Notes under the pieces: model-generated
What the model saw: only the letters and a program-made list of their open reading frames with translations
What the model was told of the DNA's origin: nothing
Database searches by the model: none
NCBI GenBank assembly: GCA_964386725.1
Contig: CAYLTX010000024.1
Location: 1 to 24,253, forward strand
From: an uncultured Bradymonadales bacterium
Lineage (GTDB): Bacteria > Myxococcota_A > Bradymonadia > Bradymonadales > Bradymonadaceae
Reading direction: 5' to 3'
DNA length: 24,253 nt
Program-made: the position numbers and the translations under genes
Part shown: positions 1-24,253 of the stretch, piece after piece
Position numbering within the stretch: position 1 is the stretch's first letter
How the letters are laid out: each line of letters starts with the position of its first letter

Positions 1-1110
1 GCGGTCAGTTATATCTGGGAGTTTGTCCCCGCCCATTTCGAGCTTCAGGAGCACCACCAGGAGCGTGCAGTGTGCGCGTGCGGATGCTTTCTGTACGGCC
101 CGACGCCCGAGCGCGTCGCCGACGGGGTCATCTACGGGCCGGGGCTTCACGCCGACGTGGCCGTCTCGAAGTGCGACGACAGCCTGCCGATTGAACGCCA
201 GGCCAAGCGGATTCGCCGGGCCGGCATTCCGATGAGCCGAAGCAGCCTCAACGACGTATTTCACCGCACAGCCGAGCTGCTCACGCCCATCTGGCGGCGC
301 ATCCTCGAGCTCATCGCCCAAAGCGAGCACGTCTCGGCCGACGAGACGCCGATCAAGGTCCAGGACAAAGGCAAATGCCGCAAAGGCTGGATGTGGACCT
401 TCATCGCCCGCGGCTTGGTGGCCTACGTCTTCAGCGCATCGCGCAGCGGGCAGACGCCGGTGGACGTGCTCGGCGAGACCAGCGGCACCATCCAGGTCGA
501 CGGCTACTCGGGCTACAACACGATTAGCTGCCCCGAAGGCCGCACCCGATGTGGCTGCTGGGCACATGCGCGCCGCAAATTCTGGGACGCCTTGAAGTAT
601 GCGCCCAAAGAAGCGAGGTGGGTGCTCGACCAAATTTTGAAGCTCTACGAGGTCGAATACGAGGCCCACGAAAAGAAGATCATGGGCAGCGAGGCTCACA
701 AATTTTTACGCCAGGCCAAATCAAAGCCGCTCGTCGACGGGCTCTTCGAGTGGCTCGACGACCAAAAAGACATATGGCCGCCCAAAAGTCCGCTGGGTGA
801 GGCCATCAAATATGCGATCAATCAAAAAGAACCCCTGTCACATTTTTTGGACGAGCCGAAGGTCCGGCTGGACAACAATTTGAGCGAGCGACATCTCAGA
901 TTGGTGGCGCTGGGCCGCAAAAACTTTCTATTCGTCGGCCACGACACCGGCGGCAAGAACCTGGCGATCTTGCAGACGATCGTTGCGAGCTGTGTCGCCA
1001 ACAAGATCAACCCGCAAGAGTACCTGACCGACGTGATCATGCGGGTGCAGCATCATCCGCAGTCACGCATCGACGAGCTGCTTCCCGATCAGTGGAAGCC
1101 GCCCGGCTGA
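1..1110 (+). CDS. tnpC: IS66-family transposase (TnpC), 5'-partial. The reading frame is open from base 1, so the N-terminus lies outside the window.
   Basis: The translation has the typical IS66 TnpC layout. There is an N-terminal Cys cluster (CACGC), then PIERQAKRIRRAGIPMSRSSL, HVSADETPIKVQ and the DGYSGY block. The C-terminal region carries CWAHARRKF and LDNNLSERHLR motifs. The same frame has no stop codon between position 1 and the annotated Met at 70. Confidence 0.85.
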   Translation, partial: AVSYIWEFVPAHFELQEHHQERAVCACGCFLYGPTPERVADGVIYGPGLHADVAVSKCDDSLPIERQAKRIRRAGIPMSRSSLNDVFHRTAELLTPIWRRILELIAQSEHVSADETPIKVQDKGKCRKGWMWTFIARGLVAYVFSASRSGQTPVDVLGETSGTIQVDGYSGYNTISCPEGRTRCGCWAHARRKFWDALKYAPKEARWVLDQILKLYEVEYEAHEKKIMGSEAHKFLRQAKSKPLVDGLFEWLDDQKDIWPPKSPLGEAIKYAINQKEPLSHFLDEPKVRLDNNLSERHLRLVALGRKNFLFVGHDTGGKNLAILQTIVASCVANKINPQEYLTDVIMRVQHHPQSRIDELLPDQWKPPG

Positions 1111-1270
1111 AAGGCGGGATCGATTTACTCTAAAGTAAGGGGGCGTCAGCTCAGTCGCGTCATCTGCGCCGATACGTTTCCGTGCTCCTCGGCGGGCGAA
1201 AGGCTTGCCCGCGCTCGTCGCACGAATGCGGACAAGCTGTCCGCGCTCCAAGTCAGCTACGCCGGGGACG
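1..1270 (+). mobile_element. Right-hand portion of an IS66-family insertion sequence. The exact right terminus is not determined; it lies somewhere between 1111 and ~1270.
   Basis: The transposase CDS ends at 1110 and is followed by ~160 bp of non-coding sequence before the CRISPR array. I could not confirm a terminal inverted repeat by eye. Confidence 0.45.
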
Positions 1271-1274
1271 ATGT

Positions 1275-1609
1275 CTGCCGGACGGATACGCGGGGCTGAA
1301 CCGCGTTTTGGGACTATCAGCGCAGGTACATTGAGGTGTTCCCCGCGTCCGCGGGGCTGAACCGTGCGCGACCATCTTCGCCCCGCTTGCCCACTCGTGT
1401 TCCCCGCGTCCGCGGGGCTGAACCGCGCGCTGGGCTCAACGCCATTTCGGTGCAGCCGTGTTCCCCGCGACCGCGGGGCTGAACCGGGACTGTCTCCGCG
1501 TGAGCGGGGCCACCCGGTATGTTCCCCGCGATAGCGGGGCTGAACCGTGGATCGGCGACAACAATTATTACCGGTTCGCGTGTTCCCCGCGTTTAGCGGG
1601 GCTGAACCG
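1275..1609 (+). CRISPR. Small CRISPR array with type I-E-like repeats. It has 5 clear repeats plus a degenerate leading half-repeat. Consensus is GTGTTCCCCGCGTCCGCGGGGCTGAACCG (29 bp) with 32-bp spacers.
   Basis: Repeats lie at 1336-1364, 1397-1425, 1458-1486 (T>A variant), 1519-1547 (ATGTT...ATAG variant) and 1580-1609 (30 bp, TTTAG insertion). A half-repeat at 1275-1303 matches only the 3' CGCGGGGCTGAACCG. All five spacers are exactly 32 bp (1304-1335, 1365-1396, 1426-1457, 1487-1518, 1548-1579). The repeat closely resembles the E. coli type I-E repeat GTGTTCCCCGCGCCAGCGGGGATAAACCG. Confidence 0.85.
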
Positions 1610-1636
1610 CTGTTGGACGGCGGTATACCCTACTGC

Positions 1637-1662
1637 TGACGCCCAGAGGACGTCAGTCCAGT
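1637..1662. repeat. Left copy of a perfect 26-bp direct repeat, TGACGCCCAGAGGACGTCAGTCCAGT. It folds into a 6-bp-stem hairpin.
   Basis: An identical 26-mer occurs at 2317-2342. Each copy contains CTGACG..CGTCAG inverted arms. Confidence 0.9.
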
Positions 1663-2316
1663 AGTGGCGGCGAGCGTCGTGAGGCTACGGGTGAAGTTGG
1701 GGGTCGAGTCTCATCGTTACCCACATCACTGGAGCTCTAAATCGGGAGCCCTGAACGGTCACCGAAGGCTCCCCGATGAGCGGAACGAAGTGGAGCGCCG
1801 CGCCCCGTTGTTTAGGGGCGCCTTTGTAGCCCCATGTGACCGAATGGAACGTGGGGATCGGGCGTTGCGAACCGACCATATCATTGTATCCACCAACGAT
1901 ATGCTCGAATAGCGCGCTCGAGATTGCGCGTTGGGGCTTGATTGCCAGCCCCACCCTTACCCCAAGCTTCCTTCGCTAGCGCTACGGTCGCATGGGGCTA
2001 CAAAAGCCTCTCTCCGTTTCACTCCGCTCGGCGACGCTTCGCCTACGGCTACGCTCATCGAAAGGCTCCTTTCCCCGGGCGACGAGTTGATTTCCACAAC
2101 TCAGAGATGTGGGTAAGGATGAGGATCGAGTAGCACGTAAGGCCGACCGAGGTCGGAAAATCTGGGGGGCGAGTAGCTCGTCATTCCGACGTGAGGTCGG
2201 GTAAGTTGGGCGTCGAGAGGCGTGTAGTTGCGACGTGAGGTCGGTTCGAGCCCGTGCACGTTCAGGTTCACGGGTCTAATGGGACCGTAGCGGCCGTTCG
2301 AAGATGTCGATGATCG
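1663..2316. other. GC-depressed, ORF-poor, hairpin-dense non-coding island. It may be a structured ncRNA or a small non-autonomous element, but it is unclassified.
   Basis: There is no convincing ORF on either strand. Hairpins include CGGGAGCC..GGCTCCCC, GCGCCCC..GGGGCGC and CCCGTG..CACGGG (2250-2275). Three related stem-loops of the form CCGAC-(CGAG/GTGAG)-GTCGG lie at 2143-2156, 2186-2200 and 2231-2244. GC content is visibly lower than in the flanks. Confidence 0.3.
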
Positions 2317-2342
2317 TGACGCCCAGAGGACGTCAGTCCAGT
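2317..2342. repeat. Right copy of the perfect 26-bp direct repeat.
   Basis: It is identical to 1637-1662. It lies 73 bp downstream of the kinase gene stop at 2415 on the minus strand. Confidence 0.9.
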
Positions 2343-2414
2343 CGAGCCGGCGGGCATCACCACCAGACATGGGAAGGTCTGGCACCGGTGTTGGGCGATC
2401 GCCGCTCGGCCGGC

Positions 2415-5400
2415 TCAGCGTTGCAGGCGGCGGCGTTGGGCGTCGGCGAGGCGGGCGGCTTGGGCGGCGCGGGTGGGGTGGTCTTGGGCGGTGAGGGTTT
2501 GGTGGGCGGCTTGGGCGGCCCAGAGGATGTAGGGGAAGACGAAGTCGAGGTCGGCGTGGAGGCGGGCGGCTTGGGCGTGGGCGGTGTCCCAGGCGTCGAG
2601 GTCGCCGAGCTTGGCGAGCAGGGGGAGTCGGGCGCTGTGGTAGACGAGGTGGTAGACGTAGCGGCCGTCGAGGTCGACCACCGCGCGCATGGGCTCGAGC
2701 AGGGCCTGGGCGCGCTGGAGTCGGTCGTCGGCGACCGCTGTGATCGCTGCGCCGGCGCGGGCCAGGTCGGTCAGCCGGGAGTCGACCGCGCCGAAGAGGT
2801 CGAGGGCGTCGCGGTAGATCTGCCAGGCTTCGGCGGCGTCGCCGCGCTCGGCGGCGAGGTCGGCCATGAGCCGGCGGGCCATGCCCATGTAGACGGGCAT
2901 GCCCGTGGAGTGGGCGATTTGGTGGGCGTGTCGGGTCAGCGTGCCGGCGGCGGCGAAGTCGCCGCGGAACCAGGCGATCTCGGCGCGGCCCTGGTGGCAC
3001 CAGCTCAACTCCTCGCGCACGCCGTTGCTCGGGTCCGCCCCGCCCAGCTCGATGGCCTCGTCGAGCAGCGCTTCGCCGCGGTCGAGTTGGCCGGCCAGCA
3101 GGCGCAGCCAGCCCTGGCCGCCCAGCGCCTTGACCTGCCCCTCGATGTCGCCGACCTCCTCGAAGAGATAGCTGGCGTGGTCGTAAAAATGTGCGCCGCG
3201 CTCGACGTTGCCGTCGAGCCTGTCCAGCTCGCCGAGGACGTAGGAGATCGTGGCCAGCCCGGCCGGGTCGTCGAAGTGGGCGACCTCCTCGAAGAATCGG
3301 TTCGCCCAGCGACGCGCGCGCTCGGGTTGGCCGATGATGCGGCTGATGTCGGCCTGCAGGGGCATGTCGGCGGCGCGCCGGGGATCGGTCTCGGGCAGAT
3401 CGAGTTTGTCGACGACCTGCCGGTATTGGTCCAGCGTGGCCCGCGCGGCGGCGAACGACGAGGCGCGCAGGTGCTCGCGGCCGCTGTCGAGCAGGGGCGA
3501 TAGCGCCCGGTGATATTCTTCGGCCAAGAGCAGGTGCTGGGCGCGGCGGCGCGAGCGGGCGATGTTGTCGGGCTGCTCGGCCAACATCCGGGCGCAGGCG
3601 GCGTGGAAATGCTTCCAGAGGCCGGCGTCGCGGGCGCGCTGCTCGAGCGTCTCTCGCAGCGACTCGGTCTTGAAGCGCCATCCGGTCGGGGTGGAGACGG
3701 CCAGGCCGTGGCGGCCGAGCTCGTCCCACAGCAGCTCGGGCGGCTCGAGGCCGAGCAGCTCGACGACGCGCTCCCACTCGGCGCGAACGGCGGTCGTGCC
3801 CAGCGCCGCGGCCAGCTCGAGCGCGGTGAGCGCGTCGTCGGCGGCGGCCGGGGCCAGCGCGTCGAGGTGTCGGTCCAGGCGTCTCATCCACAGCGATTGG
3901 ATGTCGTCGGGGAAGGCATGCGGACCCTCTTTGCGCAGGCGATAGCCGTCGTCGCACTTGTCCAGCAGGTCGCATTCGAGCCAGTAGCGCACCAGATTGG
4001 CCGCGAATAGCGGCACGCCCTCGGTGTGCTCGACGAGCCGGTCGGCGAGCTCGGGGCTGAGCTCGAGCATCTGCGTGACGAGCTCGCGCTGCTCGGCGTC
4101 GGAGAGTCGCGCCAGCTTCAGCCGGCGCAGATTGCTCAATGTGAGCAACTCGCGGATATGCGGGTCGGAGGTCGCCGCCAGTTGACCGCGCGCGGTGGTG
4201 ATCAACACCAGACAGCCCAGCGGATCGCTGGAGTCTTCGCGCAGCAGGTATCGGGCCAATTGGAGCGATTCGCTGTGCGAGTCGACCGTGTCGAGCCACA
4301 AGATGAGCGGGCGCTCGGCGGCCTCGAGCGAGAGAAAGCGGGTCAGCACCGCCAGCCGTTGGGTCGGGTCGGAGAAGCGGAACTGAGCTCCATCTCGACC
4401 TTTCGCCGGGGACGGCCGCGGAGACGGTCGCATAAACTCGGTCAGCGCGGGGATGTCGACCTCCTCGATGACCCGCGCCACCTTGGCATCGTCCAGGTGC
4501 AGCCGGCTTCGGAAGTGCTTTTCGAGTCGCCGGTGGACTTTGGAGCGCGACAGGTCCCAGGTCCGCAAGTGATCGCCGAGCGCGCGTCGTAGCTCGTCGC
4601 CGCCGCGGCTGCTCTCCTGGTGAGAGATGCGAATGACCTTGGCGAGGCCGAGCTCCTGGGCGCGCTGGGTAAACCAGCCGAGCAGATGACTCTTGCCCAC
4701 GCCGGCTTCGCCGTTGATGAGCACGCCGCGGGTGCGCCGCTGGCGAAAGACGCGGCCGAGCTCGTCCCAAAGCATGTCGCGCTCGGCGTGCCGGCCGACC
4801 ATGGATAGGCGACGCAGCCCGAATAAGCCGACGCTCGCGGCGTGACGCTGCGAGTCCGCGGCCGCGCGCGCCCTCGCCTGCCAATCGTTGGGGAAGCCGG
4901 GGCGGTCGTAGTCGGGCAGATCGACGTGGTCGGTCAACGAGAGGACGCGCGGGATCAACTCGTCGGCCTCGTCTGCGTTGGAGCGTCCGCCGGCCGCGCC
5001 CGCGTCGACGATGCTCGAATCCTCCCACAGGCCGACGGGGCGGTCTTCGGGGGCGAGCATGGATTCCAGCGCGGTGCGGTTCTCCATGACCTCGTCGTGC
5101 TCGGCGACTCGGCGGTGCTCACCGGCGCGGTCGACGCGTGTGTCGGCCAGCGAGGGATCGACCTCCAGGACCTCGTCGATGCCGATATGGGATTTGGTCT
5201 CGGCGGTGGCCAGCGAGGCGGCGTCGTGGGCGTCGGCGGCGTCGCCGGTCGGTGGGGCGGGCTGGACCAGCGCGTTGTCGTCGAGCAACAGCAGGTTCCA
5301 GGCGGCGTCGGCCGCCGATTGAAACCGCCCGCGCAGATCTTTGGCCAGCAGCACCTCCAACCACTCATCGAAGCCGTCTGGGACGGCAAAGCGGGGCTCG

Positions 5401-6140
5401 AGCGGGGGCGGCGGCTCGTCGAGATGCCTCAACCACAGCCCGGTGGTATTGCGCGACTCGAAGGGCGGGTGCCCACAGGCGAACTCATAGGCCACGCACC
5501 CCAGCGCGTACAGATCCGTCCACGGGCCGAAGTCGCGCCAATGGCCGCGCACCTGCTCGGGGGCCATATAATAGGGCGTGCCGCTTCGGACCTGCTCGTC
5601 GCCGTCGCCGTCGCTGAGCGCCAGCGCTCGAGAGCGGGTGATCGCGTGGGCGAGGCCGAAGTCGCTCAGCAGCACCCGGTAGCCCTGTCGGGTCGGGTCG
5701 AGCAGGATATTGGCCGGCTTGATGTCTCGGTGGACCAGCCCGTGAGCGTGGCTGTGCGCCAGGGCGTCGAGCACCGAGACCAGGATCGCCCGCAGCGCCT
5801 TCCAATCCATCAATTGGGCGAGCCGCTCGAGGCTGCCTCCAGCGGCAAATTGCATCGCCAGCCAGGGGCTTGGGGCGGTAAAATCCCCTTGTGAGGCGCT
5901 CGCCTCGGCCTCGGAGACCCGCCCGTAGTCCAAGATCTGGACCACTCCCGGGTGGTCGAGCCGCGCCATCATGCGGACCTCCCGCTCGAAGGCGTGCTTG
6001 TGCGCCGAAGAGGTGGTCAAGGTCCGGCTGATCACCTTCACGGCCACCGGCTCGCCGGTGCGGTGGTGCTCACCGTACCAGACCTCGCCCATGCCCCCTC
6101 GACCCACACGGTTGTGGAGTTGGAAACGACCCAGTTTCAT
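2415..6140 (-). CDS. Large (1241 aa) multidomain Ser/Thr protein kinase. It has an N-terminal Hanks-type kinase, a central P-loop NTPase (NB-ARC/AAA-like) and a C-terminal TPR-like repeat region, i.e. STAND-like signalling kinase architecture.
   Basis: Kinase motifs are present: VGRGGMGEVWYG glycine loop, VAVK, HRDIKPANILL, DFGLA and GTPYYMAPE. Walker A GEAGVGKSHLL is at about aa 470. The C-terminal region is helical, leucine- and alanine-rich and repeat-like. The protein starts right at the kinase glycine loop. Confidence 0.85.
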   Translation of the reverse strand: MKLGRFQLHNRVGRGGMGEVWYGEHHRTGEPVAVKVISRTLTTSSAHKHAFEREVRMMARLDHPGVVQILDYGRVSEAEASASQGDFTAPSPWLAMQFAAGGSLERLAQLMDWKALRAILVSVLDALAHSHAHGLVHRDIKPANILLDPTRQGYRVLLSDFGLAHAITRSRALALSDGDGDEQVRSGTPYYMAPEQVRGHWRDFGPWTDLYALGCVAYEFACGHPPFESRNTTGLWLRHLDEPPPPLEPRFAVPDGFDEWLEVLLAKDLRGRFQSAADAAWNLLLLDDNALVQPAPPTGDAADAHDAASLATAETKSHIGIDEVLEVDPSLADTRVDRAGEHRRVAEHDEVMENRTALESMLAPEDRPVGLWEDSSIVDAGAAGGRSNADEADELIPRVLSLTDHVDLPDYDRPGFPNDWQARARAAADSQRHAASVGLFGLRRLSMVGRHAERDMLWDELGRVFRQRRTRGVLINGEAGVGKSHLLGWFTQRAQELGLAKVIRISHQESSRGGDELRRALGDHLRTWDLSRSKVHRRLEKHFRSRLHLDDAKVARVIEEVDIPALTEFMRPSPRPSPAKGRDGAQFRFSDPTQRLAVLTRFLSLEAAERPLILWLDTVDSHSESLQLARYLLREDSSDPLGCLVLITTARGQLAATSDPHIRELLTLSNLRRLKLARLSDAEQRELVTQMLELSPELADRLVEHTEGVPLFAANLVRYWLECDLLDKCDDGYRLRKEGPHAFPDDIQSLWMRRLDRHLDALAPAAADDALTALELAAALGTTAVRAEWERVVELLGLEPPELLWDELGRHGLAVSTPTGWRFKTESLRETLEQRARDAGLWKHFHAACARMLAEQPDNIARSRRRAQHLLLAEEYHRALSPLLDSGREHLRASSFAAARATLDQYRQVVDKLDLPETDPRRAADMPLQADISRIIGQPERARRWANRFFEEVAHFDDPAGLATISYVLGELDRLDGNVERGAHFYDHASYLFEEVGDIEGQVKALGGQGWLRLLAGQLDRGEALLDEAIELGGADPSNGVREELSWCHQGRAEIAWFRGDFAAAGTLTRHAHQIAHSTGMPVYMGMARRLMADLAAERGDAAEAWQIYRDALDLFGAVDSRLTDLARAGAAITAVADDRLQRAQALLEPMRAVVDLDGRYVYHLVYHSARLPLLAKLGDLDAWDTAHAQAARLHADLDFVFPYILWAAQAAHQTLTAQDHPTRAAQAARLADAQRRRLQR

Positions 6141-6391
6141 CGGTATTCCGGCCCGTCAAATACCTTTGATAATGAGGTGGATAGTAGTGTTTTTATAAGC
6201 CAATGTCCAAAGCGTGCGGATGCAATGCGAATAGTGTGATTTCGGGGTAATTTGTTGTTGAGGGGGCAAAAGACAGCCCCCCGAAAATCTTTATAAAGGG
6301 CTCGGCGTAGCGAGGCTATCGCGTACTAAGAACGTCTATTCTCTCGACTTGAGCCGGTGTGGGAGTACTTTTGGGGCGCGTCGGTGCCCTT

Positions 6392-6417
6392 ACTCGTCAG
6401 CCCAACTCGTCAGCCCA
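6392..6417 (+). promoter_or_regulatory. Perfect tandem 13-bp direct repeat (ACTCGTCAGCCCA x2), 14 bp upstream of the bphO start. It is a candidate operator or regulator-binding site.
   Basis: This is seen directly in the sequence. It lies in the divergent intergenic region between the kinase gene (minus) and bphO (plus). Confidence 0.25.
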
Positions 6418-6430
6418 GCAACGGTTTGCC

Positions 6431-7027
6431 ATGGAACGAAAACTGAGCGATCGGCTCAAAGCCGGCACCAGAGAGCAGCACGAGGCCGTCGAGCGCGCGG
6501 TCGAGCTGGACGCGGTGGCCGCCTCGCGGGAGGCATACCTCGCGCATTTATGCGCGCTGTGGGGCGTCCATGCGCCGCTGGAGGCCCGGCTGGCACGCCT
6601 GGACTGGGCACAAGTGGGCGTGGACTTCGAGTCTCGTCGGCGCGTCGAGTTGCTGCGAGCGGACATACGGGCGCTGGCGGCCGAGATCGACGTCGAGGCG
6701 TTGCCCACCTGTGAGCGGCTCGCGCCGGTGGAGACCATCTGGCAGGGGCTGGGCAGTCTCTACGTGCTCGAGGGCTCGCGGCTCGGTGGCCAGATGATCG
6801 CGCGGGCGCTCGAGCAGCGCCTCGGGCTGAGCCCCGAGCGCGCATGCCGATTCCTGTCGAGCCACGGCGTGAGGCTCGGGCAGAGTTGGAAGGCGTTTAA
6901 ATCTGCGGTCAACCGCGCCGGGGCCGAACACCCGGAATACGCTGCGACGGTGGTCGCCTCTGCAAACGACACCTTCGCGTCCGTCCAGCGCTGGTTCCAA
7001 GGTGAAGCGATTGAGCAGGCGAGGTGA
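6431..7027 (+). CDS. bphO: Heme oxygenase, the biliverdin-producing enzyme of the bacteriophytochrome operon.
   Basis: The N-terminal LSDRLKAGTREQHEAVE block is heme-oxygenase-like, with a proximal His in the conserved T..QH context. GSLYVLEGSRLGG matches the heme oxygenase signature. Its stop overlaps the phytochrome start region (TGACTCATG). The preferred start is the ATG at 6431 (MERKLSDRLK...); an alternative upstream ATG lies at 6359. Confidence 0.8.
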   Translation: MERKLSDRLKAGTREQHEAVERAVELDAVAASREAYLAHLCALWGVHAPLEARLARLDWAQVGVDFESRRRVELLRADIRALAAEIDVEALPTCERLAPVETIWQGLGSLYVLEGSRLGGQMIARALEQRLGLSPERACRFLSSHGVRLGQSWKAFKSAVNRAGAEHPEYAATVVASANDTFASVQRWFQGEAIEQAR

Positions 7028-7030
7028 CTC

Positions 7031-9400
7031 ATGAGCACCGAGAGATCCCGAGACGACGAGCTCGACCTGTCGGCCTGCGCCGAAGAGCCGATCCACATCC
7101 CCGGGGCCATCCAGCCCCACGGCCTGCTGCTCGTGCTCACCGAGCCCGAGCTCGAGGCCGTCCAGGTCAGCGAGAATGTCGAGGGGGTGCTCGGACGCGG
7201 CTGCGAAGAGGTGCTCGGCCGACGTGTCGAGCACCTCTTTGCCGAGCCTCGAGCCGAGCAGTTGCGTGCCCAATTGGCGACAGCGGGCGCGAATTATAGC
7301 GCGCCGCTGACGGTCGCCGTCGACGTCGAGCCGGCCGGGCAGTTGTGGTTCGACGCCCTCTGCCACCGCCACCAGGGGCTGCTCATCGTCGAACTCGAAA
7401 ACGCCCGTCCCAGCCGCGAAGACACGCAGTTGGGTCAACAGGGGCTGGGCCACCAAGCCGGCGCGCTGCACGCCCAGCTTCTGGGCGGCGCCTTCGGCAA
7501 GCTGGGCGCCGCGAGCGATCTGGTGCAGATGTGCGAGTTCATCGCCCGGGAGGTGCGCGATATCACCGGCTTCGACCGCGTCATGGTGTACCGTTTTCAC
7601 GAGGACAAACACGGCGAGGTCATCGCCGAGGCGCGCGCCGAGGAGGTGGACTCGTTTTTGGGGCTGCACTACCCCGCCTCGGATATCCCCGCGCAGGCCC
7701 GACGGTTGTATCGGCTCAACTGGCTTCGGCTGATCGCCGACGTCGATTACGAGCCGGCGCGCCTGGTCCCCCGGCAAAATCCGCATACCGGCGCCACCCT
7801 CGACATGAGTCACACCGGGCTTCGAAGCGTCTCGCCGATCCACTTGAAATATCTGCAGAATATGGGCGTGGGCGCCTCGATGTCGATCTCGCTGCTCGAG
7901 GGCGACGAGCTGTGGGGACTGATCGCCTGCCACCATCGAAGCGCGAAATTCGTGCCCCCCGCGGTGCGCTCGGCTTGCGAGCTGCTGGGCACGGTGTTGA
8001 GTCTGCAACTGGCCACGCGCGAGCTCACCGAGAACACGCTGCGTCGTGCCCGGCTCCAAACCCTTCAGGCCGAGCTTCTGCGAAGCGTCGCCGAGCACCG
8101 CACGGTCCTCGGCATGGCCCAGAACCGCCAAAACACGCTGCTCGATTTTGCCGACGCTACCGGCGCGGTCATTCAATTCGACGGACAGTGCCGATCGGTG
8201 GGCTCGACCCCCGACGATGACTTTATCGACGCGCTCATCGAATGGGTTTGCGAGCGTGCCGACGACGCCGTCTGGCACACCGACCATCTGTCGGCGGCGT
8301 ATCCGCCGGCCCGCGAGCATATTGATACTGCCAGCGGTCTTCTGGCCATCATTCTGTCTCGCACTGCCGGGGACGTGGTGCTGTTCTTTCGGCCGGAGGT
8401 CGTGCGCACCGTCGACTGGGCTGGAAACCCCAACAAGCCTGTAGACAAGGAGCCTATAGACAAGGAGCCTATCGACAATAAGCCCGTCGAGGCGGGTGCC
8501 GTCGCAACAGTGGGCGATATGCAGATGCTCACGCCTCGAAAGAGCTTCGAGTCATGGAAGGAGACCGTCTGCGAGCGATCGATCGCGTTCTCGGAGGCCG
8601 AGGTCGACAGCGCCCGCCAGCTCCACAACTCGCTGTTGACCCACATCATCGAGCGCGCCCAGGAGCTCGCCGAGGTCAACAAGGAGCTCGAGCGTAGAAA
8701 CGAGGACCTCGAGTCCTTCGCGTACGTGGCCTCCCACGACCTCAAGGAGCCGCTTCGCAGTCTGCGCGGCTACGCCCAATATCTGGACCGCGAGTGTTGC
8801 GACACCCTCGACGAGCACGCTCAGTCCAAGGTTCAAGGCATGCTGCGGCTGACTCAGCGCATGGACTCGCTGCTCGATTCACTGCTGCACTACTCGCAGG
8901 TGGCGCAGAGCGAGATCCAGCGCGAGCCCATCGATCTGAACCGGCTGCTCGACGAGGCGCTCGAGATCTTGGACCAGCGCTGCGAGGAGAGCGGCGCCGA
9001 CATCCGCGTGCCCCGCCCGCTGCCGCAGGTCGAAGGGGTGCATGTGCGGGTGCGCGAGGTACTGGTCAATCTGATCGGCAACGCGCTCAAGTACACCGAC
9101 GAGACCGACGCCATCGTCGAGGTCGGCTACCAGACGCCCGAAGAGCATGGCGAAGAAGGCCCCCTTCGTATCTACGTGCGCGACAACGGCATCGGAATAA
9201 AGGCGCGCTATCACGAGCGCGTCTTCGAGCTATTTCGCCGTCTGCACGAGCGCGACGCCTATGGTGGAGGCGCCGGCGCCGGGCTGACCATCGTCAAGAA
9301 GATCGTCGAGCAGCACGGCGGGCGCATCTGGGTGGACTCGGAGTTCGGCGAGGGGACGACCTTTTATTTTACGCTCGAGCCGGAACCCAAAGGCGGCTGA
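7031..9400 (+). CDS. bphP: Bacteriophytochrome histidine kinase with PAS-GAF-PHY-HisKA-HATPase_c domains.
   Basis: An N-terminal Cys in the LSACAEEPIHIPGAIQPHG context marks the biliverdin attachment region. The GAF DIP motif is HYPASDIP. The PHY tongue motifs are W(A)G (DWAGNP) and PRxSF (LTPRKSFESW). The H-box is FAYVASHDLKEPLRSL. The N, G1 and G2 boxes are LVNLIGNALKYT, DNGIGI and GGGAGAGLTIVKKIVEQHGGRIW. Confidence 0.92.
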   Translation: MSTERSRDDELDLSACAEEPIHIPGAIQPHGLLLVLTEPELEAVQVSENVEGVLGRGCEEVLGRRVEHLFAEPRAEQLRAQLATAGANYSAPLTVAVDVEPAGQLWFDALCHRHQGLLIVELENARPSREDTQLGQQGLGHQAGALHAQLLGGAFGKLGAASDLVQMCEFIAREVRDITGFDRVMVYRFHEDKHGEVIAEARAEEVDSFLGLHYPASDIPAQARRLYRLNWLRLIADVDYEPARLVPRQNPHTGATLDMSHTGLRSVSPIHLKYLQNMGVGASMSISLLEGDELWGLIACHHRSAKFVPPAVRSACELLGTVLSLQLATRELTENTLRRARLQTLQAELLRSVAEHRTVLGMAQNRQNTLLDFADATGAVIQFDGQCRSVGSTPDDDFIDALIEWVCERADDAVWHTDHLSAAYPPAREHIDTASGLLAIILSRTAGDVVLFFRPEVVRTVDWAGNPNKPVDKEPIDKEPIDNKPVEAGAVATVGDMQMLTPRKSFESWKETVCERSIAFSEAEVDSARQLHNSLLTHIIERAQELAEVNKELERRNEDLESFAYVASHDLKEPLRSLRGYAQYLDRECCDTLDEHAQSKVQGMLRLTQRMDSLLDSLLHYSQVAQSEIQREPIDLNRLLDEALEILDQRCEESGADIRVPRPLPQVEGVHVRVREVLVNLIGNALKYTDETDAIVEVGYQTPEEHGEEGPLRIYVRDNGIGIKARYHERVFELFRRLHERDAYGGGAGAGLTIVKKIVEQHGGRIWVDSEFGEGTTFYFTLEPEPKGG
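8432..8491 (+). repeat. In-frame tandem repeat (~15-bp units) encoding KPVD-KEPID-KEPID-NKPVE, located inside the PHY-domain tongue of bphP.
   Basis: The sequence is AAGCCTGTAGAC AAGGAGCCTATAGAC AAGGAGCCTATCGAC AATAAGCCCGTCGAG. It is locally AT-rich with rare codons (ATA, GTA, AAT) for this genome. Confidence 0.8.
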
Positions 9401-9436
9401 GCCATCTTCGTCGTTGTCTTCTTAGAGGGATTCCCG

Positions 9437-10591
9437 ATGACCTACGAATCGCCCCTTCACATCCTCATCGTCGACGATTGGCCCGAGCATCGGCAGGCGC
9501 TCAAGCGCGAGTTGTTGGTGGGCTTCGAGCGTCGACTCGACTTCACCGAGGCCGCAACGGGCGAAGGGGCGCTGGCGCTGGATTGCCTGCGAGCCGGCCG
9601 CCGGCCTGACGTGATGCTGCTCGACGTCAATCTGCCCGATTTGAGCGCCTTCGAGGTCCTCGAAGAGCTCGCCGAAAGGCACGGCCGGGTCGACCTTCCG
9701 GTGGTGACCTTGACCAGCGCCGCCGACCATCAGAAGGCAACCAGCGCCCTCGAGGCAGGCGCCCAGGACTTCCTCGACAAGTCCCACGTCGACGCCGAGT
9801 TGCTCACGCGGGTGGTGCGCAACTCCATCGATCGCTTTCGCCTGCTCGAGAAGGTCCACGCCAGCGAGGAGCGGTTTCGCCGATTTCTGGCCTATATGAG
9901 CCACGAGATCCGCACACCGATGACCGCGATCCTGAGCTACGCCGAGCTGTTGAACTTCCGGCTCGACGAGCCCGAGGCCCTGCAGTACGTCGGCACCATC
10001 ATGCGCAACGGCGAATATCTCATCGAGATCATCAACGACATCCTCGATCTGTCCAAGATCGAGGCCGGCCACCTCGAGATCGACCCCCAGCAGTTCTCTC
10101 TGCCCGAACTGGTCGAGGACGTCGTCTCCTTGATGCAGGTGCGCGCCGAGGAGAATTCGCTGCCGCTGCATGTCGAGTACGACGGGCTCATCCCCGAGAC
10201 CATCGTGAGCGACCCGGTGCGCCTGCGCCAGGTGCTGGTCAACTTGCTCGGAAACGCCATCAAATTCACCGAGGACGGCGAGGTGCGCCTGCGGGTGGCC
10301 ACGGCCTCTCACCAACTCGACCGGATCGTCTTCGAGGTCACCGATACCGGCATCGGGATGACCCAGGACCAGGTCGATCGCCTCTTCGAGCCCTTCCAGC
10401 AGGGCGACGCCTCGGTCACTCGCCGCTTTGGCGGCACCGGCCTGGGATTGGCCATCAGCAAGCGGCTGGTCGACCGGCTCGGCGGCGACATCGAAGTCGA
10501 AAGCGAATTTGGCCGCGGCAGTTCGTTTCGCTTCTGGATCGACAGCGGCCCGGTGGCCAGGACCTCGCTGGTCGCCCCGCCGGGGCGCTGA
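9437..10591 (+). CDS. Hybrid response-regulator receiver / histidine kinase (REC-HisKA-HATPase_c), the last gene of the phytochrome operon.
   Basis: The REC domain shows ILIVDD, LLDVNLPD (phospho-Asp), VVTLTS and DFLDKS. The H-box is YMSHEIRTPMTAI. HATPase motifs are LLGNAIKFT, DTGIGM and GGTGLGLAISKRLV. The RBS AGAGGGA lies ~7 nt upstream. Confidence 0.88.
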   Translation: MTYESPLHILIVDDWPEHRQALKRELLVGFERRLDFTEAATGEGALALDCLRAGRRPDVMLLDVNLPDLSAFEVLEELAERHGRVDLPVVTLTSAADHQKATSALEAGAQDFLDKSHVDAELLTRVVRNSIDRFRLLEKVHASEERFRRFLAYMSHEIRTPMTAILSYAELLNFRLDEPEALQYVGTIMRNGEYLIEIINDILDLSKIEAGHLEIDPQQFSLPELVEDVVSLMQVRAEENSLPLHVEYDGLIPETIVSDPVRLRQVLVNLLGNAIKFTEDGEVRLRVATASHQLDRIVFEVTDTGIGMTQDQVDRLFEPFQQGDASVTRRFGGTGLGLAISKRLVDRLGGDIEVESEFGRGSSFRFWIDSGPVARTSLVAPPGR

Positions 10592-10612
10592 GCCTCAGTC
10601 GCTCGTATAATC

Positions 10613-11506
10613 TCACTCGCCCGTATAGGGAGGATCGCCCGGTGAACGATAGCGATCGAGCGGGCTACGCTTCGCGTCGCTGCCAAAGTACCAGCCGCTG
10701 CCCCCCGGCTCGCCGAAGAGCAGATGAAGCTGGGCGCGCGTGCCTTCCTCGGGCGGCTTCATGCCCAGGTCGGCGGGCTCGGCGTCCCGTCGCTCGGCCA
10801 TCGGGCGGGTCAGATCGGTCTCGATAAAGCCGGGCGTGCAGGCGTTGATGGTCAGCTCGGGATGCTCGCGGGCCAGCGCGATGGTGTAGGCGTTCAGGCA
10901 GGCCTTCGACAGGCCGTAGGCCGAGTCGCTCGGCAGCCCGGCGGACTCGAAGTCGCCGTCGCCCTTTTCGATGGCCAGACACTCCTCCATGAGCGCTTCT
11001 ACCTGCTCCCATGTCACCTCCGGGTCGGTCAGTTGTCGCTGGCGCTCGGGGCTGCACTCGGCGACGAAGTTCGGCCCGGAGGCCGACGAGACGTTGACGA
11101 TGCGCCCGTCAGGGTCCGTCAGCAGCGGCAAGAAGGCCTCACAGACCCGATGCGGGCCGCGCACGTTGATATTGAGCACGGTCTCCATCGGGTAGCCGTA
11201 GTCGCCGATGCCGGCGTTGTTGACCACGCCGTAAAGCGCGTCGTCGCCGAGCGTCGCGGCGACCGCCTCGGCCGCGCCCGCCACCGACGCGTCGTCGGCG
11301 ACGTCCAGTTGGACCACCTCGATTCGATCGGCGGCCTCGGGTCGGTCGGCCACGAGCTCGTCGCGGGCTGTCTCACCGCGCTCGACCGAGCGGGAGCCGA
11401 GGAAGACGAACGTGTCGTCGCGCGCGTCGAGAATGGCGGCGACCGTCGCGCGGCCGATGCCTCGATTGGCGCCGGTGACGAGGATATATCTGGTGTTCTG
11501 GGACAT
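10613..11506 (-). CDS. Short-chain dehydrogenase/reductase (SDR) family NAD(P)-dependent oxidoreductase.
   Basis: The N-terminal ILVTGANRGIGRA is a Rossmann TGxxxGxG motif. The catalytic YxxxK appears as YGLSKACLNAY. NAG (VNNAGI) is present. Confidence 0.9.
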   Translation of the reverse strand: MSQNTRYILVTGANRGIGRATVAAILDARDDTFVFLGSRSVERGETARDELVADRPEAADRIEVVQLDVADDASVAGAAEAVAATLGDDALYGVVNNAGIGDYGYPMETVLNINVRGPHRVCEAFLPLLTDPDGRIVNVSSASGPNFVAECSPERQRQLTDPEVTWEQVEALMEECLAIEKGDGDFESAGLPSDSAYGLSKACLNAYTIALAREHPELTINACTPGFIETDLTRPMAERRDAEPADLGMKPPEEGTRAQLHLLFGEPGGSGWYFGSDAKRSPLDRYRSPGDPPYTGE

Positions 11507-11595
11507 GATGGGTATGCCGGTTGTGAGGGTTGTGGATGATTGGAGATATTGTGCAGGCCGCGACGATAGCGCCTCGGAGGCGCTTCGTTCAAGCT

Positions 11596-11885
11596 TGCGC
11601 GGAGGTCGCTGAGGCGCGGAGGTCGCTGAGGCTCTGAATCGCGGAGGTCGCTGAATCGCGGAGGTCGCTGAAGGCTGGAGCGCTAATCGCGGAGTAGCTG
11701 AAGAAGACGCGAAGGCACGCGAAAAGAGCTGAAAAAGGCCGCCCGTTGCGGCTCGGTGGTCGGTTTGGGAGGTCTTCAGTGCCTTTCGAGGGACTCAGCG
11801 GTGTCTTCAGCTTTTTGCGATCAGTGTTCAGCCCCTCCGCGAGATCTGCGTCTCTGAGTTTCAGAACCTCCGAGTTCACCGAAGC
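11596..11885. repeat. Copy 1 of a ~270-bp dispersed repeat with an internal imperfect palindrome. It contains 4 tandem CGCGGAGGTCGCTGA units.
   Basis: It aligns at roughly 85% identity (my estimate) with 14284-14545. Shared blocks are CGCGGAGTAGCTGAAGA..GCGAAGGCACGCGAAAAGAGCTGAA..GGGAGGTCTTCAGTGCCTTTCG..TCAGCGG.GTCTTCAGC..GTTCAGCC..GCGAGATCTG.GTCTC.GAGT. The GCTGAAG and CTTCAGC halves form inverted arms. Confidence 0.8.
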
Positions 11886-12466
11886 CGCCAGTCGAAGGCC
11901 AGCTTATAGCTCAGGTTATTATAATCCATGCGCGGGTGGTCGAAGGATAATTTGAGGCCCTCCCGAGCGGCCATCGGGCAGCACAGCCGGCCCTGGCGCT
12001 CGATGACCCGGAAGGTCTTCTCGCCGGGCTCGGAGACCGACAGGCCCATATAGACGTCGGCGGCGACCGCGTCGACGGCGACCGTCTCCACGCGGCCGGT
12101 GTAATTATAGTCGTAGACGCTGACCTCCTCGTTTTCGACGACGGCCTCGGCCTGCTCGCGGCCGCTGGTGCACTGAGCGCCATATTGAGACAGCGGCTCG
12201 TCGTAGCGCCGCGCGTTGCGAATGATCACGTCGGCGCAGGTCTCCCCGTCGTCGACCACCGACAACAACGCCTCGTCGAGGACCGCGGCGTGCCGGATGT
12301 CCCCGGGCACCTCCTCGACCATATCAGCCGAGCGAAAATACCCCTCGAGCTTGGCGTATTTGGTGCCCACCTGCTCCGAGCTGATATCCCGGCTGACGGT
12401 GTGATTACACGCCGCAGCGAGTACGACAAATAGCAGGAGCAGAGCGCAGATATTGTGAGATTTCAC
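11876..12466 (-). CDS. Predicted lipoprotein of unknown function. The preferred start is GTG at 12466; the six-frame track extends it to an ATG at 12700.
   Basis: A signal peptide plus lipobox reads (V/M)KSHNICALLLLFVVLAAAC|NHT, with the sequence GAGG 6 nt upstream of the GTG start. The region 12467-12710 is AT-richer and looks like a divergent intergenic region. The C-terminal part has no recognisable domain. Confidence 0.5.
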   Translation of the reverse strand: MKSHNICALLLLFVVLAAACNHTVSRDISSEQVGTKYAKLEGYFRSADMVEEVPGDIRHAAVLDEALLSVVDDGETCADVIIRNARRYDEPLSQYGAQCTSGREQAEAVVENEEVSVYDYNYTGRVETVAVDAVAADVYMGLSVSEPGEKTFRVIERQGRLCCPMAAREGLKLSFDHPRMDYNNLSYKLAFDWRLR

Positions 12467-12710
12467 GGCGAGCCTCGATGATGGGGAATAGTTGCGTAAT
12501 TCGACTTTTCTGCGAGCTAATATTGATGAAACGGGGTTCGCGATCAAGCCGTGAGGCGGACCGCCCACGTCATCAGACCTTCTCTTGGGTCGGGGGCGTC
12601 TGATAGGTTCTCGACCGGATAGCAATGTGCTGAGATGGGTCCAGTAGAATCTCAAATTTTCGCACTCTCTTCGGCCCATCCACGGCGAACCAACAATCAA
12701 AAAGGAGCAT

Positions 12711-13214
12711 ATGAAGCTCAGGATCCGAGACGCGTTGCACCTCGCAGGTCATTATGTCGTCGCTCCCATCGAGGAGCTCTCCGAGAAAGTCCCCGAGGCC
12801 AACGAGCAGGTGGTCGAGCGGCTCGACGAAGTCGACGGCCGCACCGGCGAGCACCTGCTGAGTGTGTCGCTGGGCGTAGAGGACGGCGTCTACACGCAAT
12901 TTGTGGGTGTCGAGGTCGAGGCGGACGCCGAGCCGCCCGCGGGCATGGACAAACTCGACCTGCCGTCGGCCCGATGGGTCCAATTTACCCACCACGGCCC
13001 GGTCGAAGGCATCGGCAGCAGCCTTTATACGATGCGCCAGTGGGCCGACCAAAACGACCACCCCACCGAGCACGTCTTCGTCGAGTTCCACCCGCTCGAC
13101 GGCGACGGGCCCATCGAGTTGTTGGTCCGGCTGGATCGCGAAGCGCAGGGGAGCAAAGGCGCGGAGGGCGCCGAGGCGCCGGAGGAGGAGGTGCTGAGTT
13201 CGGAAGAGCTGTAG
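12711..13214 (+). CDS. GyrI-like / AraC-effector-binding-like small-molecule-binding domain protein with an acidic C-terminal tail.
   Basis: A strong RBS (AAAGGAG) precedes the ATG. The translation has a GyrI-like pattern (ARWVQFTHHGPVEGIGSSLYTMRQWADQN...VFVEFHP). The family assignment rests on motif resemblance only. Confidence 0.6.
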   Translation: MKLRIRDALHLAGHYVVAPIEELSEKVPEANEQVVERLDEVDGRTGEHLLSVSLGVEDGVYTQFVGVEVEADAEPPAGMDKLDLPSARWVQFTHHGPVEGIGSSLYTMRQWADQNDHPTEHVFVEFHPLDGDGPIELLVRLDREAQGSKGAEGAEAPEEEVLSSEEL

Positions 13215-13298
13215 ATTGATCTGAGCGGCGCGTGGTGGCTGGGCGGGCGAACACGTGGCTTAATTTTTGTGATGGTGGTCAGAATGCGCGTGGAAGCC

Positions 13299-13346
13299 AG
13301 GTTGACCCTACCCCCGCGGCCTTGCGCCCGGGGAAAGGGTCAACCT
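13299..13346. terminator. Strong hairpin (11-bp perfect stem AGGTTGACCCT / AGGGTCAACCT, 26-nt GC-rich loop) between the convergent GyrI-like and HepT genes. It is a candidate bidirectional terminator.
   Basis: It is seen directly. There is no clean U-tract, which is common in high-GC genomes, so confidence is low. Confidence 0.3.
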
Positions 13347-13365
13347 TGCTCCCCCGCAACCTTCT

Positions 13366-13791
13366 CTACGCCGCCACTGTAAGATCGAGGATGGTACGCG
13401 AATATCGACGCAGATCGTCGAGGTGATTTTCGACGATGTCGCGCACGATCTCATTGTCGAGCGTGCCGTAGGCGTGGACGGCGATATTTCGAAAGCCGAC
13501 CATCGAAATCAACGTGGCCGTGAAGTCCTCGTCCAAGATCTGACGGTCTCTGAGCATCTCGAAGGCCTGCGCAGCGCTCTTCGGTGTGGCCCATGCATTC
13601 TCGGCGATGAGGTGATTGGCGAGGTCGATGCTCGCCTCGACGGCGCGCTGGAGGTAGAGCGCGCAGAGGTCGTCGACGATCCACGGCTCGAGGGCGGCCT
13701 TTGGGCCGGTCACCTGCTCGATGCGCTTGAGGGCCTCGTCGATATTGGCCAGCTTCCCCAATACGATATCTTCGTCGTGGTCGAGGCTCAT
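13366..13791 (-). CDS. hepT: HepT-family HEPN-domain toxin (DUF86) of a HepT/MntA toxin-antitoxin pair.
   Basis: The Rx4HxY motif reads FRNIAVHAY. The start ATG overlaps the MntA stop in an ATGA arrangement (13788-13791). The extended 290-aa ORF in the track is a frame artefact. Confidence 0.85.
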   Translation of the reverse strand: MSLDHDEDIVLGKLANIDEALKRIEQVTGPKAALEPWIVDDLCALYLQRAVEASIDLANHLIAENAWATPKSAAQAFEMLRDRQILDEDFTATLISMVGFRNIAVHAYGTLDNEIVRDIVENHLDDLRRYSRTILDLTVAA

Positions 13792-14207
13792 GAGCGAATC
13801 CTTCGGATGAGCGCCTCGTCGATGGGGCGGCGAAGATGCTTCCAGTCCTCGTAGATGGACGGCGTGTACATCTTGAACTCGGCCAGCGCGCGCTCGTCGC
13901 GGCAGACGATGAGCCGACCGCGCCGCAGGACCTGCATGTTCAGGATGGCGCCGGCGTCGAGCAGGTCGACCAGGTCGACTGTGCGGCCGACGACGGATGC
14001 CAGGCGCCCGGACAGCTCCATGAGCTCGTCGACTTCGAGGCGGCGGCCGGCGTCGACGGCGATGTCGAAGTCGCTGTCCGGCCCCAGACGATCGGCCGCG
14101 GCCGAGCCAAATACGTAAGCAAAGCGCAGCTCGGGGAGGTGCTCGGTGAGTGTTGAGGCGATCTCGTCGGCGCGGTCGATCTTTGGTTGTGGCTGCTCTG
14201 AGGTCAT
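13788..14207 (-). CDS. mntA: MntA-family nucleotidyltransferase antitoxin (minimal NTase).
   Basis: The GSx10DxD motif reads FGSAAADRLGPDSDFDIAV. It lies upstream of and overlaps hepT. Confidence 0.85.
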   Translation of the reverse strand: MTSEQPQPKIDRADEIASTLTEHLPELRFAYVFGSAAADRLGPDSDFDIAVDAGRRLEVDELMELSGRLASVVGRTVDLVDLLDAGAILNMQVLRRGRLIVCRDERALAEFKMYTPSIYEDWKHLRRPIDEALIRRIRS

Positions 14208-14283
14208 CGTGGCGCCGGCTGTTGGGTGAAAGGCTCACTCTAACTTCAAATTAGCACCAACACTACACGCGGACAATGTTTGG

Positions 14284-14545
14284 AGGCGCGGAGGCCGCTG
14301 AAACGCTGAAACGCCGAGGTCGCTGAAGGCCGGAAGCGCTGACCGCGGAGTAGCTGAAGACACCGCGAAGGCACGCGAAAAGAGCTGAAGACGGCCGTAC
14401 ATTGCAGCTATGTGGTCGGGTCGGGAGGTCTTCAGTGCCTTTCGCGGGATTCAGCGGGGTCTTCAGCCTTTCGCGATTAGCGTTCAGCCACTCTGCGAGA
14501 TCTGAGTCTCCGAGTCTCTGAGTCTCCGAGTCTCCGAGCCTCCGC
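14284..14545. repeat. Copy 2 of the ~270-bp dispersed palindromic repeat. It ends in 5 tandem 8-mers (GAGTCTCC-like) abutting the stop codon of the 1789-aa gene.
   Basis: It is homologous to 11596-11885 in the same orientation. The microsatellite CTGAGTCTCCGAGTCTCTGAGTCTCCGAGTCTCCGAGCCTCCG lies at 14500-14543. Confidence 0.8.
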
Positions 14546-17500
14546 TACTCCCCCTCCGGCACCGCCGCCCCACGCAGCGCGTCGAGCTTTTTCATCACCT
14601 CGTCGAGCTGCGCATCGCGCTTCTGATCGTCGTCAGCTTCCCGATAGACGAATTTCGCCAACGGCAAAATCGCGCTCTCGATGAGCCCGAGCTGCGACTC
14701 GAGGACCTCGCCGAGCTTGGTGGGCATATCGCCGACGACTTGGACTTCGAGCTTGGCCTTTTGCAGGGATTGGAGCGCTTGGGCCAGCGCCTGAGCGGCG
14801 GCTGGTTCGGTTTGTTGGTTAGTCGGTTCTTGGGGTCCCCTCCGCCTCGCTTCGCTCCGCACCTCCCCCGCTCGGGGAGGGGATATCTGCCTCTCTGCGG
14901 CCTTCTCTGCTGAGTCGGCGGCGCGCTCCAGCGCACCGCGGATGTGGGTGAGCTCGCCGCTGAGGCTGTCGGTGGAGAGCGCCGTGTGGACGTCTTCGAG
15001 GCGTTGGACGAGTGTGGAAAGGGGGCCGGCGACGCGGCTGACGGGGTCGTCCTCGCCGCCGCCCATCATCTTGCGGCGCTTGAACTCGCGGCGGATTTCT
15101 TCCCAGCGGGCTTCTTTTTCGGGCGTCATCTTGCCGCGCAGCTCGGCCAGTTTGAGCAGGTTTTGCTCGCTGCCGGTGGTCAGCGTCTGGGCTTCCTGGT
15201 TGTAGTGGTTGTCGATGAGCTGCTCGACCTCGTCGTCGTTCATAGCCGAGGCGAGCTTCTCGGTCATCTTATTCATGTTGCGGTAGCTGCCCTGCAGCTG
15301 GAAGGGCGGTTCGGTGCGGTACTCGTCCTTCTTGCCCGCCGAGATGATGTACTGCTGGTTGACCTTCAGCACCACGTCGCGGATCTGCATGAGCTTTTCG
15401 AGCACGTTGACGATCTCGCCGGCCTCGACCGAGGAGTAGGCGTGGTCGAAGTCGCTCAGGGGGACTTGCTTGCCCTGGGCCATCTTCAAAAACCGGCCGA
15501 TATCGGCGCGCTCGCGGGTGACCAGCGGGGCGGTGACCTTGTTGGAGGTCAGCGCGTTCTCGATATAGCTGAGCTCGAAGACTTCGCGTTTGCCGTCGAG
15601 GATATCGCCCAAATTGTAAGTGTCGGCGCGGTTGGCGAGCATGTCCGGGATGGTGAAGCGCTCGCCGCTTTCGGTATACGGGTTGCCGGCCATGACCACC
15701 GCGAAGCGCTTGCCGCGCAGGTCGAAGGTCTTGGTCTCTCCGTTCCAGACGCCCTCGATGCGACGCGTGGAGTCGCATAGCGAGATGAATTTTTGCAAAA
15801 ACTCGGGGTGGGTGTGCTGGATATCGTCCAGATATAGCATCACGTTATTGCCCATCTCGAGGGCCTGGTTGATCTTTTCGACCTCCTGGCGGGCGGTGGC
15901 GTTGGGGGCCTCGGTGGCGTCGAGCGAGGTGACGTCGTGGCCCAAGGACGGCGCGTTGATCTTCATAAACATCAGGCCGAGCCGGTCGGCGACGTACTCC
16001 ATCAGGGTCGTCTTGCCGTAGCCGGGCGGCGAAATCAGCAGCAAAAGGCCGCTGCGATCCGAGCGGCTGTCCTCGCCGACGGTGCCCATCTGCTTGGCGA
16101 GGTTGTCGCCGATCAGCGGCAGGTAGGCCTCGTCGATGAGCCGGTTTCGCACAAAGCCGCTGAAGACCTGCGGCTCCATATCGTCGACGCGCAGCCGGCG
16201 GCGCTCGCGCTCGAGCAGCGCGCGGCTCAGCCGCTTATACTCTTTATAGGCGGGCACGTGCTCGTCGACGTAGCGGCGAAGCCGGGTCAAAAACTCGTCG
16301 AGGCGAAGCTCCATCGTGCCGTTGTCGATGCGCGGATGCTGGCCGAGCAGCTCTTTGACCTGGGTCGCGGTCTGCGCCGAGGTGGTCTGGCGGTCGATGT
16401 CCCCGTCGGTCAGGATCAGCGCGGCGACCTCGGGCACCAGGTGCGCGAGGTCGTCGTCGAGCTGGCTTTGCTCGAAGCCGGAGACCCAATCGACCATCAG
16501 ATCCCAGCTCGCGCTGAGGTCGCCCTCGAGCTTCTCGAGATCTTCGTCGAAGTCGAGGTGGGAGTGGTGGCGGTCGAGGTAGTCGTAGAAGGCTTTGCGC
16601 AGATCGGTGGCTTCGCCGCTGGCGATAAACCGGGGGTCCTGGTCGACGAGCTCTTCGGCGAGGTAGCGGCCGGCTTCGCGGGCGAGGCCCGTAAGCTGAT
16701 GCGCTGATGCGCTGAAGCGGGCAAGCTGCCCGCGCTCCATGAACTCTTCTATCTCCGTCGCTAATTCTTGGCCCAGCCGCTCGAGCGGCTCACCGTGGGC
16801 GAAGACCTCGCGCAGCCGGCCGAGGCTGACGCCGCGGCGCGCCCACCTCCGGCGCTGCTCGGGCTGGTCGGCGTAGGCCCAGAAGACCGTGGCCAGCGCG
16901 CGCGCCTCGGGGGTGTAGCGCAGCAGGCCGGCGGTGGCGTACATGCCCATGAGCTTCTTGAGGATCTTGATCGTATCGTCGTCGTGCACGCCGCGCTCAT
17001 AGCCCTCGTCGTAGCGCTCGTTCATGCGCTCGCGGATGAGCTTTCTGAGCGTGTCGGTGTCGCTGAGCAGGGCGTGCAGCTCGTCGACTGTAAGCTCGCT
17101 ATCGTTCTTCTCGGCCTCGAAGAGGATCGTCGCCGCCAGGTATTCGGCGCGGTAGACCTCGTCGGTCTCCGAGATGAGGTGCTGGTCCCAAAAGGGCCGC
17201 GTCTTGGCGAAGTCCTCGTCGTCGATCGGCTCGAGAAAGTCGGTGCCGGTGATATGCAGCGCCATACGTCTTTGGCCACCGTCTGGGCCGCCATCATCGT
17301 GGGGCACCATGGTCATCTCGGCCGGCTGCGTGTTCACGCTGAACCGGTGGCCGCCGAATTTGATGACGTTGTCGCCGCCCTCGAAGAGGTCGAGCTTGTC
17401 GCGCAGTTGGCGGACGGCCTTGTCCTTGGCGGCCTTGAGCTGGGTGTCGATGTCGTCGGCTTTGACGTCTTCTTCGAGCTCGCGCAGCCGCTCGACCAGG

Positions 17501-19914
17501 TCGCGCACCTTCATGACCATCGCGTCGGAGGCGAAGTAGCCGTTCAGATCCTCGACCGACTCCATATTGGAGGCGCGTCGGACCACGCCCTCGAGGATGC
17601 GCTCGGCGCTGCGGGCGATATTATTGGCCTGGCGCTGGCGCTCCTCGAGGAGCTGCTGCTTCCTGGTCTCGAAGACCTCGTAGACCTCGTCGCGCTTCTC
17701 GGCGAGCTTGCCCAAGAAGCCGTCGAAGTCGCTGAAGCGACTCTCGAGCTCCTCGAGCTGGACGGTCAGCCGGGTGAGCTGCTCGTCGCAGGCGTCCGGG
17801 GTGTTGGCCATGCCCAGGGCGCTGGTCACGCTCTGGCTAAAGAGCTGGAATTGGACGGCAAATTCGGCTTTGCCCTCTTTTTCCTGCAGCTCTTTTTTAT
17901 TGCGATCGAGCTTCGCCCGGGCGCGGTTTTGGCGGCTGAGCGCCTCCCCGATATTCTCCAGGATCCGGGTGCGCTTATTGGGGTCGTCGACCTTCAGGCC
18001 GCTGACGACTTCGGTGAGCAGGTTCAGCCCGAGGTTGATCTCGTCGAGCTTCTCCAACATCTCGTCGGCCTGGCGGGTGTCCTCGAGCTGGTCGACGGTC
18101 CCTTCGATCTCGGCGAGGCCGTCCTGGTAGGTCGACAGGGCGTCTTCGCGCAGCAAAAAATCGACGGTCGCCCGGCTGAGCTCGTCGTAGCGATCGCTGA
18201 CCTCTTCTTCGAGCTCTTCGAGGCGCGCGAGGTCGATATAGCGCATCTCCTCGAGGGTGATCAGCGCGCCGCGGTGCTTGCGCAGCTTGTCGAGGCCCTC
18301 GACGAAGCGGTCGATGCGCTTCCAATCGTGGTAGCGCACGTCAGTCATCAGGCCGCGCTGCTTTTGCACGGCCTCGGCGAGTGCGTCGCGGGCCTGCTCC
18401 TTGCGGGCGGTGACCTTCTGGAACTCGTCGATGACCAGCTCGGCGGTCTCGATGATCTCGGAGGTGACGCTGGCCAGGTTCTCGGCCTCGTCTTTGTCGA
18501 GCCAGAAATACGCGTCGAGCAGCCTTTGGGCGTTGGTGATCAGCGCCTCGTAGACCGGCAAAGACGGCTCGAGATCGCCGATCATCGAGCAGAGGCTATA
18601 GGCGTCGGAGACCCCGCGGACCAGCTCTTTATTGCCGATGCTCGACAGCAGCGAGTCGTCGGTGGGCTGGTTGGCGGCATGCTCGTCGCTGATAAACGGC
18701 GTCTGCCAGATCTGCATCGGGTGGATGCGGGTGGGCTCGTCGCCCATGAACCGAAATACGATCATCGTGCCGTCGTCGAAGAGGCTGTAGCCGTGGCAGT
18801 TGATCGGGTTCTGGACGCCCTTTTGGATGACGTTATAGGCGAGCAGCAGGTAGCTGCCGTCTTGCGGGTGGTAAAAGACGTATAAAACGTCCTCGCCGTT
18901 GGCCGATTTGATGACGCTGTGGGTGCGCAGGCCCTCGACGGCGCCGTCGAATTTGCGAAATTGGCCGTTCGACAGCGCAATGCCGCCCGGGAAGATCACG
19001 CCCTGGTCCTCGGGCAGCCGGATGCAGGATTGGCCGATGGCGTCGATGCGCTCGATCTGCTGGGTGAGCTTATTATAGATGAAGTAGCGCCAGCGCTCCT
19101 CGCGGTACGGCAGGATCTTGAGGAGGATCAGATTGCCGATCTCGGCGTAGCCGAATTCCCCGTCGCCCAGCGACTGGTGTTTGTCCTCGACCGGCTCGTT
19201 GTAGATGCCTTTGCCGTCGTCGGTATTGTCCTCGATCTTGATGGTCAGATCGCCGCCGACGGTCTCGACGAAGACCTCGTCGAGGATGCTGATATGCGGG
19301 TGGTGGCCGGTGACGTGGTCCTCACGGGTGACCGTGCGCCACTCGAAGTCGTGAGCCTCGGGCGGCTTGAGATCGCGGTCGCCAGCGTTGTCCAGATATT
19401 CGATATTCTCGGCCGCATCGAGCCCCCAGCGCAAAACGCGGGCATCGTCGAGGGTCGAGCCGACCTGGAAGAGTGCGAGCAGCCGGCCCTCCGGCTTGAG
19501 CAATTGCCGCAGCCGCGCGTCCTTATAGTAGGTATAGAGCTCGTCGAAATCCTCGAGGAAATCCTTGTCGGCCAGGAAGTTCTCGCCGCCGTCGAGCGGC
19601 ACCGTCTCGAGCTTGAAGCCGTCGTCGGAGGTCTCGAAGGCGTGCAAGCTGAAGACGTCGTCGACCTCGGTCTTGGTCTTCAGGCCGATCTTGACGTTAT
19701 AGCCAAAGAGCAGCCTGCCGCCGATGGTGACGATGTCCTGCGGGATGCAGTTATTCTCGGTGCGGATGCGCTCCTGGCCGACCACCGTCATCTCGACGCC
19801 GCCGAACATCGCCTCGCGCTTCTCATTGAGGCGATCGGTCTTGTCGGCGAGCCGCTGCGCCTGATCCTCCAGGCGCTTGCGGATGATGTCGTAATTGCTG
19901 GACTCGATGGACAT
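14545..19914 (-). CDS. Very large (1789 aa) protein. It has an N-terminal ~450-aa globular region, a long central coiled-coil/helical region and a C-terminal AAA+ ATPase (AAA_5 / MoxR / dynein-like P-loop). Function is unknown.
   Basis: Walker A is LLLISPPGYGKTTL, Walker B is NVMLYLDDIQH and sensor-1-like is AVVMAGNP, at about aa 1280-1400. The coiled-coil region has extensive E/K/R/L-rich heptad-like segments. The start ATG overlaps the flotillin stop (TAATG), indicating translational coupling. Confidence 0.85.
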   Translation of the reverse strand: MSIESSNYDIIRKRLEDQAQRLADKTDRLNEKREAMFGGVEMTVVGQERIRTENNCIPQDIVTIGGRLLFGYNVKIGLKTKTEVDDVFSLHAFETSDDGFKLETVPLDGGENFLADKDFLEDFDELYTYYKDARLRQLLKPEGRLLALFQVGSTLDDARVLRWGLDAAENIEYLDNAGDRDLKPPEAHDFEWRTVTREDHVTGHHPHISILDEVFVETVGGDLTIKIEDNTDDGKGIYNEPVEDKHQSLGDGEFGYAEIGNLILLKILPYREERWRYFIYNKLTQQIERIDAIGQSCIRLPEDQGVIFPGGIALSNGQFRKFDGAVEGLRTHSVIKSANGEDVLYVFYHPQDGSYLLLAYNVIQKGVQNPINCHGYSLFDDGTMIVFRFMGDEPTRIHPMQIWQTPFISDEHAANQPTDDSLLSSIGNKELVRGVSDAYSLCSMIGDLEPSLPVYEALITNAQRLLDAYFWLDKDEAENLASVTSEIIETAELVIDEFQKVTARKEQARDALAEAVQKQRGLMTDVRYHDWKRIDRFVEGLDKLRKHRGALITLEEMRYIDLARLEELEEEVSDRYDELSRATVDFLLREDALSTYQDGLAEIEGTVDQLEDTRQADEMLEKLDEINLGLNLLTEVVSGLKVDDPNKRTRILENIGEALSRQNRARAKLDRNKKELQEKEGKAEFAVQFQLFSQSVTSALGMANTPDACDEQLTRLTVQLEELESRFSDFDGFLGKLAEKRDEVYEVFETRKQQLLEERQRQANNIARSAERILEGVVRRASNMESVEDLNGYFASDAMVMKVRDLVERLRELEEDVKADDIDTQLKAAKDKAVRQLRDKLDLFEGGDNVIKFGGHRFSVNTQPAEMTMVPHDDGGPDGGQRRMALHITGTDFLEPIDDEDFAKTRPFWDQHLISETDEVYRAEYLAATILFEAEKNDSELTVDELHALLSDTDTLRKLIRERMNERYDEGYERGVHDDDTIKILKKLMGMYATAGLLRYTPEARALATVFWAYADQPEQRRRWARRGVSLGRLREVFAHGEPLERLGQELATEIEEFMERGQLARFSASAHQLTGLAREAGRYLAEELVDQDPRFIASGEATDLRKAFYDYLDRHHSHLDFDEDLEKLEGDLSASWDLMVDWVSGFEQSQLDDDLAHLVPEVAALILTDGDIDRQTTSAQTATQVKELLGQHPRIDNGTMELRLDEFLTRLRRYVDEHVPAYKEYKRLSRALLERERRRLRVDDMEPQVFSGFVRNRLIDEAYLPLIGDNLAKQMGTVGEDSRSDRSGLLLLISPPGYGKTTLMEYVADRLGLMFMKINAPSLGHDVTSLDATEAPNATARQEVEKINQALEMGNNVMLYLDDIQHTHPEFLQKFISLCDSTRRIEGVWNGETKTFDLRGKRFAVVMAGNPYTESGERFTIPDMLANRADTYNLGDILDGKREVFELSYIENALTSNKVTAPLVTRERADIGRFLKMAQGKQVPLSDFDHAYSSVEAGEIVNVLEKLMQIRDVVLKVNQQYIISAGKKDEYRTEPPFQLQGSYRNMNKMTEKLASAMNDDEVEQLIDNHYNQEAQTLTTGSEQNLLKLAELRGKMTPEKEARWEEIRREFKRRKMMGGGEDDPVSRVAGPLSTLVQRLEDVHTALSTDSLSGELTHIRGALERAADSAEKAAERQISPPRAGEVRSEARRRGPQEPTNQQTEPAAAQALAQALQSLQKAKLEVQVVGDMPTKLGEVLESQLGLIESAILPLAKFVYREADDDQKRDAQLDEVMKKLDALRGAAVPEGE

Positions 19915-22136
19915 TATTCACCGGGGGTCAGGTCGGGCGTGGACTCCTCGTCGGATTGGGCGTCGGACTTGTTGCCGGATTGGGCGTCCGCTCTGGCGAG
20001 TTGGCCGAGCCTGTCGGAGACCTCTTCGACGTCGATGTCCTCGGCGTCCTTATCGGAGTGCTTGTCCGAGCCGGGGAAATTGCCCATGCCGTCCATGACC
20101 TTGCCCAGCATCTTCTGGGCGGTGGGGCTGTGGTCCATGAAGCCCTCGACCATTTTGCCGACGGTGACCGACTTGGTGAAGTTCTCGAAGAACGAGTCCT
20201 GGCCGCCGACGATATTGATATTGGATGCCTTGAACGCGTCGCCGAGCACGTCGGCTTGGGCGCGGGCGATCTCGATGGACTTGGCGAGCTTCTCCATGCC
20301 CAGCTCTCGGTAAAGGTCGAGCTGCATCTGGAATTGCTCGAATTCGTAGCCTTCGGCGTCGAAGTTTTTCATCGCTTCGGCCTTCTCGGTCAGACCCTCG
20401 GCCTCGGCGGCGAGCTTGTCGCGGATGGCCTTGGCGTCGGCCTCGCCCATGTCGGCGCGGACCTTGGCGCGGGCCATGCCTTCCTCGCGGATGGCGTTGG
20501 CCTCGGCCTCTTTGATGCGCACGCTCACCATGCCCTGCTCTTCTTCGCCGGCGGCCTGCGCGGTCATCTTCTCGCGGGTGACCTTGGCTTCTGCCAGGCC
20601 CTCCTTCTCGATGGCCTCGGCCCGCTTTTCGGTCAGTCGGATGTCGACCATACCGGTCTCTTCGTTGCCGGCGGCTTCGGCGAGCATCTTCTCCTTGCGG
20701 ACCCTGGCGTCGACCATGCCCTGCTTTTCGTTGGCCTGCGCGTCGGCTTCTTTGACGCGGACCTTGGCCAGGCCGGGTGCGGCCTCTTCGGCCTCGATAC
20801 CCTCGGCCATGCGTTGCTTGGCCTTGGCGATGCGGTCGGCGGCGTCGAGCTCGGCGTCGGCTTCGACGACGCGCTGCTTGGCGCGGTGCTGGGCGGCTTG
20901 CTCTTCGGCCTCGGCGGCCTTGATATCCTTGACCAGTGCCTCTTCGGCCTCGCCCTCGGCGGCGATGACCGCGGCCTTCTTCTTACGCTCGGCGTCGGCG
21001 ATGACGCGCAGATCTTGGATGCGCTCTTCTTCCTCGGCCACCGTCTTGTCGACCGAGACGCGGTCGCGCACGATCTCGGCGATATTCTTCTTTTCGACCT
21101 CGACTTCTTTGTCTTTCTCGATGCGCTGCAGCTCGGTCTCGCGCTCTCGGCTGATGACCTGGAGCTGGCGCTCTTTTTCGACGTTTTCGGTCTCCACGGC
21201 GATGACGCGCTCGCGGTTTTTCTCGGCGACCTGTTCTTCGCGGGTCTTGTTGACCTTCTCGACCTCGATCTCCTGCTGAGCCTTGAGCTTGGCGCGCTCG
21301 GCTCGGGAGTACTCCTTGGCGGAGAGCTCGTCGGCCTCGGCCTGCTCGCGGGCCTGGACGACGTCGATCTCGCGCTTTTGCTTGGCCTCGGCTTCGGCCT
21401 GCTGGCGCTCGTATTCGAGCAGCGCCATCTTGGTCTCGAGGTCATCTTTGCCGATGTCCTTCTTGGCCTTGTTGGCAAATTCGTTGGTGCGGAAGCGCTG
21501 ATCACTGGTCAGGTCAGTGATCTTGCGGATGCCCTGCGAGTCCAGAATATTCTGCGGATCGAGGTCCTCGACCGGGGTCTGCTCGAGGAAGTCAATGGCG
21601 GCGTCCTCGAGGACGTAGCCGTTGAGGTCTTCGCCGATGATCTCGATGATATCGTCGCGGAAGCGCACGCGCTCGTTGTACAGCGACTCGAATTCGAGGC
21701 TCTTACCGACGGTCTTGAGCGCCTCGGAGAATTTGGCGGCGAAGAGCTCCTCGATCTTGTCGTGGTCCGAGGCGCGCTTGCAGCCGACCGATTGGGCGAC
21801 CTTGAGCACGTCCTTGGCAGTCTGGTTGACCCGTACGAAGAAGGTGACCTTGATGTCGGCGCGGATATTGTCCGCGCAGATCAGCCCCTCTTTGCCGCGC
21901 CGGTCGATCTCGATGGTCTTCAGCGAGACGTCCATGAACTCGGCGCGGTGGATCACCGGCAGGACCAGCCCACCTTTGAAGGTCACCTCCGGATCGGTGT
22001 TGCCGGTCTTGTTGATGATCAGCGCCTGGCCCTGATCGACCTTGATGTAGCGGTTGATGAAAAAGGCGACCACGCCGAAGAGGATGACTCCGCCTCCGAT
22101 GATTCCGAATAATAAAGCAGCGCTGATTCCTGACAT
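19914..22136 (-). CDS. Flotillin-family SPFH/band-7 protein (YqiK/FloT-like) with an extended EA-rich coiled-coil and three ~40-aa tandem repeats.
   Basis: It has an N-terminal TM helix (ISAALLFGIIGGGVILFGVVAFFI). The SPFH core reads KVDQGQALIINKTG...VSLKTIEID. Long EAEAKQKRE / AEAEEQAA coiled-coil flotillin-type repeats follow. The repeated unit is AAGxEExGMVxxRxxExxAxAIxxEGxAxAKV (about nt 20440-20760). The RBS AGGAGA lies 7 nt upstream. Confidence 0.9.
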   Translation of the reverse strand: MSGISAALLFGIIGGGVILFGVVAFFINRYIKVDQGQALIINKTGNTDPEVTFKGGLVLPVIHRAEFMDVSLKTIEIDRRGKEGLICADNIRADIKVTFFVRVNQTAKDVLKVAQSVGCKRASDHDKIEELFAAKFSEALKTVGKSLEFESLYNERVRFRDDIIEIIGEDLNGYVLEDAAIDFLEQTPVEDLDPQNILDSQGIRKITDLTSDQRFRTNEFANKAKKDIGKDDLETKMALLEYERQQAEAEAKQKREIDVVQAREQAEADELSAKEYSRAERAKLKAQQEIEVEKVNKTREEQVAEKNRERVIAVETENVEKERQLQVISRERETELQRIEKDKEVEVEKKNIAEIVRDRVSVDKTVAEEEERIQDLRVIADAERKKKAAVIAAEGEAEEALVKDIKAAEAEEQAAQHRAKQRVVEADAELDAADRIAKAKQRMAEGIEAEEAAPGLAKVRVKEADAQANEKQGMVDARVRKEKMLAEAAGNEETGMVDIRLTEKRAEAIEKEGLAEAKVTREKMTAQAAGEEEQGMVSVRIKEAEANAIREEGMARAKVRADMGEADAKAIRDKLAAEAEGLTEKAEAMKNFDAEGYEFEQFQMQLDLYRELGMEKLAKSIEIARAQADVLGDAFKASNINIVGGQDSFFENFTKSVTVGKMVEGFMDHSPTAQKMLGKVMDGMGNFPGSDKHSDKDAEDIDVEEVSDRLGQLARADAQSGNKSDAQSDEESTPDLTPGE

Positions 22137-22172
22137 CAGCTTTCTCCTGTCTGGTGGTGATATTGCGCGTAA

Positions 22173-22955
22173 TTATGCAGTGGGTTCTTCAGCTTTTTCT
22201 TGGATCTCGGAGGCGGCCGGCTGGTCTTCGAAGGCCACCTCGTCGGCATAGTCGTCATCATCGTCGGCCAATAGATCGTCGTAGGGCTCGACGAAGAAGA
22301 CTTCATCCTCGGCGTCGTATTCGATGAGCAGCGCGCGTGAGCCGCGCGTCAGCGCGCCTTCAGTCTCACAGCGGATCGACACCAGCAGTCCGGCGCCGCC
22401 GTCGTCGACCTCGCCGCGGCCGAAGCTCTCGGTGACCCGCCCGGAGGTGACTTTGCACAGCTTGCCGACCAGCGAATGCCCGCCCGTTTTGGTGTGAATT
22501 TCGAAGAGGCCCTTGAGCGGATGGGTGAAGATCGAGGTGATCGGAAGCCCCACGATGACGCTTCCGACGACCACGCCCAGCCCCACGAAGACACCGGTGC
22601 CGAAGATCGGCCCCAGGTAATAGACCGCGGCAAAACACAAAAACCAGGAGACCAGCGTCAGAATGCTGGCGATGATGGTCACCGGCACCCGGCCCAGGCC
22701 GATGGCGGCCATCATCGCGTGCAAAAAGCCGCCATGGGAGCCCGCGTCGACATCGGCATCGGCGTCGATATCAGCGTCCACATCGGCGTCGAAGTCGATG
22801 TCGACATCCACCTCGTCGAACTCGAAGTCGAAGTCGAATAGCTCGATGTCGACCGCGCCGACGATGGCCATCAGCCAATACATCACGACTAAGATCAACA
22901 TCCCCGAGAAGATGACGGTCGGGAAGGAGAGGGCGATGTCGAGAAATTCAGTCAT
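22173..22955 (-). CDS. NfeD/YqiJ-like membrane protein. It has N-terminal TM helices and a C-terminal OB-fold, and is the typical partner of SPFH proteins. Here it carries an unusual acidic D/F/V repeat loop.
   Basis: TM segments are present (FPTVIFSGMLILVVMYWLMAIVGAV; IIASILTLVSWFLCFAAVYYLGPIFG; VFVGLGVVVGSVIVGLPI). The C-terminal beta-rich segment GKLCKVTSGRVTESFGRGEVDDGGAGLLVSIRCETEGALTRGSRALLIEY resembles an NfeD OB-fold. It lies immediately upstream of the flotillin gene in the same orientation. The acidic loop is DIELFDFDFEFDEVDVDIDFDADVDADIDADADVDA. Confidence 0.7.
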   Translation of the reverse strand: MTEFLDIALSFPTVIFSGMLILVVMYWLMAIVGAVDIELFDFDFEFDEVDVDIDFDADVDADIDADADVDAGSHGGFLHAMMAAIGLGRVPVTIIASILTLVSWFLCFAAVYYLGPIFGTGVFVGLGVVVGSVIVGLPITSIFTHPLKGLFEIHTKTGGHSLVGKLCKVTSGRVTESFGRGEVDDGGAGLLVSIRCETEGALTRGSRALLIEYDAEDEVFFVEPYDDLLADDDDDYADEVAFEDQPAASEIQEKAEEPTA

Positions 22956-23010
22956 GCCGCTCAGAGTGGCTGCAAAGGCCCACGGTTGTTGCTAATGTTC
23001 GTGAGGCACG

Positions 23011-23039
23011 TTTGTAGCCAATCTGAGCGGTTTTAACAA
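23011..23039 (-). promoter_or_regulatory. Candidate sigma70-like promoter on the minus strand: TTGTTA, 17-nt spacer, TACAAA. It lies ~55 nt upstream of the NfeD-like gene start.
   Basis: The hexamers are read off the reverse complement of 23011-23039. This is a weak call with no experimental support. Confidence 0.2.
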
Positions 23040-23058
23040 CAGCCGAGCGGACTTATCG

Positions 23059-23319
23059 TTATTGCAGTGCGGCGCTCTTTGCGCTCTCTTGGATCTTGAA
23101 CTCGAATCCCTTCTTGAGCCTGTTGAGCGGCTTGAATTCGGCCTGATCCTTGTGCTTCTCCCAGAAGACGTCGCCGCCCTTGCGTTTTCCCTCGATATCC
23201 ATCTTATCGAAGTCGATGAATTGCGAGTCCGGCTCGTCAGCACTTTGGGACTGAGCGGCCACCGGCGCGGCCACGGCCATGAACGATAGGGCGACCAACA
23301 TAGCGATGAGCTTCTTCAT
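23059..23319 (-). CDS. Small (86 aa) secreted protein of unknown function with a signal peptide.
   Basis: The RBS AGGAGA lies 5 nt upstream of the ATG. The signal peptide reads MKKLIAMLVALSFMAVAAPVAAQ|SQ. The mature part is charged and lysine-rich (FIDFDKMDIEGKRKGGDVFWEKHK...). Confidence 0.6.
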   Translation of the reverse strand: MKKLIAMLVALSFMAVAAPVAAQSQSADEPDSQFIDFDKMDIEGKRKGGDVFWEKHKDQAEFKPLNRLKKGFEFKIQESAKSAALQ

Positions 23320-23445
23320 TGGGTTCTCCTGCAGATGTGATGTGGAGCTGGCAGTATAGCGGATGGTGCGCGCAGAATCACGGGTCGCATCGTGTCGACG
23401 GCAGGGACGCCGTCGATCCGGTTGGCTTCGTGCGGTCCTCCAACC

Positions 23446-24078
23446 TCACCAGCTCAGCGAAAAGCTCGCGCCGAGCCCGTCGTCGGTGGCAGTGGGGCTG
23501 AGCGCGAAGGCGGTGTCGTCGTCGCGCGGGGCGCCGGCGACCTCGGGGCGCGTCCAGAGGTCGTAGATCTCGCTGACACGCAACACGCCATAGGCGACGG
23601 CGCCGCTGATCATCATCGCCTCATTCATGCGTTGGTCGGCCTCAGACGAGCGGCTGGTGCGATCATCATCGGCGCTGTGCGGCAGATTATCGAGGCTGCG
23701 GACCAGGCCGATGAACATCACAGTGGCGCTCATCGCCTCGCCGACCGTATAGAACCAGCCGGTGGTGCCCCATTCGCCGACGATGGCGTGGCCGATGCCG
23801 AGTCCGTAGTACGAGCCGACCAGGCCACCCAACACGTAGCGAGTCTTGGAGATTGGCTGCTTTTTGTCCCGGACGACCGGCGATGTCGAGGCGCGCCAGC
23901 GCGAGTCTTGTCGGGGCTGGTCGTCTTGTCGGGGCTGGTCGTCTTCGCCAGCTTGCTGCTCGACCGGTGGTGGCGGAGCCGGCGGCTCGGCGCCGGCCGC
24001 CGGCGCCCACGCCATCGCCGCCAGGGCCACCACGACCGCCCACACACCAGTCGCTTTTTGAAAATAGTTTGCTATCAC
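23446..24078 (-). CDS. Secreted or membrane glycine-zipper protein with a Pro-rich linker and a duplicated DDQPRQ motif. It uses a GTG start.
   Basis: The RBS AGGAGA lies 7 nt upstream of the GTG. The N-terminus is hydrophobic (GVWAVVVALAAMAWAPAAGA) and is followed by PPAPPPPVEQQ. The Gly-zipper segment is YVLGGLVGSYYGLGIGHAIVGEWGTTGWFYTVGEAMSATVMFIGLV. An 18-bp tandem duplication lies at 23906-23941. Confidence 0.5.
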   Translation of the reverse strand: MIANYFQKATGVWAVVVALAAMAWAPAAGAEPPAPPPPVEQQAGEDDQPRQDDQPRQDSRWRASTSPVVRDKKQPISKTRYVLGGLVGSYYGLGIGHAIVGEWGTTGWFYTVGEAMSATVMFIGLVRSLDNLPHSADDDRTSRSSEADQRMNEAMMISGAVAYGVLRVSEIYDLWTRPEVAGAPRDDDTAFALSPTATDDGLGASFSLSW

Positions 24079-24253
24079 CGTCGATCTCCTGTGGAACTCT
24101 CCACTCTACAAGCAGAAGAGATTGCATCAATCGTGCCATCACTCGACCCGCGGCGAGTGCTTTCAGCCAGCGGCACAGCGCAGCTCGAGGCAGACATTCG
24201 CGCCCCATACTTGGAGCAACCATGCTCCATTCACAGCAGCACCAAGAACCAAG

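What the first reader, a model, noticed from the sequence alone, without database searches (positions are those of the whole stretch)
1..1620. Orphan type I-E-like CRISPR mini-array abutting an IS66 transposase, with no cas genes nearby
The repeat (GTGTTCCCCGCGTCCGCGGGGCTGAACCG, 29 bp, 32-bp spacers) is an unmistakable type I-E-like unit. In I-E loci the leader lies on the left in this orientation, and that position is occupied by the end of an IS66 element. No cas gene lies anywhere in the 22 kb to the right. The leader-proximal repeat is reduced to a 15-nt half-match and the two distal repeats carry mutations. This points to an IS-mediated disruption or deletion of the cas operon and leader, leaving a decaying orphan array. 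Alternatively it is a mini-array served in trans by a cas locus elsewhere.
Basis: partly seen in the sequence, partly recalled or inferred. Interest (0 to 1): 0.55.

Follow-up and report, generated by a model that had tools for sequence, protein, structure and literature searches.

The report
IS66 element inserted into CRISPR repeat
This is the trailer end of an ordinary type I-E CRISPR array in a Persicimonas genome, cut off from whatever lies upstream by an IS66-family insertion sequence that landed inside one repeat; nothing visible shows it is an orphan.

Summary
Five full repeats sit at 1336, 1397, 1458, 1519 and 1580. A 14-15-nt repeat stub sits at 1289/1290-1303. There are five 32-nt spacers, all in 61-nt register (62 nt to the 30-nt last repeat). 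The 3' part of an IS66 tnpC lies to the left, and no cas gene was detected in the 22 kb to the right.

The new result is the junction. Full copies of the same IS in other contigs show that the element ends exactly at window 1289, with a 22-bp terminal inverted repeat at 1268-1289. The "half repeat" is therefore a repeat split by a clean transposition, not a decayed one.

The visible block is the leader-distal fragment of an array. The leader, any further spacers and possibly cas1-cas2 would lie beyond the IS, at least 1.25 kb left of the window. I could not retrieve that DNA.

The variant distal repeats differ almost only in the hairpin loop, and all five keep the 6-bp stem, so "decaying" is not supported. 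The identical repeat sits beside I-E cas genes in two metagenome contigs. The spacers match nothing.

Orphan status cannot be decided from the window. This is a known kind of event and of low interest.

The parts
1..1289 (+). Right-hand 1289 bp of a roughly 2.54-kb IS66-family element; the rest lies left of the window.
   Evidence: blastn: window 1-1289 aligns to L008 10439-11724 at 92.3% and to L010 1390-2678 at 94.5%. Homology stops exactly at 1289. The full copy in L008 spans 9185-11724 and carries tnpA, tnpB (PF05717) and tnpC.
1..1110 (+). tnpC, C-terminal 369 codons, cut by the window start.
   Evidence: Pfam DDE_Tnp_IS66 1.6e-82 and DDE_Tnp_IS66_C 1.7e-11. 100% identical to the 515-aa P0001.
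1268..1289 (+). Right terminal inverted repeat of the IS (ACGATGTCTGCCGGACGGATAC).
   Evidence: Matches the left IR GTATCCGTCCGGCAGACCTCGT of L008 in reverse complement, 22 bp at 95%. The same termini are seen in L005, L006, L009 and L010.
1290..1303 (+). 3' stub of the split CRISPR repeat (GCGGGGCTGAACCG). The C at 1289 could belong to either the IS or the repeat.
   Evidence: In exact 61-nt register with the next repeat. The hairpin is lost.
1304..1335 (+). Spacer 0 (32 nt). It lacks an intact upstream repeat.
1336..1364 (+). Repeat 1, consensus.
1365..1396 (+). Spacer 1.
1397..1425 (+). Repeat 2, consensus.
1426..1457 (+). Spacer 2.
1458..1486 (+). Repeat 3, loop GACC.
1487..1518 (+). Spacer 3.
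1519..1547 (+). Repeat 4, G1A and loop GATA, stem kept.
1548..1579 (+). Spacer 4.
1580..1609 (+). Repeat 5 (30 nt), loop GTTTA, stem kept; the trailer-end repeat.

Best explanation
An IS66-family insertion sequence is inserted inside a repeat of a type I-E CRISPR array of a Persicimonas (Bradymonadales) bacterium. The element is about 2.54 kb, carries tnpA-tnpB-tnpC and has 22-bp terminal inverted repeats beginning GTATCC. The cut lies between repeat nucleotides 14-16. The window shows only the right junction and the leader-distal fragment: a 14-15-nt repeat stub, five spacers and five intact repeats. Shown: the IS terminus at 1289; the register of the stub; the type I-E identity and orientation of the repeat; the absence of detectable cas genes to the right. 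Inferred: the leader, the 5' part of the split repeat, any younger spacers and possibly cas1-cas2 lie on the other side of the IS. Inferred: the fragment is now uncoupled from the leader promoter and from spacer acquisition, so it is frozen. Inferred: spacer 0 cannot be matured, because the Cas6e hairpin upstream of it is destroyed. Inferred: spacers 1-4 could still yield crRNAs only if transcription reads through from tnpC (same strand) and a cognate Cas6e and Cascade are encoded somewhere in the genome.
For: Homology between the window and independent IS copies ends exactly at 1289, and the flanking DNA differs in every copy (L008, L009, L010). The 22-bp IR at 1268-1289 matches the left IR of L008. 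The stub is in perfect register. The same 29-mer forms a 21-exact-copy array next to cas3 and cse1 in L002, and a one-nucleotide variant follows cas1e-cas2e-leader in L001. All full repeats keep the stem, whereas the stub does not fold. TnpC is 100% identical to a full-length copy and the IR is nearly perfect, so the IS looks recent and intact. Host assignment rests on 94% identity to a Persicimonas sp. MAG.
Against: The left junction was never seen, so a simple insertion cannot be told apart from an IS-mediated deletion or inversion. No 8-bp target duplication could be checked here. Three other copies (L008-L010) show none, although these are metagenome contigs that may be chimeric across IS copies. 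No sigma-70-like promoter was found in 1000-2500. No cas gene of this organism was found: the Cas3 search returned only gammaproteobacterial-type relatives of 51% identity or more.
Confidence: 0.8

Rival explanations
1. True orphan remnant. After insertion, recombination between IS copies or an IS-adjacent deletion removed the leader, the rest of the array and the cas operon. The genome has no I-E cas genes, and the five spacers are inert.
For: No cas genes in the 22 kb to the right. The IS is multi-copy in related populations, which gives substrates for recombination. No Persicimonas Cas3 appeared among the 120 best relatives of the L002 Cas3. The exact repeat is absent from 185,579 representative genomes.
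Against: Nothing positive shows a deletion. In the common I-E layout the cas genes lie on the leader side, which is exactly the unseen side. Repeat stems and handles are intact, with variation confined to the loop. Another array with the identical repeat exists in an unannotated NCBI contig of 11,512 bp (P0139), although its organism is unknown.
Confidence: 0.2
2. A stand-alone secondary array with its own leader to the left of the IS. It was never adjacent to cas genes and is served in trans by a cas operon elsewhere. The IS insertion merely split it.
For: I-E genomes often carry more than one array. L002 shows an array with its own AT-rich leader that is not downstream of cas2. P0139 indicates that a second array with this repeat exists in some NCBI assembly.
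Against: No cas locus of this organism could be located. It is unknown whether P0139 comes from the same genome (not on record; no accession).
Confidence: 0.25
3. Assembly artefact: the contig joins a collapsed IS copy to the array, and the IS is not really there.
For: The source is a short-read assembly. The Logan contig for this IS (L004) stops at window 1229, 60 bp before the junction. Flanks of IS copies in other metagenome contigs lack target duplications.
Against: The junction falls exactly at the IS terminus, and the repeat stub is in exact array register. A chimeric join would not produce that. The stub needs some event that removed 14-15 nt of a repeat.
Confidence: 0.04
4. A mini-array carried by a mobile element (phage, plasmid or transposon cargo).
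For: A predicted viral contig carries a 3-repeat mini-array of the same repeat family (L011 3704-3852).
Against: The window's right flank holds chromosomal-type genes that are syntenic, at 88-94% identity, with a Persicimonas MAG contig. The IS ends at 1289, so the array is not IS cargo. Other copies of the IS carry no array.
Confidence: 0.03

Closest known systems
Type I-E CRISPR arrays (E. coli K-12 type: 29-nt repeat, 32-nt spacers, Cas6e hairpin)
   Same: 29-nt repeat, 32-nt spacers, a CCCCGC/GCGGGG stem with a 4-nt loop, and a 3' ...AACCG handle. The identical repeat lies next to Cas3 (NF007248, 1304 bits) and Cse1 (NF007247) in L002, and a one-nucleotide variant follows Cas1e/Cas2e in L001.
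   Different: No leader and no cas genes are visible in the window. The host is a Bradymonadales bacterium. The exact repeat is rare: 0 of 185,579 representative genomes and 2 metagenome contigs.
IS-interrupted CRISPR-Cas loci (for example IS elements in Shigella I-E loci; Chen et al. 2019, as cited in PMC8616872)
   Same: A transposable element inserted in a CRISPR locus, separating array parts from the leader.
   Different: Here the IS is an IS66-family element and the insertion is inside a repeat. The functional outcome was not tested.
Orphan CRISPR arrays (for example E. coli CRISPR4 I-F remnants with anti-cas spacers; Almendros et al. 2016, as described in PMC8616872)
   Same: A small array with no cas gene on the visible side.
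   Different: Orphan status is unproven. The spacers do not match the cas genes available here (L001, L002) or anything else. The spacer comparison against all held loci and the window itself returned no hit.
IS66 family insertion sequences (tnpA-tnpB-tnpC, IRs starting GTA, 8-bp target duplication; from general knowledge of the family)
   Same: TnpC Pfam domains. tnpA and tnpB (PF05717) lie upstream in full copies. 22-bp IRs begin GTATCC. Length is about 2.54 kb.
   Different: No 8-bp duplication is seen in the three copies where both flanks are held. It could not be tested for this copy.

Membership tests
Type I-E CRISPR array | Regularly spaced direct repeats of about 29 nt with unique spacers of about 32 nt | tested here: met
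   five full repeats plus a stub, period 61 nt, five distinct 32-nt spacers.
Type I-E CRISPR array | Repeat forms the Cas6e-type hairpin followed by an 8-nt handle ending AACCG | tested here: met
   6-bp stem, -12.2 to -12.9 kcal/mol in all five full repeats. The handle CTGAACCG is invariant.
Type I-E CRISPR array | The same repeat is associated with I-E cas genes somewhere | tested here: met
   L002: exact repeat x21, followed by Cas3 and Cse1. L001: Cas1e-Cas2e-leader-array with a one-nucleotide variant.
Type I-E CRISPR array | Leader upstream of the first repeat | tested here: not met
   The position is occupied by the IS (1-1289). Any leader would be beyond the window.
Type I-E CRISPR array | Adjacent cas operon in this locus | not testable with these tools
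   The right side is negative. The left side is outside the window, and the source contig was not retrievable.
Type I-E CRISPR array | Spacers derived from mobile elements | tested here: inconclusive
   No match in INPHARED phages. In PLSDB plasmids only 25-nt chance-level hits (E 0.6 or higher). No match in IMG/VR with flipped positions masked. No hit in the spacer comparison against the window and held loci.
IS66 family | DDE TnpC transposase | tested here: met
IS66 family | tnpA and tnpB upstream of tnpC | tested here: met
   Not inside the window. Present in the homologous full copies L005, L006, L008, L009 and L010 (PF05717).
IS66 family | Terminal inverted repeats | tested here: met
   22-bp IR, window 1268-1289 against L008 9185-9206.
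IS66 family | 8-bp target-site duplication | tested here: inconclusive
   The left junction of this copy was not seen. L008, L009 and L010 show no duplication, possibly because of chimeric assembly.
Orphan CRISPR array | No cas genes on either side and none cognate in the genome | not testable with these tools
   Only the right side could be examined. The Cas3 search was uninformative for this taxon.

The most novel reading that the evidence does not exclude
The IS-severed five-spacer fragment is still expressed by read-through from the co-oriented tnpC and is used in trans by a Cascade encoded elsewhere, so the IS would act as a mobile promoter for a frozen set of guides. Alternatively, and independently, the unexplained roughly 700-nt highly structured, direct-repeat-flanked non-coding segment just downstream of the array (1630-2345) is a new structured RNA or a small non-autonomous mobile element.
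Probability: 0.1. Interest if true: 0.4.

Novelty: new member of a known kind. Interest (0 to 1): 0.15.

Why it matters
It matters little beyond annotation. The result shows that a "half repeat next to a transposase" should be read as an IS insertion point, and that orphan status must not be called from one side of a contig that starts inside a repeated element. It adds an I-E-type array to Bradymonadales, a poorly studied predatory lineage, and documents an apparently recent and intact IS66-family element there. If the left flank does carry cas genes, the locus is a routine IS-interrupted CRISPR-Cas system.

Tried and rejected
- Source contig: I tried to fetch it through exact protein look-ups. 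The kinase and the hybrid kinase were not on record. The phytochrome gave only a 3.4-kb Logan contig from SRR15425352. The NCBI contig of 57,176 bp exists but was not retrievable.
- Genome collection: the exact repeat gave 0 hits. The kinase gave one Persicimonas MAG contig that ends inside the kinase gene, before the array side.
- Array-ORF trick: searching with a reverse-strand translation of an array found P0139, an array with the identical repeat in an NCBI contig of 11,512 bp. Its contig is not on record and has no accession.
- Cas3 search: I looked for Persicimonas names or a contig length of 11,512. There were none, only gammaproteobacterial-type relatives.
- Contig edge: I tested whether the window start is a contig edge by looking up the 369-aa and 346-aa partial TnpC. 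Both were absent, which is inconclusive, partly because a GTG start would be translated as V rather than M.
- Other negatives: Rfam CRISPR-DR and any other family, none; tRNA or tmRNA, none; sigma-70 promoter or terminator scan of 1000-2500, none.
- Rejected: a coding tandem repeat.
- Rejected: the apparent 'GTAAGGGGGCG' at 1137 as an IS end. It is internal to the IS and conserved in L005.

Full report
**Observation**

The 29-mer GTGTTCCCCGCGTCCGCGGGGCTGAACCG occurs exactly at 1336 and 1397, and with one mismatch at 1458; none is expected by chance. Its 3' 15-mer occurs six times, at 1289, 1350, 1411, 1472, 1533 and 1595, with 61-nt spacing (62 for the last unit), against 0.33 expected.

The units are as follows:
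- Stub: 1289/1290-1303.
- Repeats: 1336-1364, 1397-1425, 1458-1486, 1519-1547 and 1580-1609 (the last is 30 nt).
- Spacers, each 32 nt: 1304-1335, 1365-1396, 1426-1457, 1487-1518 and 1548-1579.

ORFs across the array are 68 aa or shorter and change frame at every unit, so it is not coding. The ORF at 1-1110 is the C-terminal 369 residues of an IS66 TnpC.

**Type and orientation**

The exact repeat is rare. It gave 0 hits in one genome per 185,579 species and 2 hits among JGI metagenome contigs.
- L002 carries an AT-rich leader, an array with 21 exact copies, then Cas3 (NF007248, 1304 bits) and Cse1 (NF007247).
- L001 carries Cas1e, Cas2e and a leader, then an array whose repeat differs by one loop nucleotide and whose last copy is identical to ours.

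So the repeat is a genuine type I-E repeat, and in the orientation written the leader lies on the left. The variant repeats on the right are at the old, trailer end.

**The key result: where the IS ends**

TnpC homologues led to full copies of the same IS in unrelated contexts.
- In L008 the element spans 9185-11724 (2540 bp) and carries tnpA, tnpB (PF05717) and tnpC.
- Window 1-1289 aligns to L008 10439-11724 at 92.3% and to L010 1390-2678 at 94.5%. Both alignments stop exactly at window 1289.
- Window 1268-1289 (ACGATGTCTGCCGGACGGATAC) is the reverse complement of the left terminal repeat GTATCCGTCCGGCAGACCTCGT (22 bp, 95%).
- The same termini, each followed by different flanking DNA, are seen in L005, L006, L009 and L010.

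The IS therefore ends at 1289, and the next base starts GCGGGGCTGAACCG, which is nucleotides 16-29 of a repeat in perfect register with the array. The "15-nt half-match" is a repeat cut by a transposition event, not a degenerate repeat. The IS lies inside the array rather than in a former leader. The left end of the IS would lie about 1250 bp to the left of the window start.

**State of the remaining repeats**

Seven of about eight differences from the consensus fall in the 4-nt loop (GTCC to GACC, GATA and GTTTA); the eighth is G1A in repeat 4. All five full repeats fold into the same 6-bp hairpin (-12.2 to -12.9 kcal/mol), and the 8-nt handle CTGAACCG is invariant. The stub has lost the hairpin. 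A loop variant also occurs in the large L002 array. This pattern suggests constraint on the stem and handle, not random decay.

**Surroundings and host**

To the right lie the following features:
- A roughly 800-nt non-coding stretch.
- A Ser/Thr kinase with AAA_16 and TPR domains (2415-6140, minus strand).
- A bacteriophytochrome histidine kinase (7031-9400).
- A hybrid histidine kinase (9437-10591).
- A short-chain dehydrogenase (SDR) (10613-11506, minus strand).
- A HepT toxin (13366-14238, minus strand).
- A 1789-aa DUF3686 ATPase (14545-19914, minus strand).
- A flotillin-like protein (19914-22136, minus strand).

No Cas model in Pfam, NCBIfam or PADLOC matched any of these or the unannotated ORFs. 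Because L002-type loci have cas3 directly after the array, that layout is excluded here.

The region from 2609 to 11494 is 88-94% identical to a contig of a Persicimonas sp. MAG. Window proteins occur on an NCBI contig of 57,176 bp and in Logan assemblies of SRR15425352 at 100% identity.

**What could not be settled**

The DNA left of the IS could not be obtained.
- A search with an array translated on the reverse strand found one further array with the identical repeat. This is P0139, with 11 exact repeat-peptide matches, on an unannotated NCBI contig of 11,512 bp. Neither its organism nor its neighbours could be read.
- A Cas3 search returned only gammaproteobacterial-type relatives down to 51% identity and no Persicimonas entry. 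That is uninformative rather than negative.
- The expected 8-bp target duplication cannot be checked here. It is not visible in L008-L010, which may be chimeric across IS copies.

**Spacers**

The spacers gave no match in 50,697 phage records. In 72,556 plasmid records there were only chance-level 25-nt hits. IMG/VR gave no match with every sixth position masked. The spacer comparison against the window and all held loci also returned no hit.

**Mechanism (inferred)**

- The fragment is cut off from its leader, so it can no longer acquire spacers or use the leader promoter.
- No sigma-70-like promoter was found nearby. Only read-through from the co-oriented tnpC could express the fragment.
- Spacer 0 lacks the upstream Cas6e site.
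- Spacers 1-4 remain processable if a cognate Cas6e exists.

**Comparison and verdict**

IS insertions in CRISPR-Cas loci and orphan arrays are both documented (review PMC8616872). This case is a new instance in a little-studied lineage, not a new kind of system.

Noticed in passing
window 1630-2345: A roughly 700-nt non-coding stretch lies between the array trailer and the convergent kinase gene. It is bracketed by perfect 26-nt direct repeats, TGACGCCCAGAGGACGTCAGTCCAGT, at 1637 and 2317 (42 nt at 88%). Inside are nested long-range inverted repeats at 1704-1731/2102-2129 and 1820-1842/1985-2007. The RNA fold z-score is -6.7 on the plus strand and -7.9 on the minus strand. It has no Rfam, tRNA, Pfam, plasmid or phage match. 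It could be a structured RNA, a small mobile element with att-like repeats, or a decayed gene.
   Followed up: partly
window 2106-2236: Three tandem units of about 44 nt. Palindromic CCGAC(C/GT)GAGGTCGG motifs are visible in the sequence at about 2143, 2186 and 2231, the last just past the array end; their coordinates are read by eye.
   Followed up: no
L011 3704-3852 (IMGVR_UViG_3300025018_000023): A predicted viral contig carries a three-repeat mini-array of the same I-E repeat family. The first repeat is GTGTTCCCCGCACACGCGGGGCTGAACCG and the next two copies are degenerate. No cas gene is seen in the 1 kb read.
   Followed up: no
P0139 (NCBI contig of 11,512 bp, not retrievable): A mis-called 219-aa 'protein' is the reverse-strand translation of an array with exactly this window's repeat (11 exact repeat-peptide matches). 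It is the only other occurrence found outside L001 and L002. It may or may not belong to the same genome.
   Followed up: partly
L008 9185/11724, L009 1376/3972, L010 136/2678: Three copies of the IS with both flanks held show no 8-bp target-site duplication. This is unexpected for IS66. Either the family member makes none, or the metagenome contigs join flanks of different copies.
   Followed up: partly
window 14545-22955 (minus strand): A co-directional cluster of a 1789-aa DUF3686 plus AAA ATPase (with a weak LmuB-like PADLOC hit), a 740-aa flotillin-like protein and a 260-aa unknown protein. A HepT toxin gene lies just upstream at 13366-14238. It may be a defence-type or repair-type module.
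   Followed up: no
window 11597-11702 and 14496-14551: Intergenic tandem repeats: a 17-nt unit TCGCGGAGGTCGCTGAA x5 (11623-11702) that overlaps a perfect 2.1-copy 17-nt repeat at 11597-11632, and an 8-nt unit GAGTCTCC x5.
   Followed up: no
L003 (JBKGZI010000203.1) against window 2609: The sister Persicimonas MAG contig breaks inside the 3' end of the kinase gene, about 1 kb before the position of the array. Whether that strain has the array or the IS is therefore unknown.
   Followed up: no

Follow-up and report, generated by a model that had tools for sequence, protein, structure and literature searches.

CIMEs are a recognized class of elements that have lost their integration genes and have kept both attL and attR (PMC5704250). 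Non-autonomous derivatives of IS200/IS605 insertion sequences, known as PATEs, are mobilized by the Y1 HUH transposase TnpA (PMC3201880, PMC3597680). Here, a 24,253-nt stretch of DNA from an uncultured Bradymonadales bacterium (CAYLTX010000024.1, positions 1 to 24,253; this whole stretch is referred to as the window) was analyzed, in which a gene-free island is bracketed by two identical 26-bp direct repeats. To our knowledge, the mobile elements of the Bradymonadia are essentially undescribed. The island most likely marks an insertion of mobile DNA that is small and either defunct or dependent on a helper, and not a new RNA gene. Every candidate mechanism is already of a known kind, and the finding is real but modest.

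Genomic context and ends of the island

The island lies between a CRISPR array and a gene coding for a protein with Ser/Thr kinase, AAA_16, and TPR regions (referred to as the kinase gene; Table 1). The repeats of the array degrade from left to right, which places the island at its trailer end, and 27 nt separate the last CRISPR repeat from the first 26-mer. The kinase gene runs on the minus strand, and the second 26-mer is located 72 nt past its stop codon. This gene is intact and has the same length as its homologue in P. caeni, indicating that the insertion would be intergenic. The sole mobility gene of the window codes for an IS66 transposase; IS66 transposition generates 8-bp duplications. 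Genes coding for a recombinase or integrase, a Y1 transposase, or TnpB were not found in the 24-kb window, and neither were cas genes. None of the CRISPR spacers matched the island. An extension of the CRISPR array into the island was rejected, as the position at which the next repeat is expected from the 61-nt period matches the consensus at 4 of 29 bases only. Similarly, a Cas1-type repeat duplication was discarded, the insert being 654 bp instead of approximately 32 bp and the duplication 26 bp instead of 29 bp. The window also carries a palindromic element of 228 nt, in two copies, and a number of minisatellites.

Table 1. Positions of the island features and the flanking genes in the window
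Feature	Position	Strand	Details
IS66 transposase gene	70-1110		
CRISPR array	1336-1609	+	type I-E-like; five repeats, degrading left to right
Stem extension of 26-mer copy 1	1630-1635 and 1659-1664		flanks CTACTG (1630-1635) and CAGTAG (1659-1664)
26-mer copy 1	1637-1662	+	hairpin TGACG-N9-CGTCA (1637-1655), then conserved tail GTCCAGT
Weak direct-repeat extension	1663-1678	+	11 of 16 bases the same as 2343-2358
Overlapping, opposed copies of the 19-nt motif	1690-1721	+ and -	1690-1708 (+) and 1703-1721 (-); 28-59 nt inside copy 1
Inverted repeat A, left arm	1704-1731		pairs with 2102-2129; 24 of 28 positions complementary
Inverted repeat B, left arm	1820-1842		pairs with 1985-2007 at 21 of 23 positions; arms 142 nt apart
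Inverted repeat B, right arm	1985-2007		
Inverted repeat A, right arm	2102-2129		overlaps the motif copy at 2112-2130
Three tandem 43-44-nt units	2106-2244	+	19-nt motif starts at 2112, 2155, and 2199; a CCGAC/GTCGG-type hairpin ends each unit
Hairpin GCCCGTG...CACGGGT	2250-2275	+	7 pairs, a mismatch, 2 more pairs
26-mer copy 2	2317-2342	+	identical to copy 1
Ser/Thr kinase-AAA_16-TPR gene	2415-6140	-	intact

The 26-mer (TGACGCCCAGAGGACGTCAGTCCAGT) occurs exactly twice in the window, both times on the plus strand. The two copies are 680 nt apart from start to start, so that the whole bracketed stretch measures 706 bp and its interior 654 bp. Dinucleotide shuffles gave an expectation of 0 chance matches for a sequence of this kind, and a third copy was absent from the 24-kb window both when up to 3 mismatches and when up to 6 substitutions were allowed. 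Folded as single-stranded DNA, a single 26-mer reached -5.1 kcal/mol on the plus strand and -5.5 kcal/mol on the minus strand, the latter with an 8-bp stem. The flanks of copy 1 add 6 pairs to the hairpin (-10.6 kcal/mol), and those of copy 2 add none. The first-pass annotation had described identical 26-mers at both ends, each forming a hairpin, and had held their perfect identity to be beyond chance; the exact copies, the single-stranded folds, and the shuffles bear this out. Its suggestion of TIR-like ends has to be dropped, the outer repeats being direct and not inverted. For the same reason a MITE was rejected; moreover, the inverted repeats inside the island lack a flanking duplication.

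Repeats and hairpins in the interior

A 19-nt motif (GGTRAGnTGGGnGTCGAG) is present in five copies in the island, two on the left, in opposed orientation, and three on the right, which are direct and follow each other in a 43-44-nt phase. About one match is expected in the whole 24-kb window, a comparison that is partly circular since the pattern was derived from its own five island copies. The three tandem units on the right are 66-70% alike, and the hairpins at their ends read CCGAC-CGAG-GTCGG (2143-2156), CCGAC-GTGAG-GTCGG (2186-2200), and GCGAC-GTGAG-GTCGG (2230-2244), with spacings of 43 and 44 nt. These hairpins, announced earlier at a spacing of about 45 nt, are thus present, as is the one announced further to the right with a 9-bp stem, in which a mismatch separates 7 pairs from the last 2 (Table 1).

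In addition, the interior contains two inverted repeats that are nested, B inside A. Inverted repeat A consists of the motif copies at 1703 (minus strand) and 2112 (plus strand), with approximately 10 further pairs. These best inverted repeats scored 17 (B) and 16 (A), compared with 10.7 +/- 1.6 and a maximum of 16 in 200 shuffles, and together they give part of the structural signal of the island. One simple long palindrome was rejected as a description of the island, its halves being complementary in discrete blocks only. Nested MITEs were rejected as well, as no target duplication flanks inverted repeat A or B.

Coding capacity, RNA families, base composition, and folding

Neither the open reading frames of the island nor its six-frame translations matched a Pfam or NCBIfam family, and the concatenated translations of the open reading frames had no match at E<=10 in a set of 5.8 billion proteins. 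This agrees with the earlier statement that the island holds no credible open reading frame, and a decayed protein gene was rejected on the basis of these blank six-frame profile and protein searches. As to RNA, a search of Rfam 15 on both strands of the region 1100-2700 left the island without a match even at E<=10, and nowhere in the window did a match reach the gathering score; the Rfam comparison proposed in the first-pass annotation hence matched the island to no family. ARAGORN predicted neither a tRNA nor a tmRNA. For the island, neither a sigma-70-type promoter nor an intrinsic terminator was predicted. Domain V of a group II intron, considered for positions 2248-2280, was rejected because of its unfit loop and bulge and the silence of Rfam.

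The GC content of the island is 0.60, and stays between 0.55 and 0.64 throughout, compared with 0.70 for the kinase gene, 0.64 for the window, and 0.48-0.64 for the other intergenic stretches of the window. The island had been called GC-poor, which holds relative to the kinase gene but is ordinary for intergenic DNA; its base composition signals non-coding DNA only and is otherwise uninformative. Because the island has the GC content of other intergenic DNA, its low GC adds little to a mobile origin, and the same applies to its position next to the IS66 element and the CRISPR array. Both of these and the kinase gene are as the first-pass annotation had described them.

Compared with shuffled sequences, the folding energy of the island is lower by 35 kcal/mol on the plus strand and by 48 kcal/mol on the minus strand (z-scores of -3.8 and -5.5), whereas eight control segments of the same length from the window gave z-scores of -1.3 to -4.1. 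The z-scores of the folding tool itself were -5.5 and -10.4 for positions 1630-2350. No other segment tested was as structured as the island, with coding controls close behind, so that the description of the island as hairpin-dense stands as far as the folding excess is the highest and has to be tempered by how near the coding controls come. Nearly all pairs in the helices of the island are Watson-Crick pairs, the small number of G-U pairs is divided between the strands, and both strands fold about equally. Since both strands are equally structured and neither a promoter nor a terminator was predicted, an element acting at the DNA level is favored over an RNA gene.

Distribution of the 26-mer and of the island

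A scan for exact matches in one genome per species, covering 185,579 species, retrieved exactly one further copy of the 26-mer. This copy is on a 4-kb contig (L001) of the sister Persicimonas MAG C5M10_1, where it is single; over the locus shared with the window, this genome has a nucleotide identity of 89-94%. The copy is situated between convergent genes, 33 nt past the stop codon of the gene for an M23 peptidase, and relative to this upstream gene it has the orientation that copy 2 has relative to the kinase gene. The DNA around it carries no trace of the island. Pairwise comparison of the 3' regions of the L001 copy and copy 2 gave a marginal extra similarity (p = 0.013), and a three-way alignment of the 26-mer copies had nothing conserved outside the 26-mer. 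Diverged copies with up to 6 substitutions were absent from L001, L002, and the rest of the window, and likewise from approximately 80 kb of DNA of the Persicimonas clade. Furthermore, the pattern of hairpin plus tail with a free loop, scanned in four loci (L001-L004), was found in L001 only. On the basis of these scans, the 26-mer appears to be a low-copy sequence whose occurrence does not depend on the island. The first-pass annotation had named a common REP-type repeat as the finding that would speak against its reading; the 26-mer does occur without the island at an unrelated sister locus, but it is low-copy, with one exact match. A high-copy REP was rejected, the exact scan having given one sister-MAG copy and none in the other species representatives.

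The island itself gave no blastn match among plasmids and phages, and its 26-mer core and internal segments had no homologue in the JGI metagenomes and IMG/VR. A search of metagenomes for the double-hairpin pattern retrieved one contig (L005), which is unrelated, high in GC, and carries a local duplication of its own. A second copy of the island was thus absent from the genomes, metagenomes, viral contigs, phages, and plasmids searched, and, judged from these comparisons, its sequence is probably an orphan that is new and lineage-restricted. The literature on Persicimonas contained nothing on repeats that bears on the island. The locus with the kinase and phytochrome genes is syntenic in two sister MAGs, with a nucleotide identity of 89-94% (L003) and 94% (L013); both contigs end within the kinase gene, at the equivalents of window positions 2609 and 2692, short of the island site. 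The sister MAGs were GCA_046545675.1 and GCA_048621215.1, and the P. caeni genome was CP042468. The window is 100% identical to Logan contigs of run SRR15425352, one of which ends inside the island at position 2037.

Structured repeats and Y1 transposases in the Persicimonas clade

The intergenic DNA of the Persicimonas clade is generally rich in structured repeats. In P. caeni, the gene coding for a Y1 transposase of 173 amino acids (IS200/IS605-type, RAYT-like) is flanked by direct 195-nt structured repeats, which are adjoined by hairpin units of 43-50 nt and by units of 32 nt, both in tandem. In relatives, the same gene is surrounded by direct repeats of 140 nt and inverted repeats of 64-66 nt. 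In addition, 42-nt tandem units are located upstream of the kinase gene of P. caeni. The repeats flanking the Y1/RAYT genes of the clade have no sequence similarity with the 26-mer or the island, and their consensus is absent from the window. An architecture of the island type hence accompanies single-strand transposases in this clade, without a link in sequence. As tandem 40-50-nt hairpin units are common in the intergenic DNA of the clade, the 44-nt units of the island need no function.

Origin of the island

That a single insertion of some kind of mobile DNA has the two 26-mers as its ends is an evenly balanced proposition. Because the 26-mer is low-copy, it is unlikely that two copies in the same orientation, 680 bp apart, came about independently. 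As to the process, site-specific recombination ranks first but is put forward tentatively, as a possible explanation in which the island represents an integrated, non-autonomous element, or what remains of one, with att-like 26-bp core repeats. The island would then be a gene-free insertion in the intergenic DNA on the 3' side of the kinase gene, either dependent on a helper or decayed from a larger element. A circular form with one 26-bp site would recombine with an identical 26-bp site in the chromosome, and this recombination would leave one 26-mer at each junction, as attL and attR. The 26-mer would be suitably shaped for a recombinase core, with inverted 5-bp arms, a 9-bp spacer, and in addition a 7-nt tail. 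The five copies of the 19-nt motif may represent accessory (arm-type) protein-binding sites, two of them just inside the left junction and three in phase at 118-205 nt inside the right junction. Rejoined through one core, these motif arrays would span approximately 290 bp, which is a typical size for attP, and the other 390 bp or so of the interior, which contain inverted repeat B and several hairpins, would represent a non-functional remnant. According to this scheme, the empty site would read CTACTGC, followed by the 26-mer and CGAGCCGG, and the junction of the circle would read GATGATCG, followed by the 26-mer and AGTGGCGG. We infer all three of its components, namely that recombination took place, that the motif copies have this role, and that a recombinase acts in trans. 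The lone 26-mer on L001 looks as an unoccupied target site would, at a non-syntenic locus; its position at a different locus implies that the target would itself be a dispersed sequence, which argues against recombination of this kind. The Watson-Crick helices on both strands fit a DNA element. The missing recombinase in the window and the missing second copy of the island count against att-type integration, as does the size of 654 bp, which is far below that of the att-flanked remnants described. The proposal in the first-pass annotation of a small non-autonomous element with att-like ends is the best fit, but neither a second copy of the island nor an empty site, and in the window no recombinase, was found to go with it.

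The rival explanations differ in whether the 26-mers belong to one unit at all, and two of them, an IS200/IS605-type element and the absence of any unit, come close to site-specific recombination in probability. It is unlikely that the island is a non-autonomous, PATE-like element of the IS200/IS605 type, moved by a Y1 HUH transposase encoded elsewhere. The 26-mers would in that case be the left and right subterminal hairpins, and the top strand would be excised as a single-stranded circle and re-inserted ('peel and paste'). Direct, near-identical subterminal hairpins with neither TIRs nor a target duplication, the hallmark of this family (PMC3201880), are seen here, and both the size of 706 bp and the hairpin-rich, gene-free interior fit; so do the Y1 genes of the clade, with their direct 140-195-nt structured repeats and tandem 43-50-nt hairpin units. 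However, the window lacks a Y1 transposase or TnpB gene, and neither the 26-mer nor the island has sequence in common with the repeats around the Y1 genes of the clade. The guide tetranucleotides read by eye at the 26-mers were CTGC and ATCG on the plus strand, and GGAC at both ends on the minus strand. Such a tetranucleotide pairs with a cleavage site 5' of the left end and approximately 10 nt 3' of the right hairpin, at distances that vary in the family; by eye, no complementary sites were evident at IS608-like distances on either strand. Moreover, a lone hairpin as on L001 is not expected for an insertion sequence, and the island was nowhere found in more than one copy. That same lone 26-mer, following an unrelated gene in the orientation that copy 2 has toward the kinase gene, fits the view that there is no unit and that the 26-mer is a small, REP-like, dispersed post-gene hairpin of which two copies came by chance into one intergenic stretch. 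The DNA in between would then be decaying intergenic DNA of the clade, composed of minisatellites, palindromes, and debris of a degenerating CRISPR array. Such an absence of any unit is somewhat unlikely. In its favor are the marginal extra similarity of the 3' regions (p = 0.013), the GC content shared with other intergenic DNA, the folding excess close to that of the most structured controls, and the other intergenic tandem hairpin repeats and the 228-nt two-copy palindromic element held by the window and P. caeni. It is opposed by the rarity of the 26-mer, with one exact sister-MAG copy, none in other species representatives, JGI metagenomes, or viral contigs, and no diverged copies (up to 6 substitutions) in approximately 80 kb of Persicimonas-clade DNA. 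An identical pair in the same orientation 680 bp apart is, furthermore, estimated to arise by chance in roughly 1-5% of cases, and the nested inverted repeats and motif copies exceed those of shuffled sequences.

A large structured non-coding RNA of approximately 650-700 nt, with the 26-nt hairpins as its 5' and 3' boundaries or as processing sites, was the alternative offered by the first-pass annotation, and is very unlikely. It would account for a folding energy clearly below that of shuffles on both strands, for helices that are long-range and nested, and for the lack of coding potential. Yet no Rfam family was retrieved even at E<=10, no sigma-70-type promoter or intrinsic terminator was predicted, and the helices, being almost purely Watson-Crick with the G-U pairs split between the strands, give preference to neither strand. 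The two longest helices are near-perfect, at 20-24 bp, one of them consisting of inverted motif copies and approximately 10 further pairs, and no homologue was found that could show conservation or covariation. Strand-symmetric folds, a repeat-derived helix, the lack of a predicted promoter or terminator, and the lack of a homologue thus disfavor an RNA of this type. Just as small is the probability that the island is the first example of a Bradymonadia-specific, gene-free element with a 26-nt hairpin site, be it a new kind of hairpin-directed mobile DNA or a hairpin-bounded large RNA; if mobile, a dispersed hairpin of 3' untranslated regions could serve both as its target and as its end. Finally, it is highly improbable that the island is what integration and decay have left of a replication or partition region from a plasmid or phage, with the three phased repeats as iterons next to an inverted pair. 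The three direct motif copies 43-44 nt apart and the inverted pair do resemble iteron and operator layouts, and the island adjoins an insertion sequence and a decaying CRISPR array. However, no trace of a rep gene was found in any frame of the island, an AT-rich tract is missing (GC of 0.55-0.64 throughout), no plasmid or phage record is similar, and the 26-bp direct repeats would be left unexplained.

Implications

If the 26-mers are recombination sites, the island would be a minimal example of a gene-free, trans-mobilized insertion, and a short post-gene hairpin could act as an insertion target in the predatory Bradymonadia. Otherwise, the island would represent lineage-specific, repeat-rich intergenic DNA. 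Its main practical use would then be as a caution that, in high-GC genomes, strong folding and a lower GC content alone do not mark an RNA gene or foreign DNA.

Comparison with known systems

Some classes with superficial likeness were rejected. A type III toxin-antitoxin RNA array shares tandem repeats with the island, but no open reading frame with a family signal follows and no terminator was predicted. An integron attC was rejected because the two copies of the 26-mer do not both have the core sites GTTRRRY and RYYYAAC. Similarly, a dif/Xer site was discarded, as the 26-mer does not resemble dif and is carried by two loci. The pneumococcal BOX elements are built from boxA, tandem 45-nt boxB units, and boxC, and the MIRU are mycobacterial minisatellites. 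The island resembles BOX and MIRU in its tandem units of approximately 44 nt within a structured, modular, non-coding intergenic element; those families are multi-copy and defined by sequence, and the island matches none of them.

With REP sequences, BIMEs, and REPINs (PMC3333891, PMC8266576), the 26-mer has in common its short hairpin, a conserved 7-nt head (ACTGGAC, minus strand), and an intergenic location after genes at more than one locus. In contrast to the high-copy REPs, it has one exact copy in a sister genome. The REPs in BIMEs and REPINs are inverted and a short distance apart, whereas the 26-mers are direct and separated by 654 bp, and the REP-like repeats adjacent to RAYT genes in the clade differ from the 26-mer in sequence.

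The PATEs come closer in architecture. As in these elements, the island has near-identical subterminal palindromes on the same strand and no TIRs, a small size, and a structured non-coding interior, and Y1 transposases with directly repeated structured flanks are found in the same clade. It differs from PATEs in having no TnpA or TnpB gene nearby, no evident guide and cleavage complementarity, and a single copy in all collections searched, and it is unlike the transposase-flanking repeats of the clade in sequence.

Compared with CIMEs, the interior of 654 bp contrasts with kilobases, and the 26-mer does not form the 3' end of any tRNA or protein gene. Among the phages, plasmids, viral contigs, metagenomes, and species-representative genomes searched, the island was related to no ICE, IME, or prophage, complete ones included; a related integrase was not found either, and the lone copy is at another locus. 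Like CIMEs, the island is gene-free, is bounded at both junctions by direct repeats, here exact 26-mers, and lies beside the 3' end of a chromosomal gene, with a lone repeat elsewhere that carries no insert.

Repeats and contig ends around the island

Tandem arrays of hairpin-forming units (minisatellites) are common in the intergenic DNA of this clade, as shown by the presence of three tandem units of approximately 42 nt, each capable of hairpin formation, upstream of the kinase homologue of Persicimonas caeni CP042468. In the solitary 26-mer locus of the sister Persicimonas metagenome-assembled genome (MAG) C5M10_1 (L001), a tandem duplication of approximately 29 nt directly precedes the 26-mer and begins precisely where the M23 peptidase gene has its stop codon.

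Beside the island, the type I-E-like CRISPR array consisted of five repeats, in which changes build up from left to right, together with a half-repeat; the IS66 transposase gene upstream ends approximately 225 nt before the first full repeat. The window contained no cas gene, and the spacers had no match among the sequences examined here.

Contigs of two independent sister MAGs (L003 and L013) both ended inside the kinase gene towards its 3' end, in a region containing internal repeats of 24 nt and 111 nt. The source run's Logan contig (L012) stopped inside the island.

Further repeats and gene content of the window

A 228-nt repeat was present in two copies (85% identity). Tandem repeats of 17 nt or 8 nt lay in front of each copy, and each copy contained an inverted repeat of approximately 40 nt. 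The 2.4-kb segment between both copies included a HepT-like gene; in L003, the content beside the SDR gene differed from that of the window and included a 184-aa gene. Furthermore, a gene coding for a 1789-aa DUF3686/AAA protein, weakly matching an LmuB-like protein in PADLOC (E = 2.5e-10), was followed by genes for proteins of 740 aa and 260 aa without family assignment. This set may represent a defence or DNA-repair module.

Coordinates of the features described
Feature	Sequence	Position
CRISPR array region	window	1111-1609
CRISPR half-repeat	window	~1289-1303
228-nt copies	window	11649-11875; 14304-14531
Tandem repeats associated with 228-nt copies	window	11569-11702; 14283-14334; 14496-14551
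DUF3686/AAA, 740-aa and 260-aa set	window	14545-22955 (-)
~29-nt duplication	L001	2329-2364
~42-nt hairpin units	P. caeni (L004)	9682-9866
Y1 transposase locus	P. caeni (L004)	20424-21790
Contig end	L003	window-equivalent 2609
Contig end	L013	window-equivalent 2692
Contig end	L012	window 2037

Y1 transposase genes in the clade

The P. caeni locus harbored a gene coding for a Y1 transposase (173 aa) of the IS200/IS605 or RAYT type, which was flanked by direct, structured 195-nt repeats (95% identical) as well as by tandem hairpin units of 32 nt and 43-50 nt. Comparable structured flanks, either direct, inverted or tandem, occurred in two relatives (L006 and L008).

Follow-up and report, generated by a model that had tools for sequence, protein, structure and literature searches.

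The analyzed stretch of DNA (24,253 nt of contig CAYLTX010000024.1, hereafter the window) carries the bacteriophytochrome locus of a Persicimonas-like bacterium. Its genes and the features of the phytochrome tongue are listed in Table 1. The bphO-bphP gene order recurs in L001 (a Persicimonas MAG) and in L163 (a Longimicrobiaceae-like locus), the bphO-bphP-RR/HK order is conserved, and the hybrid kinase is likely the downstream partner of bphP. The photosensory domains were matched by Pfam with E-values of 2e-24 (PAS_2), 7e-15 (GAF) and 2e-47 (PHY). Every column that is invariant across 77 aligned homologs is retained in this BphP; D218-I219-P220, H271, H301, W463, G465, P502, R503, S505 and F506 are all invariant and all kept. 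Cys16 (the predicted biliverdin attachment site) and H569 (the HisKA phospho-acceptor within SHDLKEP) are also present, each conserved in at least 90% of the 77 sequences. The photosensory module, the N-terminal Cys and pocket residues, the tongue motifs, the output module and the linked bphO expected of a BphP were all found. The tongue, at +25 residues relative to DrBphP, lies outside the range of +0 to +10, which is a descriptive range and no functional criterion. The gene looks complete and would encode an otherwise canonical biliverdin-type BphP histidine kinase.

Table 1. Genes of the bphP locus and features of the tongue region (coordinates in the window).
Feature	Coordinates	Strand	Evidence or sequence
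bphO, heme oxygenase, supplies biliverdin	6359..7027	+	Pfam Heme_oxygenase, E=3e-17; directly upstream of bphP
bphP, bacteriophytochrome histidine kinase, 789 aa, PAS_2-GAF-PHY-HisKA-HATPase_c	7031..9400	+	Pfam
W463-A-G tongue motif, entrance side	8417..8425	+	W463 and G465 invariant in 77 homologs
Four 15-nt tandem units NKPVD / KEPID / KEPID / NKPVE, in frame	8432..8491	+	Tandem Repeats Finder, unit map, distance matrix
Unit U1, NKPVD	8432..8446	+	AAC AAG CCT GTA GAC
Perfectly periodic 31-nt core (TAGACAAGGAGCCTA x2 + T)	8442..8472	+	16-match run at offset 15
Unit U2, KEPID	8447..8461	+	AAG GAG CCT ATA GAC
Unit U3, KEPID	8462..8476	+	AAG GAG CCT ATC GAC
Unit U4, NKPVE	8477..8491	+	AAT AAG CCC GTC GAG
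Non-repetitive remainder of tip loop, AGAVATVGDMQM	8492..8527	+	Alignments
P502-R-K-S-F tongue motif, exit side	8534..8548	+	P502, R503, S505 and F506 invariant
Response_reg-HisKA-HATPase_c hybrid kinase	9437..10591	+	Pfam; equivalent neighbor in L082

The spacer between the WAG and PRxSF motifs of the PHY tongue is 36 aa long in this protein. Re-reading of positions 8400-8560 confirmed the sequence as given in a preliminary description of this DNA, and the motif coordinates place the insertion exactly between WAG and PRxSF, as stated there. The 15-nt tandem units that it described are borne out by the unit map and by Tandem Repeats Finder (TRF), which reported a period of 15 with 2.9 copies (92% match, score 72) or, alternatively, 3.6 copies (84%). 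When the window was shuffled 40 times with its dinucleotide composition preserved, a shuffle held on average 0.05 arrays with a score of at least 66; comparable arrays are therefore rare and the tract is not a product of chance. A P-x-D/E motif with a 5-aa period is present in all four units. The Pfam PHY match is split into two pieces, the first of which stops at residue 475, within the repeat tract. Downstream of the repeats, the tip remainder is 5 aa longer than that of the relatives (PADEAEV / RTDGGDK) in the alignments. Over 3412 nt, tract included, the window has an exact counterpart in a Logan assembly of SRR15425352, which may stem from the same reads; this allele was found in one genome and one read-set assembly only. 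An Rfam search over the window gave no match at gathering thresholds, which leaves the tract free of overlapping RNA elements.

Spacers of 11 to 21 aa were found in about 330 of the approximately 345 homologs measured, with 16-17 aa in most close relatives and in 108 of the 119 best homologs. The range is 12 to 19 aa among 78 varied loci from genomes and metagenomes (a sample that includes loci from a metagenome scan with a three-sequence clade alignment) and 11 to 27 aa in 134 representatives of 50%-identity clusters. Solved structures, when aligned, show a gap of 19-20 residues exactly at the insert. A survey of 404 BphPs reported tongues of +0 to +10 residues relative to DrBphP, most at +5, with the variation limited to the tip loop before PRxSF (PMC12362586), which is also the site of the insertion here. 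The preliminary description was right that the spacer is well beyond the usual range, but it overstated the case in calling tongue length tightly conserved: the tip loop is the variable part, and there are outliers of 27-28 aa (P0030/31/34/P0149) and 159 aa (P0087/P0273), which are independent tip insertions. The 159-aa insert belongs to the Longimicrobiaceae-like BphP of L163, 47% identical overall. It occupies the same site, after NPEKPV and before LHPRQSF, in an intact bphO-bphP-RR operon, and is likewise of low complexity. Unlike the tract here, it is rich in Ser, Gly, Asp and Ala and arose in an independent event; it is not attributable to recent slippage, as TRF found no DNA repeat in it. 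Between two contigs it differs at 17% of residues, as against 2.6% elsewhere in the protein, with its length unchanged. The tongue tip is a permissive site for insertions. With this gene and the 159-aa insert added, the tip loop spans a natural range far beyond the published one, and such a permissive tip could be useful for engineering, e.g., for placing tags or binding peptides in optogenetic BphPs.

The comparison of copy number among orthologs, proposed earlier as a check, found four units here, against two in the Persicimonas MAG (L001; 86% identical) and a single one in a relative at 73% identity. The window and L001 share 90% nucleotide identity and differ by two indels only. U1 differs from the first unit of L001 at two positions and U4 from the second unit at one position. 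U2 and U3 are one synonymous base apart (ATA/ATC), and 3 to 6 of 15 bases separate them from the outer units. On nucleotide identity, U1 and U4 are the counterparts of the two L001 units, and U2 and U3 are the extra copies. The lone unit of the outgroup (CGC AAG CCC GTC GAG) is identical to U4 in its last 12 of 12 bases. The 31-nt core is the youngest duplication and the sole plausible slippage substrate today. As far as sequence comparison can establish it, the insert grew in steps, by tandem copying of the conserved (N/R)KPVE unit native to the gene, the order of events resting on three clade members in the databases searched. L001 was the single close relative to come out of the genome scan; in metagenomes, the three-sequence clade alignment retrieved only sequences of at most 46% identity. 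Among the top-ranked literature matches, Persicimonas and phytochrome were not mentioned together.

The 15-nt unit, (N/R)-K-P-V-E directly following W-A-G-N-P, was thus duplicated in tandem step by step, presumably by slipped-strand or unequal-exchange events, and a further 5 aa were gained in the non-repetitive portion of the tip loop. Together these gains give a spacer of 36 aa rather than 16-17 aa. The replication slippage suggested at first sight of the sequence is supported, in that slippage-type duplication is the best account of the origin. As in slippage expansions of protein surface loops generally, the unit length is divisible by three, one copy directly follows another, younger copies are more alike than older ones, and relatives carry intermediate copy numbers. 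The general cases concern surface and cell-wall proteins, whereas here the expansion lies in a photoreceptor signaling element and has reached four copies only.

The AlphaFold2 model of the protein has a mean pLDDT of 86.4, with Pr-like hairpin strands at residues 459-464 and 508-513. Within the insert pLDDT falls to 55, 48 and 49 (ten-residue block means over residues 471-500) with values under 50 at residues 482-486 and 489-496 of the tip remainder; such values are expected of any lineage-specific insert without aligned homologs and are no proof of disorder. The best Foldseek matches were mostly Pr-state BphP structures (target-normalized TM 0.84-0.92, photosensory-module chains), and the best solved relatives are SaBphP1/2, PsBphP1 and Cph1. 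SaBphP1/2 (Stigmatella aurantiaca), PsBphP1 (Pseudomonas syringae), DrBphP (Deinococcus radiodurans) and Cph1 (Synechocystis) have the same PAS-GAF-PHY-HisKA-HATPase_c architecture as the protein described here. Canonical BphPs also share with it the N-terminal Cys, the DIP motif, the WAG and PRxSF motifs and the adjacent heme oxygenase, at 31-42% identity and a target-normalized TM of 0.72-0.88 to Pr-state models. Their spacers run from 11 aa in DrBphP (W451, R466; PMC12362586) to about 16-17 aa, in contrast to 36 aa with a repetitive NKPVD/KEPID tract here. The protein is an unusual length variant, probably tolerated, and no new kind of system.

We consider the feature to be a lineage-specific expansion of the tip loop in an otherwise canonical BphP, tolerated and perhaps tuning its kinetics (probability about 0.7). 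The anchor motifs and their immediate flanks (WAGNPNKPV..., ...LTPRKSF) are unchanged. In characterized phytochromes the loop lies at the far end of the hairpin, and the segment between the anchors would sit there. With the anchors untouched and the segment forming the hairpin-end loop, the 20 added residues, with their many Pro, Lys, Asp and Glu, most likely make a flexible, solvent-exposed excursion. To our knowledge, no BphP with so long a tip loop has been characterized, so tolerance is inferred. The refolding from beta-hairpin (Pr) to helix (Pfr) and the control of the kinase should stay operative, judging from published structures, the AlphaFold model and the substitution patterns. The PRxSF motif is the start of the Pfr helix in characterized BphPs (PMC6126659, PMC11316798), and tongues longer by 5 residues engineered into DrBphP retained prototypical photoswitching (PMC12362586). 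Speculatively, the likeliest phenotype would be a quantitative change in the stability of Pr and Pfr or in the rate of dark reversion, arising perhaps because a longer loop costs more entropy to close or because the N-terminal extension is contacted differently; neither loss of function nor on/off switching would be expected. The position PRxSF-3, around which residues contact the N-terminal extension in Pfr (PMC11316798), is Met499 here and its neighbors are altered, so a stronger effect on the photocycle is conceivable.

In a more far-reaching form, the tip loop would measurably re-tune the photocycle, destabilizing the Pr hairpin, changing dark reversion or making the Pr/Pfr balance temperature-dependent. 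The alleles with one, two and four units in Persicimonas-like bacteria would then be a natural series in which tip length sets the kinetics. We hold this to be rather unlikely. If true, tip-loop length would be a previously unrecognized tuning dial in phytochromes. The PHY tongue is a central allosteric element whose length has recently been studied as a trait of bathy versus prototypical phytochromes, and the unit series offers natural variants for testing loop length against the Pr/Pfr equilibrium.

It is improbable that the insertion impairs or abolishes tongue signaling, leaving a crippled receptor that is decaying or becoming a light-independent kinase. Coupling between chromophore and output module requires the tongue (PMC11316798, PMC6126659), and the spacer exceeds the maximum of the 404-sequence survey by 15 aa. 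Against this, the ORF is intact with all the invariant residues, and the comparison of bphP in the window and in L001 gave a dN/dS of 0.22. Codon changes number 43 synonymous and 17 non-synonymous on the window's branch and 24 and 25, respectively, on the L001 branch. There is no excess of amino-acid change on the window's branch, though a very recent insertion might leave no signature of relaxed selection yet. The sole difference between U2 and U3 is synonymous and towards the preferred codon, the insert sits in the variable loop of the tip, clear of the refolding strands and helix (AlphaFold2; PMC12362586), and larger natural insertions persist in intact operons. The disabled receptor raised as a possibility in the preliminary description is thus unsupported.

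The KEPID repeats might instead form a docking or linker peptide, rich in Pro and charged residues, that recruits a partner or touches the sister protomer and was fixed by positive selection, which we regard as quite improbable. The amino acids of U2 and U3 are preserved despite the nucleotide change, and all four units keep the 5-aa periodicity noted above. No homolog, however, shares the motif: a single, capped protein search with the tongue segment (97 aa), uninformative in itself, gave five word-sharing candidates, none significant. The AlphaFold placement of the tract is of low confidence and implies no contacts. In the other lineage, the 159-aa insert changes 6.5 times faster than the remainder of its protein, the behavior expected of a loop free of constraint.

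The expanded tip loop is very improbable as a contingency-like element, i.e., a length-variable tract in which frequent gain or loss of 15-nt units yields subpopulations with differing photoreceptor kinetics. The periodic core and the unit numbers of related lineages fit such an element. However, just two units are nearly identical, in place of several identical short slippage-prone units, and the perfect core extends over only 31 nt. The copy number is the same in the two assemblies (possibly from the same reads). The length differences were seen between lineages that are at least 10% diverged and therefore fit rare events, and unit changes stay in frame and thus make no on/off switch. The contingency-like photoreceptor first suggested for this tract accordingly lacks support.

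A foreign origin, or an assembly artifact, could be argued from the rare codons and from the local GC of about 0.55-0.57 (0.64 in the window), but is effectively refuted: the units copy the gene's own KPVE segment, the rare CCT GTA is already in the two-unit L001, the flanking conserved codons GCT GGA and CCT CGA are equally rare, a second assembly has the identical sequence, and the 60-nt tract is shorter than one sequencing read. The insert has a native source, and its composition is not atypical against its flanks. As claimed at the outset, ATA (0.05 of Ile codons) and GTA (0.03 of Val codons) are rare in the genes of the window, as is CCT (0.05 of Pro codons), but AAT (0.27 of Asn codons) is not. 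For codon usage, other 20-codon segments of bphP score worse than the one that covers the tract.

A second lineage-specific insertion of 15 nt (5 aa, QLGQQ) is found at 7426..7440 on the forward strand, in a low-confidence segment following the PAS domain (pLDDT below 50 at residues 135-137). It is missing from P0003 and is the sole indel relative to L001 besides the tongue.

The PHY tongue of the bacteriophytochrome (BphP) encoded in the window reads ...FFRPEVVRTVD-W463AG-NP-NKPVD-KEPID-KEPID-NKPVE-AGAVATVGDMQM-LT-P502RKSF-ESWKETV. Each of the four pentapeptides corresponds to one in-frame 15-nt unit (U1 to U4). Tandem Repeats Finder reported the tract with period 15, either as 2.9 copies with 92% match (score 72) or as 3.6 copies with 84% match; the periodicity is perfect in the core (8442..8472). 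The repeat is considered real because dinucleotide-preserving shuffles of the window yielded only 0.05 arrays per shuffle with a score of at least 66. The Logan assembly of SRR15425352 is identical to the window base for base across 3412 nt, tract included. The Pfam PHY match is split in two, and its first stretch stops at residue 475 within the tract.

Coordinates of the bphP locus, the repeat units and other genes (window positions unless a locus is named)
Feature	Position	Strand	Sequence or basis
Heme oxygenase gene, directly upstream of bphP	6359..7027		Pfam
bphP, bacteriophytochrome, complete, 789 aa	7031..9400	+	Pfam PAS_2, GAF, PHY, HisKA, HATPase_c
U1	8432..8446		AAC AAG CCT GTA GAC
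U2	8447..8461		AAG GAG CCT ATA GAC
U3	8462..8476		AAG GAG CCT ATC GAC
U4	8477..8491		AAT AAG CCC GTC GAG
Response_reg-HisKA-HATPase_c gene, downstream of bphP	9437..10591		Pfam
HepT-like ribonuclease domain protein, beside the DUF3686/DUF7902/AAA ORF	13366..14238	-	
Giant DUF3686 ("ATPase involved in DNA repair") + DUF7902 + AAA protein, 1789 aa	14545..19914	-	Pfam
P0087 gene, Longimicrobiaceae-like bacteriophytochrome	L163 927..3623		

In a collection of 5.8 billion sequences, only three proteins exceed 53% identity to the window BphP, all from MAGs annotated as Persicimonas sp.; a metagenome scan found no close relatives. The 73%-identical P0003, used as outgroup, has one unit in a canonical tongue (WAGNPRKPVE-RTDGGDK-LTPRESF, 16 aa between WAG and PRxSF). 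The 86%-identical P0002 (locus L001) has two (WAGDPNKPVE-NRPVE-PADEAEV-LTPRKSF, 21 aa), and the window tip consists of four units followed by a 12-aa remainder. The window and L001 bphP genes are 90% identical and are separated by just two indels, a 45-nt one in the tongue and a 15-nt one at 7426..7440; the latter is a QLGQQ insertion that both relatives lack. The sole outgroup unit (CGC AAG CCC GTC GAG) shares its last 12 bases with U4, and the second L001 unit (AAT AGG CCC GTC GAG) is one base different from U4. The first L001 unit (AAT AAG CCT GTA GAA) differs from U1 at 2 of 15 bases. U2 and U3 are one base apart, a synonymous change toward the preferred Ile codon. These unit relationships indicate that the tract grew from one unit to two in the common ancestor with L001 and then to four in the window lineage, every step being a duplication of the gene's own conserved KPVE segment. 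Slippage had been one of two origins suggested in the preliminary description, and we regard a stepwise, slippage-generated insertion as highly probable (about 0.9).

The proposed location of the insertion, between W(G/A)G and PRxSF with a spacing beyond the normal range, was borne out. The spacer, counted in several samples as the residues from W[GAS]G to PRxSF, is 36 aa in the window BphP vs 16-17 in 108 of the 119 best database homologues (15, 20, 21 or 27-28 in the rest). It is 12-19 in 78 diverse BphP loci from species-representative genomes and JGI metagenomes, and 11-27 in 134 representatives of 50%-identity clusters. In alignments to the solved structures FiDCB (9jry) and SaBphP1 (6bao), a gap of 19-20 residues coincides exactly with the repeat. 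A survey of 404 BphPs found tongues +0 to +10 residues relative to DrBphP, +5 being the commonest (PMC12362586). The published positions of DrBphP W451 and R466 (PMC12362586) give a DrBphP spacer of 11 aa and therefore +25 for the window protein.

The window BphP does not have the longest tip. P0087 (898 aa, 47% identical), which escaped the initial spacer pattern search, has 159 residues from WAG to PRQSF, and its gene lies within an intact bphO-bphP-response-regulator operon. The insert is rich in Ser/Gly/Asp/Ala with a recurring SGDA motif; Tandem Repeats Finder detected no DNA tandem repeat in it. P0273, a 95%-identical copy of equal length on a second contig, differs from P0087 at 17% of insert positions vs 2.6% elsewhere (Fisher p = 1e-10), with insert length unchanged and an evolution rate approximately 6.5 times that of the remaining protein. 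Judging from this pair, the insert behaves as expected for a tolerated, weakly constrained loop. Four homologs (P0030, P0031, P0034 and P0149) with 27-28-aa tips ending in ...P(V/T)P(T/R)LHPR(K/R)SF appear to represent a separate expansion. Thus the same loop has been enlarged independently at least three times.

In characterised phytochromes both motifs of the tongue contact the GAF domain beside the chromophore; the PRxSF arginine pairs with the DIP Asp in Pr, the serine bonds to that Asp in Pfr, and PRxSF with the residues that follow it switches from beta-strand to helix (PMC6126659, PMC11316798). The residues between the motifs form a loop at the far tongue tip. In the window BphP the two anchors are unaltered, as are the nearly invariant K469 and L500 next to them (77-sequence alignment). 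In the AlphaFold2 model built from this alignment (mean pLDDT 86.4), strands 459-464 and 508-513 make up a Pr-like hairpin, and there is a short additional ladder (472-474/499-501). Its nearest Foldseek structures are mostly Pr-state BphPs (SaBphP2, PsBphP1, SaBphP1, Agp1, Cph1; target-normalised TM 0.84-0.92, photosensory-module chains). In ten-residue blocks over 471-500, pLDDT averages 55, 48 and 49, falling below 50 at 482-486 and 489-496. These values are compatible with disorder without establishing it, since any insert without homologs is expected to score low. The 20 repeat-encoded residues (4 Lys, 4 Pro, 3 Asp, 3 Glu, 2 Asn, 2 Val, 2 Ile) have a composition that we take as typical of an extended, hydrated segment.

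The explanation we favor is expansion of a permissive tip loop by slippage, and we think it fairly likely that the receptor still works, any effect on the stability or reversion of Pr/Pfr being no more than quantitative. Loss of light signaling, raised in the preliminary description, is possible but disfavored. All columns invariant among 77 homologs are kept, including D218-I219-P220, H271 and H301, as are Cys16 and the phospho-acceptor H569 (each at least 90% conserved). By the Nei-Gojobori method, the window gene has a dN/dS of 0.22 against L001 and of 0.26 against the outgroup. Parsimony rooted on P0003 assigned 43 synonymous and 17 non-synonymous codon changes to the window branch, and 24 and 25 to the L001 branch. 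The larger-insert lineage gives no sign of relaxed constraint in these counts, though a very recent insertion would be compatible with them. The 159-aa insert of P0087/P0273 evolves as a tolerated loop would, and engineered DrBphP chimeras with tongues +5 residues keep prototypical photoswitching (PMC12362586).

A contingency-like length switch, also proposed earlier, is disfavored: just two units are near-identical, unit gain or loss would stay in frame, and the copy-number differences lie between lineages at least 10% diverged. No evidence was found for the repeat as a new docking peptide; a tongue-only protein search returned no match. Foreign DNA or an artefact is effectively excluded as the source. 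ATA and GTA are rare in this genome as first described, but AAT (0.27) is not. The duplication history accounts for the rare codons: CCT and GTA, already present in the first L001 unit, were copied along with it, and ATA is one transition from GTA. Strictly conserved flanking codons, GCT GGA (WAG) and CCT CGA (PR), are equally rare.

The protein shows every sequence feature of the BphP histidine-kinase family and departs from its description only in tongue length; on sequence grounds it is best filed as a length variant with no new mechanism. Persicimonas phytochromes gave no match among the top-ranked literature. The insertion widens the range of tongue-tip lengths documented in nature and supplies a 1/2/4-unit allelic series, of use to structural biologists working on phytochromes and to engineers of optogenetic tools. 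That such an expansion is not unique is shown by the even larger insert of the Longimicrobiaceae-like protein.

The QLGQQ insertion lies in a low-confidence model segment after the PAS domain and resembles a weak tandem duplicate of the LGHQA codons that come after it. A small CRISPR array (1277..1610), which we take to be type I-E-like, has a 29-nt repeat (GTGTTCCCCGCG...GCGGGGCTGAACCG) with a period of 61 nt, in five good copies (starts near 1337, 1398, 1459, 1520 and 1581) and a degenerate one near 1277. An IS66-family transposase ORF lies beside it (70..1110). The Pfam scan of ORFs in the window revealed no cas genes, and an Rfam scan of the window gave no match. Two short intergenic tandem arrays were found: one at 11597..11702 (period 17, ~5 copies), and GAGTCTCC x5 at 14504..14544, directly upstream of the DUF3686/DUF7902/AAA ORF. 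This ORF, followed by three ORFs without a Pfam match, may form a defense-type neighborhood with the HepT-like gene. In the outgroup locus L082, a gene for TspO/MBR, a tetrapyrrole-binding protein, follows bphP and the RR/HK gene (3610..4073); in the window, the matching position holds an SDR gene in the opposite orientation.

Follow-up and report, generated by a model that had tools for sequence, protein, structure and literature searches.

The locus studied here raises the question of whether a very large ATPase belongs to a flotillin module and, if so, how it might act on that module. SPFH proteins and their NfeD partners build closed cages or domes on membranes. In a 24,253-nucleotide stretch of DNA from an uncultured Bradymonadales bacterium (contig CAYLTX010000024.1; hereafter, the window), the genes for such a pair are followed by a third gene encoding a soluble ATPase of 1789 residues. 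A preliminary description regarded this arrangement as a candidate for an undescribed system. The present study shows that these three genes make up the PspA-free, "abbreviated" version of an operon that is already known and is conserved. Both the operon and its abbreviated version were already described by Ravi et al. in 2024 (preprint 2020), who found the abbreviated version to be more widespread (PMC11237479). A six-gene version in Pseudomonas aeruginosa, bacABCDEF (PA3732-PA3727), is co-transcribed and co-regulated (PMC10948618). Thus, the operon is already known in the literature.

Organization of the locus

Three co-directional open reading frames were read on the minus strand of the window, in the order NfeD-like protein, flotillin, and ATPase (Table 1). 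They are genuine genes rather than chance reading frames, since the ATPase has more than 5500 homologues at E ≤ 1e-10 and a Pfam match at E = 1e-198. A gap of 36 bp containing an AGGAGA Shine-Dalgarno site leads from the NfeD-like gene to the flotillin gene. The previously noted overlap between the flotillin stop and the ATPase start was seen directly in the sequence: the TAA (19916-19914) and the ATG (19914-19912) share one base, reading ggtgaaTAATGtcc. Among 78 related loci, the two genes overlap in just 3 and are separated by a median of ~120 bp; therefore, by this comparison, the overlap is lineage-specific. Scans around the operon for sigma-54 promoters, sigma-70 promoters, and terminators gave nothing above chance. 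Downstream of the ATPase gene, after 337 bp, comes a MntA/HepT toxin-antitoxin pair, and the window also contains an IS66 transposase. Exact-sequence look-ups of the window ATPase and of the Persicimonas homologue matched no record by which the contig might be prolonged.

Two small ORFs upstream of the NfeD-like gene do have the export signals attributed to them earlier, i.e., signal-peptide-like N-termini, but their suggested membership in the locus was not supported. Homologues of both were absent from all 80 related loci, including the closest one (76% ATPase identity). We therefore rejected them as system members and place them outside the conserved unit.

Table 1. Features of the flotillin-ATPase locus in the window (aa, residues of the ATPase unless a protein length is given)
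Feature	Position	Strand	Basis
Two small ORFs upstream of the NfeD-like gene	23059-23319, 23446-24078		signal-peptide-like N-termini
YqiJ/YuaF-type short NfeD-like inner-membrane protein, 260 aa	22173..22955	-	orthologue-profile hhalign
YqiK-type flotillin (SPFH/band-7), 740 aa	19914..22136	-	orthologue-profile hhalign, BLASTP
TAATG junction, flotillin stop/ATPase start, 1-base overlap	19912..19916	-	direct sequence reading
Soluble ATPase, 1789 aa ("DNA repair ATPase"/DUF3686 family)	14545..19914	-	Pfam
Beta-propeller-like domain (DUF3686 core), aa ~41-410	18685..19794	-	AlphaFold2 and Foldseek
Helical/coiled-coil stalk, aa ~420-845	17380..18657	-	AlphaFold model, DUF7902, composition
DUF7902 within stalk, aa 591-675	17890-18144	-	Pfam
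Conserved middle domain, aa ~850-1250	16165..17367	-	model 2, alignment
AAA+ module, MoxR/dynein/midasin/McrB type, aa ~1258-1600	15115..16143	-	
Walker A, SPPGYGKTT	16006-16032	-	invariant in homologues
Walker B, LYLDDIQH, invariant DD	15814-15837	-	invariant in homologues
C-terminal helical tail, aa ~1601-1789	14548..15114	-	model 2 to aa 1660, alignment

Conservation of the flotillin-ATPase linkage

The flotillin gene lies directly upstream of the ATPase gene and in the same direction in 79 of 80 homologous loci, the contig being cut at the 80th, and an NfeD-like gene is present in 74. The inference of linkage therefore holds. This bears out the earlier proposal that an NfeD/YqiJ-flotillin pair is extended here by a large ATPase and that the co-occurrence is conserved; the reverse situation, with homologues routinely lacking a flotillin, was not observed. 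Judging by record titles, the 80 loci belong to Myxococcota, Gamma-, Beta-, and Zetaproteobacteria, Actinomycetota, and Acidobacteriota. The linkage likewise exists in Bacteroidota, Deinococcota, and Streptomyces replicons.

The closest genome is syntenic with the window over the triad only. Accessory genes that recur around it encode PspA, DUF2170, a PLD-like protein, and a rhomboid, all membrane-stress or lipid related. DUF2170 and PspA genes stand directly upstream in 19 of the 80 loci, and a PLD-like gene occurs in 10; the window has MntA/HepT downstream of the ATPase instead. The PspA-free form is the commonest (61 of the 80 sampled loci, no PspA within 10 kb), and the window contains no PspA gene, nor a DUF2170 gene upstream of the operon; the link to PspA is therefore optional. 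Around non-proteobacterial triads, divergent PspA, DUF2170, PLD, and rhomboid genes were also sought with HMMs, which added none to the BLAST clusters. The Hymenobacter locus has the order Tir chaperone, PspA, DUF1449, flotillin, and ATPase, and plasmid pQBR103 carries a yjf-type operon followed by the triad.

The Pseudomonas loci retrieved in this study correspond to bacA-F, with genes for DUF2170, PspA, NfeD, flotillin, ATPase, and PLD in that order. Furthermore, the published bac RT-PCR primers map to the 3′ end of the flotillin gene and to the RTENNCIA codons at the ATPase N-terminus. On this gene order and these primer positions, the ATPase is the orthologue of P. aeruginosa PA3728 (PA14_16190, BacE). 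The window shares with the operon of Ravi et al. and with bac the genes for a YqiJ/YuaF-type protein with three transmembrane segments and a YqiK-type flotillin. In contrast to the full-length bac type, it lacks the genes for the CesT/Tir-like DUF2170, PspA, and PLD (HKD) proteins. A sigma-54 site has been proposed in the literature for bacABCDEF; no sigma-54-like promoter was seen upstream of the window operon, and the TAATG coupling is particular to its lineage.

The NfeD-like protein and the flotillin

Pfam matches of the window flotillin and NfeD-like protein are sub-threshold, and homology to YqiK and YqiJ was therefore established through orthologue profiles. E. coli YqiK aligned with the flotillin orthologue profile at an hhalign probability of 99.9% (E = 1e-32, 410 columns), and YqiJ with the NfeD orthologue profile at 94.6% (E = 7e-8). 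Thus, both membrane proteins of this E. coli module, against which the comparison was made, are homologous to the window pair. Single-sequence matches were weaker: NCBIfam FloT at 2e-4 and Pfam Flot at 0.0096 for the window flotillin, and YqiJ_N at E = 0.022 for the window NfeD-like protein. Band_7 was matched by 6 of 21 flotillin orthologues (best E = 5e-11), and YqiJ_N by 3 of 21 NfeD-like orthologues. A PDB profile search with the flotillin gave no match, and one with the NfeD-like profile gave chance matches only.

The NfeD-like protein has at least three transmembrane (hydrophobic) segments. It also carries a loop rich in Asp (aa ~41-72), and its C-terminal domain is of the beta (OB-like) type. 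In the flotillin, a single hydrophobic segment at the N-terminus (aa ~5-27) forms the membrane anchor; an SPFH domain, a coiled coil rich in Ala and Glu, and a C-terminal region typical of flotillins follow. With R/K residues following the anchor, its bulk is predicted to be cytoplasmic by the positive-inside rule. BLASTP gave 26% identity to YqiK over 446 aa; the window protein has 740 residues against 553, its C-terminal ~250 remaining unaligned. The gene order, NfeD-like then flotillin, is that of E. coli YqiJ-YqiK and Bacillus subtilis YuaF-FloT. The E. coli yqiJ-yqiK module has no third gene, and a DNA-level search with a Xenorhabdus gene, insensitive below ~65% identity, detected no ATPase relative in 5,426 E. 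coli genomes.

Domain architecture of the ATPase

Pfam assigned residues 22-470 of the ATPase to PF12458 (DUF3686, E = 1e-198), residues 591-675 to PF25472 (DUF7902, E = 1.9e-23), and a C-terminal part to AAA_5. The N-terminus, which had been called unannotatable, therefore belongs to a defined family, and it was modelled as a beta-propeller of ~28 strands preceded by a helix (aa 7-37). The AlphaFold2 model of this domain had a pLDDT of 87.5 and a pTM of 0.82. Its top Foldseek matches in the PDB were all beta-propellers (E of 3e-7 to 1e-4, with low TM-scores), among them Elp1, the DCAF1 WD40 domain, Sec12, Ski8, and the clathrin terminal domain. When clustered at 50% identity, proteins with this domain form 716 clusters; they are nearly always 1600-1900 aa long, with the domain at their N-terminus.

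The coiled coil, earlier put at about 800 residues, was found to be a stalk of ~420 residues. Model 1 places long helices at aa 422-579, and residues 500-800 are 40-45% charged with 10-14% Leu; the stalk models cover residues up to 580 and from 840 onward. Residues 850-1250 are globular and mostly helical in the AlphaFold models. This middle domain, for which Pfam gave no match, comprises a small beta unit and then a helical bundle, with pLDDT above 90 over most of model 2 and many invariant alignment columns.

The C-terminal AAA_5/MoxR/dynein-like ATPase of the preliminary description was confirmed, both Walker motifs being present and invariant in homologues, and its fold is that of the AAA_5/helix-2-insert clade. 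Among solved structures, the MoxR ATPases CbbQ and NorQ have the nearest folds; sequence and profile searches of the PDB reached only ~35 residues around the Walker A of p97, NVL, and RuvB. N1411 is a putative sensor-1 residue and R1429 a putative Arg finger. The Walker B motif reads LDD(I/V)QH, with D1363 and D1364 invariant across 52 sequences, and is not the canonical hhhhDE. This invariant DD, where DE is usual, suggests that hydrolysis is slow and switch-like. The C-terminal tail is variable except for one conserved helix near its end. No transmembrane segment was found in the ATPase by hydrophobicity and no peptidase domain by Pfam.

A candidate remodeller of the flotillin scaffold

Most likely, in our moderately confident estimate, the ATPase is an ATP-driven remodeller of the cytoplasmic flotillin (and PspA) scaffold under envelope stress. 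A membrane-remodelling or envelope-stress role, as envisaged earlier, is the best reading. In its favour are the PspA and DUF2170 genes found upstream in some loci, the gene arrangements in Hymenobacter and on pQBR103, and, in P. aeruginosa, the increase in the PspA-like protein PA3731 upon osmotic shock (PMC2587700) and the up-regulation of PA3728-PA3732 in phage-infected cells (PMC12041424). A cage made of the flotillin and the NfeD-like protein would sit on the inner membrane, on its cytoplasmic side. The ATPase would oligomerise through its MoxR/dynein-like AAA+ ring and bind the scaffold with the beta-propeller carried on the ~400-residue helical stalk. Candidate targets of the propeller are the crown of the flotillin, the OB domain of the NfeD-like protein, or polymers of a PspA whose gene lies elsewhere. 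When the envelope is under stress or the membrane is being repaired, ATP turnover may then open, disassemble, or reload the scaffold, and in the window lineage the TAATG overlap could couple translation of scaffold and motor. The literature that we found reports no contact of the ATPase with flotillin, NfeD, or PspA. In P. aeruginosa PA14, deletion of the flotillin orthologue PaFlo3 lowered biofilm by ~20% and gave no stress or virulence phenotype under laboratory conditions (PMC13086221). This weak phenotype, the absence of a VWA partner, and the absence of PspA at most loci count against scaffold remodelling.

In HflK/C-FtsH, an AAA+ machine is housed inside an SPFH cage. Together with prohibitin-m-AAA, in which an SPFH cage is likewise functionally coupled to a membrane AAA+ machine, this is a precedent for an SPFH-AAA+ partnership (cited in PMC13086221). 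However, FtsH is a membrane-anchored AAA+ protein of the classical clade with an M41 protease domain, located within a periplasm-facing cage, whereas the window ATPase is soluble, is a member of the MoxR/dynein clade with no protease domain, and is encoded in the flotillin operon itself. Dynein and midasin (Rea1) carry six AAA+ modules per chain. In contrast, the window ATPase has one, so any ring would need oligomerisation. A more specific version of scaffold remodelling, which we offer only tentatively, is a ring-forming dynein/midasin-like mechanoenzyme whose propeller-tipped stalks would grip the cytoplasmic crown of the flotillin/NfeD cage, and PspA polymers where present, with ATP opening or recycling the cage. 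If true, this would be the first dedicated SPFH-scaffold motor, and for membrane-repair assemblies it would be the bacterial equivalent, in function, of Vps4. PspA/Vipp1 is the bacterial ESCRT-III, and the likeness to Vps4-ESCRT-III lies in the idea of an AAA+ ATPase recycling a membrane-remodelling polymer, PspA being encoded in the operon at 19 of the 80 loci. The N-terminal MIT domain and classical-clade AAA module of Vps4 are absent from the window ATPase.

Alternative functions

The ATPase could instead be a MoxR-like maturation chaperone (cf. CbbQ, NorQ, RavA), maturing or repairing one specific membrane-protein client with the flotillin cage as an assembly platform only. It would then be neither a remodeller of scaffolds in general nor a stress device, a reading that we consider rather unlikely. 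CbbQ serves in Rubisco activation and NorQ in metal insertion into NorBC; MoxR-type ATPases are about 270-500 aa long and normally act with a VWA partner (CbbO, NorD, ViaA). The fold similarity to CbbQ and NorQ suits such a role, and the propeller on its stalk could be a client adaptor replacing the usual VWA protein. Ravi et al. also propose chaperone-like assembly of membrane complexes (PMC11237479), and a weak flotillin-knockout phenotype under general conditions would fit a niche client (PMC13086221). However, no conserved client-gene candidate stands beside the triad in the 80 loci, whose flanks are heterogeneous, and the recurrent accessory genes point to membrane stress or lipids. No VWA/MIDAS domain was found in the products of the operon or of the adjoining genes, nor does such a gene recur beside the triad in the 80 loci. 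Furthermore, CbbQ, NorQ, and RavA differ from the window ATPase, which has 1789 residues, carries propeller, stalk, and helical domain in cis, and has DD, not DE, in Walker B.

Anti-phage defence by abortive infection, with the membrane scaffold sensing infection and the ATPase executing the response, was another suggestion of the preliminary description. The nearby MntA/HepT pair and IS66 transposase, a weak PADLOC match to LmuB, and the up-regulation of PA3728-PA3732 in phage-infected P. aeruginosa (PMC12041424) are in its favour. Nevertheless, phage induction would be expected anyway of a Psp-type envelope-stress operon, and the LmuB match is confined to the coiled-coil stalk (aa 485-875). 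Neither the flotillin nor the NfeD-like protein matched any model of PADLOC-DB v2, and no defined system was matched. The phage and viral collections (50,697 phage records, and IMG/VR) contained no copy; among 72,556 plasmid records there were just 13, most of them on megaplasmids or chromids. Between phyla, the proteins share 45-55% identity and keep one architecture, unlike fast-evolving defence genes, and the flanks, which differ even in the closest genome, show neither recurrent defence genes nor defence-island synteny. Having weighed it, we give defence low weight as very improbable.

The same low weight, at the level of the barely credible, went to a DNA repair ATPase of the SMC/Rad50/SbcC kind: the Pfam/NCBI names ("ATPase involved in DNA repair," "DNA repair ATPase"), the long coiled coil, the weak RuvB and LmuB matches, and a LexA-family regulator adjoining the Hymenobacter operon speak for it, but an ABC-type split head is lacking, the N-terminus being a beta-propeller and the sole P-loop lying in the C-terminal MoxR/dynein-type AAA+ module, the RuvB matches, at E~3e-3 and far under curated cut-offs, are confined to the ~40 residues that surround Walker A, the obligatory partners are membrane proteins, and no link of the family to DNA repair was found in the literature. 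The name "DNA repair ATPase" is thus probably a misannotation that is being propagated.

Relevance to flotillin biology

A flotillin hard-wired to a large motor-like ATPase in many phyla, P. aeruginosa included, offers a natural experimental entry point, and the P. aeruginosa operon affects biofilm formation and virulence. The linkage bears on two questions, namely how bacteria assemble, open, and turn over their flotillin cages and whether PspA-type membrane repair has an ATP-driven partner. To the known operons, the window locus adds a Bradymonadales example with predicted translational coupling.

Results

The preliminary description had read the window locus as a candidate for an undescribed system, in which an NfeD/YqiJ-like membrane protein and an SPFH/flotillin protein are joined by a 1789-aa AAA+ ATPase (together, the triad). 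That observation was essentially right and the linkage of the genes is strongly supported, but the system is not new. The locus is a Bradymonadales, PspA-free, translationally coupled example of a conserved operon, known from earlier comparative genomics and from partial study in Pseudomonas aeruginosa. We identify the operon class with high confidence. The three co-directional minus-strand ORFs were recovered where they had first been placed (Table). More than 5500 homologues of the ATPase at E ≤ 1e-10, the nearest from Persicimonas caeni (Bradymonadales, 78% identity), indicate that the genes of the triad are real.

Table. Features of the window
Feature	Positions	Strand	Remarks
NfeD/YqiJ-like protein, 260 aa	22955..22173	-	ORF
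Flotillin, 740 aa	22136..19914	-	ORF
ATPase, 1789 aa	19914..14545	-	ORF
Walker B of the ATPase, aa 1360-1367	15814-15837	-	L-D-D-(I/V)-Q-H, invariant across the DUF3686 family
Asp-rich alternating loop DFDFEFDEVDVDIDFDADVDADIDADADVD	22742-22835	-	NfeD/YqiJ-like protein aa ~41-72, between membrane segments 1 and 2
MntA-type nucleotidyltransferase (Polbeta/NTP_transf_2) and HepT-like HEPN RNase	13366-14207	-	Overlapping toxin-antitoxin pair
IS66-family transposase ORF	70-1110	+	DDE_Tnp_IS66 and IS66 C-terminal element; near the window start
1241-aa protein	2415-6140	-	Ser/Thr protein kinase domain, AAA_16 STAND NTPase, MalT-like TPR repeats
Light-sensing cluster	6359-10591	+	Heme oxygenase, bacteriophytochrome histidine kinase (PAS_2-GAF-PHY-HisKA-HATPase), response-regulator/histidine-kinase hybrid

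A scan with one genome per species found a relative in at least 590 species, and the best 80 loci were fetched with 10-kb flanks. Searches by tblastn with the window proteins placed a co-directional flotillin gene upstream of the ATPase in 79 of these 80 loci; in the remaining one, the contig begins 77 bp ahead of the ATPase. Thus, the homologues do not routinely occur without flotillin. The NfeD-like gene was found by tblastn in 74 loci, and contig ends cut four of the other six. Clustering of all flank ORFs agrees with tblastn on the presence of both genes. By record titles, the 80 loci belong to Myxococcota, Gamma-, Beta- and Zetaproteobacteria (including Pseudomonas, Xenorhabdus, Lysobacter, Pseudoalteromonas and Lampropedia), Actinomycetota (including Nonomuraea, Actinoplanes and Nocardiopsis) and Acidobacteriota. 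Remoter relatives (42-43% identity) on Hymenobacter (Bacteroidota), Deinococcus and Streptomyces replicons show the same arrangement. Compared with the closest genome (76% identity), synteny of the window is limited to the triad. Two exported proteins encoded upstream had been suggested as part of the locus; none of the 80 loci holds a homologue of either.

The 36 bp between the NfeD-like and flotillin genes include an AGGAGA Shine-Dalgarno site. At the following TAATG junction, the last base of the flotillin TAA (19916-19914) is the first base of the ATPase ATG (19914-19912). This overlap is present in the window as described, but it is not a family feature, being seen in only 3 of 78 loci (median gap about 120 bp). 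In three loci (L041, L067 and L079), 2-6.4 kb of other DNA separates the two genes.

The window's own flotillin and NfeD-like sequences gave weak Pfam/NCBIfam matches (FloT 2e-4, Flot 0.0096, YqiJ_N 0.022). Profiles built from 21 orthologues aligned flotillin with E. coli YqiK (99.9% probability, E=1e-32, 410 columns) and the NfeD-like protein with E. coli YqiJ (94.6% probability, E=7e-8), and Band_7 was directly detected in 6 of the 21 flotillin orthologues. The NfeD/YqiJ-plus-flotillin assignment is therefore correct. Flotillin has one N-terminal membrane anchor and, since basic residues follow it, most of the protein is predicted to lie in the cytoplasm. In the NfeD/YqiJ-like protein there are three or more membrane segments. 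Its Asp-rich loop could be a cation-binding or a disordered acidic loop; (D-x)n loops of very variable length occupy the same site in orthologues (e.g., at locus L002).

The N-terminal domain of the ATPase, taken at first as unannotatable, is covered at aa 22-470 by Pfam PF12458 (DUF3686, 'ATPase involved in DNA repair'; E=1e-198). PF25472 (DUF7902) follows at aa 591-675, and AAA, AAA_5 and AAA_22 at aa 1287-1415. Among 1.84 billion representatives, DUF3686 occurs in 716 clusters (50% identity) and nearly always opens a protein of 1600-1900 aa, which points to a fixed architecture. For aa 1-580, AlphaFold2 (pLDDT 87.5, pTM 0.82) predicts a helix at the N-terminus, next a domain with ~28 strands (aa 43-404) and, starting at aa 422, long helices. 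In a second model (aa 840-1660, pLDDT 85), the AAA+ module comes after a middle domain (aa ~850-1250) that is mostly helical and well folded. Consequently, the coiled-coil/helical stalk measures ~420 residues (aa ~420-845) in the models and not about 800, as had been estimated. The ATPase has no hydrophobic segments.

Both Walker motifs, A (SPPGYGKTT) and B (LYLDDIQH), are present and invariant among homologues, and the AAA_5/MoxR/dynein-type assignment of the C-terminal module holds. In contrast to MoxR proteins, which have DE in Walker B, the DUF3686 family invariantly has DD. Asp thus stands where the catalytic Glu usually does, and this may make ATP hydrolysis slow or switch-like.

Among the 80 loci, DUF2170 and PspA/IM30 genes precede the triad in 19, all from Proteobacteria, and HMM searches found no further cases. 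A PLD-like (PLDc_2) gene lies about 0.2-1 kb 3′ of the ATPase in 10 (L014, L015, L019, L022, L027, L029, L035, L047, L055 and L078), and a rhomboid protease gene downstream of it in 8 (L015, L018, L019, L022, L029, L035, L040 and L046). As PLD-like and rhomboid proteins act on membranes or lipids, their presence fits a membrane-related role. The order on a Hymenobacter plasmid (L083, 1571-10884) is Tir chaperone, PspA, DUF1449, flotillin and ATPase; a divergent LexA-family regulator adjoins this operon. On plasmid pQBR103 (L081, 56-11190), a yjf-type operon (DUF2491, DUF350, DUF1190, glutathionylspermidine synthase) directly precedes the triad.

Discussion

Our literature search found no paper naming DUF3686. 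The window locus matches exactly the abbreviated (PspA-free) operon of Ravi et al. 2024, who suggested that such operons may work with PspA encoded elsewhere and reported an additional PLD hydrolase in the operon of some Proteobacteria (PMC11237479). The six-gene form in P. aeruginosa is the bac operon (bacABCDEF, PA3732-PA3727/PA14_16140-16200), whose co-transcription extends by RT-PCR through PA14_16190 (bacE) and PA14_16200 (bacF); a sigma-54 site has been proposed for it, and all bac products are raised in a bacA mutant (PMC10948618). The published bacD-bacE forward primer matches the flotillin 3′ end of an Aquipseudomonas locus exactly, and the reverse primer falls on the N-terminal RTENNCIA codons of the ATPase in Pseudomonas loci (20/21 nt, one single-base indel). 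By these primer positions, BacE (PA3728) is the orthologue of the window ATPase.

Osmotic shock induces the PspA-like PA3731, and cells lacking it are impaired in biofilm formation, swarming, rhamnolipid production and virulence (PMC2587700). Phage infection induces PA3728-PA3732 (PMC12041424), and PA3728 is listed, as an ATPase, among genes mutated in CF isolates in three longitudinal studies (PMC8190622). Deletion of the flotillin orthologue PaFlo3 alone reduces biofilm by only about 20% (PMC13086221).

The effect of the giant ATPase on the flotillin scaffold merits experimental study. On membranes, SPFH/NfeD proteins assemble into closed cages, one of which, the HflK/C cage, houses the AAA+ protease FtsH. 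The mechanism that we tentatively favour, and consider possible as a whole, is an ATP-driven remodelling of the scaffold. It draws on the arrangement of the ATPase domains, on the solubility of the ATPase, on a flotillin predicted to lie mostly in the cytoplasm and on the conservation of the operon. In this model, a cage made of flotillin and the NfeD-like protein would stand on the cytoplasmic face. The ATPase would oligomerise via its MoxR/dynein-like module, and its N-terminal propeller, borne on the long stalk, would bind the scaffold (or PspA polymers). Under envelope stress, ATP turnover, which the DD of Walker B suggests to be slow and switch-like, would open, disassemble or reload the scaffold.

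The MoxR-like module could instead belong to a maturation chaperone serving one specific membrane client. However, the flanks of the loci hold no conserved client gene and, unlike for MoxR proteins, no VWA partner gene was found in the operon, among the window neighbours or in the 80 loci, and we consider this role unlikely. An anti-phage defence function appears considerably less probable. The PADLOC match to LmuB is limited to the coiled-coil stalk, and PADLOC recognised no system; phage and IMG/VR collections contained no copy, and synteny gave no sign of a defence island. Plasmid copies are few, and conservation across phyla is high. In the window, 337 bp separate the ATPase from the downstream MntA/HepT pair; neither this pair nor the IS66 element is shared with related loci. 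A role in DNA repair is highly improbable, as the protein is not built like an SMC/Rad50-type enzyme (no split ABC head) and the RuvB matches, which span ~40 residues surrounding the P-loop, score far under curated cut-offs. Therefore, neither 'ATPase involved in DNA repair' (PF12458) nor 'DNA repair ATPase' (NCBI product name) seems supported; both names probably arose from coiled-coil similarity to SMC/SbcC-type proteins and have been carried across thousands of records.
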